Positions 1-46,468 of a DNA stretch of 46,468 nucleotides are shown here, piece by piece. The notes beneath the pieces are model-generated. The model ran no database searches. It was not told where the DNA came from and was given only the letters and a program-made list of their open reading frames with translations. Location of the stretch: IMG/VR virus record IMGVR_UViG_2617270998_000006, positions 1-46,468 of that record. One strand, written 5' to 3'. How positions within the stretch are numbered: the stretch's first letter is position 1; every line of letters begins with the position of its first letter. The DNA is from a virus. Taxonomy: Duplodnaviria; Heunggongvirae; Uroviricota; Caudoviricetes. Both the position numbers and the translations under genes were made by a program.

Positions 1-2
1 CC

Positions 3-1341
3 CATAAGCGCTAACTTAAGGGTTGAACCATCTGAAGAATGCGACGCCTCGGTGCCTCGTTAAGACGATGCCTCGCGTTCTTCAATTGCGTTTTGTAGGC
101 TGTCAGGGATACTGTCCCAAGAATGGCCACCTGTAAGCTCCAGATGACCATTTTTGTTATTCTCCACAACGAGTTAGTTCTTCTTTTCGGATCCGGCACT
201 TCTGGGGGGGAAATCCAGCGATGGCTGGATTATGTCGTCAATTAAAAATGCGGCGAGTAGATTAGCAAATATCCACGCTTTCGCGAGTTCAGGTTCCTTT
301 GCACGCAAAGCATCCAGGTGCAGCAAACTTTTGAGCCGCTTAAAAGCCAGTTCAATTTGCCATCGCAGACGGTAACAATCAGCCACTTGCTCTGCTGAAT
401 ATTCATCTTCCGGTAATGATGTTAGCAATAGCACATGGCCCGCTGCTTCCAGCGTTTCCGCCTGAACTACTCGTCCTTTTCGACGATTCTCGCTGAGCAG
501 TCGGGTTTTACTGATTAATGCTTTTTCGGGAGGAAGTGATACGGCAATGAGACGTGCCGGAAAGGGAGCTCCGGCTTTTTTATTACCTGAATTGCCTATC
601 ATTACAGTGGTTTCACCGTTCTTACCGCAATCCAGCCCGCGCAGAAAACCCATCATGTCAAAGCGCATTCCTTCTGCAGTTAACCAGCGCAATCCTCGCC
701 AGTGAACCCGGACGATATAATCAGCTTCTCCAAAAGCAAGTGAGCGGATACATTCGGGACGCGAACCGAATCCCCGGTCAGCAATGCGTATCTCGTCTGC
801 CGTTTGCGCAAATCGGTCCAGCCGTTCAGCGTCTCTGCTGTCGGTTAGCTCAAAATCAGTGAACTGACAGGTATGAGGATCATATCCCATATGTAGTCGC
901 CATTCAGCGCTGCCGCCCCCGGGCGCACTGATTGCTGTTCCATCGACAAGACGCAATCTCTTTCCGCTTGTACAACCCGTAACTGCGGCGCGTACAGCAA
1001 GTGTTTGTGCGGCAAGTATGCCAAACCAGTCGGCGGCATTCCGCAGCCGCTTCAGGAGAGCCACGTCAGATAATGTTGCAACGTCATGGAGCTGAGCCCA
1101 TGCAGTGACTTCACGTAATGACATCCCCCCGGGGCCGTAAGCCAGCCCCCGACGTAGCAGAGTTGCAGCATCACGAATTTCGCGGCGGCGGGTTAGAGCC
1201 CCGGCATTACGTGCCGAAGTATCCAGTTCTTCGGGCTTACCAATATGGGCCAGAATTGCTGACCAGTTATCGTGAGAGTAATTCATCGGCACGTTAAATC
1301 ATATCAGGCGTAATACCACAACCCTTAAGTTAGCGCTTATG
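3..1341. mobile_element. IS186 (IS4 family), complete copy
   Basis: Terminal inverted repeats CATAAGCGCTAACTTAAGGGTTG at 3-25 and its reverse complement at 1319-1341 enclose a single transposase ORF; right flank GGAGAGATCCCC fits the GC-rich G-run/C-run target preference of IS186. Confidence 0.85.
174..1292 (-). CDS. insL: IS186 transposase (IS4 family DDE transposase)
   Basis: 372-aa ORF filling the IS between the IRs; N-terminus MPMNYSHDNWSAILAHIGKPEEL recognised as IS186 InsL. Confidence 0.9.
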   Translation of the reverse strand: MPMNYSHDNWSAILAHIGKPEELDTSARNAGALTRRREIRDAATLLRRGLAYGPGGMSLREVTAWAQLHDVATLSDVALLKRLRNAADWFGILAAQTLAVRAAVTGCTSGKRLRLVDGTAISAPGGGSAEWRLHMGYDPHTCQFTDFELTDSRDAERLDRFAQTADEIRIADRGFGSRPECIRSLAFGEADYIVRVHWRGLRWLTAEGMRFDMMGFLRGLDCGKNGETTVMIGNSGNKKAGAPFPARLIAVSLPPEKALISKTRLLSENRRKGRVVQAETLEAAGHVLLLTSLPEDEYSAEQVADCYRLRWQIELAFKRLKSLLHLDALRAKEPELAKAWIFANLLAAFLIDDIIQPSLDFPPRSAGSEKKN

Positions 1342-1400
1342 GGAGAGATCCCCGCCACTCTTCGTGTGTCAGGTATCCTCAATGCACCCTTTCCTCTCCA

Positions 1401-1424
1401 AATAAAAAAGCTCCCGAAGGAGCT
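1401..1424 (-). terminator. rho-independent terminator downstream of the late structural operon
   Basis: On the minus strand: hairpin AGCTCC-TTCG-GGAGCT followed by a T-run, directly after the stop of the 169-aa gene. Confidence 0.6.
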
Positions 1425-1445
1425 TTAAAATACAAGGGATGACTC

Positions 1446-1955
1446 TTAATCCCAATCAATCCAGTTGTAGACGATACGAAGTGACGGGCGCACAGCAGCA
1501 GTCACATCTTCGGTACTAAAGTCGATTGCATCACTGTAGATTTTGCAGTCCAACATTTCAATTGTTGTAGCAGCTTTTGTCACAGCGTTAACCCCGGAAG
1601 ATTTGGATTCAGGGGTAGCAGCCATCGTGATATCAACATAGTCCTTCGCCGCAATGCGATCCTTAATGAACTGAAGAATATCGCCTTCGATAGTCTCCAC
1701 GCACTGGACCTGGATTTCCCCAGAGTTTCGAATTGGACCGTGCTGGTTGAACTTCACACCATTCGGACCATAGTCCTCCACATCCTCGCGGGTCATTTCA
1801 GGAATTTGCGACGTGCGAACCAGTACGCTGATATCTTCATGGCCTGCAAAAGTGAGCTGGAATTCAGAAGATACCAGTCGTTCGCCTTTGGCCGCGTTGG
1901 CAGTATAGCGGCCCTTAATAAATTTACGGTTTCCCTTAGTGTTATTGTGCCCCAT
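1446..1955 (-). CDS. phage tail tube-like structural protein
   Basis: 169-aa ORF, last gene of a co-oriented late operon downstream of a sheath-like gene; AAGGA Shine-Dalgarno; weak resemblance to myovirus tube proteins. Assignment is tentative. Confidence 0.45.
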   Translation of the reverse strand: MGHNNTKGNRKFIKGRYTANAAKGERLVSSEFQLTFAGHEDISVLVRTSQIPEMTREDVEDYGPNGVKFNQHGPIRNSGEIQVQCVETIEGDILQFIKDRIAAKDYVDITMAATPESKSSGVNAVTKAATTIEMLDCKIYSDAIDFSTEDVTAAVRPSLRIVYNWIDWD

Positions 1956-1966
1956 ATAAAATCCTT

Positions 1967-2548
1967 TTACTGGAACGCCCGAACAATATCGGAGCTGTTA
2001 TATATCGAAGAACCGGTCAACTGGAGGTTGACGGTGTTTTTCAGGAAATGCCCATTGCTGTCCCTGGGCGCATCGAGATCGAAACTTATGTCCTGGATAG
2101 CGACATCAATGATGTTGATCCGGCGACCAATGTTTAGCGTCACACGCTCCGGGATTCGACCACCAATACTGGCATCTTTAAGTTCCGGGCTAATCATCGC
2201 TGACAATGCGGCGATAGCGCCTGAAACCTCCATGAATGGGTCAAACAAAGCGATGAAAGTTACTGGCAGCGTGAAAGTCGGCGGTGTTCCCCCCTCCCAA
2301 ACCATTAAGCTGTTCCAACGGGCCACCGACGTTGTTTCAGTACCAACCTGCGCAAAACCACTGAAAGCACCAGCAACAGACCCCATGGACATACCGGTAA
2401 ACGGCGCTTCCCAATTCTGGGCCATGTTCATTGCCGCCCCCTGGCTGATATATCCGGTAACCTGGTACTGAGAGTTCGTTAAAGTAACTTTCAGAAATGG
2501 TGATACACCGTCAGCCTGGCTGTAAACCCCATAAGGTATAGGTGCCAT
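1967..2548 (-). CDS. hypothetical phage structural protein
   Basis: 193-aa ORF tightly packed in the late operon; no recognisable motif. Confidence 0.4.
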   Translation of the reverse strand: MAPIPYGVYSQADGVSPFLKVTLTNSQYQVTGYISQGAAMNMAQNWEAPFTGMSMGSVAGAFSGFAQVGTETTSVARWNSLMVWEGGTPPTFTLPVTFIALFDPFMEVSGAIAALSAMISPELKDASIGGRIPERVTLNIGRRINIIDVAIQDISFDLDAPRDSNGHFLKNTVNLQLTGSSIYNSSDIVRAFQ

Positions 2549-2583
2549 TCAAGTTAAAGGCCGGAGTTCTCCGGCCTCCTCCT

Positions 2584-3396
2584 TTAGCCAAGGCGCTTAC
2601 GGCGCAGTTTCATTGACTTTTTGCGGGCCAGTTTTGCCTCGCCGGTCTGGGCTTTACGACGTGCTTTTTTCAGCGCCGATTTTTGAGCCGCAGTCAGACG
2701 TTTTTTACGCAGGCGTTTACGGATGAGTTTGATCTCACCGTTACGAACAACCTTCTTAAATGCTTCAGTCAGCATTTCATCAGAAGTGCCAGCAACAACA
2801 AACGCCGCTTCCAGTTCGTCACGGTCGTCGCTATCTAAACCAGCGATAGAGGCACCAACATCAGCAGCTGCGTCGTCGTCTTCATCGTCAGCCAGTGCTT
2901 CGATCAGGTCATCATCTACACCGCATGCTGCGAGGAAGTCAGCAACATTTGCCCATGCTTCGTTATAGGCATCGTCCTGTTCTTCTGTAACTTCGGAGTC
3001 GTCGTCGTCAGAGATACCAGCGATAGCCTGAACGAAACCATCAAGGGAGTCGAAAGTCAGATCACCGCTATCGGCCCAGGCGAAAACGGCATCGGCCGCA
3101 TTACTCAACGCATTCTGCATAGCACTTCGATTTGCAGCTTCCAGAATCATCTGGTGCGCCTGTTCGACGGTCCATTCTTTACCGTCTTTCCCTTCCAGGA
3201 TTTGCTCAGGAGCCGGGTCAGATGGAACGTTATCGTTAGTCTGTGCCGCCGGTTCCGGATTATTAATAACCGGATCTGTTGGCGGTTCGGCGCTTGCTCG
3301 GGCAGACTCCATCAGCTGCACAGGATCAGAGTTCAAAGCGAAACGGGACAGTCCATTCCCCAAAAATGCCCCGGATTGAAAAAAGTTTTTGCTCAT
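2584..3396 (-). CDS. hypothetical protein, acidic body with Lys/Arg-rich C-terminal tail
   Basis: 270-aa ORF with AAGGGAA SD; Asp/Glu-rich N-terminal two thirds, strongly basic C-terminus (KRLRKKRL...RKKSMKLRRKRLG). Confidence 0.4.
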   Translation of the reverse strand: MSKNFFQSGAFLGNGLSRFALNSDPVQLMESARASAEPPTDPVINNPEPAAQTNDNVPSDPAPEQILEGKDGKEWTVEQAHQMILEAANRSAMQNALSNAADAVFAWADSGDLTFDSLDGFVQAIAGISDDDDSEVTEEQDDAYNEAWANVADFLAACGVDDDLIEALADDEDDDAAADVGASIAGLDSDDRDELEAAFVVAGTSDEMLTEAFKKVVRNGEIKLIRKRLRKKRLTAAQKSALKKARRKAQTGEAKLARKKSMKLRRKRLG

Positions 3397-3405
3397 TGTA
3401 TTCCC

Positions 3406-4995
3406 TTACTTAATAAGCAGCGGTACGCCCTGGATACGACGGGCTACGCCAGTCGGGCAGCAGGCCCAGACTACTTCCCATTTATCGAATTCCGCCTGCG
3501 TAACTTTCAGCACATACGGTTCTGTACCGTCAGCATCAGGATCACGAGGAGCCACCAGAGCGCCGGAGGCGACAAAGCGATCTAAAAGTTTGGTCATCCC
3601 TTTAGTCAGGCCAGCCGCAGTAATACCGTCCGGGCTATGCTTCATCTGTCGGGCTAACTGGACAAAGAAACGGCTGATTGCATTCATCAGGGATGGGACG
3701 TGCTGGAAGTGCAGATAGTTATCCTGCGTGCAGCAAGTTAAAGCATCGTCGATGATCATCTGGCCAGAGGTGCCAACAGATACTTTATTGAGACGGCCCT
3801 TGACCATTGCTTCTTCGTCCGGGGTATCTTCCGGATACAGCGGTTGAATTGACGCACGAGCAATGACGGCACGTTCTTCACCAGCCGGTGAGTAATGCCA
3901 ACCGCCGACATCAGAGTTTTTCTTGACGCCACGAGCTTTCGCCGCATACGCCACGCCAGACAGACCAAAGACCACACGGGATTGGGTCCATTTGTCTTTG
4001 CAGGAGAACGGGTAGTGATAGACAGAACAGCTTACATAATCGGTACCAAGTAAACCGGTATCCTCAACAGCTGGTAGTGCTTCTGCGTACGTTAATGTCG
4101 GTTTGACATCAAAGAAGCCATCAATCAGGCGATCTGCACAGATTTTACCTAATGCGGTGATAGCCGCATTGTCATAGCAGCCCAGGCCAAGAACAGCGGT
4201 GTACATGTACGGCGCATTGTTCAGAACTTTCACCGCACGCAGGTACGTAGCGGTTGAGATTTTCGACTGATCGCCGTTGGTACCGCCAGTGAACGCCAAC
4301 GATTTTTTGTTTGTTACTTTCGCTGTCGAAATCAGCTCTTCATTAACAACCGCGCGCAGATATTTAGAACGGGCTTCCAGAGCCGTAGGCAGATAACACA
4401 AGCGGCCCATGTCATCTTTCGCTTCTTCCGCCAAAGACACAGTGTGTGTCTCCAGGGTCGTTACCACGCCGAGCGAAGTCGTCTGGGTCAGTTTTAAGAG
4501 GAAGCGTTCATTACCCGCGCTGTCCGCTGTTGCCGTTTCGATGGTTAACTCACGGGTAGGTGAAATACACGGATCACCATCATCAACGTAGATAGCAAAG
4601 GCTTCGCCACTATCAAGTTCAATTTCAGAACCGTATGGCAACGCACTGTAAGCCGGTTCGCCTGATTCATCGAACATAATAATCGGGAACTTCGCATCAT
4701 CCGGAACAGCGCGAACAACGTAACCAGACGTTTGCTGAATAGCTTCGTACACATGACGAATTGGTTCGAACTGTGAGCCGGAAGACGGCTTCAGCGGTTC
4801 GCCGAGAACATCTTCGTAATTGGACTCAGTAACCGCCAGAACAGTAAACGGCTTGCCACGCGCAAATACGCCAATACCAGCCCACAAGCTGCTATTTAAT
4901 GCAACACCGGTAGATAACGTCGCATCGGCATTGATCGGGCTAACCGCGACGCCGGATGCATTACCTAATGACTGTTGAATTGAATATTGAGACAT
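3406..4995 (-). CDS. contractile tail sheath-like protein
   Basis: 529-aa ORF with GGGAA SD, size and position (upstream of tube-like gene, downstream of capsid-like gene) typical for a myovirus sheath; the YVDD tetrapeptide inside is coincidental. Confidence 0.55.
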   Translation of the reverse strand: MSQYSIQQSLGNASGVAVSPINADATLSTGVALNSSLWAGIGVFARGKPFTVLAVTESNYEDVLGEPLKPSSGSQFEPIRHVYEAIQQTSGYVVRAVPDDAKFPIIMFDESGEPAYSALPYGSEIELDSGEAFAIYVDDGDPCISPTRELTIETATADSAGNERFLLKLTQTTSLGVVTTLETHTVSLAEEAKDDMGRLCYLPTALEARSKYLRAVVNEELISTAKVTNKKSLAFTGGTNGDQSKISTATYLRAVKVLNNAPYMYTAVLGLGCYDNAAITALGKICADRLIDGFFDVKPTLTYAEALPAVEDTGLLGTDYVSCSVYHYPFSCKDKWTQSRVVFGLSGVAYAAKARGVKKNSDVGGWHYSPAGEERAVIARASIQPLYPEDTPDEEAMVKGRLNKVSVGTSGQMIIDDALTCCTQDNYLHFQHVPSLMNAISRFFVQLARQMKHSPDGITAAGLTKGMTKLLDRFVASGALVAPRDPDADGTEPYVLKVTQAEFDKWEVVWACCPTGVARRIQGVPLLIK

Positions 4996-5055
4996 AACTT
5001 TCCCTGTTATGCGCCCCGCACGGGGGCGCTATGTTAAACGGAGAACTTCCCCTGA

Positions 5056-6762
5056 TTACTCAGAGTCACCGGCATCAATCGTGTCGCCGCTTATGAAGTT
5101 AAGCCCGCCTTTTTTGGCCATTGTCAGCGTTACACGAGTGAAGTAATCAGCGCCGTTGCGTGGGTGCATATCGTTGATAGCCGAACCCCACAGCGTGGTA
5201 CGGTTGACCAGCGCCGGAGTGGTCGGATGCTGGAACGGGATGGCCGGGACAGCATCACCAGTCACGAAGCCTGCTTTACCCGGATTTTCATCACGGACGT
5301 AGCACAGCACATCCATCGAGCTGAACTGAATGTTCTCTGTCGTTAAGTCCTTACAAATACCAGCAGGTACTTCGTACACTTTCACGTTACCGAACAGGGT
5401 ACCGATGTAGTGAACATACGGAGTCTGGATATAGTCTTCGGCTGGCTGGAAGAAATCCTTCGGCAACTGTTTGAAGAAAGATGCTGCATCAGCACCAGCA
5501 AACATCCCCATCGCACCAGAAGATTTAACGCGCTCAATAATGTCGCGATATACAGTCTGGAATTTGCCACGAATGATGGTTGCCCATACATCAAAGGACT
5601 GGTTAACCGGCAGAGCGATGTCAAAGGTGTCGGTCGCAAGAGTACGCCAGATCATGATGCGAAGACGCAGCATATCCTGTTCATTAGACAGGTATTCCTT
5701 CAGGGTGCGGAACTGTAGGGAACCCAGGTCCAGACCAAATTCACGCTGTGCTTCATACGCCGCCTGTACCGTGTGCTCAGCCGCGATAACGAACTGACTT
5801 GGGAACAGGGTGTATTTCTTCATTTCGTGGTTGATCAGCGGGATAAGCTCAGGAGCGGCTTCAATATTGATTTCCGTCTCAATTGCGATCTCAGTGCCTT
5901 TATCCGGCGCTTTGGAGAACGACAGGGCAATCTGACCAATGTTGTAGTTCAGAGAGCAGGTAACAGTGATTTGCTCCCCAGCAGCATTAGTAAACGAGTG
6001 AAGTAGGCTGCCGGAGCCGTTATCAACAACAGACTTAATACGGTTAACGTAGATGTTAGTGCGACCTTTGCGGATTGGGACATTCTGGCCTTCGAAGTCT
6101 TCCATTTTGAAGGTTGCGGTTTTGCTGGTGCCATCGGAGCTTGCCACCAGCACATAGCGGCGGCGTAGCTGGCTGTACACACCAACGGATTGCATGTCCA
6201 GAACATCACCAGCAGCATAAGAACCAAAAGAAGAACCCGCCACGTTAAAGACTTCGTAGATGTCGGACTGGTCACGCGTAACCGGAATGAAGGTACACGC
6301 ATCAGCGGTAGCTGCCCCCAACTGAACAGGCAGGATCATCGCCAGGAATAAAGGCAGACGCATAACACCGTCAGAAACACTCATCATCTCTGCCGCGACT
6401 GATTCCAGCATCGCTTTATTGGTGGAGTCCATGCTATTGCGGGTGGACTCAATCAGGCAGTTTTCCAGCGTCTGGTGGCAGGAGGCCAGAATTTCCGGAC
6501 GCGGCATAGATTTATGTGTTGCGGCATAGTCAGCCAGTGCACTTGCCCATGCGGTAGCAATTTGAGCGGTGGCATTATCAGAAATACCCGCAAAAATCGG
6601 GTCTTTGCGTGCAGCTTCAAGGATAGATGCGGCACGCGCGGCATCATCTTTGATGAATTGGTTATCAGTACCGAACTGTGCTGTACTTGCCCAGCCAAGA
6701 ACGGCTTTAGAGCGTTTTGCGATATCTGCAATACGATTCTGGTATTCGCGTAAGTTACTCAA
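5056..6762 (-). CDS. major head (capsid) protein-like, P1 gp23-like by position
   Basis: Large ORF immediately adjacent to parB, as I recall for the P1 major head gene. Probable TTG start at 6760-6762 preceded by AGGAAG; the ORF track extends to 6783. A GC-rich hairpin (about 5011-5029) lies between this gene and the sheath gene. Confidence 0.5.
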   Translation of the reverse strand: MSNLREYQNRIADIAKRSKAVLGWASTAQFGTDNQFIKDDAARAASILEAARKDPIFAGISDNATAQIATAWASALADYAATHKSMPRPEILASCHQTLENCLIESTRNSMDSTNKAMLESVAAEMMSVSDGVMRLPLFLAMILPVQLGAATADACTFIPVTRDQSDIYEVFNVAGSSFGSYAAGDVLDMQSVGVYSQLRRRYVLVASSDGTSKTATFKMEDFEGQNVPIRKGRTNIYVNRIKSVVDNGSGSLLHSFTNAAGEQITVTCSLNYNIGQIALSFSKAPDKGTEIAIETEINIEAAPELIPLINHEMKKYTLFPSQFVIAAEHTVQAAYEAQREFGLDLGSLQFRTLKEYLSNEQDMLRLRIMIWRTLATDTFDIALPVNQSFDVWATIIRGKFQTVYRDIIERVKSSGAMGMFAGADAASFFKQLPKDFFQPAEDYIQTPYVHYIGTLFGNVKVYEVPAGICKDLTTENIQFSSMDVLCYVRDENPGKAGFVTGDAVPAIPFQHPTTPALVNRTTLWGSAINDMHPRNGADYFTRVTLTMAKKGGLNFISGDTIDAGDSE

Positions 6763-6899
6763 GTTACTCTTCCTTAAACACAAGGCACTTGTGTGAATCC
6801 CTTTTCGGAAGAGATTTTATTGAAAGTCACTTGTTGACTTTCTCGCGAAAAGTAATTTTTTAAATTTTTTGTGCGGGGAAGTGGACGGTGAATGCAGGC

Positions 6900-6990
6900 G
6901 TTAAATCGTGGGAATTTCAGTCTGAAATTATCCTAAAAAACACATGCAAATCATAAGGTTAGTAATGAAATTAGTGCGGGACATTTTAGG
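6900..6990. promoter_or_regulatory. parS-like partition site region
   Basis: Located immediately downstream of parB; ATTTCA-type heptamers flanking an AT-rich IHF-like core (TAACCTTATGATTTG on the minus strand), an architecture like P1 parS. Exact box assignment not verified. Confidence 0.4.
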
Positions 6991-7026
6991 AGGGGGAGGG
7001 GCTAACACCACCTCCCACCAGCGGGA

Positions 7027-7992
7027 TTATTCCCCAGCAGACATTTTCCCAATGATTTTTTTTATTGCTTCGTCAATTTCAGTTTGCACTTCAGACGGGA
7101 GTCTGGAGAACTCGTAGGCGACAACCCGTTTTTTCGGATCGGACTTCTTTCGAGCATATTGGCGACGGTCAGAGAAGTCTCGCAGCTTCTCAATCACCAC
7201 AGATTTAACCGGCGCGGGCTTCAGGCTTTTGCTTTCCGCTTTGAAGATAGCCAGTATCTTCGATTTATCCTCTTTCGCGCCCTCAGTCTCTGCAATTCGT
7301 TCGCGCACCGTATCAACCAGCTCTTCAATCGGCACGCTTTTAGCGTTAGCATCCTCGGCGATCTGGAGCAGTAACTGGTAATCTGGCAGGGCGAGATCGC
7401 TGGCAACAGGGAAGACAGCAATCATCTCATCCGGCACCGCGGCAGCCTGGAAAGCTCGCGTCACTTTAGCCTTTGAGATGTTCTCAGCTCGGGCGATCTC
7501 TTCTTTGGTCATATTCTTACCGTACATAACCTCGAAGCGTTTACCCAGCTCGCGCAGAGTGTGTTCGCGGGCTGTCTGGATATCAATGGCCAGCTGGCGT
7601 GCATCCGCCAGGCTGATCTCATCTTTCGTCACCAGAATCTCAAATTTCGTTTCATTGAAGATACACGCAGCGCGGCGACGTGATCCGTCCAATACCTCAA
7701 TGCGCTCCCCAACCATACGACCGATAGCCGGGAAGAACTGTTGCAATTTAATGGTGCGGGAAATATCGCTTACCGACTCAGGGGTGAGCAGAGACTGATC
7801 GCGGCCGTTAACTGCCGGGTCAACGAACGTGCGCGACTCAATCTCACCACTCAGCACAACGGTAAGCAAAAATTTAGCCTGGCGGCCAGATTTTAGGGTA
7901 AAGGTTTTGGTGCCTTCACTGCCTTCAAGCATGCGAGCAAACTCGGAGCTATTCTTGCCCAGCACTCGTCCACGGGAAACTATTTTTTTCAT
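7027..7992 (-). CDS. parB: partition protein ParB (centromere-binding)
   Basis: 321-aa ORF overlapping the parA stop by 4 nt; P1-type ParB by position and sequence character. Confidence 0.85.
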   Translation of the reverse strand: MKKIVSRGRVLGKNSSEFARMLEGSEGTKTFTLKSGRQAKFLLTVVLSGEIESRTFVDPAVNGRDQSLLTPESVSDISRTIKLQQFFPAIGRMVGERIEVLDGSRRRAACIFNETKFEILVTKDEISLADARQLAIDIQTAREHTLRELGKRFEVMYGKNMTKEEIARAENISKAKVTRAFQAAAVPDEMIAVFPVASDLALPDYQLLLQIAEDANAKSVPIEELVDTVRERIAETEGAKEDKSKILAIFKAESKSLKPAPVKSVVIEKLRDFSDRRQYARKKSDPKKRVVAYEFSRLPSEVQTEIDEAIKKIIGKMSAGE

Positions 7993-9200
7993 GCCGCCTC
8001 ACCCCTAACAAACTCAATTCGATCAAACACAGCCTTAGTGAAACGCTCGGCCTCGGTTCGTGCCTTCTTCAGCGCCTCTGCACTGCCTGGATACGATTGC
8101 GGGTTGGCACTGATTACGGTGTCGAAAGACTCGCCGCATCGCTCAAATCCATCCAGACGAGGCAGAGAAGAGTCCAGAATGTTGCTGGCGTAAACCTCAC
8201 GCGCAAGGCTGTGTGATGTCTCGTGATCTCGCTTGCCGGTCATCTTCGACATAAAACCAATGCTGGCGCTTAAACGCGGTTCTACGCCTTCCTCCTCCAG
8301 TTGCTCCAGCATTTCTGGCAGACGGGTGAGATATTTCAGTGTTGAGTGGAAGTCAACCTGGGCTGGTGGGGTAGGGGTAAGCAGCAAATCGCTGGCCGCC
8401 AGACCGTTGAGCAGGAACGGATCCAGGTGTGGACCGGTATCAATAAAGATAAAGTCATAATCATCCGCAACACGATCAATGATATTGCGTCGAAGGATTT
8501 CGTACTGATTTTGTCCGGGAAGATGCTCTTCAACCAGCTCTTTCCATTGGCTGGCAACAAAGCCATCGTCGATAGAGGCTGGAATCACGTCTACGCCAGG
8601 AACGATGGTCGGACGAATCACCTCTTTGCGTAGCGTCTCCGCGTCCAGGTCGTTCAGCATCGCCTGCGCGGCGGTTTCCAGGATGGAACCAATACTGTGA
8701 GTATGGTCGAGGAACATTGTGCTGGATGCCTGAGGGTCAAGGTCAATTACCAGAATGCGCAGATCGTGACGCAGTAAATCCTGATGCACACGCAGAGCGT
8801 GCGCCAACGTGACTGTGGAAACCGTTTTGGATACGCCACCCTTCAGGTTTACGACAAAAATAACGTAAGGCGATTTGTGAATGTCGCGATATTTGGGGAT
8901 CTTACGGTGGGCATAGATATCAATGACGTTCTGGATGGTCAGCGCGTACTGTTCAACGTTACCGACCTGTTTCTTGTTGAACTGGTACCCATCATCTTCC
9001 ATCTCTTTGATGGCCTGCTCCACAATGCGGCGGCTCAGCTTCGGCAACTTTGCCACAGCGTTACGAGTGAACGTCTGATAATACTCGGTCTGATTGAACT
9101 CTTTGCGCTGATCTTCAATATCCTGACTCATGGCCTTAAGTAATGCGCTTGCACGAAGAGCTATGGTGCCGACACCGCCGTAATCGCGTTTCATCATCAT
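7989..9200 (-). CDS. parA: partition ATPase ParA (type Ia, with N-terminal regulatory extension)
   Basis: 403-aa ORF with deviant Walker A NLKGGVSKT and motifs LRILVIDLDPQ, VDVIPASIDD, LPRLDGFERCGESFDTVISANP closely matching P1 ParA as I recall it. Confidence 0.9.
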   Translation of the reverse strand: MMMKRDYGGVGTIALRASALLKAMSQDIEDQRKEFNQTEYYQTFTRNAVAKLPKLSRRIVEQAIKEMEDDGYQFNKKQVGNVEQYALTIQNVIDIYAHRKIPKYRDIHKSPYVIFVVNLKGGVSKTVSTVTLAHALRVHQDLLRHDLRILVIDLDPQASSTMFLDHTHSIGSILETAAQAMLNDLDAETLRKEVIRPTIVPGVDVIPASIDDGFVASQWKELVEEHLPGQNQYEILRRNIIDRVADDYDFIFIDTGPHLDPFLLNGLAASDLLLTPTPPAQVDFHSTLKYLTRLPEMLEQLEEEGVEPRLSASIGFMSKMTGKRDHETSHSLAREVYASNILDSSLPRLDGFERCGESFDTVISANPQSYPGSAEALKKARTEAERFTKAVFDRIEFVRGEAA

Positions 9201-9310
9201 CTCCTTATCATTTCGTATGAGTGAATTGTACGTTTGATTCTGCTACGTGCAACTTTTTTTGATTCGTGCGTCAATTATTGCACGTAAAGAAATGGCGATG
9301 AGGCCATTAG

Positions 9311-9596
9311 ATGTGTGCTGGAGGGATGATGCAGGACCAGAATGTGCGATAGAGGGAAGTCGCATTGAATTATGTGCTGTGGAGGGATCGCTGGTATCAA
9401 ATATGTGTGCTGGAGGGAAAGATAGAAGATTAGATGTGCGCTGGAGGGAAACTTGGATGGTTAGATGTGTGCTGGAGGGAATGTCTTGGCAAACTGCGTG
9501 GCGCAACCCTCCAGCGCACACCAAAAACAGGAAAATGGGCAGGCATTCCCGGCAGCGCACATTTTTCAAATGCAGCTGCCCTCCAGCACACACTTA
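9311..9596. repeat. incA-type iteron array (RepA-binding copy-control locus)
   Basis: About eight or nine copies of the core TGTGTGCTGGAGGGA (some degenerate, the last two in inverted orientation) at roughly 30-bp spacing, between parA and the 3' end of repA. Confidence 0.8.
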
Positions 9597-10454
9597 TTCG
9601 GGAAGTTTCAGCTTTGGATTGCGAGAATGGACGATTACAAAACTTTCCCGGCCTTTCTTCTCAATTGAACAGTCGAGATAGCCGATTGTTTTAAGCTGTT
9701 CTATCGCTTTCTTAATGATACGGTTTTGCTCGCCAACAGCTGACTGCAAAGCCAGGCGCTCACGGATTCGCGCGAACGATAGCGGCAACGGGTTCTGCGG
9801 AAGGCTTTCGATGAAAGTGTAAATGGCTTGTGCAGCTTCTTTCTTCGGAAGGGCACGCAAGGCGTGGTGTTGCAACAGAACGCGATAATCAAGCTGGAAC
9901 AGCTCCCAGAGCTTCGAATCGGCCTCCAGCTCTATCAGATCAAGGTCAGCATCAAAACGCCCGACCTTCAGCAGACCAGTCTGATAGCCGCCTTTAGCAT
10001 CTTTTCCGCGCTTAAAAGCGATACCCTTGTTACGCAAGCGTCCAAGTGATTCATGAATGGTTAAACGCAGTTTCGCATCCAGACGTTTTGAGGGGAAACC
10101 ACAGGCTTTAGCGAACTCCTGAAACGATAACTGGATGGTGTTTGAAGAAAAGCCGTATTTGCTGAACGCGTAGATGACACCGATCCACGTTTTGAAATCA
10201 GTATCCATATCGAGTCGAGGACCAGTGATTTTAATATCATCGTAACCCTCGGCTTTAGCTATCTCCAGCTGGGAAAACGCTTTGGTGGCATCAATCTCTT
10301 TACTTTCTCCTTTGCTCTTTGATGGCTTCGGAACGAATACCCCCAAGCGCATCAACGCCACAGGCTGCACAGTGTTGTTTGAATTAACTGTTAGTTCTTT
10401 TGCCTTACTTTCAATGTCTGCGTAAAGAATATCGGAGATAAATGATTGATTCAT
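9594..10454 (-). CDS. repA: plasmid replication initiator RepA (P1-type)
   Basis: 286-aa ORF flanked by iteron arrays on both sides, the P1 R-replicon architecture. Confidence 0.9.
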   Translation of the reverse strand: MNQSFISDILYADIESKAKELTVNSNNTVQPVALMRLGVFVPKPSKSKGESKEIDATKAFSQLEIAKAEGYDDIKITGPRLDMDTDFKTWIGVIYAFSKYGFSSNTIQLSFQEFAKACGFPSKRLDAKLRLTIHESLGRLRNKGIAFKRGKDAKGGYQTGLLKVGRFDADLDLIELEADSKLWELFQLDYRVLLQHHALRALPKKEAAQAIYTFIESLPQNPLPLSFARIRERLALQSAVGEQNRIIKKAIEQLKTIGYLDCSIEKKGRESFVIVHSRNPKLKLPE

Positions 10455-10513
10455 ATTACTTTTTCCGAATTATGTGGATAGTTTTTATAAGTGATGATAA
10501 CTACCCAGGCTTT

Positions 10514-10614
10514 CCCGTCAGCACACATCCTATATCCCGCCAGCACACATTAGCAACCCGTCAGCACACATTTTTATCCCGCCAGCACACATCGTTTTCC
10601 CTCCAGCACACATC
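10514..10614. repeat. incC-type iterons (five RepA-binding repeats within the origin and repA promoter)
   Basis: Five copies of CCCGYCAGCACACAT at about 21-22 bp spacing directly upstream of repA. Confidence 0.8.
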
Positions 10615-10639
10615 GCGATACACTTCTAGGCCAGACGTG

Positions 10640-10735
10640 GCGCGGCCTGCAACGATCAGGGATCTATATGGATCTAATTGGGATCTGTATGGACCTAATT
10701 ATTGGATCTATCCAGTGGATAATGTGGATAAGTGA
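10640..10735. promoter_or_regulatory. oriR core: GATC cluster plus tandem DnaA boxes
   Basis: Five GATC sites within about 55 bp (10653-10708) followed by two TTATCCAC-like DnaA boxes (minus strand, 10716-10733); another DnaA-like box lies near 10471-10481. Confidence 0.7.
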
Positions 10736-10771
10736 AAAACCGGCCAACATAGCCGGTTGGAAGGAAGGGTA

Positions 10772-11164
10772 TTATTCTACGCTTTCGATAAGAAGACCAT
10801 GTTCATAACATTTAAGCTCATCGCCTTCGTACAGGAATTGGTATCCAATACCACCATTTTCATGGACATTAGGGAATAACTCATAACTCACTGAAGAGCA
10901 AATCACACCAATGCAGCGATCAACGCCTTCTCGTTCTTCAGTGCTGAAAAAATCCTCTTCGGTAAGGACATGAGTACATTGCTCATCAGCATAGGTCGGA
11001 AATACATGCTCGATGCAATCCGGGTGTTTTAAACCAAGCTGATCGGCAAGCTCGAAAGCACGACGGTATTGTTCAGATCCTGGCTTGCCAACAGTGATTT
11101 GCTCAATTTTGTAGATTAAAGTCGCTTTGTTGATAGTTTGCTTTACTGTTACTTTATCAGACAT
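10772..11164 (-). CDS. hypothetical protein (P1 upfA-like by position)
   Basis: 130-aa ORF immediately beyond oriR. Confidence 0.5.
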   Translation of the reverse strand: MSDKVTVKQTINKATLIYKIEQITVGKPGSEQYRRAFELADQLGLKHPDCIEHVFPTYADEQCTHVLTEEDFFSTEEREGVDRCIGVICSSVSYELFPNVHENGGIGYQFLYEGDELKCYEHGLLIESVE

Positions 11165-11175
11165 AAAAATCCCTT

Positions 11176-11508
11176 TTAGTTACCGCTAATAGCTCGGTTG
11201 TAATCATTAACGTTGCGATTCTTCCTATTAATCCCCATCAGCATCGTTTCTGTATCGAGGATATACGCTGGCAGATCATCAAAATATTCACTGCTAAACT
11301 CTGGCATCCTGCACATAAATGCACTTTTTGGGTCAGGGTGGTTAACCTTTGTCGGCGTCGGCGTTAAATTCGCTGATCGACTCCCGGAGCAACCGCTGAG
11401 TGTCAGCAGGAATACGCTGGCGAACATTACCCGCCGCAACCAGTTGTTTCTGAACTTCAGCTTTTCGTTCCATTTGCCTGTCAGCATATTTGGCTTGTTC
11501 TGATTCAT
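11176..11508 (-). CDS. putative lipoprotein (P1 mlp-like by position)
   Basis: Lipobox LLTLSGC after a hydrophobic stretch; the real start is probably the internal Met (MFASVFLL...). Confidence 0.5.
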   Translation of the reverse strand: MNQNKPNMLTGKWNEKLKFRNNWLRRVMFASVFLLTLSGCSGSRSANLTPTPTKVNHPDPKSAFMCRMPEFSSEYFDDLPAYILDTETMLMGINRKNRNVNDYNRAISGN

Positions 11509-11791
11509 TTTTCACTTCCTGGCTGTGAAAATGTTGCTCTGCTTTGTTCATCGTCTCAATGGTCTGGTTAAGATCCATTATTGACTTATCACGTTCCTTA
11601 ACAGCCTGATCAAGACTGCCAATTTTCTCCATGGCTTGCTTTAGCTGATGACGTTCCCACGCAAACCCAGCACCAACAAGTGCGCAAATCAGAACAAGAA
11701 CACCAGTAGCAGCAAGTTTCTCCTTCAAAGACAAAGCTGTTTTTAACGTAGAAAAGAATGACATGTCTTCCTCCTGAAGAAAAATTATCAA
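11342..11791 (-). CDS. putative exported or membrane-anchored coiled-coil protein (P1 ppfA-like by position)
   Basis: N-terminal hydrophobic segment then coiled-coil-like sequence; overlaps the lipoprotein ORF in another frame. The likely real start is the internal Met (MSFFSTLK...), so the 5' end is uncertain. Confidence 0.4.
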   Translation of the reverse strand: MIIFLQEEDMSFFSTLKTALSLKEKLAATGVLVLICALVGAGFAWERHQLKQAMEKIGSLDQAVKERDKSIMDLNQTIETMNKAEQHFHSQEVKNESEQAKYADRQMERKAEVQKQLVAAGNVRQRIPADTQRLLRESISEFNADADKG

Positions 11792-11803
11792 TGAAGTCCT
11801 TTG

Positions 11804-12592
11804 TTACCGTGCCGCTTTGTTTAATTCATCAAGAACAGAATCAGGAACCAAAGCGGCGACTGCGCTGGCTGTGCTGGCCTTATTTGCTGATGCTTCCGCA
11901 AGCGCGGTACCGATAGCATGGTTATAAGCAGTTATGGCTACGTTGGCGCTTTCATTCGCTCGTTCATACTGCTGTTGTAACGCAGTTGTGGGTGCTGTTG
12001 TCTGGTTGAAAACAACCCCAAACTGTTCAGTTGCTACTTTCAGAGATTCAATTTGCTCTTCTGTTAGTGCTGGTGGGGGAGTGGCAGTGCCGCCGCCTGA
12101 ACCAGAGCCTGACGAGCTTCCTGAGCCAGTGTTAAGGGTCTGGTTAATCTCCCCCATAGCAGCGACTAAACTTGATGTATTAAGCGCGTTTACAGCGTCC
12201 TCAAGCGATTTAGTAATAGTCACATCACCAATGGCAATAGAGATCGGCAGTTCTGAAACTTCTCGCTCATTAGCACGACAGTAAACATCCCAACCAATAT
12301 CGAGTTGAAGGAGCATTGACAGATCAGCATAACCAGCCAACAGGTCCGCGTGCTGAGTTGCCAGCCCTCCAATATTCGTTAAACCGGTTGCGGTTGTTCT
12401 GATCGTTGAAACATAGCTGGTAATAGTGTCGGGATAGACAATTGTATCCAGAATTAATCCGGTCAATTCTTCTGCAAGCAGTTTTGCTGTGTTAGCACTG
12501 TTTCGTGCCGATGTTATGGCACCAGGTGTTTTCATCCCACCGGCGGCGGCCAATTTTTTATATGCGGATAACTGGTAGTCTTTTTCCAGCAT
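11804..12592 (-). CDS. hypothetical protein with Gly/Ser-rich linker
   Basis: 262-aa ORF containing SGSSSGSGSGGGTATPPP low-complexity linker. Confidence 0.5.
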   Translation of the reverse strand: MLEKDYQLSAYKKLAAAGGMKTPGAITSARNSANTAKLLAEELTGLILDTIVYPDTITSYVSTIRTTATGLTNIGGLATQHADLLAGYADLSMLLQLDIGWDVYCRANEREVSELPISIAIGDVTITKSLEDAVNALNTSSLVAAMGEINQTLNTGSGSSSGSGSGGGTATPPPALTEEQIESLKVATEQFGVVFNQTTAPTTALQQQYERANESANVAITAYNHAIGTALAEASANKASTASAVAALVPDSVLDELNKAAR

Positions 12593-12885
12593 GATATCTC
12601 CTTACTTACCTGAACCAGGCCGTCTCCGGCTGCAACGGTAGAGCCGCATAAAACAGGATCACCAACGCATACGATCCCTTTCCCGTTGACGGTAAACCAT
12701 GCCCTGGTTGATATAGCTTGCCCGCCGTGCGTGCTGTTCCCATCGGTATGCTGTGCATATTGCTTACCATCAACTAACACTTCGACTCCGTTGACTTTAA
12801 GTAGTGGTTCGCTCTCTACGGGAGGCCTGGATGGGAATCCTCCGTGCCCCGAACAAATGCTGTCTTTTGTTGCAATACTTGCCAC
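12532..12885 (-). CDS. hypothetical Gly-rich small protein
   Basis: 117-aa ORF overlapping the upstream gene by about 60 nt; start uncertain. Confidence 0.35.
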   Translation of the reverse strand: MASIATKDSICSGHGGFPSRPPVESEPLLKVNGVEVLVDGKQYAQHTDGNSTHGGQAISTRAWFTVNGKGIVCVGDPVLCGSTVAAGDGLVQVSKEISCWKKTTSYPHIKNWPPPVG

Positions 12886-12966
12886 GTCATCACCAATGAT
12901 TTGCTCTGATTTTCGTTATTTTAACTTAGGTTATTTGTGGTCTGCATGGCGTTTACTTATTGCAAA

Positions 12967-12983
12967 ATTGCTCTAATAAATAT
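12967..12983 (+). promoter_or_regulatory. C1 repressor operator (ATTGCTCTAATAAAT-type)
   Basis: ATTGCTCTAATAAATAT matches the asymmetric 17-bp P1 C1 operator consensus; sits just upstream of the next plus-strand gene. Confidence 0.6.
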
Positions 12984-13054
12984 TGTTTTTTATGTCGTGT
13001 TTTCGGTACCATTCAGCCATCGCCCTTCAATGGGCATTTGTTTGGAGTCGTCAG

Positions 13055-13339
13055 ATGCAGATGGAGCTAATAAGCCGCAAGGAGTTCGATAGCCGTGTAA
13101 CCAGCGGTGAACTCGACAACTTGCAGGCTATCAAGGTGAAAGAAGGCTTTTGCCTCATTGGGAATCAGAGCGGAACAAATCACGTTTTTATGCTTCGCCG
13201 TACGGATTTGAAGCCATTTGTCTGGAAGAACGAAATTGGTCCCAGCTCATACGCTCAAACGAGGGGGTGCTACAACCTGGCCTTTTTCTACAAAGACGAG
13301 CTTTCTGTGGTTGATATTCAAGGGTTACAACATGTTTAA
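13055..13339 (+). CDS. hypothetical protein (P1 uhr-like by position)
   Basis: Start moved to internal ATG (MQMELISRK...) preceded by GGAG; immediately downstream of a C1 operator. Confidence 0.45.
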   Translation: MQMELISRKEFDSRVTSGELDNLQAIKVKEGFCLIGNQSGTNHVFMLRRTDLKPFVWKNEIGPSSYAQTRGCYNLAFFYKDELSVVDIQGLQHV

Positions 13340-13529
13340 GCACTGGAAAAACATTTCTATTTATAAAGTTTCTTGTGAGGCGGATCTGACCGACTTAGAA
13401 GATAAAAATAAAATGATCCTATTCACGCCATGCGGTAGCCAGGATATGGCCAAGTTCGGTTTTGTATCGCCATTTGGTGATAATTCCGAAGTGATCGCTA
13501 TGCATGGAAATGGCTTTATCCGGACATGA
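13332..13529 (+). CDS. hypothetical small protein (possible N-terminal part of a split nuclease)
   Basis: 65-aa ORF whose stop overlaps the next start in an ATGA arrangement. Confidence 0.3.
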   Translation: MFKHWKNISIYKVSCEADLTDLEDKNKMILFTPCGSQDMAKFGFVSPFGDNSEVIAMHGNGFIRT

Positions 13530-13771
13530 GTCTCGATAAAGCATGCGGTATTTATCACGGCATGCGAATTGAGCTTAAAGAACCAAATGGTAAAGCCCCG
13601 ACGAAAGAGCAGATCGCCTGGATGCACAGGCTTAGAGAGGAAGGTTACTACGTCGTTCTTGCGTATGGTGCAGAACAAGCGATAACCGCCATCCTGGAAT
13701 ACATGAGCCTTAAAAAGGGTGAGGCTATTGAGCATGTATTGAACGGTGACAAGTGGTTGTACGCTGCGTGA
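13526..13771 (+). CDS. VRR-NUC-like small protein (P1 hrdC-like by position)
   Basis: Motif RIELKEPNGKAPTKEQIAWMHRLREEGYYVVLAYGAEQAITAILEY resembles the C-terminal half of VRR-NUC nuclease domains. Confidence 0.45.
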   Translation: MSLDKACGIYHGMRIELKEPNGKAPTKEQIAWMHRLREEGYYVVLAYGAEQAITAILEYMSLKKGEAIEHVLNGDKWLYAA

Positions 13772-13934
13772 AATAATAAATTAATTAGTGCATGTGTGCT
13801 CTTTGATGTAGCGCACATTAACATCGGGAGAATAATCGTGTCATCCAAGGCTAATTATGAATCGCTGGCATCGGTCATGCCGCGTAATGAACAGGAAGCA
13901 GATGCTGTAGTGGACCCGGTAATCGCTGAAATGA

Positions 13935-14597
13935 ATGCTCGCCTGGAGGCTGAATTTGCAGCTGAGAATGAACATACCACCCAGGGCGACTAGGACTGTT
14001 TTTTGTGTCGGTAGCGGTCCGTCACTCACTCGTGAGGACTGTGCTGCTATAGAAAAAACTGGCTGTTCAATCATCGCGGTTAACAATTCCTGGCAGATGT
14101 TCGATGACATTTATGCCTTATACGCCGGTGATTTGTCATGGTGGAAGCAATACGGATCCACCATACCGGGAGGGAGATTCCGCAAAGTGACAGCCAACCT
14201 GGCGGCGGCGAAATCATTTTCGTTGGAGTACAGGCGATATTGTGGACCGGCTGAAGGGGTTAATAGCGGCGCGCAGGCTATCAGTCTGGCGGCTGAATCA
14301 GGGGCTGAAGTAGTTGTATTAGTCGGCTATGACTGTTCTCTGCAAAACGGCCTTCATTGGCATGGCGCGCACCCTCAAGTCCTACGGAATCCAACGCAGG
14401 TGTCTATTTCAAAATGGCAACAGCAGTTCCTGGATACCCGCAAAAAACACGCAGATTTACATATTTTGAATGCAAGTAGGAGCAGTGCAATTCAATGTTT
14501 CCCAAGAATAAATTTAGAGGCAGTGATCGCGTTATTATCGTCGGCAGTGGCCCAAGCGCCGCAAACTTTGTTGCGCCGCGCGGAGTGCCGATTATAG
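13935..14597 (+). CDS. DUF115/MptE-like (Maf-type) Rossmann-like protein, paralogue 1
   Basis: Motifs VGSGPSL, IIAVN and LVGYD; start codon uncertain. Confidence 0.45.
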   Translation: MLAWRLNLQLRMNIPPRATRTVFCVGSGPSLTREDCAAIEKTGCSIIAVNNSWQMFDDIYALYAGDLSWWKQYGSTIPGGRFRKVTANLAAAKSFSLEYRRYCGPAEGVNSGAQAISLAAESGAEVVVLVGYDCSLQNGLHWHGAHPQVLRNPTQVSISKWQQQFLDTRKKHADLHILNASRSSAIQCFPRINLEAVIALLSSAVAQAPQTLLRRAECRL

Positions 14598-15121
14598 CGG
14601 TCAATGGGGCCATCGACTGGCTGAACCGCGCTTCTTATTTTTTCACACTTGATCCACCGCCAGACAATATGCGGCGCGTTGGTCGTGGCCGCCGTCGCCG
14701 TGGGGTTTGTTATTGCATGGCACTACCCGATGTTAAAGAACGTGAAGTCAGAGACGGCGTTCTGTGCTTCCGTCGTGTGGCTGAACGTGGCATGGAGCCA
14801 AAAAATACGAATTCTCCCGAGTGGTGGGCGTGGCGCTGGTCCGGACATTTCGGCCTTTGCGAAGATGAGAATGAAATTGCCAGCGGCAATAGTGCATATG
14901 GTGCTCTGAACCTGGCTTTCCATATCGGATTCAAACATGTAGCCCTGGTGGGCGTTGACGCTACGCAAGAACCACGAGTTCACTCCGGCGGCACGCCAAA
15001 AAATCTAAGTCACCTACCTTTGTTATTCCAGTCTGCGCGTGAACAGATTGACGTTGTTTCATGCGGGAAAATGGGAGGTATTCCGCAGATGACTCTTAAA
15101 GAATGGCTGAAGAATACATGA
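14495..15121 (+). CDS. DUF115/MptE-like (Maf-type) Rossmann-like protein, paralogue 2
   Basis: Motifs VGSGPSA, IIAVN and LVGVD in the same order as the preceding ORF; overlaps it by about 100 nt in another frame. Confidence 0.45.
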
Positions 15122-15795
15122 TGGCACCCACAATTTATCACCGTATCGACGGTACCAAATACAGGAATGTCTGGGTTGTTGGTGATCTGCATGGTTGCTA
15201 CACCAGACTGATGTCCGAACTCCATCGTGTGGATTTTGACCCGGCGCAGGATTTACTGATATCGGTCGGCGACCTTATCGATCGCGGTACTGAAAATGTC
15301 GAATGTCTGGAACTATTGCAGATGCCCTGGTTCAGGGCAGTGATGGGGAACCATGAGCGGCTGATGATTGATGCGTTAAGTCCAGATGGCAACGTGAATA
15401 ACTGGCTAATGAATGGCGGACAATGGTTCTTCATGCTGGACACTGATCAGGAAATATTAGCCTGGGCGCTGGTGGAGCTGGTAAAGCGTCTGCCCTATAT
15501 CATTGAGTTGAACACCGGGCAAGAAACTATCGTTATAGCCCATGCCGACTATCCGGATAATGAATACCAATTCGGTAAGGAGGTGCCGCTTTTCAACGTT
15601 GTCTGGGCGCGCGAGCGTATCAGTGATTCGATGGATGATATTGGTGGCGAAATTTCGGGCGCAGATCGTTTTATCTTTGGTCACACTCCGGTGAAAAGCC
15701 CGAAGACATTCTGGAATCAGCAGTATATCGACACTGGTGCCGTATTTTGCGGAAACCTGACATTGATGAAAGTGAAAGGTGATGGTGCAGCATGA
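15103..15795 (+). CDS. ppp: Ser/Thr protein phosphatase, lambda-PPase-like calcineurin-type metallophosphatase (P1 Ppp-like)
   Basis: Metallophosphatase signature motifs GDLHG, GDLIDRG, GNHE and a later GHTP. Confidence 0.8.
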
Positions 15796-16493
15796 AGATT
15801 GCTTTAGTTTTTCGCTCTGGTGGTGACTATAACGCTTCCGATGTGCAGTGGCTGGTTAATCAACTGCCAAAAGGCTATGAAATTATTTGCCTGACAGACC
15901 TGAAGCGTTTACATGTACCTGGCGTCAAAGTTGTCCCATTGATCAACCAGTGGCAAAAGTGCCGTGGCTGGTGGGCGAAAATAGAGTTGTTCCGACCGGA
16001 TATAACCGATGATCTGTTCTATCTGGATTTGGACACGGTTATTGCCGGTGATATACGCCCAATCCTAGAGCATCCACCAACCAGCTTCACCATGCTTAGG
16101 GATTTTTACCATCCACAATATCGTGGCAGCGGTGCCCTGTGGATACCAAATAGTGTTAAAGCGCATATCTGGAGTTCATTCTGGCAAGATCCGGAAGGTT
16201 GGATTTCTCGTTGTGTCACTACTGAGTGCTGGGGTGACCAGGGGTTCTTACGAAAGGTTATGGGCGATGATACACCAGCATTTCAGGATCTGTATCCAGG
16301 ATGGTTTGTAAGTTACAAGGCCGATGTTGTGGAACCTGGTTCAAAATATGCGAGCGCGCGTTACTCCAGGGGGAATGGGGCATTACCAAAAGACTGCCGA
16401 ATAATCTTTTTCCACGGCAAACCGCGACCTCGCGAAGTGTCAGAGGATTGGCTTCCCCTTATCAGCTCATTTTTTGAGCGAGAATCAGAATAA
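15792..16493 (+). CDS. glycosyltransferase-like protein with DxD motif
   Basis: 233-aa ORF with YLDLDTVI (DxD) after an N-terminal Rossmann-like stretch; assignment by motif only. Confidence 0.4.
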
Positions 16494-16494
16494 T

Positions 16495-16511
16495 ATTGCT
16501 CTAATAATTCC
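16495..16511 (+). promoter_or_regulatory. C1 repressor operator
   Basis: ATTGCTCTAATAATTCC immediately after the stop of the preceding gene. Confidence 0.6.
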
Positions 16512-16521
16512 ATATTTTTAA

Positions 16522-16549
16522 AACGTGATGTACGCTCATCACGTTTTTT
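16522..16549 (+). terminator. rho-independent terminator
   Basis: Hairpin AACGTGATG-loop-CATCACGTT followed by TTTTT. Confidence 0.6.
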
Positions 16550-16560
16550 ATTAGAGCAAT
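16544..16560 (-). promoter_or_regulatory. C1 repressor operator, inverted relative to the upstream copy
   Basis: Reverse complement reads ATTGCTCTAATAAAAAA; overlaps the terminator T-run. Confidence 0.55.
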
Positions 16561-16574
16561 CTACAAGGTGCACT

Positions 16575-16793
16575 ATGTGGCCATTCCGACGGAAATATCA
16601 CTACTGGCTGATCGCCTTTGTTACGCCGACCGGCGGTATCAGGCATGTCATCACCAGGTATAGCAACAAGAGACTCACCTTAGCCAGAATTTTACAGGCT
16701 GCCATAGGTGAGGGACTGGATACAAATTGCGTAGTCCTTCCTCCTTCATACTTAGGAAAAATGACCGAAGCACAAGCTAATACGGAACTTTGA
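16575..16793 (+). CDS. hypothetical small protein
   Basis: 72-aa ORF with AAGGTG SD, stop 1 nt before the next start. Confidence 0.35.
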   Translation: MWPFRRKYHYWLIAFVTPTGGIRHVITRYSNKRLTLARILQAAIGEGLDTNCVVLPPSYLGKMTEAQANTEL

Positions 16794-16794
16794 A

Positions 16795-18057
16795 ATGATC
16801 ACTTCAGCACAAAACCAATCAATCGAAAATGTATCTATCCCTGACGTCCTGAATGCCGGTATCCCGGCCATTATCCAGAACATCCGGGCCGCGCAACGCC
16901 GCGTTAGTTGTGATGACCTCACAGCGCGTTTTTTTGATAATGCGGTTCAGTCAGCGGAGATGCTTCACGCACAGCTTATTGATGTTTATAACGCAGAAGC
17001 TGATAGCCATAACTCCCTGGTAGATGCAGCTGAAAATATGCAGTTGGATCTCGGTCTGAAGGGTAAAGAAATTGAAGAGCTTCAGCTGGAAATTGAACAT
17101 TTGAAACGCCAGCAACAGGACGCGATCGACGATGCGACGCATGACGCCAACCAGCGTGCTGATAATGCCGAACGTATAAGCATTGAGCTGGAAACAAAAC
17201 TCAATGAAATGACCGCGATGGTTGAACTGCGGAACTCACAGATTTCAACGCTAAAATCTCAATATAAAGAGATCATGAAACTTGATCCTTTTAACCTTGA
17301 GAAACGCTATAACAAAGCTAAAAGCGAGCGACAGGAACTGCGTAAGCAGGTCGCCGACCTTAACCAACAGCTCAAAAAAACTATTAAAGATGCAAGCGAA
17401 GCGCGTGTGGCATTTGCTAATAAAAAAGCAGAGGTTACCGCGCTGGTTAATGAGAATGCCAAATTTGCGACGCTCAAGAAGGAAATGTATGGCATTACTG
17501 AGCGCCGTTTCCCTGCAAGCAAACTTCATCCGACGTTAGGGCAAATCTCCTTCTTCCCGCGCCTCCTGGCTTATGGGATCTCATCGCCTAAAGAGTTCAA
17601 TAACGAGCGTCCTTATATCGTTTCTAAGCTGGGCTTTGCTTATCAGCTCTGCTGCGACATGGGCTATGCCATTGATATCCGGATCAATGAATGGTTGATG
17701 CCAAACTTCCAGCCGTTGGCCATTTTCCGCGAGTTCCAGCCGGAAGGTTGGGTAGAGTTCTTCCATGAATTGATCTGTAAAGAGATGGAAAGCCGCCGCC
17801 CGGAACTGGTCCGTCGAGTTGAGTGGGCGCAAGAGGTTATGTTGGCAGAGGCAGAGCTGCCGTTCGAACCGGAATTTATTGATGATCTGGCAGCTAAAGG
17901 GCTGCATACCCTGTTTGATGTGGTTACCCGCCGTCATGAGCAGTTGGTTGTCGAATTGGGTTTAGAGGAAACAGCGGCAAGAAGACTTCTCGATGTTTGC
18001 TATGCACGTAGCGATGCATGGGAAAAAGAGAACGGCGGCACTATTTACGTTCGCTGA
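16795..18057 (+). CDS. hypothetical coiled-coil protein
   Basis: 420-aa ORF; N-terminal half heptad-rich (LKRQQQDAIDD..., ELRKQVADLNQQLKK), C-terminal half globular; no catalytic motif recognised. Confidence 0.5.
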   Translation: MITSAQNQSIENVSIPDVLNAGIPAIIQNIRAAQRRVSCDDLTARFFDNAVQSAEMLHAQLIDVYNAEADSHNSLVDAAENMQLDLGLKGKEIEELQLEIEHLKRQQQDAIDDATHDANQRADNAERISIELETKLNEMTAMVELRNSQISTLKSQYKEIMKLDPFNLEKRYNKAKSERQELRKQVADLNQQLKKTIKDASEARVAFANKKAEVTALVNENAKFATLKKEMYGITERRFPASKLHPTLGQISFFPRLLAYGISSPKEFNNERPYIVSKLGFAYQLCCDMGYAIDIRINEWLMPNFQPLAIFREFQPEGWVEFFHELICKEMESRRPELVRRVEWAQEVMLAEAELPFEPEFIDDLAAKGLHTLFDVVTRRHEQLVVELGLEETAARRLLDVCYARSDAWEKENGGTIYVR

Positions 18058-18130
18058 TAGTTACAGTGTCACTTTTAATGCTGGTGGAGTGCGTCCCACC
18101 AGCATTTTTTTCGTCCAATGAGGAGGGCAT

Positions 18131-18403
18131 TTGAGTATTTTCAATAAACACGCACACCAGGAACGTCCGTATATCGTCATAGTAGATATTGATGGGACGA
18201 TAACTCCGGATAGTTGGATAAGCTGTAGTGAGCGAATGCCCGCTCAAGATGATTGGATTTTAATTTATTCAAAGCACGGTGAGTATATGGCAGGACAGGT
18301 GCAAGGGGAATACGTGGAGTTGAGCGATGGCACTTTATCGTGGTTAGGGAATGCCTTGTTCTGGATGCCGCTACCAGAACCGCCGCAGGAGGTGAATCAA
18401 TGA
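18131..18403 (+). CDS. hypothetical protein
   Basis: 90-aa ORF with GAGGAGGG upstream. Confidence 0.45.
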   Translation: MSIFNKHAHQERPYIVIVDIDGTITPDSWISCSERMPAQDDWILIYSKHGEYMAGQVQGEYVELSDGTLSWLGNALFWMPLPEPPQEVNQ

Positions 18404-18483
18404 GCTGGCCTGAAGCATTCACCACGGTAGGAATTGTGATGGCGGCAGCACTGGGTTTGTATTCAATTTGTCGCTGGTGGTAA
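18400..18483 (+). CDS. small hydrophobic protein (27 aa, single predicted TM helix)
   Basis: MSWPEAFTTVGIVMAAALGLYSICRWW; ATG overlaps the upstream stop (ATGA). Below the ORF-track size cutoff. Confidence 0.3.
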   Translation: MSWPEAFTTVGIVMAAALGLYSICRWW

Positions 18484-18485
18484 CG

Positions 18486-18719
18486 ATGGGAAAAATAACT
18501 TTTGTAGTCGAATTTGAGGATGGTAAAGAGCCACCTGTTAGCGCCAATCTTGATGTTGCTGGTGGCAGGCTTGTTTCGGTTCTATTTGGTGACTACCGAG
18601 ATGATTTCTTCCAACCAGAAGAAGTTGATGTGGTGCGAGAGGCATTAAACGAGTTAAGTGTTGATAACGATGATGCTCATGCGGAAATCATCCAAAAAAT
18701 GGAACTGCTAACTCACTAA
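18486..18719 (+). CDS. hypothetical acidic small protein
   Basis: Internal ATG (MGKITFVVEF...) preceded by GGTGG; the ORF track begins at an upstream TTG. Confidence 0.4.
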   Translation: MGKITFVVEFEDGKEPPVSANLDVAGGRLVSVLFGDYRDDFFQPEEVDVVREALNELSVDNDDAHAEIIQKMELLTH

Positions 18720-18897
18720 ATTATCAATTATGGTGCTATCACCTACGACACCAAGAGAAAATTTATAATGTCAAAAGTAAATGTTTTGATTTTTTCAGTA
18801 ATTGTAGGTTTTGGTTTTTCTGCTGGAGTGCATATTTATATTACGTGGGAAAAAATCATCAACTACGTATGGAGTTGTTTTATTAAGTGAGGTAAGT

Positions 18898-19191
18898 ATG
18901 TGGAGAGGTAATAGTCATGGCAAAAGCCAGATGATACTTACCGAATATCAGTTTGACCATAAAACCAACAAATCACGTTCAGTATATTTGCTTCGGCACA
19001 ATAGCCGCGTAAGGAATACCGTGCTGGAGCAAAATCTGACTGTTGAAATGGATAATTACGGGGGCTTCAAGCCAACAATTTCGCTTGATGATTTTCCTCG
19101 TGGTTTAAGCGAAAGAGAAGCAATGCTGAAATTAGCAGAATGGCTACAAAGATTAAGCATTGCTATTGAAGATAACTGGTCTGAACCTTAA
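18898..19191 (+). CDS. hypothetical protein
   Basis: Start moved to internal ATG (MWRGNSHGK...) preceded by GAGGT. Confidence 0.4.
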   Translation: MWRGNSHGKSQMILTEYQFDHKTNKSRSVYLLRHNSRVRNTVLEQNLTVEMDNYGGFKPTISLDDFPRGLSEREAMLKLAEWLQRLSIAIEDNWSEP

Positions 19192-19197
19192 ATTTAT

Positions 19198-19572
19198 ATG
19201 ATGACACTAAAACATTATCTTGACCGCCCATTATGGACGGCAGCCGCAGGCTATGACTTTAATTATATGGATTGCATGTCTTATACCGCCAATGCATACG
19301 ACCATTCCTTCAGTCTGCTGTTTAATTCTTTAAGAATATTGCCGCAAACAGAAGTTGGAGAGCTTCATTTATGGCTATTGGGCTTTATCGCGGCTGGAGT
19401 TGGTATTGCTGTATGGCCTTTTATTTTCTGGCTGGTGGCTGTTGTAGTGTGGTTTAAGTGCAAGACGTACCGGAAAAAGTATTTCTTAGGTGATGGAATG
19501 ACTGATATTGCCAAAATGAACATTGAAAAATGGACTAAGGAATGTGAAAAGAAATGGCGCAAAAAGAAATGA
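19198..19572 (+). CDS. putative membrane protein
   Basis: 124-aa ORF with two hydrophobic stretches (LWLLGFIAAGVGIAVWPFIFWLVAVVVWF). Confidence 0.45.
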   Translation: MMTLKHYLDRPLWTAAAGYDFNYMDCMSYTANAYDHSFSLLFNSLRILPQTEVGELHLWLLGFIAAGVGIAVWPFIFWLVAVVVWFKCKTYRKKYFLGDGMTDIAKMNIEKWTKECEKKWRKKK

Positions 19573-20228
19573 CTACTCTAACGACAGCATACTTACAGCA
19601 ATTGGTATTTTTTGCAGGCGAGGCTACTTGTCATCCTGACGCAAACTATTTATTGGAATTTGAGAGGTTAGCGTCACCCGGTATCGTTCTGGAACTGGCC
19701 CAACAGGTGCTGGCCTTAAGACAAAAAGAGCAACATGAAAGTAATACGTGTAGATTGAATTTTGAGCAGTGGCTGGAACAGCAACGCGGAAAAATCGATG
19801 TGGACTGTGGTTGTGTGTCCACTGAAACATTCATGCACTGGCTGCGGGTAGCTTACGAGGCTGGCAACTATCCGGATATTCCGGATAGTTCGGTGCCAGC
19901 GCCAGGAAAGGGCGTCACCGGTGAACGTATCCGCATTAAGCCGCATGTTTATCGCGAACTGGTTAACCGTCTCCACGATACAGCGATCAAGTGTGCTGGC
20001 ACCCAGCAATTACGAGAAAGAATTAGCCGTGTTTTGGGCGACGTTATTACGCCATATCATCATAAACAAGCTGAGAAAAGCGGTCTGGAAAGGTGTCATC
20101 TTGAGGCAGCATTAAACATTAAGCCGGGGCATACGCTTGGCATTATTGATGCACTGTTGGTTCATAAGATGGCCAGGGCTTTATTGTCGTTGGTGGACGC
20201 TGGTGATACAAGCGAGGGTGAAGTATGA
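19554..20228 (+). CDS. hypothetical protein
   Basis: 224-aa ORF overlapping its neighbours by a few codons. Confidence 0.45.
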   Translation: MAQKEMTTLTTAYLQQLVFFAGEATCHPDANYLLEFERLASPGIVLELAQQVLALRQKEQHESNTCRLNFEQWLEQQRGKIDVDCGCVSTETFMHWLRVAYEAGNYPDIPDSSVPAPGKGVTGERIRIKPHVYRELVNRLHDTAIKCAGTQQLRERISRVLGDVITPYHHKQAEKSGLERCHLEAALNIKPGHTLGIIDALLVHKMARALLSLVDAGDTSEGEV

Positions 20229-20587
20229 GAGTTGCAGATCACATTAAACACCTTGAAAGAATTATCGAAAACGGTGAACTCTTAAGAGATCAGATGAGAC
20301 GCACGGCAGAAGCCAGGGAGGCGATAATCCGCAGTCAGGCTGGTAAATTAAAGCAATTGTCAGAGATTAACACGCTATACAAGAACAGACGTAACCGGGC
20401 GGTGATGCGGCTTCAGAAAGCACGTAATGAAATTAAATTGGTGGAGGCAAAACTGAAAAAACAGATCCAGCGTTACGATCAGCAAGATGCTTTTTATGCC
20501 GCCATCAAGGCGGCTGCTAATGAAATAGGCATCTGGAAGTTGCTGGTGGAGAAAGCAAAGACGAAGTTAAATGCCAACGAAAGCTGA
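20225..20587 (+). CDS. hypothetical coiled-coil protein
   Basis: 120-aa ORF, ATGA overlap with the upstream gene. Confidence 0.45.
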   Translation: MRVADHIKHLERIIENGELLRDQMRRTAEAREAIIRSQAGKLKQLSEINTLYKNRRNRAVMRLQKARNEIKLVEAKLKKQIQRYDQQDAFYAAIKAAANEIGIWKLLVEKAKTKLNANES

Positions 20588-20662
20588 ACTACAGGCGCCC
20601 ACCAGCACATACAGAAAATGATTGTTTCCACATCAAGGAGATTTTAATGTTTCACTGAAACA

Positions 20663-20800
20663 TTAAGTAAGCCAGTGCATAATTCCATTTTTTACTGACC
20701 TTAAAAGCAAAATCAAAACGATGATGAGGATAATAGCCAGAATCTGGCTAATAATAGGCGCATCTAAAAATGCACTCAGGAACTGAAAAAAAGCGTTCAT
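20663..20800 (-). CDS. small hydrophobic protein (45 aa), candidate membrane peptide
   Basis: MNAFFQFLSAFLDAPIISQILAIILIIVLILLLRSVKNGIMHWLT; AAGGAA SD 8 nt upstream of ATG; lies in an otherwise ORF-poor stretch of about 1 kb. Confidence 0.3.
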   Translation of the reverse strand: MNAFFQFLSAFLDAPIISQILAIILIIVLILLLRSVKNGIMHWLT

Positions 20801-21665
20801 TCAGGTGGTTCCTTGTCAAATGTAAAGGTGCACTTGCTCACGTTGACGTAGAAACCCAACCCCTATATAGTTGGATTCGGTGAATGAAAGTCGTTAACGT
20901 GAGCTTACGGCACATGTTTTCGGAAAAACATCAGGGAACGGCTAATTCCTTGATGCGGGTGGGGTCTGTAATGCAGACCCTATCTATTAACGTCATGATT
21001 GCATCTCAAATTTTCTCCTTATCTTCAATTAATCTACATACATTCATTTTATCTGTTAGCCACCACAATATGTAGAAAATGGCCCTCTTGCAAGTGCATA
21101 ACTTTGTGGATAACTCAGGAAGGAAAAAGTGGCTTTCGCGCACCTTCGGTCAGACAAGGTGTCCGGGAAAGTCAACGCAAAGAAAAAAATTGTTAAAAAT
21201 AACGTTTGTTGGAATTGTATATTTTTATCCCCTTCAATGGTTAGCATTCTATTAACATCTTTTTTTAGAGACAGAAAAACATATCGTAACAACATATATA
21301 CAGTATTAAGAGGCGAGTATTATCCTGCGGTGGGAATTCTGGGCGCTGTTAGATTCGACTTTCTCAGCAGGATTACATCGTCAACTTGCGACGTTGCCGT
21401 ATGACTTTCGTGTAATAGGTGACAATGATGCGGCTAGTGAGTTACTTGTGAAGTTTTTCGGAAAAGGTTTTGTGGCCTCGGATCTTGATGAGCTACAGCA
21501 ACATGAAGTGTCTAATTTGATTTTTAGCCATAGCCAATAAGCATCTCTCCCCTTTGAGGCCACAATTTGTGACCTTAAACAATTTGTTTTCTGCTTTTTC
21601 TTATTTGAGAAAATAACGTTGTTGACAGCTAATAGGCTCGTTGTTGTTATACATGCCTGTATAGA

Positions 21666-22022
21666 TTATGACCGTAAATTATTAGCGGATTTTAAGCCAT
21701 ATTCACCGTTGTAGAAATTACTCATGTTCCATTCATTAGGAAGTTCTTTTCTGTCCAATGTATAGTGGCGCACGATATAACGATCTTCATCTTCTTCGAT
21801 GGACAGGCGGACATAGCCAATGTGAATCACCGATACGGGCGGTGTTCGTATTGCATAGATGTCGCGGAGATATACCGGCAGCTCGACAAATGCATCAGGT
21901 GCATCTGTGATGCTCGTTTTTTCACAGTATTCATATAACGCATCGTTGATATCGTTAAGAGATTCATGATCGTATATTTCCAGGTAATTACCGCGATCGC
22001 GATTGTACTCGATTTTAGCCAT
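21666..22022 (-). CDS. hypothetical protein
   Basis: 118-aa ORF, abutting the upstream gene. Confidence 0.45.
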   Translation of the reverse strand: MAKIEYNRDRGNYLEIYDHESLNDINDALYEYCEKTSITDAPDAFVELPVYLRDIYAIRTPPVSVIHIGYVRLSIEEDEDRYIVRHYTLDRKELPNEWNMSNFYNGEYGLKSANNLRS

Positions 22023-22607
22023 TCAAAATCCCCTGTTATCGTTTTGCATTTCTCTAATCCGGTTCAGAACTACTTCGTGCTGGATTTGGATAGCGGCTTT
22101 TTCGTTTTCAAGCCGGGAAATAGACATCTCTAATTCTTTGCTGTACCAGGCGAGCTGGGCCAGGTTCATCCGGTTGTGGTCGAGAGTTGGAGACACTTCG
22201 ACGCGATCCCTTTCTTCCTGCTTTAATGAGAAGAGATTCATCTCATCCCTTGAGGAAAATTCAGCAACAATTTCTTGTTGATGATCCGGTCGCTGCGGCA
22301 TCCTCGCCAGTATAAATGGCGGTTCTTTTGAAAACATGAATGTCGGTTCAGACCGTGTTTTTACCCAGCTTGCCTGCTGTCTTTCGGCAAGTTCACAGGC
22401 TTCATCATAGTTATCTGCCAAACAAAGCACGGATGGACGGTCCCACGCCCCACCATTCAGACAATAAACTACAATTTTCCCGTCAGGTTGTGTAACCCCA
22501 TATGGATGGTCCCACCAGGCGTCCAGCTGAGCTTTAGAGCGTTTCTCGTTAGGAGTGCAGTCAAAATTTTTGGGCAATACAGGATCGAGAGGAATGCGAT
22601 TAGGCAT
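22023..22607 (-). CDS. hypothetical protein
   Basis: 194-aa ORF transcribed divergently from humD. Confidence 0.45.
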   Translation of the reverse strand: MPNRIPLDPVLPKNFDCTPNEKRSKAQLDAWWDHPYGVTQPDGKIVVYCLNGGAWDRPSVLCLADNYDEACELAERQQASWVKTRSEPTFMFSKEPPFILARMPQRPDHQQEIVAEFSSRDEMNLFSLKQEERDRVEVSPTLDHNRMNLAQLAWYSKELEMSISRLENEKAAIQIQHEVVLNRIREMQNDNRGF

Positions 22608-22743
22608 AGCTAATTCCTTATTAACTGATTGGCAACGAGGTTACGCTGATCCCGCGGTGATGAATAGTAGCAAAGCGCACAAAAATCATCAGCGGTGGTT
22701 GATGTACATAACGTGTTTGCACCAAAGGTGCTTCTTTAATGTA

Positions 22744-22763
22744 TACTGTGCAGATAAACAGTA
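22744..22763. promoter_or_regulatory. LexA box (SOS operator)
   Basis: TACTGTGCAGATAAACAGTA: perfect CTGT-N8-ACAG, about 20 bp upstream of the humD start. Confidence 0.7.
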
Positions 22764-22781
22764 TTTTTGAGGTAAAACGCT

Positions 22782-23171
22782 ATGGGTTTCCCTTCTCCTG
22801 TGGCGGATTATGTTGAAAACCGAATTTCTCTTGATCAGCAGATAATTAGGCATCCATCAGCAACCTACTTCATGCGGGCAGCTGATAGCCATCACCGTGA
22901 GGGAATATTGCAGGGTGCTTTGCTGGTGGTTGATTCTTCGCTTACTCCAGTTGATGGTTCGCTGCTTGTGTGCGCTATGGAGGGTGAATATCGCATAAAG
23001 AGATACAGGAAGTATCCGCGCCAGCACCTGGAGGATTTAAGCACCGGGAAGAAAGAGGCGTTACCAGTAGATGACGATGGATACACGGGCAGTAATGCTG
23101 TTTTTGGTGTGATCACTCATGTCATCAATGATGCCCGAAGTGGGGAGTTTGATGATTGTCCGGTTATTTAA
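22782..23171 (+). CDS. humD: UmuD'-like SOS mutagenesis protein (P1 HumD)
   Basis: 129-aa LexA/UmuD-type peptidase S24 C-terminal domain lacking the N-terminal cleavable arm (starts MGFPSP..., with the SxxK-type catalytic region). Confidence 0.8.
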   Translation: MGFPSPVADYVENRISLDQQIIRHPSATYFMRAADSHHREGILQGALLVVDSSLTPVDGSLLVCAMEGEYRIKRYRKYPRQHLEDLSTGKKEALPVDDDGYTGSNAVFGVITHVINDARSGEFDDCPVI

Positions 23172-23199
23172 GCTGCAAAGGGCTGGTGCTTTATGCCTG

Positions 23200-23240
23200 T
23201 GAGGTTTATAATTGTGTACACATAACGAGTACACGAGGTG
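23200..23240 (+). promoter_or_regulatory. phd-doc promoter and operator
   Basis: TATAAT at about 23207-23212 followed by palindrome GTGTACAC and a related GAGTACAC site, then GAGGT SD. Confidence 0.5.
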
Positions 23241-23243
23241 TTT

Positions 23244-23465
23244 ATGCAATCCATTAACTTCCGTACCGCGCGCGGCAACCTTTCTGAAGTGCTCAACAAT
23301 GTTGAAGCCGGGGAAGAGGTTGAAATCACCCGCAGAGGCCGTGAGCCAGCAGTAATTGTCAGCAAGGCTACTTTCGAAGCCTACAAAAAAGCGGCGCTGG
23401 ATGCTGAATTTGCATCCCTGTTTGACACCCTGGACTCCACCAACAAGGAACTGGTTAACCGATAA
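23244..23465 (+). CDS. phd: Phd antitoxin
   Basis: [32 protein letters not shown]... recognised as P1 Phd; stop overlaps the doc start. Confidence 0.9.
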
Positions 23466-23845
23466 TGAGGCATATATCACCGGAAGAACTTATTGCGCTT
23501 CATGATGCGAATATAAGCCGCTACGGCGGCCTGCCGGGAATGTCAGATCCGGGTAGGGCAGAGGCCATTATCGGGAGAGTTCAGGCCAGAGTTGCCTACG
23601 AAGATATCACCGACCTTTTCGAAGTCTCCGCCACCTACCTGGTGGCTACAGCGAGAGGGCATATATTCAATGATGCCAATAAGCGTACCGCGCTAAACAG
23701 CGCGCTGCTATTTCTACGCCGTAACGGGGTGCAGGTATTTGATTCACCTGAACTGGCAGACCTTACTGTAGGGGCTGCGACTGGCGAGATATCTGTATCT
23801 TCTGTCGCCGACACGTTACGTAGATTGTATGGTTCTGCGGAGTAG
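23465..23845 (+). CDS. doc: Doc toxin (Fic-fold kinase)
   Basis: 126-aa ORF with the Doc catalytic region [12 protein letters not shown]; recognised as P1 Doc. Confidence 0.9.
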
Positions 23846-23849
23846 ATTA

Positions 23850-24029
23850 ATGGCACGCAAATACAACAAATTGTCCCGTGAAGCGTTAAAGATGCTTCTT
23901 GATGGCGTGAGTCGCCGCGAGGTAAAGCAATACCTGGTTGGTAAGCAAATTGGAGCCAGGACTGCTATTGCTGTGTTATGCCGTCAGGAAATGGTTGTGC
24001 TTAAACAGAGAATGCCGGGCAGCAGATAA
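23850..24029 (+). CDS. hypothetical small protein (post-doc gene)
   Basis: Start moved to internal ATG (MARKYNKLSRE...) preceded by GGAG. Confidence 0.35.
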   Translation: MARKYNKLSREALKMLLDGVSRREVKQYLVGKQIGARTAIAVLCRQEMVVLKQRMPGSR

Positions 24030-24056
24030 AGCCCAATCAGTGATGAAAGGTGTGAT

Positions 24057-25100
24057 GTGAAAGCCGTAATTACTCCCTTTGTACAAAAAGAGCTTGGCGT
24101 CGCCACATTCAAAGTGGATCAGGAAGTCAGAAAGCTGGTGGAGGCTGGCCGTAAATTTATTATGGAGCCGGTGCCGCGTGAGTTAATCGAGCACATGGAC
24201 GACGGCCTCGTTGTTTCCGAGCAAACTATGGCAACAAATGAGGCGTTGCAGCCGTTTTTTAACAGCGATGAACTGTTTCGCCGTATTGGTGGAATTGACG
24301 CGCTGGTGGCGTGGTTGCGCAGGAAAGAGGGGCAATGCCAGGCCGCAGATCGTAGCTGGTGTGACAACCATATTGTCCACGCAGAACGAGACAATAGCGC
24401 GGTGTTGTTGTGCTGGCATCACGATAACCATTACCGGATGCGTGGTTTTAATGAGCTGAAAGAAACGCTGCATAATAATCGCGTTAACTGGATACTGGAT
24501 GTCGCCCGTCAGGAAATGGGGCTTTCAGATGGCCATGATTTAAGTATTCAGGAACTGTGCTGGTGGGCTTTCATGCGCAACATGATGCACCTGATGCCGG
24601 AAGAAGTTTGCCGTATATCAATAAATAAGATGAAAGCCGCAACGCAGGATAGCGGACCTCTGAAAGAGGCGGATATTCGCCCGTATGACGATCGCGCTAC
24701 AGCATATGTTCAGATGATGGAAGAACGCGCCGCGCCGATGCGTGCAAAAGTATGCCCTGTGGATGTTGACTCTGACCCTGGCATGGCGCATTTCAAAATA
24801 CCAAAACTGCAATCGCTAAAATTACCTGAGTACATGGACTTTGTTGCTTCCCGTCCATGCTGTGGGTGTGGAGCGGCGGGAGCTGGCGCTCACATTACGC
24901 CTTATATCGTTCGTCATAGTCGATTATGCGCGCATGACATTTACCCAATTCCTCTGTGCCAGTCATGCCAGCGTGATATTGAGCGTGACCGCGATAATTG
25001 GGAGAAGACGCACGGTAGGCTGGCGATGCATCAACGATTGTTCTTTGATTACGCGCTTGGAGTCGGCGCTATCACAAGTCACTCGTCGAGCGTTATATAA
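24057..25100 (+). CDS. hypothetical Cys-rich protein (post-doc gene)
   Basis: 347-aa ORF with C-terminal Cys cluster (CCGCG...[15 protein letters not shown]); no Walker motifs and no GATC hexamer cluster, so not a pacA or terminase ATPase. Confidence 0.5.
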
Positions 25101-25101
25101 A

Positions 25102-25118
25102 ATTGCTCTAATGTATTG
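25102..25118 (+). promoter_or_regulatory. C1 repressor operator
   Basis: ATTGCTCTAATGTATTG directly after the upstream stop codon. Confidence 0.55.
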
Positions 25119-25188
25119 CTATTTCTTTAATCGAGTGTATTATATTCCACGTTGATTAGTTGACATGGGCTAATCAGTAGGTGACAGG

Positions 25189-25395
25189 ATGTTACTTAAC
25201 TGGCAGGGACGCCACTTCATGGAAATAAATCACTCACGAATAACATCGTACGAGATTGCGGATTACATGATCCGCACTAAATCTCTTCTATCAGCGAAAG
25301 AACTCGCAGCAATTCTTGAAAAGGAATACCCGCATCTGGATGTCGATAAGCGCGATGTTTATCTGCGCTTAACAGTGAGGAATCACCGCTGGTAA
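25189..25395 (+). CDS. hypothetical 68-aa protein, possibly a truncated late-promoter-activator (lpa) homologue
   Basis: Sits where I recall the C1-controlled lpa gene, but looks too short; stop lies 18 nt before the terminase fragment. Confidence 0.3.
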
Positions 25396-25412
25396 CGCCA
25401 GCATTTATCAAA

Positions 25413-26189
25413 ATGAAGCTGGCGGAGTACGGCGGGCGTGATAACCCTATGTACATGATTAAGGTACGCGGACTATTCCCTAAATCACAGGATGGCTTCC
25501 TTCTTGGACGTGATGAGGTTGAACGTGCGACGCGGCGGAAAGTCAAGATTGCCAAAGGATGGGGCTGGCTTGCATGTGTGGACGTTGCTGGTGGTACGGG
25601 ACGGGATAAGTCCGTTATCAATATCATGATGGTGTCCGGCCAGCGAAATAAACGCCGTGTAATCAACTATCGAATGCTGGAATACACAGACGTTACAGAA
25701 ACGCAGCTTGCCGCCAAAATTTTCTCAGAATGTAATCCTGAGCGATTCCCAAATATCACCATAGCGATAGACGGCGATGGCCTGGGTAAAGCAACGGCGG
25801 ATCTGATGTACGAGTATTATGGTATTACCGTACAGCGTATACGCTGGGGTAAAAAGATGCATAGCCGTGAAGATAAGAGCCTGTACTTTGATAAACGTGC
25901 TTATGCCAACGTTCAAGCCGCAGAGGCCGTAAAATCTGGTCGTATGAGACTGGATAAGGGTAATGAAACTATTGAGGAAGCGTCGAAAATCCCTGTAGGG
26001 ATTAACTCCGCAGGTCAATGGAAGGTGATGAGTAAGGAGGATATGAAGAAAAAACTCAACCTGCACTCACCAGACCATTGGGATACATATTGTTTCGCTA
26101 TGCTGGCGGATTATGTTCCCCAGGATGAAGTGCTTAGCGTCGAAGACGAAGCGCAGGTTGATGAAGCTCTGGCATGGCTTAATGAATAA
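25413..26189 (+). pseudogene. terminase large subunit remnant: C-terminal RNase H-like nuclease domain only (truncated pacB-like)
   Basis: Acidic-residue segments typical of terminase nuclease domains ([43 protein letters not shown]); no Walker A/B anywhere in this or neighbouring ORFs; frame closes at an in-frame TAA at 25347. Confidence 0.5.
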
Positions 26190-26213
26190 CTCATTGACCA
26201 TGCCGGATGGAAA

Positions 26214-27065
26214 CTATTGCGCGCTTTCGGGGTTGTCGTTTACTGGCTGCCCCTTCTTAGTTTTACGGCTGCGCGTAACTGATGCGGCTGATTTGACCTT
26301 TTTCTCTTCGCGAGTGATGGCAATTTGTTTTTTTACATTTTCAATATCTGCCAGGCGATATATTTTTGCCTGCGGCCAGCGGTCGCAGATGATCGGTTCT
26401 ATAGAGTCATAAAGGCTAAATTTTGCTTTCTCGAATTCACCGTTGATGATAATTCCATCACGGAGAGTTTCATCGCAGATAAACACACCACATAGCGGCA
26501 CATGGTAACTAACTGATTTACCATCATTGTAGTTAGGGCTACTGGAAATGTAATGGACGCGCAGCATTGTCTCGCTAAAGCCGTGTACGCGCATACGGAA
26601 TTTTTCATCCTCCGGGTACTGCTTCATTAGCTCTTTTGTTGCTTCCAGGTTCTCTATGTATTTCGCACTGTGCTCATTGATCCCTGCGCTTTTCTGGATG
26701 CGAATGTCCTTATCAATCAGATGAATAATGCGGCCAGCGGTCATGTTGACGCTGTTCACAGCTTCTGTCTGATAAGTCGTAACCTTACGCACACCGCGAA
26801 GGATGTTAGGCACTGGATATAAAATAGTCTTTGGGATATTGAGGTCTGGGTACTGTTCCAGTTCCCGCGCCATTAAAGTCCATTTATCAATTTCAGCCTG
26901 AATGCTGTCAGTTTCTTTGAACGGCAGAACGACAACCGGGCGTACAGGACGACCGTCGCTGGCGGCATCAACGTGTTGGGCGCGTGCAACAGCTTTTTTT
27001 AGAAAGAGATCCCTGAAGCTGACGAACTCCTGGTACAGTTGTTCGCCGTAGACATAATTTATCAT
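26214..27065 (-). CDS. c1: C1 repressor of lysogeny
   Basis: 283-aa ORF starting MINYVYGEQLYQEFVSFRDLFLKKAV, recognised as P1 C1; cognate operators nearby. Confidence 0.9.
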   Translation of the reverse strand: MINYVYGEQLYQEFVSFRDLFLKKAVARAQHVDAASDGRPVRPVVVLPFKETDSIQAEIDKWTLMARELEQYPDLNIPKTILYPVPNILRGVRKVTTYQTEAVNSVNMTAGRIIHLIDKDIRIQKSAGINEHSAKYIENLEATKELMKQYPEDEKFRMRVHGFSETMLRVHYISSSPNYNDGKSVSYHVPLCGVFICDETLRDGIIINGEFEKAKFSLYDSIEPIICDRWPQAKIYRLADIENVKKQIAITREEKKVKSAASVTRSRKTKKGQPVNDNPESAQ

Positions 27066-27175
27066 TGATCCTCCTCCAGAATTGACATGGCCAACAACTC
27101 ACAGCGGATTACACTGGGAGTTGTTGGCCACCATTATAGAAGGATCCAACGAAAATAATAGATTTATTAGTGCAT

Positions 27176-27385
27176 TTATTGTGAGTCTGGCTGGTTAGTG
27201 GCCATGAGATATTCGATTGTGTCAGTGAGATCATCCAGGTCGTCTTGGGTGATGCGGTACTCCTGATTGGATATCTTTGAGTAGTGTTCAGCAATGGCGC
27301 GGGCAGCGTCGGTTTCGGCGGGGTCTACAGATAAAGCGTTAGAGCAATGTCTAACGTCGTCGATGGTTGGTGGAATGAAAGCCAT
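27176..27385 (-). CDS. coi: Coi, C1 inactivator
   Basis: 69-aa ORF immediately upstream of c1 on the same strand; matches P1 Coi size and position. Confidence 0.8.
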   Translation of the reverse strand: MAFIPPTIDDVRHCSNALSVDPAETDAARAIAEHYSKISNQEYRITQDDLDDLTDTIEYLMATNQPDSQ

Positions 27386-27624
27386 AATTATGCCTCACTG
27401 TATTGACAACACAGAGCCTGAAGCTCTGACCTACTGTTTCACCCATGATCCATGCTGGGGTAATCTAACAACATTGCGCTGTGTGTAAGATGAGCAATGC
27501 ATAGCTGTAATGCCGTTGTATAAGGTTTCCCTGTTTGCTCATTTCCTTCTGAGCCGCTCTACAACGCTGAAGACACATTAAATAGTGAATCCAAAGTCGT
27601 ATTACGAAACGGCGGCAAAACTAT

Positions 27625-27640
27625 GATTTATTAGAGCAAT
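27625..27640 (-). promoter_or_regulatory. C1 repressor operator
   Basis: Reverse complement reads ATTGCTCTAATAAATC; upstream of coi-c1. Confidence 0.6.
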
Positions 27641-27706
27641 TGTCAAACAACTATGAAAAACAATCCAGTTTTTGGCTGGTGGAGTGGGATTTTTCTCTCA
27701 AAATTT

Positions 27707-27723
27707 ATTGCTCTAATAATTCT
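27707..27723 (+). promoter_or_regulatory. C1 repressor operator
   Basis: ATTGCTCTAATAATTCT; paired with the preceding operator in the coi-c1 control region. Confidence 0.6.
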
Positions 27724-27766
27724 TGATTTTTATGCGCAGCTGGACGTAAACTCCTCTTCAGACCTA

Positions 27767-27800
27767 ATAACTTCGTATAGCATACATTATACGAAGTTAT
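27767..27800. other. loxP site-specific recombination site
   Basis: Exact 34-bp ATAACTTCGTATA-GCATACAT-TATACGAAGTTAT. Confidence 0.95.
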
Positions 27801-28210
27801 CTTAAGGGTTATTGAACATGATCAATTTACCTGTAAATCCATACAGTTCAATACCTTATCAGGTCAAATAGTGATCATTTGATCAAGGTTGCGCTACGTA
27901 AAATCTGCGAAATGTTGGCAGTGTTAGTGCTCCAGATTTCGCGTAGCGCACTTAGCACCACCAATCAATCAGAGGTGAAAAATGGGATATTCAGCTGCTA
28001 AAGTGTCCACTCATATTGAGCTTGAGAAAAACCGTGGTTACTGGCGGGCAAAAGGGTTTGATTGTGATAGTTGTCAACTGTCATTATCGCGCGGTGAAGA
28101 GAAAATAGAACGCACGCGCGGTCGCTGGCGTTTCTATGACGAGAACCATAAACAGGTAAAGGCAGAGCCGATCCTGTACACTTTACTTAAAACCATTATC
28201 TGAGTGTTAA

Positions 28211-29242
28211 ATGTCCAATTTACTGACCGTACACCAAAATTTGCCTGCATTACCGGTCGATGCAACGAGTGATGAGGTTCGCAAGAATCTGATGGACATG
28301 TTCAGGGATCGCCAGGCGTTTTCTGAGCATACCTGGAAAATGCTTCTGTCCGTTTGCCGGTCGTGGGCGGCATGGTGCAAGTTGAATAACCGGAAATGGT
28401 TTCCCGCAGAACCTGAAGATGTTCGCGATTATCTTCTATATCTTCAGGCGCGCGGTCTGGCAGTAAAAACTATCCAGCAACATTTGGGCCAGCTAAACAT
28501 GCTTCATCGTCGGTCCGGGCTGCCACGACCAAGTGACAGCAACGCTGTTTCACTGGTCATGCGGCGGATCCGAAAAGAAAACGTTGATGCCGGTGAACGT
28601 GCAAAACAGGCACTAGCGTTCGAACGCACTGATTTCGACCAGGTTCGTTCACTCATGGAAAATAGCGATCGCTGCCAGGATATACGTAATCTGGCATTTC
28701 TGGGGATTGCTTATAACACCCTGTTACGTATAGCCGAAATTGCCAGGATCAGGGTTAAAGATATTTCACGTACTGACGGTGGGAGAATGTTAATCCATAT
28801 TGGCAGAACGAAAACGCTGGTTAGCACCGCAGGTGTAGAGAAGGCACTTAGCCTGGGGGTAACTAAACTGGTCGAGCGATGGATTTCTGTCTCTGGTGTG
28901 GCTGATGATCCGAATAACTACTTGTTTTGCCGGGTCAGAAAAAATGGTGTTGCCTCGCCATCATCCACCAGCCAGCTATCAACTCGCGCCCTGGAAGGGA
29001 TTTTTGAAGCAACTCACCGATTGATTTACGGGGCTAAGGATGACTCTGGTCAGAGGTACCTGGCCTGGTCTGGACACAGTGCCCGTGTCGGAGCCGCGCG
29101 AGATATGGCCCGCGCCGGAGTTTCAATACCGGAGATCATGCAAGCTGGTGGCTGGACCAACGTAAATATTGTCATGAACTATATCCGTAATCTGGATAGT
29201 GAAACGGGGGCAATGGTGCGCCTGCTGGAAGATGGTGATTAG
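28211..29242 (+). CDS. cre: Cre tyrosine recombinase
   Basis: 343-aa ORF essentially identical to P1 Cre as I recall it (MSNLLTVHQNLPALPVDATSDEVRKNLMDMF ... MVRLLEDGD) with a few apparent substitutions. Confidence 0.95.
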   Translation: MSNLLTVHQNLPALPVDATSDEVRKNLMDMFRDRQAFSEHTWKMLLSVCRSWAAWCKLNNRKWFPAEPEDVRDYLLYLQARGLAVKTIQQHLGQLNMLHRRSGLPRPSDSNAVSLVMRRIRKENVDAGERAKQALAFERTDFDQVRSLMENSDRCQDIRNLAFLGIAYNTLLRIAEIARIRVKDISRTDGGRMLIHIGRTKTLVSTAGVEKALSLGVTKLVERWISVSGVADDPNNYLFCRVRKNGVASPSSTSQLSTRALEGIFEATHRLIYGAKDDSGQRYLAWSGHSARVGAARDMARAGVSIPEIMQAGGWTNVNIVMNYIRNLDSETGAMVRLLEDGD

Positions 29243-29259
29243 CCGTCAACGCATAATAA

Positions 29260-29276
29260 ATTGCTCTAATTATTTG
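29260..29276 (+). promoter_or_regulatory. C1 repressor operator
   Basis: ATTGCTCTAATTATTTG between cre and the next gene. Confidence 0.55.
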
Positions 29277-29292
29277 ATATTTATGGTGGCAT

Positions 29293-29604
29293 ATGAGAAA
29301 GGATTTCAACATCGACGGAAAATATGTAGTGCTGTCTGTAAGCACTAATATTCAGTCGCCAGCCGTCATTGTCACTGTAAAGCTGAGCGATAGAATGCCT
29401 GATATTGACTCAATATCCGTTGCGTTTCCTGTCAAAAGTATGCGTAGTGCTGAACATTTCGTAATGAATGCCACCGAGGAAGAAGCACGGCGCGGTCTTG
29501 GTAAAGTGATGTCTGAGTTTGTCGAATTTCTGGGGCTCGTTAACAAAGCCCTCACAATCAGTTCAGCAAGGTCCAAAGCGTTAACAGCTTCCATGATGAA
29601 ATAA
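29293..29604 (+). CDS. hypothetical protein (P1 cra-like by position)
   Basis: 103-aa ORF immediately downstream of cre. Confidence 0.45.
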   Translation: MRKDFNIDGKYVVLSVSTNIQSPAVIVTVKLSDRMPDIDSISVAFPVKSMRSAEHFVMNATEEEARRGLGKVMSEFVEFLGLVNKALTISSARSKALTASMMK

Positions 29605-29630
29605 AAAAAAGCCTGGCAAGGAGCCAGGCT
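29603..29630 (-). terminator. rho-independent terminator, minus-strand orientation
   Basis: Hairpin GCCTGGC-AAGGA-GCCAGGC preceded on the plus strand by A8, so a T-run follows the hairpin on the minus strand. Confidence 0.5.
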
Positions 29631-29736
29631 GCACAAAAGAGCGGGTTTGTATTCCGCATCCAATCAATCAAGAAGGAGTATAGCACACAGGTACTGAAGT
29701 GAAAAAATGTGATTCGCGATAAACAAAATATCTACC

Positions 29737-29760
29737 ATTGCTCTAATTGATTGCTATAAT
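29737..29760 (+). promoter_or_regulatory. C1 operator overlapping a -10 element (ref promoter)
   Basis: ATTGCTCTAATTGATTG followed directly by TATAAT. Confidence 0.55.
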
Positions 29761-29818
29761 TGAGCCGCAGTTTTTGTCAACTACGAAGACGTGCCATTAC
29801 TTAACTCCTTGACATCAT

Positions 29819-29844
29819 AGGCGGCCATTAGGCCGCCTTTTTTT
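29819..29844 (+). terminator. terminator-like hairpin in the ref leader
   Basis: AGGCGGCC-ATTA-GGCCGCCT followed by T7, ending 6 nt before the ref ATG. Confidence 0.5.
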
Positions 29845-29850
29845 GACCAT

Positions 29851-30411
29851 ATGAAAACAATCGAACAAAAAATTGAACAGTGCCGCAAGTGGCAGAAGGC
29901 AGCCAGAGAACGAGCGATCGCTCGGCAACGGGAGAAGTTGGCTGATCCGGTCTGGCGAGAATCTCAATATCAGAAAATGCGAGATACTATCGACCGCCGT
30001 ATCGCTAAACAGAAAGAGCGCCCACCAGCCAGCAAAACGCGGAAAAGCGCTGTAAAAATAAAATCTCGTGGCTTGAAGGGGAGAACACCAACGGCGGAGG
30101 AACGGCGCATCGCCAATGCTCTTGGCGCTCTCCCCTGCATTGCCTGCTATATGCATGGAGTAATATCTAATGAGGTGTCTCTGCACCATATCGCTGGTCG
30201 TACCGCGCCGGGTTGTCATAAAAAGCAATTGCCACTTTGTAGATGGCACCACCAGCATGCAGCACCGGCTGAAGTAAGAGCAAAATACCCCTGGCTGGTC
30301 CCTGTTCATGCCGATGGTGTGGTTGGAGGCAAGAAAGAATTCACCCTGCTGAACAAGTCAGAGATGGAGTTACTGGCTGACGCCTATGAGATGGCAAACA
30401 TCATGCACTAA
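29851..30411 (+). CDS. ref: Ref, HNH-type recombination enhancement endonuclease
   Basis: 186-aa ORF with basic N-terminus and Cys/His-rich HNH-like core (CIACYMHG...HHIAG...CRWHHQ); recognised as P1 Ref. Confidence 0.8.
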   Translation: MKTIEQKIEQCRKWQKAARERAIARQREKLADPVWRESQYQKMRDTIDRRIAKQKERPPASKTRKSAVKIKSRGLKGRTPTAEERRIANALGALPCIACYMHGVISNEVSLHHIAGRTAPGCHKKQLPLCRWHHQHAAPAEVRAKYPWLVPVHADGVVGGKKEFTLLNKSEMELLADAYEMANIMH

Positions 30412-30599
30412 TAAATATATTATTTTTAATGATAAATGATTGACAACTGACAAGTGACTTCAGTCAGAATCATCACACGCCCGGTACGGATGGATCCCTT
30501 TTCAAATATTCCATGGACGGCACAGTCTGAGTACCGGGCGCTACCTTCAGTTGTATTGCTAAGCCGCCGCTGGTGGCTTTTCTTTTTTGTAGGGGCGCT

Positions 30600-31241
30600 A
30601 TGGATAAGAAAATATGCGTTGTTTCGATGAGCGTCGGCAAACCGGCGTCAATGACTGCTGCATGGATCAATAACGAGCTGATAATGGCTGAGCGGACCAG
30701 CTACCCTGAACGCCGCCGCGACATGGAACTCCAGCTGCTGCGCGAATTGCGAGAAAAAGAGGAAAAGGGTTTTATCGTGCTGGTGGAAGAGGAAAACAGC
30801 TTTATTACTGGTCGAGTTGGCCAGCGTGTAAGGTTGCGCGATCCCTTCATGAACGGCAGGCCGGTACTAATTGAGGCAATGCAGATTTATAAGGAGCTGG
30901 AACGCCAGAAAGCAATCAAGTTACCGCGCAAGGAATCCGGCAAATACATCCTCCACCAAAGCATCTTCGATTCCGAACACGATAAAAAAGGCGATGAATT
31001 TTTCAACATCAATTGGAGCGAAATAACGACAGAGCATGTTCTGACGTTACTCTGTTGCTTTGCGACGGAATACAACAACGTTGCCAGCGCCGACTACATC
31101 AGGGCAATGGCTTGTGAAGTGGATAGTCGTGATGACTCATCGCTGATAGCGTCATATATAAACATCATCAAGAAAACTCAAATTATGGGATGCGCTAGAG
31201 TTCCTCAAGGAATACTCACCGGAAAGAATAATATTCTATAA
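30600..31241 (+). CDS. hypothetical protein (P1 mat-position gene)
   Basis: Start moved to internal ATG (MDKKICVV...); last plus-strand gene before the variable region. Confidence 0.4.
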   Translation: MDKKICVVSMSVGKPASMTAAWINNELIMAERTSYPERRRDMELQLLRELREKEEKGFIVLVEEENSFITGRVGQRVRLRDPFMNGRPVLIEAMQIYKELERQKAIKLPRKESGKYILHQSIFDSEHDKKGDEFFNINWSEITTEHVLTLLCCFATEYNNVASADYIRAMACEVDSRDDSSLIASYINIIKKTQIMGCARVPQGILTGKNNIL

Positions 31242-31338
31242 CCTACGAAGGTTATTTGTTACTTTCTGCGTAAACCTACAACTAACCTTCCTAAGTTAAG
31301 GAAGGTATTTATCATGAAGTGTAGACATAAGCGTATTA

Positions 31339-32379
31339 TTACATGGGCTTAACCACAACCTTTCCGTATATATCAAGTTTTGAATGTAATACGTTGACGT
31401 GAGACAATTCTTTATTCGAACTAACTTTATCTAAAATTATATTTTTATCTTTTTCAGTCATGTTATACCCTAAGGTAATTTGCTTGAATGCAGAAAAAGG
31501 AATTTTCTTTAAGTTAATTTCATGATAGTCATGAAAAACATCAGGATACTCATTTAATAGGCAGTCATCAATCGATGGAGAGACAATGCTTCCTATTTTT
31601 CTCTCGCAATCAGCCAATGGAAAAATAATTCTACTTTCATTTTCAGGAAGCCACTCTTCACCTTTTGTATAAAGAAGCCTATTAATAAAAAGCTCGCGAA
31701 CTGAATCTCGATTTAAGATCCCATGCAATGTATTATCTTTATTCTTTATATCTATATTCCTCGATGGCGCAGGATAGCCATTAAATCGCACAGCGCCTTT
31801 ATAATAGGTTACAGATGCTCTATCTTCTGGATTATAACTAACATCACACGGCCGATATATTTTGAAAAAATCGTGTGTTTCATCGAAAACTACAGCAAAC
31901 CCCTTTCCTATCGATGCATAATGAGTCCACATGTGTAGATTGCAATCACTTTTTGATAGAGAGAACACACCAAGATGACAGCTTACGGCTTCTACTAAAT
32001 AATCGTTAAGGTACGTTACTATTTCTTGGAGTTTAGATTCATCATATGAATCCATTGAGGTAAAACCTTCATTGATTAACAAGTGTGGAAAATCCTCTCC
32101 GTATCGTTTCCCGCAAGGTTTTAAATAATACTCTAACTCTTGTATAGATGGGACATAAGATGGATCTCGTTGCATTTTCTTAAATTCATTTCTAGCCCAT
32201 GCGTAATCGGCTGGTGAAAATTTATTAAAAAATGGAAGAAGTCGCGACTCACTCGACGGATCATTAAGATACTTTGGTTGCGTTGCTCTAAAGAAACCAT
32301 CCTCCAGACAAGATGTTCTAATGTGCATGCCCGGCCAAGGTTTATCCATATAACTCTCGCCTATATATTTAACTAACAC
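31339..32379 (-). CDS. DUF2971-like protein
   Basis: 346-aa ORF, visibly AT-rich; N-terminal FxxxxPxxxNDPxxE-like segment (FFRATQPKYLNDPSSE) and central VFSLS...HMWTHYASIGKGFAVVFD resembling the DUF2971 signature. Confidence 0.5.
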   Translation of the reverse strand: MLVKYIGESYMDKPWPGMHIRTSCLEDGFFRATQPKYLNDPSSESRLLPFFNKFSPADYAWARNEFKKMQRDPSYVPSIQELEYYLKPCGKRYGEDFPHLLINEGFTSMDSYDESKLQEIVTYLNDYLVEAVSCHLGVFSLSKSDCNLHMWTHYASIGKGFAVVFDETHDFFKIYRPCDVSYNPEDRASVTYYKGAVRFNGYPAPSRNIDIKNKDNTLHGILNRDSVRELFINRLLYTKGEEWLPENESRIIFPLADCERKIGSIVSPSIDDCLLNEYPDVFHDYHEINLKKIPFSAFKQITLGYNMTEKDKNIILDKVSSNKELSHVNVLHSKLDIYGKVVVKPM

Positions 32380-32431
32380 TGTATGTCGATCCTGTTGTTT
32401 AAGCCCATATCATATGGGCTTTAAATGATTA

Positions 32432-32680
32432 TTAATCAGCATTCAGAAGCAATGCGTTATCTATGATGATCTGCTCCCATTCTTCGAATGCCCGATCGCG
32501 GACACCTTGGGGAACACTGTTAGTTTTGAAATCGACGACCGTCCGCCATTTCCCGTCCGGGCGGTACATGCGCAGAGCTTTACTTCCCCCTTCCCTGCGC
32601 ACCTCAACGTTATGCTTGTCAGCAAACTCTTGTAATGCTCGTAGCGTCCCATGCTTTACTGTGTAGTATCGCTTTTTCAA
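32432..32680 (-). CDS. hypothetical small protein, weak HicA/YcfA-like resemblance
   Basis: 82-aa ORF; segment LQEFADKHNVEVRREGGSKALRMYRPDGKWRTVVDF resembles HicA but lacks the GSHH histidines. Confidence 0.3.
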   Translation of the reverse strand: MKKRYYTVKHGTLRALQEFADKHNVEVRREGGSKALRMYRPDGKWRTVVDFKTNSVPQGVRDRAFEEWEQIIIDNALLLNAD

Positions 32681-32778
32681 GTTTTCTCTCCAGCCTGTGC
32701 CAAGGCTTCAACTTCCAAATCGTAAGACTCAAACTCATAGTCCTGGTCGTCAACTTCTTCAGGCACTGGCAGTAAATG

Positions 32779-33117
32779 CTAGGCTGAGTATATCTGACCA
32801 TTATCAAAACGCTCCTGGCTGTAGAGCGTCGCGGCTATGAGTGTTAGCGCCGGGCGGTCATAACGGTAAATTTTGCGAACGTCACGGTCAACGAGACGAC
32901 CGAAATTACCATAACCGCGCTCCAGTAATAATTTTTTAATTTCCGGCCAGTATGGGCCATAGCTGCGGTACAGACGGGGATTTTTCAGTAATCGCCCGCG
33001 TAGCCCTGACAGGAAGAAATCAACGTATTCGTCTTCTGTCTTTCCTAACAACGCTGTACGGAGTACCGCTTCAAGATATGTTTTATTCGGTTTTATTGTA
33101 TCAGATAGTGTGGCCAT
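32779..33117 (-). CDS. hypothetical protein
   Basis: 112-aa ORF co-oriented with neighbours; no motif recognised. Confidence 0.4.
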   Translation of the reverse strand: MATLSDTIKPNKTYLEAVLRTALLGKTEDEYVDFFLSGLRGRLLKNPRLYRSYGPYWPEIKKLLLERGYGNFGRLVDRDVRKIYRYDRPALTLIAATLYSQERFDNGQIYSA

Positions 33118-33150
33118 ATTATGCGACGCCCGGCGAACCGGGCGCTCCTG

Positions 33151-34518
33151 TTATGCGTATTGTTGGATGACGGCCAGAACGTCCGCCACGTTGTGTTTTG
33201 TCTCGATAATCCACCAGTTACCCGGGAAATCGCTGTTCTTTGCCTTCGCTGGCAGCCAGCGAGCGCCGAATTTCGCCTTGATTGCGTCTTTCGCACGGAA
33301 AAGAATGCCTTTCATGCCGGACGCCTCCTGAAGCCCAAATACCTCGCCAGCGGCGAATTTTGGTGCGTACATCATCTTCAGGTCGGCGGTGGATACGCGA
33401 TAATTCAGACCAAGAGACTGAGCTATGCTGGTGGCATCACCCTGTATTGATGATAACTCTTCTTGTTTCTCGTTTCTGGCGGCAATTTCTTCCTCCGTGA
33501 TGTTGCCAAGGGCCAGGTTTATCCGATCAGCGTCGGCCTGTTTCTCTTCATCGGTGCGCCCGGCAAGAACCGTGTTAATTCTCTGCAATATCTCCACATG
33601 ATTCTTGCGCATGCTGAGCAATTCCGGCGTAACATCGTTAAGAGCCACCAGCCCAAGGATGGCAAGGTCGGAAAACATTGATACCAGGTTGTAGGTCATG
33701 CGATAGCTGAGTTGGCCATAGGCTGATGGCAACTGCACCGCATCCATTTGATAGGCATCCATAAATTTAGAGCCGTCGTTTACGACATCCGCAATTGCCG
33801 GTGTGATTTTCCCTGTGGTGGCGGCCTCCCTGATTGCTGTTACCCACGATTGAGTCAGCGCGGCGACTGCATGATTCAGATTGGCTTTCCGTTCTGCTGC
33901 AATGCGCGCGCTTGCTGCGTCCATTGCCTGCTTGATCTCGTCTTTATTGCTGTAAATGCCAATGGGACCAAACTGTGTTGTGGTGATCTCATAATCTGAC
34001 GCCCGGAACTCATTGGTACCGAAAATGGCATTGGTGACCTCAAGTTCAGAATCCCCGTTACGAGTAGCCCCCTGACTTGTTTTCTCCGGCATTTTTGCGA
34101 TCGCATCCGCTATTTTCTCCTGAATTGCTTCAGGGGATAGCGTATCTCCGTATGACGCGATTACATCGCTATAATTGGATCCAAACAGTTCAGTCAGGAA
34201 TACTTCTGCCAAACGGACCTGGCGGTTATTCCCTTCCGACATCATACCAAGCACCCATTTAGCAATTGACGACTTCAGCGCGCCGTCACGGCGATCCGGG
34301 TAAACCGCATGCTTCAGTGGGTCCGTATAGGTACCAACAAAATCAATGCTATAGCCTGACTCTGTAGTCTGAACGCCGTATGAGTCAGTGATTTTGATCA
34401 TGCCGCGCTGCTGGAAACGGTAGAAATCGTCACAGGAAATGATGTCGTTAATCCCGGCGATGGAGACGCCACCACTGATTTTCTGCATAACAGCATCTTC
34501 ATCGGGAGTTACATCCAC
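33151..34518 (-). CDS. hypothetical protein (455 aa), downstream partner of an overlapping two-gene operon
   Basis: Start overlaps the upstream gene stop by 10 nt; no catalytic or nucleotide-binding motif recognised. Confidence 0.5.
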   Translation of the reverse strand: MDVTPDEDAVMQKISGGVSIAGINDIISCDDFYRFQQRGMIKITDSYGVQTTESGYSIDFVGTYTDPLKHAVYPDRRDGALKSSIAKWVLGMMSEGNNRQVRLAEVFLTELFGSNYSDVIASYGDTLSPEAIQEKIADAIAKMPEKTSQGATRNGDSELEVTNAIFGTNEFRASDYEITTTQFGPIGIYSNKDEIKQAMDAASARIAAERKANLNHAVAALTQSWVTAIREAATTGKITPAIADVVNDGSKFMDAYQMDAVQLPSAYGQLSYRMTYNLVSMFSDLAILGLVALNDVTPELLSMRKNHVEILQRINTVLAGRTDEEKQADADRINLALGNITEEEIAARNEKQEELSSIQGDATSIAQSLGLNYRVSTADLKMMYAPKFAAGEVFGLQEASGMKGILFRAKDAIKAKFGARWLPAKAKNSDFPGNWWIIETKHNVADVLAVIQQYA

Positions 34519-35300
34519 CTGTTATCCAGCGTCTTCACATCCCAGTTACCCGATTTGGTGCCTTTGAAGGTAAAGATGATCTCCACGTCTGCGCGCTGGC
34601 TGTCGAAGTCCAGCGACTTAATGCGAACGATATCACCGGCACAATCGTAGTATTGGCCTACACGCCATGAGCGATCGCCGATAACAAGGAACTCACTCGC
34701 ATGGTTAACCAGGTCAGGATCAACATCCAGAATGCCTTTATTTATTGCATCCTCCACCAGCGGGCGCAGGCGTTTGATATCCGTCGCGGCCTTCTGAGTA
34801 CGGTTCAATAATTTCTCATAGCGGGAGATGGCTTGAGAGATATTAGCCTTGCGCTGAATGGCGCTTTTCAACGACGCGCGATACTGTGCTAACAACATAC
34901 GGTCTGTGTGATGGACACTCCCCCAGCGGGCCTTCCAGTCTGCGTTATCAGCTGCTTTGGCCATTACCGCCTGTTTGAATTTAGCTACCTCGGCGGTGGT
35001 CTTTTCAAATTCCGCTTTGCTTCGCTCTAATTCAGCGGTAAGTACCTCCACATCCTCACCAGCTGCGTGCTGCGCCTTGATGTAGTTCTGAAGGTCGATA
35101 GTAGCCTGTTCTTTCTGGCGAGCGCGTTGCGCGGCTTTCGCCTTATCCATTTGAACCTGCATCATTGCCAGACGTTCACCGTCATCCTTCGCGGTATACA
35201 TCTGCATTTCGATCATATCATTGGCGTCGGCGTTCTCCATTTCTGACTTATCTGAACGGAGGATATCGGAGATCCTGGGCTTCGTTTGGGAAACGTACAA
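34509..35300 (-). CDS. hypothetical coiled-coil protein (about 263 aa)
   Basis: N-terminal half Lys/Ala/Glu-rich and coiled-coil-like; start uncertain (ORF track uses a TTG that lies inside a 16-bp palindrome; first ATG is 20 codons in). Confidence 0.45.
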   Translation of the reverse strand: MYVSQTKPRISDILRSDKSEMENADANDMIEMQMYTAKDDGERLAMMQVQMDKAKAAQRARQKEQATIDLQNYIKAQHAAGEDVEVLTAELERSKAEFEKTTAEVAKFKQAVMAKAADNADWKARWGSVHHTDRMLLAQYRASLKSAIQRKANISQAISRYEKLLNRTQKAATDIKRLRPLVEDAINKGILDVDPDLVNHASEFLVIGDRSWRVGQYYDCAGDIVRIKSLDFDSQRADVEIIFTFKGTKSGNWDVKTLDNRWM

Positions 35301-35309
35301 TATTGTACG
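35294..35309. promoter_or_regulatory. perfect 16-bp palindrome CGTACAATATTGTACG (candidate operator)
   Basis: Overlaps the 5' end of the coiled-coil gene; the half-site ACGTACAATA recurs at 35478-35487. Confidence 0.3.
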
Positions 35310-35478
35310 GTTGCGCTATTGCGGTAGGGTGTACTCCAACGCTATACGGTCTTTGGCAGACCTTTAGGGAAATGAGATAAGCTAAATGCGATAAGAGAAA
35401 AGCAATAACTTAAAGGCAATAGCTGATTACGATAAATCAATCAGTTACTTATCAGTATCGATTAAAAAATGCTCCTAA

Positions 35479-35925
35479 CGTACAATAATTTCCGTTTCCC
35501 AAACCGCCCCCTCCGATCCCGCGCCGGTCTACCCGCAGACGCATCTGAGTTTTCTGGCAAACGTCTATAACCAGAAGGCGCGTGAGTTCTACCATTGTTA
35601 TGGCGTACAGTTGATCGACGCGGCGTATGAAGCGCATCAAGAAAAGGGCGATGTGCCTGTGATGATCACCAAGCATTGCCTGCGTTTTGCCTTTAATCTT
35701 TGCCCGAAACAGGCGAAAGGTAACATCAAAAGCTGGAAAGCGACGCCAATGCAACTGGTCAACGGTGATGAGGTACTGACGCTGAAATTTGGCTGTCGCC
35801 CGTGTGAAATGCACGTTATCGGCAAGATTAAAGATCACATTCTTAAAATGCCGCTGCCGGGCAGCGTGGTGGGTTCCGTCAGTCCGGAAGATCCGATGAA
35901 AACGCTGCCGAAGCGTAAACCTTAA
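35479..35925 (+). pseudogene. 3' fragment of a chromosomal-type gene (possibly U32-family peptidase-like), 5' end missing
   Basis: Open frame starts abruptly after an in-frame TAA with no plausible start or SD for the first 40 codons; GC-rich, unlike the flanking AT-rich DNA; family guess from the C-terminal sequence only. Confidence 0.4.
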
Positions 35926-36029
35926 TCCTTTGCGACATCAGCCCGGTGGCGTTTACCGGGCCTTTGTGTTGGTATTTATTTCCGCCGGTTAACGCCTGGC
36001 CCAAAGCCGACATCCGGCGAGGTGTCCGC

Positions 36030-36158
36030 TTAATGCGCTTTAAACCCCGCCGCAGTCATGAGCAGGCGAAAAAACATGCCCACCGCCGCCAGCGCCAACA
36101 CGCTGCCGCCCCAAAGGATGACCAGCCACATCAGGCGTTTCCAGAGAGAATGTTGCAT
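36030..36158 (-). CDS. small membrane protein (42 aa), putative oxidase accessory subunit
   Basis: MQHSLWKRLMWLVILWGGSVLALAAVGMFFRLLMTAAGFKAH; ATG overlaps the subunit II stop, as for CydX/AppX-type peptides. Confidence 0.4.
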   Translation of the reverse strand: MQHSLWKRLMWLVILWGGSVLALAAVGMFFRLLMTAAGFKAH

Positions 36159-37168
36159 CAGTGATACCCCTCGCCATGTTGCACTTTGCCGCGAAACACA
36201 TAGTAACTCCAGAAGGTGTACACCAAAATCACCGGAATGATGAGCAGCGCACCGACCAGCATAAACCCCTGACTCTGGGCGGGGGCGGCTGCCTGCCAGA
36301 GGGTAACCGAAGGCGGAATAATGTGCGGCCAGATACTGATGCCCAGGCCGCTGAAACCAAGGAAGATTAGCCCGAGCGTCAGCACAAACGGAAACGTGTG
36401 GTTTTCCGGACGACCCAGTGTGCGCCATAACCAGACGCTGAACGCGATCACCAGCACCGGAACCGGCAGCAGATAGCCCAGGTTGGGAAGCGTAAACCAA
36501 CGGTCGGCGATCGCCGGATGCGCTAACGGTGTCCAGAGGCTGATTATCGCAATTGACAACAGCAGGGCCAGCAGCAGTTTTTTCGCGACGCTGCGCATTT
36601 TATCCTGAAGCGGATTTTCGCTTTTCATCACCAGCCAGGTTGCGCCTAAGAGCGCATAGGCAACGACCAGTCCGACGCCACAGAACAGAGTGAAGGGGGT
36701 TAACCAGTCGAACGGCCCGCCGCTGTAGCTGCGACCGGTCACCGGGAAACCGTTGATCACTGCGCCAACCACGATCCCTTGGGCGAAGGTAGCCAGAATC
36801 GACCCGCCGAGAAAAGCATGGTCCCAAAATGGGCGGTGGGCTGGCGTGGCCTTGAAGCGAAACTCGAAGGCCACGCCGCGAAAAATCAGTCCGATCAGCA
36901 TCAGCGTCAACGGAATGGTCAGCGCATCGATAATAACCGCATAGGCCATCGGGAAAGCCCCAAACAGCCCCGCGCCGCCCAGCACCAGCCAGGTTTCATT
37001 ACCGTCCCACACCGGCGCGACGCTATTGACCATCACATCACGATCCTCTGCGTTTCGTGTGACAGGAAACAGAATGCCAATACCCAAATCGAATCCATCC
37101 ATCACGATATACATTAGCGTGGCGAAAACGATGATCACAAACCAGATAACCGATAAATCAATACCCAT
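36158..37168 (-). CDS. cytochrome bd-type quinol oxidase subunit II (CydB/CioB-like)
   Basis: 336-aa polytopic membrane protein with CydB-like N-terminus (VMDGFDLGIG); start overlaps the subunit I stop. Confidence 0.85.
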   Translation of the reverse strand: MGIDLSVIWFVIIVFATLMYIVMDGFDLGIGILFPVTRNAEDRDVMVNSVAPVWDGNETWLVLGGAGLFGAFPMAYAVIIDALTIPLTLMLIGLIFRGVAFEFRFKATPAHRPFWDHAFLGGSILATFAQGIVVGAVINGFPVTGRSYSGGPFDWLTPFTLFCGVGLVVAYALLGATWLVMKSENPLQDKMRSVAKKLLLALLLSIAIISLWTPLAHPAIADRWFTLPNLGYLLPVPVLVIAFSVWLWRTLGRPENHTFPFVLTLGLIFLGFSGLGISIWPHIIPPSVTLWQAAAPAQSQGFMLVGALLIIPVILVYTFWSYYVFRGKVQHGEGYH

Positions 37169-38568
37169 TAGCGATGTGCCTTATGTTGAGAATCGAGGAC
37201 GGCGGCGGAAAGCGGCCTGGCGGGTGTGCCCGGCGGCGGCGCGGAATCATCTTCCAGCGGGCCTTTGCGGATCAGGCGAATCATATAGCTGTAGCCGACG
37301 CCAAAGACTGAGCTGTAGACAACAAAGAAAGCGAGCAACGAAATGCTCATATGTAAATCGCCGTGGGCCGACACCGCGTCGGCAGTACGCTGTAAACCGT
37401 ACACCACCCACGGCTGGCGTCCGACCTCAGTGGTCACCCAGCCCGCGAGAATGGCGATGAGCCCCGAGGGTCCCATCCATAGCGCAAAGCGCAGGAACGG
37501 GCGCGAGGTGTAGAGGCGCTGCCTGTAGCGCAGCCAGAGCGCACAGAGCCCTAGCAGGATCATTAACATGCCCAGGCCGGCCATGATGCGAAACGACCAG
37601 AACACGATCGTCGAGTGAGGGCGATCCTCTTTGGCGAATTCTTTTAGCGCCGGAACCTGTTTATCCAGACTGTGCGTCAGGATCAGGCTTCCCAGCGCCG
37701 GGATCGCCAGTCCATAGCGGGTGCGTTCCTGTTCCATATCCGGCCAGCCAAACAGCAGCAGCGGCGTGGGCTCACCCGGCGGGTTTTCCCAGTGACCTTC
37801 AATCGCGGCGATTTTGGCTGGCTGATGTTTCAGGGTGTTCAGCCCATGCATATCGCCGATTAACGCCTGCACCGGCGCGACAATAAGCGTCATCCACAAC
37901 GCCATGGAAAACATCGTGCGAATGGCTGGCGTTGCGTTGCCGCGCAGCAGATGCCAGGCTGCCGAAGCGCCGACAAACAGCGCGCTACTGAGAAATGCGG
38001 CGACGGACATATGCAGCAGCCGATAAGGGAACGAAGGATTGAAGATAACGGCGAACCAGTCCACGGGCACAACCTGGCCGTTGACGATCTCAAACCCCTG
38101 CGGCGTTTGCATCCAACTGTTAGACGCCAGGATCCAGAAGGTGGAAATGAGGGTGCCAAGCGCCACCATGCAGGTTGAGAAGAAATGCAAACCCGGACCG
38201 ACTTTATTCCAGCCAAACAGCATCACCCCGAGGAATCCGGCTTCAAGGAAGAAAGCGGTCAGCACCTCATAGGTAAGCAACGGCCCGGTAATACTGCCTG
38301 CGAATTCCGAAAAACCGCTCCAGTTGGTGCCGAACTGATAGGCCATCACCAGACCGGAAACCACGCCCATGCCGAAATTTACGGCGAATATTTTTGACCA
38401 GAAGTGGTACAACGAGCGCCAGACCGGATTTTTGCTTTTTAGCCAAAGGCCTTCCAGCACCGCCAGATAACTGGCAAGCCCAATGGTGATCGCCGGAAAG
38501 ATAATGTGAAATGAAACTGTAAAGGCGAACTGGATCCTTGCCAGGTGATACGCATCAAGACCAAACAT
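37168..38568 (-). CDS. cytochrome bd-type quinol oxidase subunit I (short Q-loop, CioA-like)
   Basis: 466-aa membrane protein with CydA-like N-terminus (RIQFAFTVSFHIIFP); about 50 residues shorter than E. coli CydA/AppC, suggesting the short Q-loop subtype. Confidence 0.85.
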   Translation of the reverse strand: MFGLDAYHLARIQFAFTVSFHIIFPAITIGLASYLAVLEGLWLKSKNPVWRSLYHFWSKIFAVNFGMGVVSGLVMAYQFGTNWSGFSEFAGSITGPLLTYEVLTAFFLEAGFLGVMLFGWNKVGPGLHFFSTCMVALGTLISTFWILASNSWMQTPQGFEIVNGQVVPVDWFAVIFNPSFPYRLLHMSVAAFLSSALFVGASAAWHLLRGNATPAIRTMFSMALWMTLIVAPVQALIGDMHGLNTLKHQPAKIAAIEGHWENPPGEPTPLLLFGWPDMEQERTRYGLAIPALGSLILTHSLDKQVPALKEFAKEDRPHSTIVFWSFRIMAGLGMLMILLGLCALWLRYRQRLYTSRPFLRFALWMGPSGLIAILAGWVTTEVGRQPWVVYGLQRTADAVSAHGDLHMSISLLAFFVVYSSVFGVGYSYMIRLIRKGPLEDDSAPPPGTPARPLSAAVLDSQHKAHR

Positions 38569-38691
38569 GCCTGACTCCGCATTAAAAATTGATTCAGCGC
38601 AATTCTAAGCGTGTGAGGCAATGAGGGGCAGAAACAGAACAGACATATTTAACCATAACAGTTTGCAAATCGTTGTGAATTTTATTCACTG

Positions 38692-39150
38692 TTATACACT
38701 GCGAGGCTCACCTGCATTGACCGACGAGAAACCAGAATAAAAAATACCAGCGTCTGGCTGAACAACTTTGCGAACAGATCGCCTCTGGCGTCTGGCGACC
38801 CGGCGACGCGCGGCCTCTTTGCGGTGGGAGTCGGAGTCCATTGCGCTGGCTACGCGCCCGGCAGCAACGAAGTCATAAAGCATATCCTGTGCATGCTCAT
38901 CTACGGTGTCATCACGTAGCGGAATGCGGGCGTATTGTTCTTTGGTAAACACGACTGCACGGTAATTTGAGTGCGGGATTGCATTCATACGTGCCGTGAT
39001 AGTGGCTTCATCTGCCAGTTTAAGGGCATCGCGCATAACTGGAGTGCCATCAGTACCAAGAACAGGAGCACCTCCCACGCTAACGCGCGGGCCCCGAATC
39101 TCACCGTTCTGAAACCACAACAAAAAAACATCAGGAATAAAAAACACCAC
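38692..39150 (-). CDS. hypothetical protein, possibly a gene fragment
   Basis: 152-aa GC-rich ORF upstream of the oxidase operon; no motif recognised; may be a spurious frame in GC-rich DNA. Confidence 0.2.
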   Translation of the reverse strand: MVFFIPDVFLLWFQNGEIRGPRVSVGGAPVLGTDGTPVMRDALKLADEATITARMNAIPHSNYRAVVFTKEQYARIPLRDDTVDEHAQDMLYDFVAAGRVASAMDSDSHRKEAARRRVARRQRRSVRKVVQPDAGIFYSGFSSVNAGEPRSV

Positions 39151-39648
39151 ACAAACACAGCACTGTACCCCCCCTCATAACTGAAAAGCGCCGCCGCCCC
39201 CGCCCGAAGGGCGGGAACAACATCGCTTTTAATTATGAATGTTGTAAGTACATTGTCATCGCTGTCAGTCTTCTGGCTGGAAGTCCTCAGTACACGCTCG
39301 TAAGCGGCCCTCACGGCCCGCTAACGCGGAGATACGCCCCAACTTCGGGTAAACCCTCGTCGGGACCACTCCGACCGCGCACAAAGGCTCTGTCATGGCT
39401 GAAAACGGGTATGGCTTAGCAGGGCCGGGGGTGGGTAAGGTGAAATCTATCAGTCAGTACCGGCTTACGCCGGGCTTCGGCGGTTTTACTCCGGTATCAT
39501 ATGAAACAACAGAGTGCCGCCTTCCATGCCGCTGGCGCGGCATCAGGACAACTGAAGAGTGACGGCGCACATTAACATCAAACAGACTTGTTAAGCAGTC
39601 TTTCAGGGTGTAATCTGAAGACCTGTTAAATAGTCTCAGAGGTGTGTT

Positions 39649-39900
39649 ATGCCCAGTATCATTTTGTCTGACACCAGTGCAAGCGTCAGTGAGCTGAAAA
39701 AAAATCCGATGGCAACTGTCAGTGCCGGAGAGGGGTATCCTGTTGCCATTCTTAACCGGAATCAGCCAGCATTCTACTGTGTCCCTGCTGAGCTCTATGA
39801 AAGAATGCTTGATGCCTTGGATGACCAAGAGCTGGTAAAACTGGTTACTGAACGCAGCAGTCAGCCTCTGCATGATGTGGACCTGGACAGTTATTTATGA
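39649..39900 (+). CDS. RelB/StbD-family antitoxin (Phd/YefM fold)
   Basis: 83-aa ORF (MPSIILSDTSASVSELKKNPMATV...) resembling the plasmid StbD/RelB antitoxin; stop overlaps the toxin start. Confidence 0.75.
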   Translation: MPSIILSDTSASVSELKKNPMATVSAGEGYPVAILNRNQPAFYCVPAELYERMLDALDDQELVKLVTERSSQPLHDVDLDSYL

Positions 39901-40184
39901 CTTATACAGTAAAATTCCGGGATGATGCACTGAAAGAATGGCTCAGACTGGACAAGACCATTCAGCAGCAGTTCGCAAAAAAACTGAAAAAATGCAGTGA
40001 AAATCCTCATATAGCTTCTGCAAAACTACGTGGATTAAAGGACTGCTATAAAATCAAACTTCGCGCATCAGGTTTTCGTCTGGTTTATCAGGTTATTGAT
40101 GATATGTTAATTATTGCGGTCGTCGCAGTAGGTAAACGTGAACGCAGCAACGTTTATCATCTCGCCAGTGAACGGATGAAATAA
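39897..40184 (+). CDS. RelE/StbE-family toxin (ParE/RelE superfamily)
   Basis: 95-aa ORF (MTYTVKFRDDALKEWLRLDKTIQQQFAKKL ... FRLVYQVIDDMLIIAVVAVGKR) with typical RelE-family organisation. Confidence 0.75.
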   Translation: MTYTVKFRDDALKEWLRLDKTIQQQFAKKLKKCSENPHIASAKLRGLKDCYKIKLRASGFRLVYQVIDDMLIIAVVAVGKRERSNVYHLASERMK

Positions 40185-41043
40185 TATCCTGGTCAGCACT
40201 CTTTCTTACCTGCTTCCATTTTTTCAGTGATTCTTTTCCTGCATGCAGAAAAAAAGCCTACCCTGTGGGCAGGCATAACAGACAATCGCACAGTCAGTGT
40301 TGAAATTAATGATGTCACGCATTATACCCGGTGGATACACAAACCATCCCTGCAAATGCACTGGCATCCTAATCAACGTCTGAAACAACTGCAATGGCCG
40401 GACCTGTGATTTCAGAGAAAGTTATTATGTTTATTGAATATAACCGAAGTGATAAATAAAAGTATTATCACCTTTAATATTTATGCTTATTGCGTGGTTT
40501 TATCTGGTTATATAAAGCACAGATGTTCTTATTATTTTCTGAAAAATAACCATATGGATCGATTTCCCCCACCCAGCCGAAGCGGTTCGGCTCGTTCGGC
40601 GTGTCGTCGACACTGAAGCGCTTATCCACTTCGTTCCAGCGGTAAGAGTTGTCGCTGTCGCTGACGAATGCCATCGGGTCGCTAAACAGCGTGATCCGCC
40701 ATGCGATCAAAAAGCGTAAGTGTTTCCGACAGACGAGCCGGTGAAAAAAGTGGTGTGTCTGGCAATACAGGCATCGTCCCCGAAATGGACGATGCCGTTG
40801 AAGGACTGGGGTATGGCAATAAGCCGCTTTATTATCGGATTCAGTGACCGCCTGGACGGTTACTTTTGAGAAAAGGCATTTACACACAATCCTAAACAGA
40901 CTCCTATATTTCAGATTTTGTTATCAACGCATTTCAAATCTCTTAGAAATCATTACTGTCGTCATATTTTCCGAGGCAGCTCACCACCTAACCATGTCTT
41001 ATCAACAATATTTTGTGAAGGATATTTATAATGTAAAGACACA

Positions 41044-44000
41044 TCAGAAACGATATTCCACACTCAACATGGCAGATGTATTATGGTATCCATGTTCTCC
41101 AAGTTGAATGCCTGCATCAGCCCGGAATGCTACTTCTGGTGTTATCATTCCCACAACACCACCATTTATTTCTCCGATATCACGCGCACCATCCTGGTAT
41201 ATACTTACACCATTCATACTGGTGCCGAAAACACGACTATTGTGCAACCAGTGTGCCTCCACAAATGGTCTGAACGGAACCGCATACCGCGTATTTTTAC
41301 CGTTTTTGCTGGTAAGCCATGTTCTTGCTCCCAGGCGGGTGAGAATATTTCCGTTACCGGTATTTTCAATACTGGTTCCGTTACTTTCATGATATTTGTC
41401 TGATTTTACATTCATCCGGACAACCTGAAGCTGCGGCTGAACATACCATTCATGACTTCCCTTGTAATTGTCGGTAAACTCTCCAGCCTTCCATGAATAT
41501 CCTGCTTCCAGAGATACCGTAAACCCTTTTGACTTCCATGACTCAGCAGGCAGCCGTTCTCCATTTATATGATTATCAAACCAGCTGTATTGCAGCCAGC
41601 TATCAAGATAAGAACCATTGTGTGTTTCATCATTGGCATACCATGTTGCATAAAGACCCGCTGTGTATCCATTCATTCTTCCTTCCGAATGGTATCCGGT
41701 GCTCAGGGCATTCGTACTGTTATTATTATGACCATAGCCAGCCATCATACCTGTATGCCAGCGATCGGTACCATTCAGGCTCCACTGAGCTATATCTCCC
41801 CCTATTAACACAACGTAGCTATTCCCCCGGGTTCTCAGCTGACTACTGTTGTCACGCCAGCGATTATGTTTTCCTTTATTATACATCCAGATACCTGCTT
41901 CATTTTCTTCTCCTGTCATGTGGCTGATATACAACTCCTGTCCCTGTCGTTCATACAGATTCGTTACAAACAGATTATTTGCAGCAGCAATACTGGCAAC
42001 ATAGCTACCTGCCTCAGGACGCAAATTATTATCATGGCTTTCCGGTACAGCTTCAGGTTGTGGTACAGGAATGTCTTTTCTGCTAATCAGATACCAGTTA
42101 GTGCTGTTAATCCCCTGACCACGTTTCAGTATGTAATCATAAGCTCCGGCTGTAATACGTTCCGTCTGAATGAATTCAGCATTATCAGCATTGCCACTGA
42201 CGTGAATCACTTCAATCCCATTAAGTGTCTCTGCACCAGTACCACCGGCCTGAGTAACAGCGACACGGGTACGGCCACTGGCATTACCTTTAATCACCAG
42301 ACGATCTGTTTTCGAATTGTCACCACCTGTTTCTGTCTGGAGGAGAATAAGTCCATTTCTGCCAGTGTAATTCCCTCCGACAGTCAGTATATTACCCGGC
42401 ATATATGTAGTGAGATCGACTATACCACTATTGCTCAGATTTCCTGCAACGCCCCCAAACCCGGAGAGTTTGCCCTGCTCTTCAACAATGACCTGGTTAC
42501 TGCCGAGCATCACCGGTGAATCTGCGTTCCCCAGTATCACTGTCCCCTGAATAATATCTGTCATCCCGGTCCATTTTGCGTTATCGCTAATGTTCAGTGC
42601 ACCTGCTCCCGTCTTGCGAACATTACCATAACCACTGATATTGTTGGTAAGCTGCCATGCTGATGTACTGTTCAGAGTTAATGTGCCATAGTTATCAACA
42701 AAGGCTGTCCCCAGATTATCAGCCGTGGATACAGCCAAATGAGCCCCCTTATTCACGGTAAAAACACCGGAAAAATTACGATTATTACCCGTTATATCAA
42801 GCATTCCCCCATTTATGTTCAGAGAACCATCCCCTGCAATAGTACCTGCAGATTCTCCTCCATTATTCAGTATCAGACTTCCGCCATGAATGTTCAGCAC
42901 AGAGCCTGCAGCCGTCAGTAGTTTGCTTATTGTCTGAGGATACCCATTCATATCCAGTTCTGCGCCACGGGATAAATATAAATACTCAGTCCGACCAAGA
43001 GCATCAGGTGCAGCAAGAATTAATACGCCAGATTTAACCTCTGTATTTCCTGTATAATTGTTTGTTGCAGAAAGTATAAGAGTACCATTACCTGATTTTG
43101 TCAGACTTTTGCCGTCCCAGCCATCATATAATAAAGGTGAAAGATTATCGGAAAGAGAAACGCCTATGTTCAGAGTGGCATCTTTTTCTATATTAAAGGT
43201 TCCATATCCCATCCCTTTTGTATTATTCCATCTCAGCATGGATATCAGTTTGTTATCGTCGTCATTTAAAGACGTATAAACATAACTTTCAGCACCTTCT
43301 GTCAGTAATACATTGTATTGTACAATGTGACTATTATCAGCGATCGAGATACCTGTGTCTGACGACAATAATGTGTAATAGTCCTGAGTCCAGTTCTTAA
43401 TTGATGTGTCTATATTAAGCCATGAATCACTTTTTAATGTAATAGTATTTGCGTGAACATTAGCATTTCCTACAGACAGGTTCATAGATGCGTCTTCATC
43501 AATACTTATATTTCCGTTAAAAATGGAGTTCTTGCCTGACAGATAAACAGATGAGCCATTCCCAATCATTAGCCCACCATTAATTGCTGTTGCGTTATTG
43601 ATGTTTTTAATAATTAATTCATTTGTACCATTAACAGGTATACTAGCTAGTTTAATATCACCATTAATCACAGAATCTGAATAAATATCTAATGAATTAT
43701 ACCCGCCAGAAAAAATTATTGATGTATTATAAGCATCTTTTTGGCTATTATATAATCCTGAAAGATTACCATGATTATTAATATGGATATCTTCTCCATA
43801 AACAGAGCAACCACCGTCGGGGCCATATCCCCCCTGAACAATACCGTTATTATTCAAAGTGATTTGATTTCCAGAAATAGCATCTCCCCCTTGTTTTATT
43901 CCATATCCTCCAGATATTATGTTGTCGTTAGTAATGAAAAGATTACTACCATTAATACCATCACCACCGTTTACGCCATTACCGCCCAATATTCCTCCGG

Positions 44001-44541
44001 AATTATGCACTGTAATATTGCTACCGGTTACACCGGAACCACCTGTCCCACCTACATCATCACCTCCGTATATACTTCTGTAATTATCAACTATAATATC
44101 ATCCCCGCTTAACCCTGCACCTCCGCTACTTCCTGAGCCACCAAGACCATTACCCCCATATACATTTCTGTAATTGTTTATAGATATTTTGTTGCCACTA
44201 ACAGCAATTCCACCATTATATCCATCTCCTCCCCAAACACTACCATTATTATTTAGCGTAAAGTTTTCACCGTAGACACCTGCACCACCGATTGATGTAT
44301 TGCTTGTTCCTCCTTTGATGTTAATACTGCTTTCAACAGATAGTATATTTTGAGTATAACTTGTTTTATACGGCACGCTGATATTAAGCGCCGCGTTTCC
44401 ATCAACACCTGTAATACTCCTGGTTATACTTTCAGGTATACCATTACCATTCAGTTGTATTGTTTGCGCACCAGAAAAATGAGACTGCACAGAATAAAGT
44501 ATACTGACCAGAAATTGTAAAATTCGTATATTCTTATTCAT
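41044..44541 (-). CDS. autotransporter (type Va secretion) adhesin-like protein
   Basis: 1165 aa: signal-peptide-like N-terminus, Gly-rich passenger repeats (GGxGxxG, NNYR..GG), C-terminal barrel-like region ending in an aromatic residue (...SVEYRF); visibly AT-rich. Confidence 0.75.
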   Translation of the reverse strand: MNKNIRILQFLVSILYSVQSHFSGAQTIQLNGNGIPESITRSITGVDGNAALNISVPYKTSYTQNILSVESSINIKGGTSNTSIGGAGVYGENFTLNNNGSVWGGDGYNGGIAVSGNKISINNYRNVYGGNGLGGSGSSGGAGLSGDDIIVDNYRSIYGGDDVGGTGGSGVTGSNITVHNSGGILGGNGVNGGDGINGSNLFITNDNIISGGYGIKQGGDAISGNQITLNNNGIVQGGYGPDGGCSVYGEDIHINNHGNLSGLYNSQKDAYNTSIIFSGGYNSLDIYSDSVINGDIKLASIPVNGTNELIIKNINNATAINGGLMIGNGSSVYLSGKNSIFNGNISIDEDASMNLSVGNANVHANTITLKSDSWLNIDTSIKNWTQDYYTLLSSDTGISIADNSHIVQYNVLLTEGAESYVYTSLNDDDNKLISMLRWNNTKGMGYGTFNIEKDATLNIGVSLSDNLSPLLYDGWDGKSLTKSGNGTLILSATNNYTGNTEVKSGVLILAAPDALGRTEYLYLSRGAELDMNGYPQTISKLLTAAGSVLNIHGGSLILNNGGESAGTIAGDGSLNINGGMLDITGNNRNFSGVFTVNKGAHLAVSTADNLGTAFVDNYGTLTLNSTSAWQLTNNISGYGNVRKTGAGALNISDNAKWTGMTDIIQGTVILGNADSPVMLGSNQVIVEEQGKLSGFGGVAGNLSNSGIVDLTTYMPGNILTVGGNYTGRNGLILLQTETGGDNSKTDRLVIKGNASGRTRVAVTQAGGTGAETLNGIEVIHVSGNADNAEFIQTERITAGAYDYILKRGQGINSTNWYLISRKDIPVPQPEAVPESHDNNLRPEAGSYVASIAAANNLFVTNLYERQGQELYISHMTGEENEAGIWMYNKGKHNRWRDNSSQLRTRGNSYVVLIGGDIAQWSLNGTDRWHTGMMAGYGHNNNSTNALSTGYHSEGRMNGYTAGLYATWYANDETHNGSYLDSWLQYSWFDNHINGERLPAESWKSKGFTVSLEAGYSWKAGEFTDNYKGSHEWYVQPQLQVVRMNVKSDKYHESNGTSIENTGNGNILTRLGARTWLTSKNGKNTRYAVPFRPFVEAHWLHNSRVFGTSMNGVSIYQDGARDIGEINGGVVGMITPEVAFRADAGIQLGEHGYHNTSAMLSVEYRF

Positions 44542-44787
44542 ACTGTTTTTTCTTTAGTGATGCATTTTTTATCAACCACACAAGCACATTATTTCATTGA
44601 TACTAATCACATCAGGATGAATGTTTTTTCTCAATAGAAATAAGTGTCTTTATTCCTTACCAATTTATTCTGGTTATTCCTCTTATCCAGACGTCTCGTG
44701 ATACTCCCTGTATTTATTATAGAGTATATATATGTACTGCGTTTAAATCATGAAGACGACAACCTGTTTTACATAAATTATTCCTAA

Positions 44788-45461
<674 letters not shown>

Positions 45462-45523
45462 TCTTACCCAGCAATAGTGGACACGCGGCTAAGTGAGTAA
45501 ACTCTCAGTCAGAGGTGACTCAC

Positions 45524-45823
45524 ATGACAAAAACAGTATCAACCAGTAAAAAACCCCGTAAACAGCATTCGCCTGAATTTCGCAGTGAAGCCCTGAAGAT
45601 TGCTGAACGCATCGGTGTTACTGCCGCAGCCCGTGAACTCAGCCTGTATGAATCACAGCTCTACAACTGGCGCAGTAAACAGCAAAATCAGCAGACGTCT
45701 TCTGAACGTGAACTGGAGATGTCTACCGAGATTGCACGTCTCAAACGCCAGCTGGCAGAACGGGATGAAGAGCTGGCTATCCTCCAAAAGGCCGCGACAT
45801 ACTTCGCGAAGCGCCTGAAATGA
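45524..45823 (+). CDS. insE: IS3 transposase OrfA (InsE, helix-turn-helix)
   Basis: [52 protein letters not shown]... recognised as IS3 OrfA; the ORF track begins at an upstream GTG. Confidence 0.85.
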
Positions 45824-46468
45824 AGTATGTCTTTATTGAAAAACATCAGGCTGAGTTCAGCATCAAAGCAATGTGCCGCGTGCTCCGGGTGGCCCGCAGC
45901 GGCTGGTATACGTGGTGTCAGCGGCGGACAAGGATAAGCACGCGTCAGCAGTTCCGCCAACACTGCGACAGCGTTGTCCTCGCGGCTTTTACCCGGTCAA
46001 AACAGCGTTACGGTGCCCCACGCCTGACGGATGAACTGCGTGCTCAGGGTTACCCCTTTAACGTAAAAACCGTGGCGGCAAGCCTGCGCCGTCAGGGACT
46101 GAGGGCAAAGGCCTCCCGGAAGTTCAGCCCGGTCAGCTACCGCGCACACGGCCTGCCTGTGTCAGAAAATCTGTTGGAGCAGGATTTTTACGCCAGTGGC
46201 CCGAACCAGAAGTGGGCAGGAGACATCACGTACTTACGTACAGATGAAGGCTGGCTGTATCTGGCAGTGGTCATTGACCTGTGGTCACGTGCCGTTATTG
46301 GCTGGTCAATGTCGCCACGCATGACGGCGCAACTGGCCTGCGATGCCCTGCAGATGGCGCTATGGCGGCGTAAGAGGCCCCGGAACGTTATCGTTCACAC
46401 GGACCGTGGAGGCCAGTACTGTTCAGCAGATTATCAGGCGCAACTGAAGCGGCATAATCTGCGTGGAA
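45820..46468 (+). CDS. insF: IS3 transposase OrfB (InsF, DDE integrase core), 3' end outside window
   Basis: Open frame from ATG overlapping the orfA stop ([30 protein letters not shown]...) running to the window edge; -1 frame relative to orfA, as in IS3 family elements. Confidence 0.8.

Follow-up and report, generated by a model that had tools for sequence, protein, structure and literature searches.

The closest described relatives of the element studied here are the phage-plasmids P1 (NC_005856) and Salmonella phage SJ46 (NC_031129), both of the genus Punavirus, in which the genes around the packaging module follow the order humD-phd-doc-pdcA-pdcB-lpa-pacA-pacB-c1-coi-cra-cre. Without Lpa the late promoters of P1 are inactive, without PacA and pac no packaging series starts, and without the PacB ATPase DNA is not translocated. 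The pac site of P1 comprises seven TGATCR hexamers in 170 bp and lies inside pacA. Classical P1 mutants in gene 9 (pacA) and gene 10 (lpa) carry point or amber mutations in a phage that is otherwise complete. Plasmid pJIE250-3 and other P1 derivatives without lytic functions have been described (Venturini et al., 2019; PMC6906374). In P1-derived plasmids, key phage functions are depleted, a full phage cycle is impossible, and mobilisation functions and resistance genes are often gained (Pfeifer and Rocha, 2024; PMC10879196).

A stretch of DNA of 46,468 nucleotides (hereafter the window) was analysed and compared with these systems. It is very probably the phage-derived core of a plasmid that descends from a P1-like phage-plasmid, closest to SJ46 and P1, through a 2,216-bp deletion between short repeats together with other losses, and that persists as a plasmid. 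A preliminary description of this DNA had proposed that the packaging module between pdcB and c1 is deleted.

The pdcB-c1 interval and its deletion junction

The pdcB-c1 interval spans 1,113 bp (window 25101-26213) versus about 3.33 kb in P1 and SJ46, in line with the 1.1 and 3 kb first estimated, and contains two ORFs, one of 68 aa at 25189-25395 (+) and one of 258 aa at 25413-26189 (+). The features of this region are as follows.

24057-25100, + strand: pdcB (DUF968/HNH, 347 aa), intact, left flank; from the ORF, collinear with pdcB of P1 and SJ46
25102-25118, + strand: C1 operator Olpa; NC_005856 annotation transferred by alignment
25116-25143, + strand: sigma-70 promoter Plpa; NC_005856 annotation transferred by alignment
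25189-25395, + strand: truncated lpa (68-aa ORF); from tblastn and Pfam
25347-25371, no strand: imperfect hairpin within lpa (TAAGCGCGAT-GTTT-ATC.TGCGCTTA); predicted fold of -8.1 kcal/mol with DNA parameters
25366-25372, no strand: deletion junction, retained CGCTTAA; from the overlap of two BLAST pieces and from parent and product sequences
25368-26189, + strand: pacB remnant, codons 222-494, the C-terminal nuclease part of the large terminase; from tblastn and PHROG
26214-27065, - strand: c1 repressor, 283 aa, intact, right flank; from the ORF and annotations

A megablast search with window 23000-28000 against phage genomes retrieved P1, P7, SJ46 and relatives at 96-98% nucleotide identity. 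Every phage match was split in two, and the 5.0-kb query corresponded to approximately 7.2 kb in the phages. Window 23000-25372 aligns to positions 1001-3373 of the SJ46 locus (L001) and window 25366-28000 to positions 5583-8225, so that the alignment to SJ46 and P1, collinear at 96-99% identity, has a single gap and its two pieces overlap by 7 bp. The deleted stretch measures 2,216 bp in SJ46 (L001 3374-5589) and 2,215 bp in P1 (NC_005856, 90175-92389). The deletion is clean: its endpoints lie in two copies of CGCTTAA, a 7-bp direct repeat, and a single copy survives at window 25366-25372. Both intact parent genes already contain this repeat, one copy in lpa (around the break, ...CTGCGCTTAAAGGC) and one in pacB (...TCACGCTTAACAGTG), and the window reads ...CTGCGCTTAACAGTG across the junction, where neither an IS nor any foreign base was found.

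The deletion removed lpa codons 62-150 (the last 89 codons), the late promoter LPpac, the whole of pacA and pacB codons 1-221; the pac cleavage sites and the IHF site, annotated within pacA in NC_005856, are gone with pacA. Both Olpa and Plpa are kept, and sequence comparison revealed one mismatch to P1.

Of 5,426 complete E. coli genomes, one contains the junction at 100% identity, on the circular, independently assembled plasmid pSW071614_contig_3 (NZ_JBRNHF010000003.1; 109,073 bp; wastewater, Galapagos). The whole window matches this plasmid at 99.9% identity, the single difference being that the plasmid carries an IS26/TnAs1 tet(A) insert of 11.5 kb. In a large protein collection, 227 contigs carry the exact 68-aa product that crosses the junction and 201 carry the exact 258-aa product, and the same junction was identified in sampled Logan, NCBI and ENA contigs. 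An exact-junction scan gave zero matches in IMG/VR viral contigs and zero in JGI metagenome contigs, and no PLSDB record has the exact junction. There is next to no chance that the junction comes from a collapsed or chimeric assembly of a true molecule with intact lpa-pacA-pacB. The window is probably a draft contig with one end inside an IS3 copy, yet no support for such an artefact was found, and the identical junction in the circular plasmid and in the Logan, NCBI and ENA contigs, together with the ORF across it on 227 contigs, rules the artefact out.

Remnants of lpa and pacB and recurrent breaks in lpa

The 68-aa ORF, which the preliminary description had left unrecognised, consists of Lpa codons 1-61 (25189-25371) followed by seven out-of-frame codons from pacB and a stop. 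A tblastn search of the window found Lpa residues 1-61 only, at 100% identity, out of the 150 aa of full-length Lpa, and the ORF matches Pfam family PF25716 (BPP1_LPA) over profile positions 1-48 of 131 (E 8e-21). In pSW071614, lpa is annotated as a pseudogene by PGAP. Because this ORF is a truncated late-promoter activator, late transcription would be gone besides packaging.

For PacB, tblastn found residues 222-494 only in the window, at 94% identity. The longest ORF in this remnant begins at an internal ATG at 25413 and encodes 258 aa; inspection of the sequence upstream of this ATG revealed no evident ribosome-binding site. Both the P-loop GHGTGKS (approximately residues 56-62) and the Walker B motif LYIIDE (158-163) of PacB fall inside the deleted part, which leaves the N-terminal ATPase of TerL without P-loop or Walker B in a remnant that begins at residue 222. 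The C-terminal nuclease domain is kept, judged by the homology to PacB 222-494 and by the match of the 258-aa ORF to PHROG phrog_2 ('terminase large subunit'), which covers C-terminal profile positions 439-598 only (E 2.9e-13). Pfam gave no family for the 258-aa ORF and none for full-length PacB either, and the sole match in a PDB sequence search was a terminase (8dkr_B) at a non-significant E of 0.25; the nuclease-domain assignment therefore rests on PacB homology and the PHROG profile. Since PacB of P1 and of SJ46 is 494 aa in length with ATPase motifs present, short terminases are not the norm in this group.

PacA had no tblastn match anywhere in the window, and the densest cluster of pac-like hexamers anywhere in the window contains three TGATCR per 170 bp versus seven in P1. 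A second terminase was found neither in the window, which covers 46 kb of its own replicon, nor in the 99.9%-identical complete plasmid pSW071614_contig_3. The earlier claims of a deleted packaging module, of a missing TGATCA/G cluster and of a 258-aa terminase nuclease part without Walker motifs are thus borne out. We propose that the two leftover ORFs are wreckage rather than new genes, as part of the explanation that we hold very probable as a whole, and their correct labels are lpa remnant and pacB remnant.

A sister junction (GATGTCGA followed by TAACGCC), 46 bp shorter than that of the window, is present in 24 of 5,426 complete E. coli genomes, and its junction ORF occurs on 806 contigs. 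The sister plasmids, of which pEC974-2 was examined over its full length, have only about 75 nt of pacB left, followed by a KilAC antirepressor fragment and then c1. The two breaks in lpa coincide with the feet of the hairpin at window 25347-25371 (TAAGCGCGATGTTTATCTGCGCTTA), the window type with the 3' foot and the pEC974-2 type, 25 bp upstream, with the 5' foot. At least eight distinct truncated Lpa products have an Lpa part that ends exactly at codon 61 (...DVYLRL), and their tails are all different.

P0016 (window type): tail TVRNHRW, from pacB codon 222; 227 contigs
P0017: tail PDTVDASING, from the KilAC 3' end; 1 contig
P0019: tail WNR, unmapped; 28 contigs
P0020: tail RTKA, unmapped; 14 contigs
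P0021: tail YGDDD, from the end of PacA; 6 contigs
P0028: tail PQFILN..., from an ant/icd-like gene; 62 contigs
P0029: immediate stop, unmapped; 53 contigs
P0030: tail from pacB, out of frame, at window 25957, some 590 nt deeper into the gene; 42 contigs

These alleles were drawn from the 90%-identity protein cluster of the 68-aa product, which favours breaks near codon 61; two codon-61 junctions were checked at the DNA level, and most alleles stand at the protein level only. The P0017 type was seen in the DNA of pCRST035_1 with 2 bp of microhomology, and the junctions examined in DNA, other than that of the window, have 2-3 bp. A synthetic query joining lpa codon 61 to pacB (window 25957) retrieved no PLSDB record, and P0030 is known at the protein level only. 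A corresponding query joining lpa codon 61 to the end of pacA instead retrieved another deletion, from mid-lpa (SJ46 locus 3422) into pacA (4521), which is present in three complete genomes.

Several further lesions were observed in this region. In NZ_CP061751 (L018, 1428-2029), a fusion joins mid-lpa to pacA (3422 to 4521) and pacB contains an IS3, and in pWL164-2 (NZ_CP128644; L017, 3958-5431), pacA is joined to a KilAC antirepressor fragment as an independent lesion. The draft assembly GCA_049858865.1 (L014, 2983-3001), which has the same 258-aa ORF, carries a deletion that starts at the stop codon of pdcA and ends at the TAA of window 25393-25395. This deletion (window-equivalent 24029-25395) takes pdcB and the lpa remnant, and its right end is also the right end of the 46-bp deletion in pEC974-2.

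This part of lpa is present in 641 complete-genome records, and 34 of them have a break no more than 60 bp from the hairpin. At the level of sequence comparison, the lesions listed above show that the lpa-pac interval has been struck repeatedly and independently. The hairpin could be a mutational hot spot and a preferred break on the route from phage-plasmid to plain plasmid, with loss of the late activator and the packaging genes; we offer this tentatively and rate it as possible, because the cluster view is biased to codon 61 and most alleles are at the protein level only. If true, it would provide a small mechanistic handle on the start of the conversion of phage-plasmids into plasmids. A comparison by eye with lox, cix and dif/XerC sites gave no convincing match for this part of lpa.

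P1 genes kept and lost

Gene-by-gene mapping, with P1 isolate OP279344 as the reference, revealed only about 28 kb of P1 DNA in the window, at 94-98% identity, and the same 28 kb is present in the complete plasmid pSW071614_contig_3. By gene coverage, approximately 30 genes are complete. The kept genes include cra, cre, c8, ref, mat (79%), lxc, ulx, darB (35%), bplB, pmgG, 21, 22, 23, parB, parA and repA. Also kept are upfA, ppfA, upfB, uhr, hrdC (21%), pmgM (44%), pmgN, pmgP, ppp, pmgQ, pmgR and pmgS, as well as phd, doc, pdcA, pdcB, lpa (41%), pacB (55%), c1 and coi. Moreover, humD and an lxr-like ORF upstream of humD are present, both un-annotated in OP279344. RepA, ParA/ParB, Phd-Doc and Cre-lox are covered over 100% of gene length at about 97% identity to P1, and PGAP annotates the maintenance genes of the 99.9%-identical plasmid as intact. 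The same annotation gives ulx an internal stop. At window 30684-32349, mat is covered to 79% in comparison with P1, and a DUF2971 gene stands in place of P1 res and mod. The following features outside the lpa-pacB region mark the P1-derived part and its edges.

174-1404, - strand: IS421, with P1 DNA ending just past bplB (P1 coordinate 48849 in OP279344); one edge of the ~40-kb loss
7027-10454, - strand: parB, parA and repA maintenance module, all intact; from P1 mapping
13516-13521, no strand: second clean deletion, of about 14.5 kb, at the 6-bp repeat TTATCC; from P1 mapping
27176-27385: coi, immunity region with c1; from P1 mapping and annotation
33151-35275, - strand: darB remnant, 35% of the gene, frameshifted, other edge of the ~40-kb loss; from P1 mapping

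The only surviving morphogenesis or lysis genes of P1 are bplB, pmgG, 21, 22, 23 and a few pmg genes. In both the window and the complete relative, coverage is 0% for prt, pro, lyz, lydABC, S, U, R, 16, bplA, sit and tub and for 5, 6, 7, 24, 25, 26, repL and kilA. Further P1 genes that are missing comprise ssb, the dar/ddr genes, cin, pmgA, pmgB, pmgC, sim, icd/ant, rlf, pmgF, dmt, the tRNAs, tci, ban, dbn, pmgL and pacA. The window lacks portal, protease, lysis, tail, baseplate, lytic-replicon, ant and dmt-to-gene-26 genes as well as the second immunity region (c4/icd/ant).

Besides the lpa-pacB deletion, about 55 kb more of P1 is gone through the 14.5-kb deletion and the ~40-kb loss. About two thirds of the phage genome was already missing from the element. 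The 14.5-kb deletion reaches from about codon 64 of hrdC to mid-pmgM and takes dmt, the tRNAs, tciABC, ban, dbn, 5, 6, 24, 7, 25 and 26; among the 5,426 complete E. coli genomes, its junction occurs in pSW071614 only. The ~40-kb loss spans darB to pmgF. This mapping places the lpa-pacB deletion among three or more large losses, rather than as a single lesion that locked the element into plasmid life. The preliminary description had envisaged an element that cannot package and now lives as a plasmid while keeping structural, immunity and maintenance genes. Loss of packaging agrees with the deletion and the lack of any other terminase in the window and the complete relative, and the immunity and maintenance genes (c1, coi, RepA, ParAB) are indeed kept, but most structural genes are absent. 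Because only about 28 kb of P1 is there, the element is not a phage minus packaging but a plasmid built around a P1 remnant.

The non-P1 cargo extends from window 35276 to the end, directly after the darB remnant. Within 35276-46468, it comprises a collagenase-like fragment, cytochrome bd genes, a RelE/Phd toxin-antitoxin pair, an autotransporter gene of 3.5 kb, a piece of ISKpn26 and a copy of IS3. The window end cuts through this IS3, which suggests a draft contig that stops in a repeat. The rest of pSW071614_contig_3 carries IS elements, bcs, dms and cyd genes, an autotransporter, relE/phd, mobI(A/C), a TraI-domain gene and trhR/trhH remnants. No mobilisation functions or resistance genes were identified inside the window, whereas the complete relative has mobI(A/C), the TraI-domain gene and the tet(A) transposon. 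The 11.5-kb insert of pSW071614 lies at a CAATAA site and is flanked by a short target duplication; in the window, CAATAA at 30668-30673 between ref and mat is an empty target site, and the window thus represents the pre-insertion state.

Origin of the deletion and alternative readings

In the reading that we prefer, one illegitimate-recombination event between the CGCTTAA repeats in lpa and pacB would have taken out the 2,216 bp. We regard replication slippage, or template switching, from the 3' foot of the hairpin to microhomology downstream as the likely mechanism, with the 7-bp repeat and the hairpin as circumstantial evidence. Survival of the product may have been favoured because the late (lytic) functions were disarmed, and the element would live on purely as a plasmid with P1 RepA/ParAB, Phd-Doc, Cre-lox, the C1/Coi immunity region and non-phage cargo. 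Alternatively, a mobile element or a site-specific enzyme could have acted at lpa codon 61, for example by IS insertion, adjacent deletion and loss of the IS. Many different junctions share the same left end, and the allele with a stop right after codon 61 occurs only on contigs of at most 5.2 kb, as expected if a repeat (IS) follows. Nevertheless, this origin is unlikely for the window, whose junction has no IS and no foreign base and whose 7-bp repeat pre-exists in both intact parents, and the other junctions checked in DNA have 2-3 bp of microhomology.

By analogy with P1 genetics, we infer that the element cannot package, cannot activate late promoters and cannot cut pac or translocate DNA, defects of lpa and pac that would be redundant because of the other P1 gene losses. 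A co-resident helper phage is conceivable, and without pac only packaging of the generalised-transduction type would be possible. The intact c1, coi, cre, phd/doc, repA/parAB and genes 21-23 would fit an otherwise intact phage-plasmid that lost only packaging, from which particles or lysis might be possible and which pacAB in trans could rescue; this is extremely improbable, since most morphogenesis, lysis and lytic-replication genes are gone, lpa is cut and the missing genes are nowhere on the complete relative plasmid. Nor is it at all likely, if slightly less remote, that the C-terminal part of PacB has been retained, perhaps together with the C1 region, as a dominant-negative piece of terminase that defends against incoming P1-like phages by interfering with their packaging. 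Its ORF is uninterrupted and lies downstream of the C1-controlled promoter Plpa, and 201 contigs encode the identical protein. However, the sister lineage has just ~75 nt of pacB and is more widespread (24 of 5,426 genomes; 806 contigs), no ribosome-binding site is evident ahead of the internal ATG, and an identity of 98.9% to SJ46 leaves too little time for constraint to be read from the intact frame. Deletion by recombination between repeats, followed by persistence as a plasmid, remains the reading that we consider very probable.

Relation to P1-derived plasmids

Compared with P1 and SJ46, the window shares the repA/parAB replicon, genes 21-23 and the gene order, lacks lpa codons 62-150, LPpac, pacA with pac, pacB codons 1-221 and about 55 kb of further genes, and adds IS421 and non-phage cargo. 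The gene 9 and gene 10 mutants of P1 lost the same functions, namely pac cleavage and late-promoter activation, whereas the window is a natural multi-gene deletion in an already decayed element.

Resemblance was also found to the sister plasmids. The window and pEC974-2 have an identical IS421/bplB boundary, a cut lpa that directly abuts a pacB remnant, and P1 remnants comparable in size (about 28 kb and about 23.5 kb, respectively). Of its cargo, pEC974-2 has the autotransporter and relE/phd in common with the window and hokD, bcs and mobI/trhR remnants in common with pSW071614. Because the boundary is identical and much of the cargo is common, pEC974-2 can be placed in the same decayed lineage. 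Different from the window, the pEC974-2 type has a RepB/Par replicon, more IS1 and IS26 copies, more of darB, and KilAC in most of the pacB remnant's place. The junction of the window looks like either an older state than the pEC974-2 type or one of independent origin.

Supplementary Dataset S7 of Pfeifer and Rocha (2024; PMC10879196) lists six of the sister plasmids under 'Plasmid', as P1-derived. Like that class, the window encodes many close P1 homologues, including phd/doc and cre, and is depleted in key phage functions. Elements of this kind, and the lineage that the window shares with its sisters, are already known from that dataset and from the P1 derivatives reported by Venturini et al. 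(2019; PMC6906374), and by its gene content the window is an ordinary further member of a published class. The replicon is best typed as a P1-derived plasmid and not as a phage-plasmid, which bears on predictions of spread: its cargo, including tet(A) in the complete relative, would not be predicted to spread by P1 infection. Significance beyond correct annotation is little. This particular lpa-pacB junction seems undescribed in the literature and is absent from Venturini et al. (2019; PMC6906374), where pJIE250-3 and the other derivatives have other deletions. Like the window, these are P1 backbones living as plasmids after deletions of phage modules, often with IS involved, and the exact junctions reported here are added to the published picture of phage-plasmids decaying into plasmids.

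Follow-up and report, generated by a model that had tools for sequence, protein, structure and literature searches.

In phage P1, the interval between the maturation-control gene mat and lxc carries the type III restriction-modification genes res and mod together with IS5 (6281 bp, P1 3469-9749; NC_005856), as the initial annotation of this locus had stated. The P1-like element analysed in this study (the window, the whole stretch of 46,468 nucleotides) holds other DNA at this position, which raises the question of what has taken the place of res-mod and whether it may serve in defence. Five co-oriented minus-strand ORFs were found within 31339-35300 in the ORF list of the window, with the coordinates and sizes first given for them, and had been read as one five-gene cargo module of unknown function:

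31339-32379, minus strand: ORF of 346 aa from the GTG at 32379, or 336 aa from the ATG at 32349
32432-32680, minus strand: ORF of 82 aa
32779-33117, minus strand: ORF of 112 aa
33151-34518, minus strand: ORF of 455 aa
34509-35300, minus strand: ORF of 263 aa

All five are annotated as 'hypothetical protein' in record AP027771.1.

The DNA on both sides of the first ORF is P1 backbone. On the left, window 28525-31120 matches P1 at 96.8% and shares the cre-c8-ref-mat synteny, which confirms the cre-ref-mat order proposed initially, except that the P1 record names c8, not cra, as the gene that follows cre. On the right, P1 homology restarts precisely with the stop codon of lxc (32432) and reaches 35275 with 98% identity. 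Next to the first ORF lie the P1 gene lxc, ulx with a nonsense mutation, and darB, which is both frameshifted and interrupted, with these features:

32432-32680, minus strand: lxc (bof), co-repressor modulating C1, an intact P1 backbone gene (82/82 aa identical to P1 Lxc; PHROG 2160 at 7.8e-57)
32677-33117, minus strand: ulx pseudogene, the P1 product being 146 aa long (match to PHROG 1629, 'Ulx-like anti-restriction', at 1.7e-54)
33151-35275, minus strand: darB 3' remnant, DarB residues 1549-2255 of 2255, the last 707 codons (PHROG 1685 positions 1541-2278 of 2278)
35276-38797, no strand assigned: foreign segment of 58-62% GC with minus-strand DUF2474, cydB and cydA (cytochrome-bd), replacing DarB codons ~1024-1548
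35284-35504, no strand assigned: MITE-like element of ~221 bp with 26-nt imperfect terminal inverted repeats, at the darB break
38798-39066, minus strand: second darB fragment, DarB residues ~934-1023 (96.3% identity to P1 13420-13688)

The lxc gene has the same position and strand as in P1, upstream of ulx-darB. HicA, once suggested for the 82-aa ORF, was rejected, since the ORF has no Pfam match at E <= 0.1 and its product is P1 Lxc. The 112-, 455- and 263-aa ORFs correspond to the Dar genes of P1 in P1 order and strand, but differ from them in that darB is truncated and frameshifted and ulx carries a premature stop. In ulx, a coding-strand G to A change at 32780 converts W113 (TGG) to TAG and leaves 112 aa; the mutation is private to the window lineage, ulx being intact in 99.9%-identical relatives. 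A tblastn search against P1 DarB gave 99.2% and 97.4% identity in two frames, and a 1-nt deletion (TTT to TT at 34522-34523) accounts for the split, so that the 263-aa 'coiled-coil' ORF (DarB residues 1549-1798) and the 455-aa ORF (residues 1800-2255), formerly taken for cargo, are DarB fragments separated by a frameshift. The gene is cut at 35275 by the inserted cytochrome-bd segment, which is inverted in pEcoUTI1e, and a 237-bp MITE-like block was counted 676 times in 366 E. coli records, with 671 of these copies on plasmids. DarB residues 1-933 and ~1024-1548 are missing, and with them the methyltransferase and helicase regions that the annotation of P1 names. The early remark that the ORFs show no methyltransferase or helicase motif is true of the ORFs as they stand, but the sole reason is the loss of the N-terminal two thirds of darB. 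With both the intact 2255-aa darB and the 146-aa ulx absent, a functional Dar system is not found here, and darB and ulx are inactivated in the window element.

It is hardly credible that res-mod was replaced by a single co-transcribed module of the five ORFs with an uncharacterised anti-phage or plasmid-exclusion role: the ORFs are co-oriented, closely spaced and adjoin the res-mod position, and all but the DUF2971 ORF lack a Pfam match, but those four share 97-100% identity with P1 and represent lxc, ulx and two pieces of darB, two of them owe their existence to frameshift and truncation, the ulx nonsense mutation is confined to one lineage, and lxc-ulx is present in 699 PLSDB plasmids whichever cassette occupies the neighbouring site. 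Four of the five ORFs thus being conserved P1 genes or fragments, the very outcome named beforehand as its refutation, the five-gene reading is refuted by P1 homology and the candidate is a single gene.

The region is therefore best described as P1 backbone with a single-gene cassette in place of the type III restriction-modification genes, the cassette and its surroundings being as follows:

30600-31241, plus strand: mat (maturation control), bordering the variable site on the left (PHROG 1837 at 3.9e-108)
31242-32431, no strand assigned: exchangeable cassette (RD-1) at the res-mod position, 1190 bp, 35.4% GC, one gene
31285-31306, no strand assigned: terminator-like hairpin (stem of 8 bp) where the mat and DUF2971 genes converge
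31339-32349, minus strand: DUF2971 gene, 336 aa, predicted ADP-ribosyltransferase-like stand-alone defence candidate
32401-32421, no strand assigned: hairpin AAGCCCATAT-C-ATATGGGCTT, part of the cassette, immediately downstream of the lxc stop codon

Only 31242-32431 stands in for EcoP1I res-mod. The res and mod genes are absent between mat and lxc, and of P1 3469-9749 the window matches only a 692-bp IS5-like stretch, which lies elsewhere (44770-45458). P1 homology stops at 31120, and the final ~120 bp of mat have already diverged from P1; the Mat C-terminus varies with cassette type, and RefSeq relatives carry an annotated 642-bp CDS at the mat position. No further ORF was found in the 1190-bp cassette, the 97 and 82 bp that flank its one gene being ORF-free, and every cassette type has its own GC-rich hairpin at the lxc-proximal position.

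Comparison of this interval across P1-like plasmids showed that lxc-ulx is constant and that the mat-lxc occupant varies. In PLSDB, 88-90 plasmids carry the DUF2971 cassette at >=98.8% identity, which corresponds to ~90 of ~700 P1-like plasmids (~13%; E. coli, Salmonella, Shigella), and so do 2 'P1' phage records. Other occupants are res-mod or genes for CapRel-SJ46, SIR2, GNAT, YaaC or EAL+HTH proteins, or the site may be vacant: in pZ0117EC0062-2 the 'empty' site is 39 bp long and lacks the DUF2971 cassette. The seven cassettes measured are all AT-rich (32-39% GC). In PADLOC the CapRel protein matched PDC-S33 and the SIR2 protein PDC-S25/ThsA, and in phage SJ46 the site is occupied by CapRel-SJ46, an experimentally validated defence (Zhang et al. 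2022, PMC9712102). The interval is RD-1, already described as variable among P1-like plasmids (Venturini et al. 2019, PMC6906374). The window agrees with RD-1 in location (P1 3,469-9,749), in AT-richness and in the replacement of res-mod by element-specific ORFs; the DUF2971 occupant, however, is absent from the three plasmids of Venturini et al., who did not call RD-1 a defence hotspot. These data support the mat-lxc interval as a variable, horizontally exchanged, AT-rich position carrying defence genes in P1-like phage-plasmids. The original idea of a variable, acquired block at a defence position thus survives for the cassette, though not for the other four ORFs.

The DUF2971 ORF has a GC content of 32-37% vs about 47-52% in its flanks, and its product matches Pfam DUF2971 (PF11185) over residues 140-241 with 28.4-28.6 bits, above the gathering cut-off of 22, in line with the AT-rich, DUF2971-like protein noticed at the outset; PF11185 is also matched by all 45 aligned homologues. 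Four HMMs of the PADLOC single-gene candidate PDC-S31 match the protein (E = 3.2e-16, 2.4e-14, 9.4e-11 and 1.4e-06) in partial alignments centred on residues ~118-184, the best model aligning over 64 of its 273 positions and the second over 147 of its 259. PDC-S31 is itself a computational candidate only and is mentioned in no paper of the literature searched. Among DUF2971 relatives of 23-40% identity, R21, Y144 and E238 are invariant and E236 is at least 90% conserved. In the AF2 model (pLDDT 89.5), E238 opens a predicted strand (238-244), and long helical inserts are predicted between strands 1 and 2 and ahead of strand 5, as likewise described for DUF2971 ADP-ribosyltransferases (ARTs; PMC12522546). 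We propose R21 and Y144 as putative ART motifs I and II and E236-x-E238, at strand 5, as further putative catalytic residues. The triad expected of a DarT-like ART comprises H/R in strand 1, Y or S in strand 2 or the helix after it, and E (ExE) at strand 5.

Among the closest known systems is Aristaios, a 316-aa DUF2971 protein encoded on Lactococcus plasmid pUCCL641, which by itself confers an Abi-like defence and impairs phage transcription (Grafakou et al. 2024, PMC11381338; review PMC13064643) and whose AlphaFold model resembles an ADP-ribosyltransferase (PMC11381338, PMC13064643). Both are single DUF2971 genes of ~320-340 aa on mobile elements, and the cassette, with one 336-aa gene and no partner gene, has the Aristaios-type layout. 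Aristaios, however, comes from a Gram-positive host and its Abi-like phenotype has been demonstrated, whereas the P1-borne protein is a predicted candidate. Sequence similarity between the two is probably very low, and a tblastn search of PLSDB (E <= 0.01) returned no Lactococcus match. DarT of DarTG (7YK3, 7OMV, 8BAQ) differs in having His at the presumed motif I where the window protein has Arg, and in the DUF2971 protein two large helical inserts and a further C-terminal domain are present; HMM searches detected no sequence-level similarity between the two. No gene for a DarG macrodomain antitoxin lies beside the DUF2971 gene, whose neighbours are mat and lxc.

Taken together, a P1 backbone with a swapped-in cassette whose DUF2971 protein is a stand-alone predicted defence is the reading that we consider fairly probable. 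Most likely, the 336-aa protein would act in abortive-infection-type defence or superinfection exclusion, expressed from the plasmid prophage. It would probably be an NAD+-dependent ADP-ribosyltransferase of the DarT-like branch, for which the candidate catalytic residues are R21 (strand 1), Y144 and, where strand 5 begins, E236-x-E238. Because there is no accompanying antitoxin gene, we propose that the enzyme is kept inactive by its own large helical inserts or C-terminal domain; an antitoxin-less, unguarded toxin-like enzyme is unusual among DarT-like ARTs, which counts against a defence ART. Infection by another phage would then lead to modification of a nucleic acid or of a transcription or replication factor, and phage development would be blocked. 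Since no promoter-like site was found upstream of the gene, transcription would probably occur by read-through from the lxc promoters, active in lysogens.

Phages also encode ADP-ribosyltransferases of offensive use, T4 Alt, ModA and ModB being the precedent, and the DUF2971 protein could be an anti-defence or host-takeover enzyme that modifies host proteins for P1 instead of acting against other phages. Its predicted ART-like fold and the position of the site directly beside the anti-restriction genes ulx and darB would fit this, as would the ~18% of DUF2971 proteins predicted as secreted effectors (PMC12522546). However, at one site the gene alternates with genuine defence genes (res-mod, CapRel-SJ46, SIR2), and in a Salmonella P2-like prophage a homologue with 49% identity sits as a single gene on the opposite strand between gpV and gpS, an arrangement typical of lysogenic-conversion genes. 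Homologues also occur in chromosomal islets beside an AAA_15/AAA_21 ATPase, as seen from domain matches in Klebsiella. ATPases of these families are common in defence systems. With the sole tested family member being a defence protein (PMC11381338), we regard an offensive role as unlikely.

Equally unlikely is that the gene is a functionless neutral passenger in a decaying P1-derived plasmid. The adjacent ulx and darB are indeed pseudogenes and the backbone bears insertions, but the DUF2971 ORF is intact and full length, every family-wide invariant residue is retained, and the protein is 98.5-100% identical in ~90 plasmids of four genera (Escherichia, Salmonella, Shigella and Klebsiella), some of which carry an intact darB. 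Slightly less probable still, the gene would be mainly a plasmid-addiction or stress toxin without phage specificity, stabilising the P1-type plasmid in place of res-mod, which aids plasmid maintenance in P1 and for which Venturini et al. give an addiction role (PMC6906374); ARTs of the DarT-like kind act as the toxins in toxin-antitoxin systems (PMC12522546). Yet the cassette has no antitoxin partner, the same subfamily is found in integrated P2-like prophages, and the 'empty' site exists in otherwise complete P1-like plasmids, which indicates that no occupant is required for maintenance.

Returning to the defence reading, a wider version of it, to which we give somewhat less than an even chance, is that the ~350-aa gammaproteobacterial DUF2971 subfamily, a one-gene insert of P1-like phage-plasmids and P2-like prophages, constitutes a self-guarded ADP-ribosyltransferase immune effector, with sensor, inhibitor and toxin in one polypeptide, no antitoxin, and a trigger and target unlike those of DarTG, and that mat-lxc is a minable defence hotspot whose GNAT, YaaC plus 169-aa protein and EAL+HTH cassettes may be new systems. 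None of these three cassettes is represented in PADLOC.

For annotation, this locus illustrates that arrays of Pfam-less ORFs beside a known landmark can be pieces of a very large known gene, here darB. DarB protects against type I restriction according to the P1 record (NC_005856), and with darB and ulx lost, any particles of the window element should therefore be sensitive to type I restriction. The DUF2971 family already has entries in Pfam (DUF2971) and PADLOC (PDC-S31), and Aristaios is its one member validated experimentally as a defence (PMC11381338). The family's one tested member is from Lactococcus, and the cassette provides a 1.2-kb, clonable single-gene defence candidate, and its DUF2971 gene is a plausible candidate anti-phage gene at a mat-lxc site that can be framed as an exchange point for defence genes, already the source of CapRel-SJ46.

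Five ORFs run in the same direction on the minus strand between 31339 and 35300 (346 aa, or 336 from ATG, then 82, 112, 455 and 263 aa); the initial annotation took them for a cargo array of unknown function at the position of the EcoP1I genes res and mod of P1 (reference record NC_005856). Upstream of the array lie:

28211-29242, plus strand, cre
29293-29604, plus strand, c8
29851-30411, plus strand, ref
ending at 31241, plus strand, mat

This cre-c8-ref-mat stretch is 96.8% identical to P1 as far as 31120, and in the P1 reference the mat-lxc interval of 6.3 kb is filled by res, mod and one IS5, thus the positional premise was correct. The match of the closest PLSDB records, AP027771.1 and AP025206.2, to the window begins only at ~30143-30376 (30376 in AP027771.1), and neither has the intact cre-c8-ref stretch of the window. 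An IS5-like fragment was also found at 44770-45458, on the opposite strand and 91.9% identical to the IS5 interrupting mod in the P1 reference; it comes after the Phd/RelE pair annotated in AP025206.2 (a 99.96%-identical relative) and after a 1165-aa autotransporter gene (41044-44541).

The five-gene module itself does not exist, as four of its ORFs are lxc, ulx and two darB fragments by homology to P1. From the lxc stop codon (32432) to 35275, megablast aligned the window without a break to Punavirus records, P1 and P7 among them, at ~98% identity. A Pfam search of the 82-, 112-, 455- and 263-aa ORFs returned nothing useful, and their identities were solved by PHROG profiles, which named the latter three directly, together with direct comparison with P1. 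The supposed HicA-like protein of 82 aa agrees with the C1 co-repressor Lxc/Bof of P1 at 82 of 82 residues and gives no HicA signal in Pfam, and that assignment was rejected. The 112-aa ORF matched the PHROG "Ulx-like anti-restriction". P1 and the relatives that share 99.9% identity with the window have a ulx of 146 codons that overlaps lxc; it is intact in these relatives, while in the window and AP027771.1 one coding-strand G to A change at 32780 converts W113 to TAG (codon 32779-32781). The 455- and 263-aa ORFs matched the PHROG DarB family (2278 positions) at 1812-2278 and 1541-1809, respectively, and tblastn placed residues 1800-2255 and 1549-1798 of P1 DarB (2255 aa) in two separate frames because of a 1-nt deletion (TTT to TT at 34522-34523), which is also present in plasmid AP025206.2. 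The "coiled-coil" and "455-aa" proteins, previously counted as cargo, are thus pieces of a darB pseudogene, and the Dar anti-restriction genes darB (broken) and ulx (W113*) are both inactivated in the window. A PADLOC JetC/MukB-like match of the 263-aa ORF (E 0.009) was rejected as coiled-coil noise, since this ORF is DarB 1549-1798. The remark that the array carries no methyltransferase or helicase motif holds in so far as none is visible, though only because darB has lost its N-terminal two thirds.

P1 homology ends at 35275 and picks up again at 38798-39066 (269 bp), corresponding to DarB residues ~934-1023. The intervening 3.5-kb foreign segment (35276-38797, 58-62% GC) carries DUF2474, cydB and cydA, a cytochrome bd-type oxidase operon inside darB; P1-derived plasmids in E. 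coli, Salmonella and Shigella share this cyd insertion, which is present in dozens of them. The segment starts, right at the point where darB breaks, with a ~221-bp MITE-like element (35284-35504, in block 35276-35512) whose ends are imperfect inverted repeats of 26 nt. The records leave this block without annotation; it has 676 occurrences across 366 E. coli records, with 671 of these occurrences on plasmids and a median of 2 per genome. In pEcoUTI1e the cyd segment lies between two inverted copies of the element and is inverted relative to the window.

The actual replacement of res-mod is one gene. In place of the 39 bp that separate mat and lxc in an "empty" P1-like plasmid, the window has 1190 bp of 35.4% GC (31242-32431) with a single ORF, the DUF2971 gene (31339-32349, minus strand). 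One hairpin lies between this gene and the convergent mat gene, and a second immediately past the lxc stop codon. The promoter scan upstream of the DUF2971 gene found no sigma-70-like site, thus its expression would putatively depend on read-through from the lxc promoters. Among 699 PLSDB plasmids with lxc-ulx, 88-90 carry the cassette, which is also present in two "P1" phage records with intact darB; RefSeq annotates its gene as "DUF2971 domain-containing protein".

The intuition that this is a variable, exchanged site was well founded, and the variability has been published, the mat-lxc site being region "RD-1" of P1-like plasmids (PMC6906374). Sampling among 711 PLSDB records matching the mat-lxc neighbourhood revealed as alternative occupants RelA/SpoT, SIR2, GNAT, YaaC with a 169-aa ORF, EAL with HTH, KilAC, DUF4145, or nothing; records matching at two separate places probably hold larger inserts such as res-mod. 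Seven cassettes were measured, all AT-rich at 32-39% GC, and a GC-rich hairpin adjoins lxc in most sites examined, the empty one included. The SIR2 occupant matches the PADLOC PDC-S25, ThsA and LmuA models, and the occupant in SJ46 is a RelA/SpoT protein matching PDC-S33; CapRel-SJ46, a defence validated by experiment, comes from phage SJ46 (PMC9712102). No PADLOC model matched three cassettes from the mat-lxc site of other P1-like plasmids (local coordinates):

L008:1592-2200, GNAT
L009:1522-3032, YaaC and 169-aa ORF
L010:1220-2865, EAL and HTH

These three share the site with CapRel-SJ46, SIR2 and res-mod and, as they match no PADLOC model, are possible uncatalogued defence candidates. Pfeifer et al. 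2024 treat phage-plasmid defence genes in general, with no mention of the mat-lxc site.

The DUF2971 protein clears the Pfam DUF2971 threshold and is matched by four models of the PADLOC candidate system PDC-S31 (best E 3e-16), with partial coverage only. A literature search for "PDC-S31" found no paper, and Rousset et al. 2022 do not mention DUF2971. Profile search retrieved 8718 clusters at E <= 1e-3, and 75 cluster-level homologues of ~350 aa (36-54% identity) come from Klebsiella, Serratia, Vibrio, Shewanella, Salmonella and others. A Salmonella homologue, 49% identical (L016:8001-9050), is a lone opposite-strand gene in a P2-like prophage, flanked by gpV (baseplate spike) and gpS (tail completion), the position of P2 orf30, and in Klebsiella a homologue adjoins an AAA_15/AAA_21 ATPase within a small chromosomal islet. 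A distant paralogue (~26% identity) is carried by many non-mobilizable plasmids of ~107-128 kb from Klebsiella and Enterobacter, which may represent another phage-plasmid family:

PLSDB matches H187-H207, e.g. NZ_CP082792.1 31008-31541, distant DUF2971 paralogue

Independent capture of one gene by unrelated temperate elements would fit a lysogen-expressed accessory function.

Modelling with AlphaFold from 45 homologues gave a confident structure (pLDDT 89.5, pTM 0.84). Its lower-ranked structural matches, with modest scores, were SopF, DarTG, DarT1 and CteC. Foldseek against PDB gave nothing significant, PDB sequence-profile searches with alignments A2 and A3 gave no meaningful match, and Pfam at E <= 10 across the 45 homologues gave no DarT or AbiGi cross-match. 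Weak Foldseek matches to small domains of tRNA-splicing endonucleases, probably arising from the C-terminal beta-beta-alpha-beta-beta domain, were set aside because the His317 of that domain is not conserved family-wide. Across relatives of 23-40% identity, R21 (in F-R-x-T-Q-P-x-x-L-N-D), D30, Y144 (in W-x-H-Y), Y172, K229, W233, E238, R240 and G294 are invariant and E236 is at least 90% conserved. In the model, E236-x-E238 stands at the beginning of strand 238-244, with long helical inserts separating the first strands and preceding strand 238-244. In PMC12522546, DUF2971 is described as an ADP-ribosyltransferase (ART) family near DarT and AbiGi that has an ExE motif and in which a Tyr is conserved and the His of motif I weakly so; the conserved residues and modelled inserts appear to agree with that description. 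Aristaios, a lactococcal DUF2971 protein with an ART-like model, is a single-gene Abi-like defence that impairs phage transcription (PMC11381338, PMC13064643).

The identity of each ORF is established, as are the site's variability and its occupation by cassettes, the family membership and the conserved residues. We consider it reasonably likely that the DUF2971 gene is a stand-alone ART-type defence or exclusion gene. Its product would have ART activity, may be autoinhibited within one polypeptide and would be activated upon infection. DarTG has an antitoxin partner gene, whereas the cassette has none, thus the DUF2971 protein is not a DarTG member. Rival explanations would make the protein an offensive or anti-defence ART or an addiction toxin, or the gene a silent passenger. 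RD-1 variability, the RefSeq DUF2971 annotation, a validated defence member of the family and the PADLOC candidate entry are already known; what goes beyond them is a candidate enterobacterial DUF2971 subfamily, and the proposal that mat-lxc is a place where defence genes are exchanged, several of its occupants being uncatalogued.

Follow-up and report, generated by a model that had tools for sequence, protein, structure and literature searches.

A protein of the DUF2971 family (346 aa, GTG start) is encoded on the minus strand, at 31339..32379, of a P1-like phage genome, and this raises two related questions: how did an AT-rich gene come to lie between the P1 genes mat and lxc, and what does it do there? 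The gene call is supported by the open reading frame, by Pfam and PADLOC matches, by alignments and by a structure model; throughout, we call the window the whole stretch of DNA that was analysed (46,468 nucleotides). Part of the answer is already known, given that the gene is annotated in RefSeq and found in about 90 plasmids, and that a fold has been proposed for the family, one member of which is validated in defence. Judging from its position, its neighbours, the precedent of its family and its conserved residues, we suggest that this is probably a stand-alone anti-phage gene borne by a prophage-plasmid.

An exchangeable slot between mat and lxc

The gene is enclosed by P1 genes. On one side lie ref (29851-30411) and mat (30573-31241), and on the other lxc, the C1 co-repressor gene (32432..32680, minus strand; recognised by phrog_2160 and by P1 annotation), which is co-directional with the DUF2971 gene and is accompanied by ulx and by the 3' end of darB. 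In alignments to P1, RCS47 and 673R5, homology ends at 31123 and restarts exactly at the lxc stop at 32432; therefore, the exchanged block spans 31124-32431 (1308 bp, 35.5% GC). It contains a diverged 3' end of mat, a terminator-like hairpin, the DUF2971 gene and a spacer of 52 nt. The recombination breakpoint falls inside mat, whose last 39 codons (31124..31241, plus strand; GC 0.364, or 36%) are a homologous version roughly 50% identical to the Mat of P1 and RCS47. The donor of the block was probably a diverged mat-bearing element; a search of PLSDB for copies of intermediate similarity gave nothing beyond homologues in Aeromonas, at 68%. The hairpin (31285..31306), detected by a consensus scan as ACCTTCC-N8-GGAAGGT with a T-rich tail behind it on the plus strand, stands within the swapped block between the convergent mat and DUF2971 genes and is a putative terminator.

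The contents of this position vary widely across P1-type genomes. Type III res/mod genes occupy it in P1 and P7 (EcoP1I in P1), nothing does in RCS47, and a RelA/SpoT protein of 373 aa is found in SJ46, a split copy of a RelA/SpoT gene in 673R5, a PIN_12 protein in JL22 and an EAL plus AraC pair in Ro157c2; the DUF2971 gene is in the slot of none of these seven genomes. We therefore consider the slot a site of exchangeable accessory genes, most of them with defence functions. The separate acquisition proposed in the original prediction is borne out here, as the compared genomes hold other cargo, or no cargo at all, between mat and lxc. The RelA/SpoT gene is the only one of its kind in SJ46, the phage from which the validated CapRelSJ46 comes (PMC9712102). 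In 673R5, the CapRel-like gene is annotated as two ORFs (182 and 180 aa, positions 2037-3136 of that locus) versus one of 373 aa in SJ46 (positions 1272-2393 of its locus), a split that may reflect a frameshift or a sequencing error.

CapRelSJ46 and the EcoP1I res/mod genes thus share the mat-lxc position of the DUF2971 gene, and both are validated prophage-encoded defences (PMC9712102). CapRelSJ46 is moreover a single protein that acts by abortive infection without a separate antitoxin. Both as proteins and in their chemistry, which is tRNA pyrophosphorylation for CapRelSJ46 and DNA cleavage for EcoP1I, the two systems are unrelated to the window protein, and the CapRelSJ46 gene lies on the opposite strand, convergent with lxc, whereas the DUF2971 gene runs in the direction of lxc.

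Intact copies of the block, with an identity of at least 98.9%, were found in 88 PLSDB plasmids, whose hosts belong to Escherichia, Salmonella, Shigella and Klebsiella. Among 5426 complete E. coli genomes it occurs in 61-63, nearly always plasmid-borne, versus 674-699 with the lxc-ulx backbone, so that about 9% of P1-type elements carry the DUF2971 allele. This distribution points to one acquisition and subsequent spread. Within the phage collection the gene was present in two records only, GenBank 'phage P1' MH422554.1 and MH445380.1, and is unannotated in both.

The description of the gene as the end of a cargo array was loose: a large cargo block does lie nearby, from 35276, but about 2.8 kb of P1 backbone (32432-35275, consisting of lxc, ulx and the 3' end of darB) separates it from the slot. 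Two genes of this backbone are damaged. The reading frame of ulx (32779-33117) is cut short at codon 113 (W113 to stop), while Ulx is 146 aa long in plasmid NZ_AP025206.2 and in P1, and darB is a remnant (from 33082), with P1 homology stopping at 35275 and an isolated 269-bp fragment at 38798-39066. From the darB remnant and fragment, the Dar anti-restriction cluster therefore looks inactivated here. The non-P1 cargo itself (35276-45000) includes DUF2474, cydB, cydA and phd/relE, and also an AT-rich autotransporter of 1165 aa (41044-44541).

Base composition

The gene had been described as more AT-rich than the backbone, and the difference is clear: it has 35.6% GC versus 47.6% for the window, a value as low as is reached by only 1.1% of 1011-bp windows, and a GC3 of 0.29 versus 0.46-0.56 in ref, mat, lxc, ulx and darB. 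The change in GC falls at the homology breakpoints of the swapped block. Relatives of the gene have 34.5-36.3% GC in every context, with a surrounding GC of 40% to 54.5%; AT-richness is thus a property of the family. Since low GC is common to the relatives, AT-richness alone does not date the acquisition. The same range is kept by relatives in other phages even where the locus has 51-55% GC, that is, it is maintained across hosts.

A small subfamily of DUF2971

The Pfam profile PF11185 (DUF2971) matches the window protein over the whole of the profile (1-89) with 28.4-28.6 bits (E 4e-6), over the curated gathering threshold of 22 bits, and also matches 48 of 48 aligned relatives, which confirms the predicted membership. 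An NCBIfam scan of the protein returned no matching model. Through a word-indexed search we retrieved 76 full-length relatives (about 350 aa, 36-54% identity), whose hosts are Klebsiella, Serratia, Vibrio, Shewanella, Salmonella and others. An exhaustive profile search returned about 40 representatives with a cut-off of E<=1e-30; relaxing it to E<=1e-10 raised the number to 1363, and E<=1e-3 gave about 8800, the last figure counting representatives at 50% identity. The about 40 close members versus the 8800 distant ones therefore indicate a small subfamily within a very large family, and the window gene belongs to a small gammaproteobacterial subfamily of DUF2971.

The original prediction held that DUF2971 proteins have no defined mechanism, a statement that is now out of date. 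The family has been classed as ADP-ribosyltransferase (ART)-like, near DarT, AbiGi and Tox-ART-HYD1, with a strictly conserved Tyr (motif II), an ExE (motif III) and large helical inserts between the core strands (PMC12522546). Furthermore, one DUF2971 protein of Lactococcus, Aristaios, has been validated as an abortive-infection system made up of a single gene, and it acts by blocking transcription of the phage (PMC11381338, PMC13064643). Aristaios (316 aa, plasmid pUCCL641_199; PMC11381338) comes from a different phylum than the hosts of the P1-type gene; compared by description only, the two have in common the DUF2971 domain and the single-gene organisation.

The identical gene on a plasmid is represented in RefSeq by WP_032219104.1 (336 aa, 'DUF2971 domain-containing protein'), for which the ATG at 32349 was called as the start. 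This ATG is probably 10 codons short of the conserved N-terminus. We dropped it as the start, given that the relatives share an MLVKY N-terminus upstream of it: MLVKY(Y/L)G is the first stretch of every one of those from 14 other loci, and the window gene read from the GTG begins (M)LVKYIG. K4 and Y5 are conserved in at least 90% of an alignment of 78 sequences that reaches down to 23% identity. In the AlphaFold model of the 346-aa protein, residues 2-6 form a beta strand and the mean pLDDT is 96 across residues 1-10; overall, the model is better than that of the 336-aa form (pLDDT 93.7 vs 89.1; pTM 0.88 vs 0.83). Both sequences and model thus favour the GTG, which appears the better start, and the originally predicted coordinates of the gene (31339-32379) are upheld on account of this N-terminal conservation and of the model. 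An AGGA at 32390..32393 (minus strand), 10 nt upstream of the GTG, is a putative Shine-Dalgarno-like sequence. The RefSeq start codon probably needs correction.

Conserved residues and the ADP-ribosyltransferase question

Numbered on the 346-aa protein, nine residues are invariant in the 78-sequence alignment (R31, D40, Y154, G160, Y182, K239, E248, R250 and G304), and a further set is conserved in at least 90% of it (besides K4 and Y5, T33, Q34, P35, N39, E44, W151, H169, W243, E246, P294 and H327). The motif II Tyr and motif III ExE of DUF2971 are present as Y154 and E246-x-E248, within the Pfam match, and the conserved R31-x-T33 / Y154 / E246-x-E248 pattern fits the ART-like signature published for the family (PMC12522546). 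In the model, K4-Y5 on strand 1 would provide an alternative motif I.

Structural comparison gave DarT as the best match to the model, and a weak fold match. DarT (PDB 7yk3, 7omv, 8baq), of the H-Y-E clade of ARTs, is an enzyme with the ART fold that modifies DNA by ADP-ribosylation and takes part in phage defence. The differences are considerable: the window family has Arg or Lys in motif I versus His in DarT, and the window protein, with its helical insert of about 80 residues (56-135 in the model) and further inserts, has 346 aa versus about 210. Searches by other means did not strengthen the match. Foldseek of the model against PDB and BFVD viral structures yielded nothing significant, profile searches of the PDB with the family found no chain at E<=10, Pfam PF14487 (DarT) did not match the window protein, and hhalign against DarT profiles, built from 3 sequences or from 29 sequences of a dedicated homology search, gave probabilities of 0.1-0.2%. 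With other tools, similarity of this kind to known ART families has been published (PMC12522546). Both hhalign runs paired the C-terminal 'KKIPF...ITLG-helix-SHV' of the family with 'KAFPW...EEIAV-helix-strand' of DarT; this pairing is not significant, and it agrees with a topology shared with DarT. The locus also differs from DarTG toxin-antitoxin systems, which are defined by a DarT domain and an adjacent macrodomain protein, DarG: there is no PF14487 domain, and the neighbours are mat and lxc instead of a DarG partner.

Distant members of the family (about 300 aa) can be aligned with it over their whole length and have the same C-terminal pattern, and therefore the protein seems to consist of one domain with inserts and not of an enzyme plus a sensor domain. 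We had considered whether the last 90 residues might form a sensor domain of their own, and this alignment ruled it out.

Our reading of the protein as an ART draws on the weak fold match, on the motif pattern and on the published classification. If it is a defence gene, we see even chances that it would encode an NAD+-dependent ADP-ribosyltransferase acting on nucleic acid or on the transcription apparatus. It could instead be a defence gene of another chemistry, whose conserved D/E/K/R/H residues form a different active site, such as that of a nuclease or of a nucleotide-directed hydrolase, in which case the resemblance to DarT would be a generic alpha/beta similarity; this we regard as unlikely.

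Genomic contexts of the relatives

The original prediction had also stated that the family recurs in contexts resembling defence islands, and the loci of the relatives agree well with this. In three P2-like loci (Salmonella and two viral contigs) the relative is the sole gene, on the opposite strand, in the interval from gpV to gpS, and on another P2-like contig it lies between GpA and the portal gene GpQ. The GpA-GpQ interval and the tail-gene interval of P2 have been described as defence hotspots (PMC13586616). The Serratia relative is at the cargo end of a prophage, where it adjoins smpB and a PDC-S64 protein; that of Klebsiella is in an islet and adjoins a HEC-04/AbiL-like ATPase; and a further one adjoins a reverse transcriptase (RVT_1, 507 aa). 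Within their loci, these neighbouring ORFs are at 11113-12156 (PDC-S64 protein), 9785-11314 (ATPase) and 2406-3929 (reverse transcriptase).

When all ORFs within 4 kb were compared against each other across 15 loci, no conserved partner gene emerged except in three syntenic Psychrobacter genomes. The DUF2971 gene is thus a stand-alone unit. In PADLOC, four models of PDC-S31 match the window protein (best E 3e-16; PDLC04994, 57.5 bits; PDLC04990, 51.8 bits) and no other family does. PDC-S31 is, like the window gene, a single-gene candidate. Two points temper the match as support for defence: coverage by these models is partial, e.g., residues 120-183, and PDC-S31 is itself only a computational candidate, for which we found no published test in the literature. 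Nor did we find a paper testing the window protein.

The palindrome upstream of the gene and its transcription

A perfect palindrome, AAGCCCATAT-C-ATATGGGCTT (10+1+10, 32401..32421; 13-nt arms at 32398-32424), lies in the spacer of 52 nt between lxc and the gene, 10 nt past the lxc stop and 21 nt ahead of the GTG. It is present as first written, about 3 nt off the position then given. Other perfect 11-nt inverted repeats are present in the window, and the palindrome is statistically unexceptional. Transcribed from either strand, it is predicted to form an RNA hairpin of about -12 kcal/mol, and the spacer RNA folds moderately better than its shuffles (z = -2.2). It does not look like a classical terminator, as the sense strand has no U-tract and a terminator scan made no call there; Rfam on the module returned only a chance miRNA match (E 0.89).

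A scan for consensus sigma-70 promoters found none. In P1, the -35 of the annotated P2mod promoter falls within lxc and the -10 overlaps the stop codon of that gene, and the corresponding hexamers of the window, ACGCAT and TAATAA(T), are weak, which counts against expression of the gene as we envisage it. We also dropped a guessed promoter downstream of the palindrome (TCGACA-16-TATATA), which would span the true GTG start. The stretch from palindrome to GTG is too short to contain a promoter, so transcription would start within or upstream of lxc. Since the adjoining ulx and darB are damaged here, transcription from upstream may be altered.

The palindrome had been proposed as the operator of the gene. 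A DNA operator bound by a dimeric regulator would explain the perfect 10+1+10 symmetry, and a transcript starting at the P2mod-like promoter would place the palindrome at about +1 to +21. Several observations argue against this, apart from the weakness of those hexamers and the lack of promoter room downstream. No regulator gene is encoded within the 1308-bp module; half-sites in the window are not above chance (6 found vs 3.3 expected), which gives no indication of a regulon; and no comparable palindrome precedes the gene in 14 of 14 relatives in other contexts. Moreover, other alleles of the slot have hairpins of their own at the same position, those of RCS47 and 673R5 being GC-rich, unrelated and directly after the lxc stop, while P1 has none there. 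An operator is accordingly a rather unlikely reading to us, and the palindrome is probably a transcribed intercistronic or leader stem-loop, which might act in attenuation, in RNA stability or in the binding of a protein. As a separate observation, AAGCCCATGT at 31341-31350 (minus strand) nearly repeats a palindrome arm and coincides with the final codons of the DUF2971 gene, stop included, so that similar 8-9-mers flank the ORF on both sides; their overall count is not above chance.

Proposed function and alternatives

We lean towards a stand-alone anti-phage gene in the mat-lxc slot, most likely ART-like, that arrived as a single AT-rich block. The 1308-bp block was brought in by recombination, with one exchange inside mat and the other where lxc ends, and the DUF2971 gene takes the place of the EcoP1I restriction-modification genes in the exchangeable slot, where it would provide superinfection exclusion or abortive infection. 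Its product would most likely be one ADP-ribosyltransferase-like domain with large helical inserts. Upon infection by a foreign phage, it would use NAD+ to modify nucleic acid or the transcription machinery, with the result that phage gene expression is halted and the cell sacrificed. The protein probably has no antitoxin, and either a low level of expression or auto-inhibition would keep it inactive. A transcript from within or upstream of lxc would express the gene in the lysogen, with the palindrome forming a stem-loop in the short leader RNA between the two cistrons.

The gene could also serve P1 itself, either as an enzyme of host takeover or counter-defence, comparable to the Alt and Mod ADP-ribosyltransferases of T4, or as a lysogenic-conversion or virulence effector. 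Its vicinity to the Dar anti-restriction genes ulx and darB speaks for such a role, as does the prediction that about 18% of DUF2971 proteins are secreted effectors (PMC12522546). However, the sequence has neither a signal peptide nor a hydrophobic N-terminus, host-protective systems fill the same slot in other P1-type phages, and relatives are found in non-phage islets beside other defence candidates. P1 does not need the gene either, given that only about 9% of P1-type elements have it, and we find a role in the life of P1 itself improbable. AT-rich DNA is frequently silenced by H-NS in enterobacteria. This, together with the lack of a clear promoter and the damage to the neighbouring ulx and darB, would be expected if the gene were silent or decaying cargo that has no current function here. 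Such decay is at odds with an ORF that is intact and nearly identical across the 88 plasmids, with the presence of every residue invariant in the family and with a highly confident structure model, and we deem it very improbable.

We thus return to an anti-phage gene as the preferred reading. Its most detailed version, which we put forward tentatively and as a whole think rather doubtful, is that of an antitoxin-free ART acting on nucleic acid through an unusual Arg/Lys-Tyr-Glu site, inhibited within its single polypeptide until a phage cue, serving as a drop-in replacement for restriction-modification and linked in expression to the P1 immunity modulator lxc through a shared transcript and the leader stem-loop.

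Implications for P1-type elements and for the DUF2971 family

The slot that holds the DUF2971 gene has earlier yielded EcoP1I and CapRelSJ46. A DefenseFinder survey of P1-type plasmids reported type III R-M, dGTPase, PrrC and CapRel, with the DUF2971 gene absent (10.1101/2025.09.12.675607); surveys based on DefenseFinder omit this gene, so the defence content of P1-type plasmids is under-counted. In the family at large, about 8800 representatives include one validated defence member, that of Lactococcus, and no biochemistry. E. coli, Salmonella and Shigella are natural hosts of the P1-type copy, which is found in about 1% of complete E. coli genomes. This copy is thus a convenient handle on whether DUF2971 proteins are ARTs, which targets they have and how they are tolerated without an antitoxin. 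If the reading as an antitoxin-free ART is true, this would be the first E. coli-tractable member of a family of about 8800 clusters.

Follow-up and report, generated by a model that had tools for sequence, protein, structure and literature searches.

Whether two overlapping open reading frames (ORFs) encode a translationally coupled protein pair, or are what is left of phage genes, is the question raised by positions 33151-35300 of the window, i.e. the whole stretch of 46,468 nucleotides of Caudoviricetes DNA analysed here (IMG/VR record IMGVR_UViG_2617270998_000006). The ORF scan recovers the arrangement exactly as reported in the preliminary description of this DNA, that is two ORFs sharing 10 nt (34509-34518):

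34509-35300, minus strand, ORF1, 263 aa, first possible start TTG
33151-34518, minus strand, ORF2, 455 aa, first possible start GTG

From this overlap, translational coupling and a complex between a coiled-coil protein and its 455-aa partner had been deduced, either as a novel two-component effector or as remnants of phage morphogenesis genes stranded by a junction at about 35.4 kb. As far as the individual products are concerned, the earlier reading stands. In a single-sequence AlphaFold model of ORF1 (mean pLDDT of 61.5), long helices are predicted at residues 10-187, followed by a C-terminal part of low confidence with a few strands, which fits the coiled-coil-rich product with a beta-rich C-terminal part that had been described; what such a model confirms is a predicted helical character only. 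Neither ORF gave a match above threshold in the Pfam scan, including against profiles of scaffold, portal, protease and capsid families, and the PADLOC scan returned a marginal JetC/MukB-like coiled-coil match only for ORF1 (E = 0.009) and no match for ORF2, in agreement with the lack of recognisable catalytic signature already remarked for the downstream product. A novel effector or defence pair encoded by a coupled operon thus has in its favour two long ORFs, their 10-nt overlap and the lack of Pfam or PADLOC assignment for both.

Comparison with phage P1 gives a different answer. In BLASTP against P1 DarB (defence against restriction B; YP_006479.1, 2255 aa), ORF1 residues 10-259 align with DarB residues 1549-1798 at 99% identity and ORF2 residues 1-455 with DarB residues 1801-2255 at 97% identity, the two matches being colinear and separated by only two residues, at the site of a frameshift. 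The two parts lie in the window as follows:

34524-35273, minus strand, darB remnant part 1, codons for DarB 1549-1798 (248/250 identical; PGAP pseudogene)
33151-34518, minus strand, darB remnant part 2, codons for DarB 1801-2255 and the native darB stop (442/455 identical)

At the DNA level, in the phage collection, positions 33000-35275 are 98.1% identical to the 3' end of P1 darB and to ulx, with an abrupt end at 35275. When the region 31000-36000 was searched by megablast against complete E. coli genomes, about 1,000 plasmids were matched, and in those identical to the window RefSeq/PGAP treats 33151-35273 as one pseudogene, labelled 'helicase; frameshifted; incomplete; missing N-terminus'. 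In tblastn, the 455-aa segment was matched in 19 of 50,697 phage records, at a single place in each and under darB wherever the gene is named, a distribution that led to the rejection of the ORF2 segment as a stand-alone gene in other phages and that also speaks against a coupled operon.

What lies at 33151-35300 is almost certainly the 3' remnant of P1 darB, no longer functional, in a P1-like phage-plasmid that is itself degraded. The coding signal of ORF1 and ORF2 is real and inherited from darB, yet these are not two genes, and their lack of any Pfam or PADLOC family is due to the C-terminal third of DarB being uncharacterised rather than to novelty. The locus is already known, being annotated in RefSeq as a truncated and frameshifted pseudogene, and there is no new two-protein system. 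Besides the full colinearity over DarB residues 1549-2255, the likeness to P1 extends to the P1-like backbone and to the genes that follow downstream, ulx and lxc. The homology to P1 head proteins, which the preliminary description had foreseen as making the locus ordinary phage core, is clear, with 97-99% amino acid identity to DarB. The genes of P1 head morphogenesis, namely prt (portal), pro (protease) and gene 23 (capsid), are neighbours of darB on its upstream side in P1, and DarB is, like their products, a head component (PMC9024508); these genes have nonetheless no homology to ORF1 or ORF2, and the prt/pro side of darB is not adjacent in the window, where a foreign block stands between. 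The earlier idea of phage-gene remnants stranded by the junction was right in that the gene of a P1 virion head protein ends at a breakpoint at 35275, and mistaken in its scaffold with a partner, a single gene, darB, being found instead. Strictly speaking, darB is not a morphogenesis gene either, DarB being an anti-restriction methyltransferase-helicase that is packaged in the head.

Regarding the overlap itself, the DNA alignment with P1 contains one indel only, a single 1-nt gap in 2124 alignment columns, which is also seen in the alignment with the related plasmid pEcoUTI1e. It accounts for two features:

34522-34523, minus strand, frameshift site, AA where P1 has AAA, one A missing
34509-34521, minus strand, out-of-frame tail of ORF1 (..N R W M) and TAA stop, both made by the frameshift as judged from the alignment

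Where P1 reads CTG GAT AAA CAG GTG GAT GTA ACT (L D K Q V D V T), the window carries CTG GAT AAC AGG TGG ATG TAA, the shifted frame meeting after four codons the TAA that serves as the ORF1 stop. The GTG 'start' of ORF2 corresponds to an internal darB codon, that of Val1801, which is GTT in pEcoUTI1e, and the TTG of ORF1 belongs to the unrelated DNA of the junction; neither is a genuine start codon, which undermines a coupled operon further. In other words, the 10-nt overlap exists because one base is missing in comparison with P1 and with 633 of the 650 related E. coli records, and what had been taken as a sign of translational coupling and of a complex proves, from alignments and allele counts, to be a frameshift scar inside one ancestral gene.

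These counts come from a 76-nt probe placed across the frameshift, which matched 650 E. coli records. The deletion allele was present in 17 of them (100% match), all annotated as 'helicase' pseudogene, and missing from the remaining 633, for which the span is 77 nt instead of 76 among the matches listed and for which the RefSeq names, i.e. N-6 DNA methylase, helicase-related protein or DEAD/DEAH box helicase, designate darB. Every complete P1-like phage record that was aligned is likewise without the deletion. The 17 records that do carry the split allele represent plasmids that are nearly identical, and the split arrangement is not conserved among relatives, which again disfavours an operon. 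The missing A could be rejected as a sequencing error, the same allele being present in 17 independently assembled complete records. As for substitutions private to the window, the remnant carries 8 synonymous and 6 non-synonymous ones, which are too few to show relaxed selection.

The other end of the remnant is set by a rearrangement, around which three features can be distinguished:

35275-35276 (uncertain by about 2 nt), no strand, rearrangement breakpoint, darB nucleotide ~4643 joined to foreign DNA
35274-35300, minus strand, fortuitous 5' extension of ORF1, TTG + 9 codons (MYVSQTKPR), non-P1 DNA
35276-35514, no strand, 239-bp non-coding element, edge of the foreign block

DarB identity begins at ORF1 residue 10 in BLASTP and P1 DNA identity at about 35275, the very position where the match of intact P1-like plasmids and phages to the window ends. 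The junction was found in 19 E. coli records, including the plasmids pEcoUTI1e, pEH10-18-47_3 and p2017.03.02CC_2. Beyond 35275 extends a mosaic of foreign DNA, made of the 239-bp element, a peptidase fragment, a cytochrome bd operon, a GntR fragment and further cargo. The 239-bp element is 88-95% identical to a sequence located beside IncFII repA2 in many F-type plasmids, and pEcoUTI1e harbours two perfect copies of it that flank the cytochrome bd block as inverted repeats (2662-2900 and 6317-6555 of the pEcoUTI1e locus). The truncated darB of pEcoUTI1e (NZ_CP049847.1) has the breakpoint, the 239-bp element and the cytochrome bd block in common with the window, but this block is inverted between the two and, in pEcoUTI1e, is bordered on its other side by a surviving darB 5' end of about 1 kb; besides, the pEcoUTI1e remnant is one open 708-codon frame followed by an intact ulx, unlike the situation in the window.

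The cargo itself deserves a brief description. The cytochrome bd-type oxidase genes (36030-38568, minus strand) encode a short subunit I (466 aa), a subunit II of 336 aa and a small DUF2474 protein. Their GC content, about 58%, exceeds that of the P1 backbone (about 47%), and on either side they are bordered by fragments of a U32 'collagenase-like' peptidase gene and of a GntR regulator gene. Further on, within 39600-44541, a Phd/YefM-RelE toxin-antitoxin pair is accompanied by an alkaline phosphatase fragment and by an autotransporter of 1165 aa (41044-44541, minus strand), after which come IS91/IS3 fragments.

Downstream of the remnant, the P1 gene order darB-ulx-lxc is kept on the P1-like backbone, with ulx in a degraded state:

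32677-33117, minus strand, ulx pseudogene (DarB packaging helper), W113 changed to a stop (TGG to TAG)
32432-32680, minus strand, lxc, 82 aa, intact according to the P1 annotation and the ORF list

From the comparison of the window with P1 ulx translations, what remains of ulx is a 112-aa ORF (32779-33117), and PGAP reports an 'internal stop' in ulx of an identical plasmid. The place taken in P1 by the EcoP1 type III mod/res genes, between lxc and mat, is occupied here by a gene for a 346-aa DUF2971 protein (31339-32379, minus strand) matching the PADLOC phage-defence candidate PDC-S31 (E = 3e-16), which may be a defence gene swapped in at a known variable site of P1.

The records at hand form a nested series, with truncation only and an intact ulx in pEcoUTI1e, truncation and frameshift with an intact ulx in pEH10-18-47_3, and truncation, frameshift and ulx nonsense codon in p2017.03.02CC_2 as in the window; this nesting therefore gives the order of events as truncation, then frameshift, then ulx stop. 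As these comparisons show, a rearrangement introducing a foreign block (peptidase fragment, cytochrome bd genes and more) removed darB codons 1 to ~1548 along with the promoter; the loss of one A from an AAA run then split the remaining 707 codons into the 263-aa and 455-aa ORFs, and the adjacent ulx finally gained its nonsense codon.

What the truncation took away can be appreciated from the biology of the intact protein. DarB is a head-internal protein of about 250 kDa that is injected with the DNA, its first 30 residues being necessary and sufficient for capsid targeting, and Ulx helps its localisation (PMC9024508). Together with Ulx and DdrB, it protects against EcoB/EcoK type I restriction (PMC12810830), and it is the archetype of the methyltransferase-SF2 helicase dyad in 'polyvalent' virion proteins (PMC5512222). 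In P1 DarB, the Pfam domains are N6_Mtase/Eco57I (145-290), SNF2/ResIII (833-911) and Helicase_C (1455-1517), so all recognised domains are N-terminal of residue 1548 and missing from the window, and with them the N6-adenine methyltransferase and SNF2/SF2 helicase of the dyad (PMC5512222). The capsid-targeting N-terminus is missing as well, P1 homology starting in the window at DarB residue 1549 only, and so is the PdarB promoter of P1. Moreover, the uninterrupted darB frame is broken by the 1-nt deletion at 34522-34523, so that residues 1 to ~1548, PdarB and an unbroken frame, all three present in P1, are all lacking in the remnant. Going by the sequence, a fragment starting at residue 1549 could not be packaged and has no recognisable catalytic domain left.

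The promoter and terminator scan of 32300-36200 found no sigma-70-like promoter upstream of the remnant, with fewer sites than in shuffled controls, and inspection by eye showed no Shine-Dalgarno-like sequence ahead of the TTG, the GTG or the first internal ATGs. Upstream of the remnant, on the same strand, is the cytochrome bd operon, and the hairpin that follows this operon is without a U-tract on that strand. Neither ORF would be expected to be made in useful amounts or to be functional, and the element would presumably be devoid of DarB-type protection of its own DNA against EcoK/EcoB-type (type I) restriction; this loss of function is deduced because the capsid-targeting N-terminus and the only recognisable catalytic domains are in the missing part.

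The arrangement of the strands nevertheless lends itself to a reading in which the remnant has been co-opted, read-through from the cyd operon yielding one or both C-terminal DarB fragments that would act, for example, as a decoy for Dar partners (Ulx, DdrB) or for DNA and thereby hinder the anti-restriction of superinfecting P1-like phages. The remnant does share the strand of this operon, with no strong terminator evident on that strand, and at least 19 plasmids, which come from various hosts and countries, still have the truncated allele. However, identity among these plasmids is 99.9-100% over the region, and persistence therefore reflects recent common descent rather than selection; the truncation was followed by the break in the frame and then by the stop in ulx, a pattern of neutral decay; in phages, the 455-aa segment was matched in no more than 19 of the 50,697 records, always under darB where that gene is named; and such fragments would have neither a recognisable ribosome-binding site nor the capsid-targeting signal (PMC9024508), which together make co-option highly improbable. 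As for a coupled operon encoding a novel effector or defence pair, it retains virtually no credibility once ORF1 and ORF2 are recognised, at 97-99% identity, as adjoining parts of a single protein of 2255 aa, and their overlap as the outcome of a 1-nt deletion missing in 633/650 records and in every complete P1-like phage examined.

The P1-like backbone comprises 1404-13521, corresponding to the P1 par/rep region, and 13516-35275, corresponding to P1 from the pmgL/pmgM region to mat, lxc, ulx and the darB 3' end. At about 13.5 kb (13516-13521), hrdC is joined directly to the pmgL/pmgM region, a join that, on the standard gene order of P1, skips about 12 kb with dmt, ban and baseplate/tail genes, and that probably makes the element a defective prophage surviving as a plasmid.

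While the outcome is a negative result, in that it removes a candidate 'novel two-component system', it carries a lesson of method, namely that short ORF overlaps beside rearrangement junctions should be checked for a frameshift before translational coupling is inferred. Beyond this, it documents how a lineage of P1-like phage-plasmids carrying resistance and cargo DNA loses phage functions in a stepwise manner, through darB truncation, frameshift and then ulx inactivation; with a block of tail/baseplate genes also missing, the element illustrates phage-plasmids turning into plain plasmids.

Follow-up and report, generated by a model that had tools for sequence, protein, structure and literature searches.

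What does a quinol oxidase operon bounded by abrupt junctions represent within a P1-like replicon, how did it come to be there, and could it serve the bacteria that carry it? These questions are raised by the 46,468-nt stretch of DNA analyzed here (hereafter, the window). The P1-like backbone recognized in the first-pass annotation is confirmed by the P1-type genes that the window contains (repA/parAB, c1, cre, pac, phd/doc, lxc, ulx and a darB remnant): positions 1404-13521, spanning repA, parA and parB, are 97.7% identical to P1, and c1, cre, ref, pac, lpa, phd/doc, lxc and ulx are annotated in a matching plasmid, with P1-type replication/partition and lysogeny/packaging both represented. 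The closest complete relative, pLAO33, is a hybrid of P1 and IncFIB from which many of the P1 virion genes appear to be missing, with no obvious prt, pro, lyz or tail genes, and the 46-kb window alone cannot tell whether the replicon is still a phage.

The foreign insert occupies positions 35276-38797 (3,522 bp) and has a GC content of 55%, against 47.6% for the whole window, in agreement with the abrupt switch to GC-rich DNA described previously; the windowed GC fraction climbs from 0.485-0.489 at 34.5-36.0 kb to 0.55-0.58 at 35.5-38.5 kb, the module at 35512-38797 has 55.4% GC, and the cio genes have 56.8% GC with a GC3 of ~69%. The empty site is provided by a cio-less sister plasmid, p1079-IncFIB-N, in which the darB remnant is uninterrupted and which is collinear with window positions 31000-35275 and 38798-44788, the 1,574 bp of darB between them being replaced by the insert in the window. 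P1 darB matches in the insert region are confined to 33001-35275 and 38798-39066. On the left flank, the C-terminal remnant of darB (33151-35275, minus strand; 97.8% identity to P1 darB, L004 3801-6076) is a frameshifted pseudogene, annotated by PGAP in identical plasmids as 'helicase, frameshifted, missing N-terminus'. On the right flank lies an internal 269-bp darB fragment (38798-39066, minus strand; 97.8% identity to P1, L004 7651-7919), collinear with p1079-IncFIB-N from 38798 on. The right end of the foreign segment is thereby placed at 38797-38806, where a 9-bp overlap (38798-38806) of the mocR fragment with darB marks a deletion joint with microhomology; the end proposed previously, at 39180, is too far to the right. 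Outside the insert, an IncFII-type segment follows at 39067-40184 (plus strand; PGAP annotation in identical plasmids), containing a RepA4 remnant (39168-39419; PGAP) and a Phd/YefM-ParE toxin-antitoxin pair (39649-40184; Pfam PF02604 and PF05016), and the cio-less plasmid already has its junction with darB at 39067.

The order within the insert, read rightward, is a single Tn3-derived miniature inverted-repeat element (TIME), the 3' end of a U32-family peptidase gene, the whole cioA-cioB-cydZ operon along with its promoter region, and the opening codons of mocR. The GC-rich segment does begin in the middle of a gene, as had been noted: position 35512 enters the U32-family peptidase gene partway, the TIME having cut it to its last 137 codons (35512-35925, plus strand; residues 526-662 of a 662-aa protein). 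This fragment, 'collagenase-like protease, missing N-terminus' in the PGAP annotation, shows 93% amino acid identity to residues 526-661 of the 662-aa Citrobacter amalonaticus orthologue. A terminator-like hairpin (35941-35961, plus strand), a consensus match with a 9-pair stem (6 GC) and a following T-run, separates it from the convergent cio operon.

The three operon genes are all on the minus strand: cioA (37168-38568) encodes a cytochrome bd-type oxidase subunit I of 466 aa with a short Q-loop (PF01654, E 2.9e-169), cioB (36158-37168) encodes subunit II of 336 aa (PF02322, E 1.5e-101), and cydZ (36030-36158) encodes a 42-aa DUF2474 single-helix peptide that is a putative third subunit (PF10617, E 3.3e-15). 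Consecutive genes overlap by 1 nt (TAATG for the cioA stop and cioB start, TGATG for the cioB stop and cydZ start). Relative to E. coli AppC/CydA, CioA lacks about 60 residues of the Q-loop, the alignment jumping from residue 317 to 381 of the AppC chain and from ~312 to 370 of CydA, while the heme-ligand and catalytic positions are retained (H21, E101, E109, H186 and M329, equivalent to E. coli H19, E99, E107, H186 and M393). CioA scores below the NCBIfam equivalog cut-offs for both native enzymes, with 291 versus 1025 bits for bd-II/AppC and 264 versus 968 bits for bd-I/CydA. The Pfam matches, the Q-loop alignment and the minus-strand genes together substantiate the convergent three-gene, short-Q-loop operon described in the first-pass annotation. 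A Cyt_bd_oxida_I subunit without the long Q-loop insertion and with its heme ligands, followed directly by subunit II and DUF2474, defines a 'cyanide-insensitive oxidase' (CIO) of subtype C; DUF2474, under the name CydZ, is described as the small protein that short-Q-loop/CIO operons encode (PMC4325964, PMC5322542). Within the bd family the oxidase is an ordinary CIO-type member, and we infer from its genes that it would be active in E. coli.

Upstream of cioA, the native cioA-mocR intergenic region (38569-38753, minus strand) contains a promoter-like site at 38679-38652 that matches the consensus on the minus strand (TTCACA-16 nt-TG-TATGGT) and coincides with a -10 block, AACTGTTATGGTTAAA, conserved together with the leader across Citrobacter and other orthologous loci; a GGAG ribosome-binding site lies 8-11 nt upstream of the cioA ATG. 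The adjoining fragment (38754-38806, plus strand; PGAP) retains the first ~17 codons of a MocR-type (GntR plus aminotransferase) regulator, annotated as 'GntR family transcriptional regulator, missing C-terminus', which is present at full length (469 aa, PF00392 and PF00155) in IncF copies.

The DNA at 35.3-35.5 kb, described in the first-pass annotation as AT-rich and intergenic, is indeed AT-rich (41% GC) but is really a discrete, previously overlooked inverted-repeat element of 235 bp (35277-35511, no ORF or assigned strand). It starts with GGGCTTCGTTTGGGAAACG and finishes with CGTTTCCCAAACCGCCCCC, its ends following the pattern GGGC/GGGG...GTACG(G/T)T(A), and its terminal inverted repeats of 26 nt (35284-35309 and 35479-35504) are 88% complementary. 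Over its full length it is 67% identical to MITESen1 (reference sequence from Table S2 of PMC13367494) and ~53% identical to IS101 and TIME244. A length within 50-500 bp, the absence of a transposase gene and ends related to those of Tn3-family transposons identify it as a TIME and, judged on sequence, it is a previously unnamed one, distinct from the four that have been named. Copies occur at 644 places in 373 PLSDB plasmids, in unrelated contexts, the distinct flanks including darB, U32, mocR, IncFII, IncK2/Z and phage PhiR41_1. No perfect 5-bp direct repeats were found at the TIME copies inspected; two complete copies show a 4/5 match (TTATA/TTACA in L089, and a shifted CATA in L106).

The 4.2-kb stretch that includes the junctions is 100% identical in at least 29 PLSDB plasmids and in 17 complete RefSeq E. 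coli plasmids, the hosts being E. coli, Salmonella and Shigella from different laboratories and countries, with many closed assemblies. A joining of a P1-like contig to one from a co-resident or contaminating GC-richer enterobacterium would account for the abrupt change in composition and for a foreign segment that starts mid-gene, but not for identical junctions in complete plasmids of such varied provenance, for joints built like those of genuine recombination (on the left the end of a TIME, on the right 9 bp of microhomology) or for the existence of intermediate forms. Since the same junctions recur in at least 29 complete, independent plasmids and another plasmid has the site empty, the structure is not a chimeric assembly; the probability of that explanation is negligible, and it was rejected for the structure as such. 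Scarcely more probable is a chromosomal window in which the P1-like DNA is what remains of an integrated prophage, beside native cyd/app genes. An IncF-type copy does lie beside cobUST on one 466-kb contig, and the exact protein occurs on one contig of >1 Mb; yet the operon, found in 26 of 5,426 complete E. coli genomes, is on a plasmid in all 26 and on the chromosome in none of the 5,426, P1 repA/parAB are present in the window, which matches plasmids end to end, and the oxidase falls far below the CydA/AppC equivalog cut-offs and has DUF2474 in place of CydX/AppX. The context is a plasmid, and the chromosomal explanation was rejected for the general case. As for the supposed unusualness of a terminal oxidase as cargo, this requires qualification: the cargo recurs in ~30 of some 600-700 P1-like plasmids in PLSDB, and the same fragment is carried by conjugative IncF plasmids.

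On the chromosomes of Citrobacter and many other Enterobacteriaceae, the genes are arranged in the order U32 peptidase, cydZ, cioB, cioA, mocR, and the plasmid fragment is collinear with C. amalonaticus over 5.8 kb at 81-83% nucleotide identity. With this Citrobacter-type order and an operon never seen on an E. coli chromosome, the capture from a different host suggested initially is supported. The nearest chromosomes are those of Citrobacter (96% amino acid identity for CioA, 93% for the U32 tail, ~82% at the DNA level); as the best chromosomes reach only ~82% nucleotide identity, the true donor was not found. In the conjugative IncF plasmids the fragment is longer, at 5.8 kb, and adjoins the IncFII replicon; this version differs from the P1 version at ~12 of 3,297 positions (99.6% identity). 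These differences, with the differing boundaries and flanking miniature elements of the two versions, could reflect independent captures from the same donor species with no passage between plasmids, but we consider this unlikely: the P1 fragment is wholly contained in the longer IncF one, both versions are ~17% diverged from every chromosome found, and the searches recovered no close chromosomal copy of either.

Sister plasmids preserve what may be earlier stages. Two inverted TIME copies surround the same cargo in L002, L091, L095 and L096 in one orientation and in L097 in the other, and these two-TIME plasmids keep prt, pro, lyz and ssb. We propose that E. coli plasmids acquired a fragment of 5.8 kb or more from a Citrobacter-like chromosome, the longest version of it surviving beside the IncFII replicon; that TIME copies then landed in the U32 and mocR genes, giving a 3.9-kb TIME-COMP-like composite with inverted TIMEs; and that this composite entered darB of a P1-like phage-plasmid, either with a Tn3-family transposase acting in trans or through recombination at copies of the TIME. 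The inner segment would then have been flipped as the inverted TIMEs recombined with each other, and a deletion of ~565 bp would have removed the second TIME to produce the window form, whose lineage would now be widespread among E. coli, Salmonella and Shigella. With darB disrupted, the element would no longer have the anti-restriction function of DarB. The order of these steps (IncF or P1 first, with the two-TIME form ancestral) is an argument from parsimony. No direct repeats surround the two-TIME composite, the flanks in pEcoUTI1e being TACCT and AGGAT with 1,366 bp of darB missing between them; because 5-bp repeats are lacking at composite and single TIME alike, and because of this missing darB, transposition of the composite as a unit is not demonstrated. 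As a single TIME copy remains where sister plasmids have two, the window form is a remnant rather than a TIME-COMP. Taken as a whole, we regard this account, a 3.5-kb insert in darB with a stepwise, TIME-linked history and an inferred oxidase function, as highly probable.

In its hosts, the operon would be transcribed from the retained sigma-70-type promoter without its regulator and, drawing on the host quinol pool, heme supply and CydDC, would provide a third quinol oxidase of the short-Q-loop type, adding a respiratory branch not native to E. coli. A bd-family oxidase in E. coli would need the same host assembly functions as bd-I and bd-II. With the regulator deleted, expression may be constitutive, and the enzyme might keep E. 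coli, Shigella or Salmonella respiring under cyanide, sulfide, NO or very low oxygen, the trait moving by P1-type infection and IncF conjugation on a cassette whose unnamed TIME can invert it and possibly transpose it; this scenario is tentative, but if true it would be a case of an auxiliary respiratory gene that travels on a phage-plasmid and is selected for in the gut or in wastewater. E. coli possesses two bd oxidases that tolerate sulfide and cyanide, so the benefit of a third is not obvious; and, should MocR act as an activator, its deletion could leave the operon silent. A somewhat stronger possibility, still short of an even chance, is that the operon is an inert passenger, unexpressed or unassembled in all three hosts and persisting through a young, successful plasmid lineage. 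The neighboring U32 peptidase, mocR and darB genes are all truncated and the dedicated regulator is gone, the identity among copies (at least 99.8%) fits recent clonal spread better than long maintenance, one copy has already been destroyed by a Tn3-family insertion, and we found no literature describing this plasmid-borne operon or a phenotype of it. What such passivity explains less readily is that, across three contexts (IncF long, two-TIME P1 and one-TIME P1), every deletion spares the three ORFs and the promoter block, that 31 of 32 plasmid copies are full length and gap-free, and that the conserved -10 block, leader and ribosome-binding site are retained.

Like TIMEs and TIME-COMPs, the latter reported on putative phage-plasmids too (TIME/TIME-COMP paper), the locus combines an ORF-less element bearing Tn3-type terminal repeats and MITESen1 homology with sister plasmids in which two inverted copies enclose a 3.4-kb cargo; it differs in carrying a respiratory operon rather than a resistance gene, in lacking detectable flanking 5-bp direct repeats and in retaining a single TIME copy in the window. 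P1-like phage-plasmids are known to carry cargo such as blaCTX-M, blaSHV-2 and mcr-1 in variable regions (PMC9600943, PMC9603915). Here too, foreign DNA with mobile-element borders lies in a non-essential region of a P1-type backbone, but the site, darB, is absent from the variable regions listed in PMC9603915, and the cargo is metabolic. The oxidase belongs to the same superfamily as E. coli bd-I (CydABX) and bd-II (AppCBX), the N-terminal 310 residues of CioA aligning to 7OSE and 6RKO (E 1e-70), and differs from both in its shorter Q-loop, in having DUF2474 as its small subunit and in the absence of any DNA-level match to the operon on E. coli chromosomes. The closest resemblance is to Pseudomonas aeruginosa cioAB (CIO, subtype C), which shares the short Q-loop, the ~335-aa subunit II, the heme ligands and the DUF2474 gene immediately following; unlike that system, the plasmid operon is an enterobacterial, Citrobacter-like orthologue, for which 'cyanide-insensitive' is a family name, and its carriers are P1-like and IncF plasmids rather than a chromosome, the operon having lost its divergent MocR-type regulator.

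The GC profile bears out the abrupt compositional step that the first-pass annotation placed near 35.3–35.5 kb, with values of 0.485–0.489 at 34.5–36.0 kb compared with 0.55–0.58 at 35.5–38.5 kb; GC content is 55.4% across the module at 35512–38797 and reaches 56.8% in the oxidase genes (GC3 ~69%), whereas the whole window averages 47.6%. The backbone is 97.7% identical to P1 over 1404–13521 (repA, parA, parB), the following 10 kb match P1/SJ46, and 21500–44789 is 99.4% identical to pLAO33 (NZ_OP242262.1), the closest complete relative, which bears c1, cre, ref, pac, lpa, phd/doc, ulx and lxc. In pLAO33, typed as IncFIB/IncHI1B and non-mobilizable, roughly half of the P1 genome is combined with SopAB, a multi-resistance region and an IncFIB replicon; from this mixed make-up it is probably a defective phage-plasmid. 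Matches to the P1 anti-restriction gene darB are confined to 33001–35275 and 38798–39066, and the sister plasmid p1079-IncFIB-N, which lacks the oxidase genes, is collinear with 31000–35275 and 38798–44788, with 1,574 bp of darB in between. The exact breakpoints sought in the earlier annotation are therefore located: the insert comprises 35276–38797 (3,522 bp), in place of 1,574 bp of darB.

The left end of the insert is not AT-rich intergenic DNA, as had been thought, but a discrete 235-bp element (35277–35511) with Tn3-family-type ends and terminal inverted repeats at 35284–35309 and 35479–35504. Copies are present in 373 PLSDB plasmids, in unrelated contexts such as IncFII, IncK2/Z and the phage PhiR41_1. 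Comparison with the Tn3-derived miniature elements (TIMEs) in Table S2 of Gomi & Yano 2026 (PMC13367494) gave 67% identity over the full length to MITESen1, and ~53% to IS101 and TIME244, which was taken as background; the element is none of the four TIMEs named in that paper. The inverted repeats, Tn3-type ends, scattered contexts and similarity to MITESen1 together identify it as a Tn3-derived TIME. Assignment of this piece to IncF 'repA4' DNA was rejected, as the thousands of IncF matches come from 39067–39400. Several copies of the TIME are interrupted by IS110-family elements, and IS110-family transposase genes abut truncated copies in three comparison sequences (L088, ~3194–4298; L105, 4214–5285; L101, 10137–11409). 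Members of the IS110 family target Tn3-family repeats, and this placement is consistent with targeting of such terminal repeats in the manner of IS4321/IS5075.

Beyond the TIME, the GC-rich segment does begin in the middle of a gene, because 35512–35925 retains just the final 137 codons of a gene for a U32-family peptidase of 662 aa (93% identity to the Citrobacter amalonaticus protein). Three minus-strand genes accompany it: cioA (subunit I, 37168–38568, 466 aa; PF01654, E 2.9e-169), cioB (subunit II, 36158–37168, 336 aa; PF02322, E 1.5e-101) and cydZ (a 42-aa small peptide, 36030–36158; PF10617/DUF2474, E 3.3e-15). Their ORFs are joined by one-base overlaps (TAATG, TGATG), and a GGAG lies upstream of cioA. 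Alignment to the solved E. coli bd-II and bd-I structures places H21, E101, E109, H186 and M329 of CioA opposite E. coli H19, E99, E107, H186 and M393 and skips ~60 residues at the Q-loop. Unlike E. coli bd-I and bd-II, the plasmid CioA thus lacks these Q-loop residues, and it scores far under the NCBIfam equivalog cut-offs for both. The DUF2474/CydZ gene is part of short-Q-loop 'CIO' type operons (PMC5322542, PMC4325964). The Q-loop gap, the sub-cut-off scores and DUF2474 together indicate a third kind of bd oxidase, of the short-Q-loop CIO type, and the Pfam matches agree with the three-gene operon described initially; within its known family the encoded enzyme is unexceptional.

The gene order U32 peptidase, cydZ, cioB, cioA, mocR (a divergent MocR-type regulator gene) is found on the chromosomes of Citrobacter, Yokenella, Raoultella, Enterobacter, Kluyvera and others. 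In a CioA scan of genome contigs, C. amalonaticus was the best among the matches listed, with 96% amino acid identity for CioA and 81–83% DNA identity across a full 5.8 kb, and neither the genome matches listed nor the metagenome contigs found contained a closer relative. An exact mocR 26-mer retrieved only IncF-type plasmid contigs from the metagenome contigs, and the contexts retrieved by exact CioA/CioB look-ups were all P1-like or IncF, apart from one contig of 466 kb in which an IncF-type region lies beside cobUST. The best-match identity and the chromosomal gene order point to a Citrobacter-like enterobacterium as donor. The search for the donor locus thus yielded a Citrobacter-like source and not the donor itself (best DNA identity ~82% among the matches listed), and the interpretation of a chromosomal-type segment captured from a different host is supported overall.

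Two readings would refute the observation: a chimeric assembly, or a chromosomal window. The 4.2-kb stretch at 35200–39400 recurs at 100% identity in at least 29 PLSDB plasmids and in 17 complete RefSeq E. coli plasmids, so the junction is not an artefact; sources include humans, hens, pigs, deer, mink, crayfish, fish and wastewater, with Salmonella and Shigella among the hosts. The operon is carried by 32 PLSDB plasmids and by 26 of 5,426 complete E. coli genomes (0.5%), and none of these 26 copies is chromosomal, so the window is not chromosomal either. One contig bears on chromosomal location from the other side: in L114 (GCA_013359025.1, 466 kb) an IncF-type cio region and IncFII repA adjoin cobU/cobS/cobT, which reflects either integration of a plasmid into the chromosome or an assembly error. 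In the public assembly collection, 1,955 blocks are indexed for the exact CioA protein and 3,692 for the exact CioB protein. Set against the ~600–700 PLSDB plasmids with the lxc–ulx–darB end of P1, the operon count places the oxidase in roughly 4–5% of P1-like PLSDB plasmids.

The right flank has a history of its own. The darB fragment ends at 39066/39067 (equivalent to position 7919 of the P1 reference, L004), where it meets a segment (39067–40184) embedded in P1-like DNA that contains an IncFII-type RepA4 remnant (39168–39419) followed by a Phd/YefM–ParE toxin–antitoxin pair. As this junction is also present in the cio-less plasmid, it predates the oxidase insert and is independent of it. 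ORFs at 34509–35300 and 38692–39150 were rejected as genes, each spanning a junction of unrelated DNA, and an Rfam scan of 35000–40500 returned nothing at E ≤ 1. Further out, a 1,165-aa autotransporter (41044–44541, minus strand) with VirG insertion, pertactin, autochaperone and beta-barrel domains is common to many P1-like hybrid plasmids, including p1079-IncFIB-N. In some sister P1-like hybrids (L090, 1–763; plasmids H109 and H113), a gene for a molybdopterin protein (DMSO/selenate reductase A-like) lies near the same autotransporter, another respiratory-type cargo in this plasmid group. The region 44856–46468 opens with an IS5-family transposase gene, interrupted at ~45.46–45.5 kb by an IS3-family element (orfA from 45515), the family names being a reading of translations. 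On the other side, a DUF2971 gene (31339–32379, minus strand) adjoins lxc, with no P1 res/mod genes annotated around it in this plasmid lineage.

In pEcoUTI1e, and in several contigs retrieved by exact-protein look-up, the same cargo lies between two inverted TIME copies, inside darB, in an otherwise P1-like backbone, with prt, pro, lyz and ssb to one side of it and ulx and lxc to the other. The inner segment occurs in both orientations, one in L002, L091, L095 and L096 and the other in L097, which shares the orientation of the window and retains the second TIME. Relative to L097, the window has lost ~565 bp (the second TIME together with 122 bp of mocR and 204 bp of darB), and the two sides of the joint overlap by 9 bp. 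In pEcoUTI1e the composite of 3,888 bp occupies a site without 1,366 bp of darB, and another 2,267 bp of darB are deleted nearby; these losses offset the gain, so the net size change is small, which we read as compatible with headful-packaging limits. No clean 5-bp direct repeats surround the single TIME, the two-TIME composite or the other copies inspected, and in our reading the flank sequences do not fit intramolecular replicative inversion. The composite may have entered either by transposition as a unit or by recombination at TIME copies.

A longer 5.8-kb version, 99.6% identical to the P1 version, adjoins the IncFII replicon on conjugative IncFIA/FIB/FIC plasmids (pEC213_1-OXA-181, pRHB25-C13_3 and others) and includes, besides the operon, 1.56 kb of the U32 gene and a full MocR-type regulator of 469 aa. 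Its U32-side boundary is a second miniature element, of 284 bp with Tn21-type terminal repeats (GGGGCCGCCTGGAATTCGGAAAATAAACCACGTTAAG...), at 4572–4855 of pEC213_1-OXA-181 (L003) and from ~5053 of L100. This element differs from the 235-bp TIME and, with only ~56% identity to IMU or TIME244, appears to be another unnamed TIME.

All P1-type copies have mocR cut to ~17 codons, so the operon would be expressed without regulation or, should MocR be an activator, not at all. The retained native intergenic region contains a promoter-like site (TTCACA-16-TG-TATGGT, 38679–38652, minus strand), whose -10 block and leader are conserved in orthologous chromosomal loci, and this region would drive the operon without the regulator. 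On the same strand, the cioA leader (within 38600–38700) contains a conserved inverted repeat (ATAACAG...CTGTTAT) overlapping the -10 region and a TTGCGCTGAATCAA box; both are present in Citrobacter orthologues and, judged by sequence, could be operator sites. The quinols, hemes and CydDC system that bd oxidases need are available in E. coli, making assembly of an extra CIO-type oxidase a plausible prediction. The deletions in every context examined spare the three ORFs and the promoter block, ending just beyond them, and all but one of the 32 plasmid copies are full length, which is weak evidence that the operon is under selection.

Studies of phage-plasmid cargo have so far centred on antibiotic resistance and defence genes; the cargo here belongs to core metabolism, being a complete terminal oxidase of a type absent from E. 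coli. Bd-type oxidases have a role in tolerance of sulfide, NO and cyanide and in colonisation (for the Pseudomonas CIO, PMC10968556). If active, the operon would amount to a transferable modification of the respiratory chain in gut pathogens; if inert, it is one more mosaic junction only. The insert shows darB as a cargo site, with anti-restriction traded away upon its disruption. We found no mention of this oxidase in the literature searched on P1-like and IncF plasmids or phage-plasmids. Mosaic vehicles of this kind are known; what appears undescribed is this particular cargo, its site in darB and the new TIME. Composites bounded by two TIMEs (TIME-COMPs) were recently described as a mechanism (PMC13367494), which the cio case extends to a non-resistance cargo and a new TIME.

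Follow-up and report, generated by a model that had tools for sequence, protein, structure and literature searches.

The window, the whole stretch of 46,468 nucleotides analysed here, carries a minus-strand open reading frame of 3,498 bp (41044–44541) that starts with ATG and encodes 1165 amino acids; the ORF list and its translation contain no internal stop. The gene lies in an island of cargo genes, with a toxin–antitoxin pair and a phosphatase fragment on its downstream side and two nested insertion sequences on its upstream side. The features discussed below are as follows.

31339–44787, no strand: cargo island at the P1 res-mod position, placed by P1 gene order, with a DUF2971 ORF, unknown ORFs, cydAB, phd/relE and aatA
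39649–40184, plus: phd/yefM-relE/parE toxin–antitoxin pair (Pfam), which travels with aatA
40474–40887, minus: PhoX-like alkaline phosphatase fragment between relE and aatA (weak Pfam PhoX match, E=0.0045)
41044–44541, minus: aatA coding sequence, 3,498 bp, 1165 aa, 123.6 kDa (intact ORF, primer mapping, amino acid identity)
41047–41892, minus: C-terminal β-barrel translocator, residues 884–1165, with a final Phe (PF03797, TIGR01414, 4mee)
42049–42066, minus: VPQPEA hexapeptide in the passenger–barrel linker, residues 826–831, one copy
42127–42393, minus: autochaperone domain, residues 717–805 (AC_1, E=6e-24; IcsA autochaperone structure 3ml3, E=3e-24)
43018–43104, minus: PATR, residues 480–508 (Pfam PF12951 and TIGR02601)
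43240–43413, minus: VirG/IcsA insertion domain (VID), residues 377–434 (Pfam PF22364, E=1.6e-7; aligned to IcsA structure 5ke1)
43759–44307, minus: seven Gly-rich passenger repeats, residues 79–261 (repeat parsing; aligned to the IcsA Gly-rich region)
44467–44541, minus: putative Sec-type signal peptide, residues 1–25, MNKNIR / ILQFLVSILYSV / ..SGA/Q (read by eye, with the hydropathy profile)
44542–44787, minus: regulatory region upstream of aatA with 30% GC and a promoter of the APEC_O1/IMT5155 type (nucleotide identity)
44621–44634, minus: FNR box ATGTTTTTTCTCAA, an exact match to the published pAPEC-O1-ColBM aatA site (−79)
44784–44787, no strand: CTAA at the junction, the tetranucleotide targeted by IS5-family elements (sequence)
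44788–45458, plus: left 671 bp of ISKpn26 (IS5 family), with the left inverted repeat (IRL) GGAAGGTGCGAACAAG located and a truncated transposase, named from the annotation of relatives
45459–46468, plus: IS3 inserted in ISKpn26 and running off the window, starting with TGATCTTACCCAGC, which we take to be the IS3 terminal sequence; orfA at 45515–45823 (sequence and ORFs)

The 1165-residue gene is an intact aatA, encoding APEC autotransporter adhesin A, a well-studied adhesin of E. coli strains pathogenic for poultry. Solved structures and named reference genes, compared at the DNA and protein level, settled this identity; the type genes are APECO1_O1CoBM96 of pAPEC-O1-ColBM and ECBD_0123 of BL21, both compared in sequence, and the IMT5155 gene, compared through its primers. 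The published gene has the same length. AatA of BL21, which has a single copy, is also equal in length and matches the window at 99.66% amino acid and 99.8% nucleotide identity, and the pAPEC-O1-ColBM type gene (CDS 81930–85427) encodes a protein 97.25% identical. Sixteen aatA-specific primers, a count that takes in the gene-specific parts of tailed cloning primers, map at their published ORF coordinates with 0–1 mismatch, two of them in the promoter region. They include 4031–4036, B11, RT and FP; primers 4031–4036, which generate amplicons A, B and C of the published PCR scheme, are correctly oriented, and all IMT5155 aatA primers match the window. The preliminary description of this DNA stands; the gene is already named and has a literature of its own (Dai et al. 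2010; Li et al. 2010). Among 5,426 complete genomes of E. coli, 688 carry it (~13%).

The predicted protein has the domain content of a classical type Va autotransporter. Pfam places the beta-domain at residues 884–1143 (PF03797, E=1e-34), AC_1 and Pertactin domains across 717–818, a PATR motif and the VirG insertion domain. The barrel also matches TIGR01414 (E=4e-96), residues 711–1165 match the crystal structure of the AIDA-I translocator, 4mee (E=1.4e-73), and the chain ends in EYRF, the aromatic terminus typical of the 12-stranded barrels of type Va autotransporters. At the N-terminus, n-, h- and c-regions and the SGA/Q site are visible by eye, with a consistent hydropathy profile; published work that applied SignalP 3.0 to the near-identical IMT5155 protein predicted a signal peptide there. 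Each Gly-rich rung is 25–30 residues long and terminates in [ILV]x[ILV][NDH]N. A single polypeptide with the autochaperone ahead of the barrel, together with PATR, VID and homology to the solved IcsA β-helix fragments 5ke1 (E=2.6e-56) and 3ml3, points to a β-helical passenger. A complete type Va autotransporter with Gly-rich passenger repeats and a C-terminal barrel, as first described, is thus what the sequence encodes, with a detectable translocator and an uninterrupted frame. Tandem Repeats Finder detected only two trivial two-copy repeats in aatA, so the window allele has no DNA-level array. The VPQPEA copy number differs by allele: four copies are present in one relative (L004), whose protein has 1183 residues, and other relatives have coding sequences of 3,537 and 3,516 bp.

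The preliminary description had proposed comparison with AIDA-I, Ag43 or YfaL-type proteins, which holds for the AIDA-I-like barrel; the passenger is of IcsA/VirG type. By BLASTP against full-length IcsA of Shigella flexneri (pINV), AatA residues 45–550 align to IcsA 84–597 (35% identity, E=1e-52), including the Gly-rich repeats, and residues 592–1165 align to IcsA 494–1102 (34% identity, E=9e-99). The likeness extends from the Gly-rich repeats through VID, PATR and the autochaperone to the barrel. On these alignments the AatA passenger resembles IcsA/VirG from end to end, at ~35% identity, and only the barrel is AIDA-I-like. A published phylogeny likewise puts AatA and IcsA together in autotransporter Group 8. 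A tblastn search of plasmids with residues 60–380, the Gly-rich N-terminus, returned only AatA and a small number of distantly related autotransporters of E. coli, and missed IcsA. Low-complexity filtering probably accounts for the miss, since direct BLASTP aligned the same region. AatA differs from IcsA in its short signal peptide (25 residues), in a proline-rich VPQPEA linker in place of the IcsA SSRRASS linker, for which the BLASTP alignment found no counterpart, and in a duplicated PATR-type segment (~480–590 and ~640–700 both align to IcsA ~525–597). Homology over the full length, Gly-rich repeats and VID included, might suggest by analogy that AatA, like IcsA, recruits N-WASP and actin of the host. 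We consider this close to negligible, given the low identity, the short signal peptide and the missing SSRRASS segment; to our knowledge, APEC are also not known for spread by actin-based motility. An autotransporter review, moreover, gives no host partner for AatA. As for AIDA-I, a member of the SAAT group with TibA and Ag43, the translocator and autochaperone are closely related (Dai et al. also found the AatA C-terminus nearest AIDA-I), and the passenger has no relation to the repeats of AIDA-I. A full-length AIDA-I-type match was rejected, since NCBIfam NF033176 aligns only residues 649–1165, scoring 275 bits where the cut-off is 1200. Among the neighbours of aatA (phd/relE, the phoX fragment, cydAB and IS elements), no heptosyltransferase gene of the aah/tibC type is present.

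The AT-richness noted at first inspection is real but uneven. GC content is 41.3% for the ORF and 30.1% for the 246-bp upstream region, against 47.6% for the window; within the ORF it is 36.5% over codons 1–480 and 44.5% in the barrel part. The upstream 247 bp are 98.8% identical to pAPEC-O1-ColBM and only 82% identical to BL21. According to Dai et al., the aatA promoter lies no more than 100 bp from the ATG, and cloning primer WSH18F maps at −98 to −80. At the pAPEC-O1-ColBM gene, FNR bound the promoter fragment by EMSA and expression was lower in an fnr mutant. We place the promoter by this published mapping and not by a sigma-70 scan, which over 40185–44900 found none on the coding strand in the aatA upstream region (15 in total, with 15.8 expected). 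Terminator predictions over the same interval were at chance level, and Rfam returned no family at gathering score across the whole window. The composition raises an alternative in which aatA would be intact yet effectively silent cargo, xenogeneically silenced (for example by H-NS), hitch-hiking with the phd/relE addiction module and conferring no adhesion phenotype. The low GC upstream and in the first 480 codons fits this; so would the toxin–antitoxin pair that always accompanies aatA and could keep it in place even if adhesion were not selected. Reports of AatA in vitro are contradictory: Dai et al. state that Li et al. did not detect the protein in APEC_O1 and that transcription of the BL21 copy is weak. 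On the other side, the APEC_O1/IMT5155-type promoter is transcribed in LB, the native promoter drives adhesion in a K-12 strain, and the FNR box is intact. A full-length ORF also persists at ≥98% identity in 665 complete genomes, an argument that purifying selection acts on it. Silent carriage seems unlikely to us.

Upstream of aatA, the sequence ...TTC is followed by CTAA (44784–44787) and then by GGAAGGTGCGAACAAG, so that the IS5-family inverted repeat begins at 44788, 247 bp from the gene. The range given in the preliminary description ended at 44788, the first base of this repeat. Its statement that the upstream region ends at an IS5 target CTAA holds, with the refinement that the element is ISKpn26 cut by an IS3. 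ISKpn26 homology stops at 45458, the IS3 breakpoint being 45458/45459, and the ISKpn26 transposase ORF is shortened to 201 residues. Records matching the IS3 end of the window carry the annotation 'IS3-like element IS3 family transposase'. We looked for 16-bp terminal inverted repeats, a YTAR target and a 4-bp duplication; the window holds the left end only (IRL and CTAA). One relative with the same left junction (L003) has the whole element, flanked by CTAA on the left and CTAG on the right, and lacks 19 bp found in the uninterrupted relatives. ISKpn26 is thus not a clean insertion, and L003 has no simple target duplication. Among the best 25 plasmid matches, about 3 have the IS at this junction and the remainder end exactly there; the CTAA/IRL junction is identical in an E. 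marmotae IncY plasmid. The right end of the nested ISKpn26::IS3 was sought in relatives, of which CP099028.1 and p13QT4 have other IS arrangements, CP099028.1 with an IS3-family element ~150 bp from the aatA ATG, an independent hit of the same upstream region. ISKpn26 is a later, secondary insertion in a few lineages and not the vehicle of aatA, because most copies lack it and because IS1 brackets aatA in the phage phi456 (below).

IS5 insertions upstream of bglGFB, flhDC and glpFK activate expression. By analogy, ISKpn26 at −247 could itself be functional, altering aatA expression by disrupting a silencing nucleoprotein structure, and the junction could have been selected. It lies in 30% GC DNA a little upstream of the promoter, interrupts neither the −100 promoter nor the FNR box, has the same junction as in the E. 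marmotae plasmid and falls in a region struck independently by other IS, as in CP099028.1. The small share of plasmid matches with an IS here counts against such a role, as does the fact that AT-rich DNA with CTAA/CTAG motifs is a preferred IS5 target anyway. We judge a regulatory function of this insertion distinctly unlikely.

The window is, by its gene content and identity, a P1-like phage-plasmid, of which it spans about half. Positions 1404–13521 are 97.7% identical to P1 (parA, parB, repA) and 13516–25000 are 98% identical to SJ46/P1 (pmg genes); repA/parAB, pmg, c1, cre, ref and mat match P1 at 97–98% identity, and c1, cre, ref, mat, phd/doc and terminase genes were found in the closest relatives. 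The P1 genes cre, ref and mat stop at 31241, and the island occupies the place of res-mod, known as variable region 1 of P1-like phage-plasmids, so that the cargo position first proposed for the gene is borne out. Segment 33000–41043 is 100% identical in about 28 plasmids of E. coli, Shigella and Salmonella. The toxin–antitoxin pair adjoins aatA on IncF, IncHI1B-typed and P1-like plasmids, and a relE remnant lies beside aatA in BL21, where the phoX stretch has a counterpart annotated as an incomplete alkaline phosphatase (3′ flank 99.4% identical). MOB-suite replicon labels are unreliable for P1-like elements: the clearly P1-like pLAO33 is typed IncFIB/IncHI1B. Among the other island genes, the DUF2971 ORF matches PADLOC PDC-S31, a candidate defence gene, and the ORFs of 455 and 263 residues matched nothing in PADLOC, Pfam or NCBIfam.

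We read the locus as an intact and probably expressible aatA allele encoding a classical type Va autotransporter, carried as cargo by a P1-like phage-plasmid (probability about 0.93). Its function can be read from published alleles 97–99.7% identical, which would imply adhesion, virulence, colonisation, aggregation and FNR activation. Published experiments demonstrated adhesion to DF-1 chicken fibroblasts, adhesion inhibition and a functional native promoter; a contribution to virulence in chickens is attributed to Li et al. in a citing paper; and a review describes AatA as anchored in the outer membrane and promoting cell aggregation and colonisation. The suggestion that a surface adhesin would add a colonisation trait thus meets an experimentally characterised adhesin and virulence factor. 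The steps of a mechanism can be proposed from the autotransporter family, the window itself showing domain content. The 25-residue signal peptide would route the 124-kDa precursor through Sec, and BAM would insert the AIDA-I-like barrel into the outer membrane. The passenger would be threaded outward C-terminus first, fold on the autochaperone into a β-helix and remain attached to the cell surface. In the window the gene sits as cargo with phd/relE and the phoX remnant in an island that takes over the P1 res-mod position; ISKpn26 landed later, sparing promoter and FNR box, and IS3 then hit ISKpn26. A different main role for AatA is conceivable, either in contact between bacteria (autoaggregation, biofilm) or in the phage life cycle, for instance masking the surface against superinfection. 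The reported aggregation, the link of most Group 8 autotransporters to aggregation or biofilm and the candidate defence gene in the res-mod slot speak for this. Direct DF-1 adhesion and adhesion-inhibition data speak against it, and aatA is not tied to phages, as 486 of the 736 places in which it occurs are chromosomal. We regard such a role as very improbable and retain host-cell adhesion.

Spread of the aatA trait by phage infection as well as plasmid inheritance is plausible because phi456 (OR339795.1), a P1-like prophage of APEC DE456 that carries aatA at 99.8% identity, forms infectious particles; it was sequenced from purified particles and gives plaques on MC1061. The phi456 record labels the gene (Orf60) 'hypothetical protein', and the accompanying paper reported no virulence genes. 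Curing DE456 of the prophage lowered DF-1 adhesion tenfold and reduced organ colonisation, which the authors attributed to indirect effects on type 1 fimbriae. We tentatively propose, at a little under even odds, that aatA is a phage-transmissible adhesin, captured at least twice by P1-like phage-plasmids (in the res-mod slot and bracketed by IS1 in phi456) and deliverable by infection as lysogenic conversion, sometimes with resistance genes such as tet(A). Orf60 would then be a direct cause of the loss of adhesion and colonisation on curing, and the overlooked gene would offer a simple explanation for a published prophage-dependent phenotype. The link of aatA to phage transfer is plausible, testable and apparently unreported. 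The PGAP name for the protein is 'autotransporter outer membrane beta-barrel domain-containing protein', and screens of the VirulenceFinder type give it no name, so its spread on phage-plasmids has been overlooked. It is a colonisation factor carried by P1-like elements that pass among E. coli, Shigella and Salmonella, some also with resistance genes, and that can be transferred by infection without conjugation.

The phi456 locus shares with the window a P1-like backbone and the same aatA segment (window 40990–44788, 99.7%). Its aatA lies beside pmgM, on a 5.7-kb piece flanked by two IS1 copies in direct orientation, whereas that of the window occupies the res-mod slot, and it lacks both phd/relE and the ISKpn26 junction. 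Compared with AatA of APEC_O1 (pAPEC-O1-ColBM), IMT5155 and BL21/REL606, the window allele has the same length of 3,498 bp, 97.3–99.7% protein identity and the same domain order; it shares promoter type and FNR box with APEC_O1/IMT5155 and its 3′ flank with BL21. The three flank variants that have been published (fecI, ykgN, eitD) are all absent from the window, whose context is instead the P1-like res-mod slot with ISKpn26::IS3 247 bp upstream. In the work of Dai et al., more than 50% of aatA flanks had no assigned type, and the P1-like context is among the flank types that their typing missed.

The open reading frame at 41044-44541 of the window is, on its sequence, aatA, 'APEC autotransporter adhesin A' (APEC, poultry-pathogenic Escherichia coli). 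At exactly 3,498 bp it has the length reported by Dai et al., whose aatA ORF encodes a 124-kDa protein (PMC2944236). All oligonucleotides in the supplementary table of that study (PMC2944236) were mapped onto the window. The three pairs used for screening (4031-4036), those for expression cloning and for qRT-PCR, and several sequencing primers matched with 0-1 mismatch at positions agreeing with the published ones (the cloned fragment, for example, corresponds to ORF nt 1375-2596), and two promoter-region primers were placed at -98 and -168 relative to aatA. The pAPEC-O1-ColBM type gene (Li et al.) is CDS 81930-85427, also 3,498 bp, a position that fits the published FNR box coordinates for APECO1_O1CoBM96; its protein is 97.25% identical to that of the window. 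BL21 carries one aatA, called a homologue by Dai et al. (PMC2944236), with 99.8% DNA identity to the window over the full length and 99.66% protein identity. The identical AatA protein is already public on 14 contigs, and the 90%-identity cluster around it has 6,327 members, generically named throughout. Of the complete E. coli genomes searched (5,426), 688 contain aatA, in 486 places on chromosomes and 250 on plasmids; 233 PLSDB plasmids also have it, Salmonella and Shigella ones among them. The gene is thus already known and common; the preliminary observation is confirmed and its interpretation supported.

The gene and the domains detected in its product are as follows.
41044-44541, minus strand: aatA, an uninterrupted ORF of 1165 codons with an ATG start
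AatA residues 377-434: VirG insertion domain (Pfam)
AatA residues 480-508: passenger-associated transport repeat (Pfam)
AatA residues 717-805: type 1 autochaperone (Pfam)
AatA residues 884-1143: autotransporter beta-domain (Pfam, E=1e-34)

Residues 716-1165 also match the generic barrel model of NCBIfam (E=4e-96), while no named full-length family model in NCBIfam reached its cut-off with AatA. The N-terminus, MNKNIR followed by the hydrophobic core ILQFLVSILYSV and SGA↓Q, reads as a predicted normal Sec signal peptide. Residues 79-261 are made up of seven Gly-rich units (25-30 aa), every one with a terminal strand [ILV]x[ILV][NDH]N; the C-terminus is EYRF and the calculated mass 123.6 kDa. 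The frame is free of interruptions and the translocator domain is present, and the complete type Va autotransporter of the preliminary description, with Gly-rich passenger repeats and a C-terminal barrel, is therefore borne out. The proline-rich linker between passenger and barrel contains the hexapeptide VPQPEA once in the window's 1165-aa protein (42049-42066) and, by alignment, four times in a 1183-aa allele (L004, a related locus, 27260-30811). Judged by length alone, other alleles differ too, with CDSs of 3,537 bp in CP099028.1 (L009, 6645-10181) and 3,516 bp in another relative (L010, 24226-27741).

The AT-richness reported for this region holds, unevenly along the gene: GC is 41.3% for the ORF against 47.6% for the window, 36.5% for the first 480 codons and 30.1% for the 246 bp upstream. 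The 247-bp upstream region is 98.8% identical to the APEC_O1/IMT5155 type and 82% identical to the BL21 type, which is described as weakly transcribed. The published FNR box ATGTTTTTTCTCAA is unchanged at 44621-44634; a simple promoter scan of the aatA region was uninformative. The type Va domain set, the reading frame and the regulatory region of the window's aatA are all intact.

From the family, AatA would be exported via Sec, its barrel inserted in a BAM-dependent manner and its passenger translocated C-to-N, folding into a beta-helix nucleated by the autochaperone and displayed on the surface. For alleles 97-99.7% identical, FNR is an activator of aatA transcription that binds the promoter fragment, and AatA contributes to colonisation, aggregation and virulence. 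Expressed from its native promoter, which maps no further than 100 bp from the ATG, the gene lets a fim-negative K-12 strain adhere to DF-1 chicken fibroblasts, and anti-AatA antibody inhibits adhesion of IMT5155 (PMC2944236).

The window belongs to a P1-like phage-plasmid. Identity to P1 is 97.7% across 1404-13521 (parA, parB, repA), and across 13516-25000 (pmg genes) it is 98% to both SJ46 and P1. In the closest relatives, phd/doc, the terminase genes, c1, cre, ref and mat are present and arranged as in P1. The last P1 gene in the window is mat, ending at 31241, after which an island occupies the position of the P1 restriction-modification genes (the res-mod slot), described in a survey of P1-like elements as variable region 1, a hot-spot for foreign DNA. 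It holds a DUF2971 protein, several unknown ORFs, a cytochrome bd oxidase operon, phd/relE, a phoX remnant and aatA, and the proposal that the adhesin is phage-plasmid cargo stands. About 28 plasmids of E. coli, Shigella and Salmonella, 74-93 kb in size, share the 8 kb adjoining aatA at 100% identity. Features of the island other than aatA are listed below.
31339-32379, minus strand: DUF2971 protein, matching the PADLOC candidate system PDC-S31 (E=3e-16)
33151-34518 and 34509-35300, both minus strand: overlapping ORFs of 455 and 263 aa
36158-38568, minus strand: cytochrome bd-type oxidase operon, subunit I of 466 aa and subunit II of 336 aa

In relatives, a SIR2 protein (L003, an E. marmotae IncY plasmid) or an EAL-domain protein together with a large helicase (L010) occurs near the DUF2971 position. 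Such variation at one position follows the pattern of a defence hot-spot. The 455- and 263-aa ORFs, which had zero matches in Pfam, NCBIfam and PADLOC, could form an undescribed defence or accessory system; the pair lies in the P1 restriction-modification slot, beside the candidate defence gene. The cytochrome bd-type operon is metabolic cargo of foreign origin, with a GC content of 56.8%, well over the window's 47.6%. Its subunit I falls far short of the equivalog cut-offs for E. coli CydA/AppC. Relatives have a DUF2474 gene annotated adjacent to cydB in the corresponding stretch. Plasmids that are clearly P1-like, pLAO33 for one, receive the MOB-suite type IncFIB/IncHI1B in PLSDB (typing lines of L004 and L001), so that replicon labels under-report P1-like phage-plasmids.

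The aatA upstream region terminates in CTAA (44784-44787), and GGAAGGTGCGAACAAG, the left inverted repeat of an IS5-family element, starts at 44788; the preliminary description, which had this region ending at an IS5 target CTAA, was right to within one base. The element is ISKpn26. It is absent from most aatA copies, whose matches stop exactly at the junction; ISKpn26 is therefore a late arrival rather than the vehicle. Uninterrupted relatives (for example L001, 12342-12420) read CTAA-GTATTTTTCCAGAGAAGAC-CTAG; NZ_AP025206.2 is a record with this region uninterrupted. The E. marmotae plasmid (L003, 12346-13545) has a complete IS with the left junction found at 44784-44803 of the window; the left flank of this IS is CTAA and its right flank CTAG, and the 19 bp GTATTTTTCCAGAGAAGAC beside ISKpn26 are missing. 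These flanks and the 19-bp loss therefore do not fit a simple insertion with target duplication, and an adjacent deletion or a recombination between two insertions is needed at this site. In the window, ISKpn26 is split by IS3 at 45458/45459, its transposase shortened to 201 aa. The window ends within this IS3, which begins with TGATCTTACCCAGC, a sequence that we take to be the IS3 terminus. None of the relatives examined has the nested ISKpn26::IS3 structure. In CP099028.1 (L009, 10330-11558) a different IS3-family element is found between aatA and ISKpn26, about 150 bp upstream of the gene; the AT-rich upstream region is therefore a repeated IS target. It appears improbable that ISKpn26, inserted at -247, alters aatA expression.

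IncF and IncHI1B-typed plasmids carry the module relE - phoX remnant - aatA - upstream region too, and the BL21 chromosome has a truncated form of it. The phd/relE genes and the PhoX-like pseudogene fragment (39649-41043 in the window) accompany aatA on IncF, IncHI1B-typed and P1-like plasmids alike; in BL21 (L006, 4034-4826) their remnants adjoin aatA and the 3' flank is 99.4% identical. In relatives without ISKpn26, the sequence upstream of aatA leads into an IS3-family remnant, followed by traH (PF06122) and traF (PF13728), both truncated; in L001 (13059-15071) an IS3-family integrase remnant cuts these genes. These truncated genes suggest that the module once resided on an F-type conjugative plasmid. 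The window's aatA has none of the three flank variants of Dai et al. (fecI, ykgN, eitD); flanks were unidentified in more than half of their aatA-positive strains (PMC2944236).

In the phage collection aatA occurs in one record, Escherichia phage phi456 (OR339795.1, classified Punavirus P1), with 99.8% identity. This counterpart of 41044-44541 (L008, 14001-17498) is annotated 'hypothetical protein, Orf60'. The phi456 DNA was sequenced from purified particles, the phage forms plaques on MC1061, and VirulenceFinder returned zero virulence genes (PMC10967188). When APEC DE456 was cured of phi456, DF-1 adhesion fell tenfold and the organs of chickens held about tenfold fewer bacteria, which the authors ascribed to reduced type 1 fimbriae; neither 'aatA' nor 'autotransporter' occurs in the text of their paper (PMC10967188). 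Because AatA is a demonstrated adhesin for the same DF-1 line, the cargo aatA is an obvious candidate for the cause of the phi456-dependent adhesion phenotype. In phi456 the gene lies beside pmgM, in a 5.7-kb segment (L008, 13029-18763) between two directly oriented IS1, whereas in the window it lies in the res-mod slot (island 31339-44787); this makes two independent acquisitions of aatA by P1-like backbones, at the least. In p13QT4, another P1-like plasmid, the res-mod slot holds aatA, and tet(A) follows a few kb further on. Our literature search found no paper connecting aatA with P1-like elements. What remains new is the vehicle, a phage-plasmid that may be able to move the adhesin by infection, and the proposed reinterpretation of the phi456 phenotype.

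Of the comparators first proposed (AIDA-I, Ag43 and YfaL), AIDA-I is apt for the C-terminal part of the protein. The AatA translocator and autochaperone are closest to the AIDA-I crystal structure 4mee (E=1.4e-73), but the passenger is not AIDA-I-like: the AIDA-I family model covers residues 649-1165 alone, with a score far under the cut-off. The passenger is instead, judged by alignment, homologous to Shigella IcsA/VirG. Solved IcsA fragments match AatA (5ke1, E=2.6e-56; 3ml3, E=3e-24), and BLASTP against full-length IcsA from pINV-Y394 aligned IcsA 84-597 with AatA 45-550 (35% identity, E=1e-52) and IcsA 494-1102 with AatA 592-1165 (34% identity, E=9e-99), the Gly-rich repeats falling inside the alignments. 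AatA differs in its short signal peptide and in lacking the SSRRASS-containing linker of IcsA, in whose place stands the proline-rich VPQPEA linker. A published phylogeny already puts both proteins in 'Group 8', whose members remain anchored in the outer membrane, so that their kinship is a refinement rather than a discovery.
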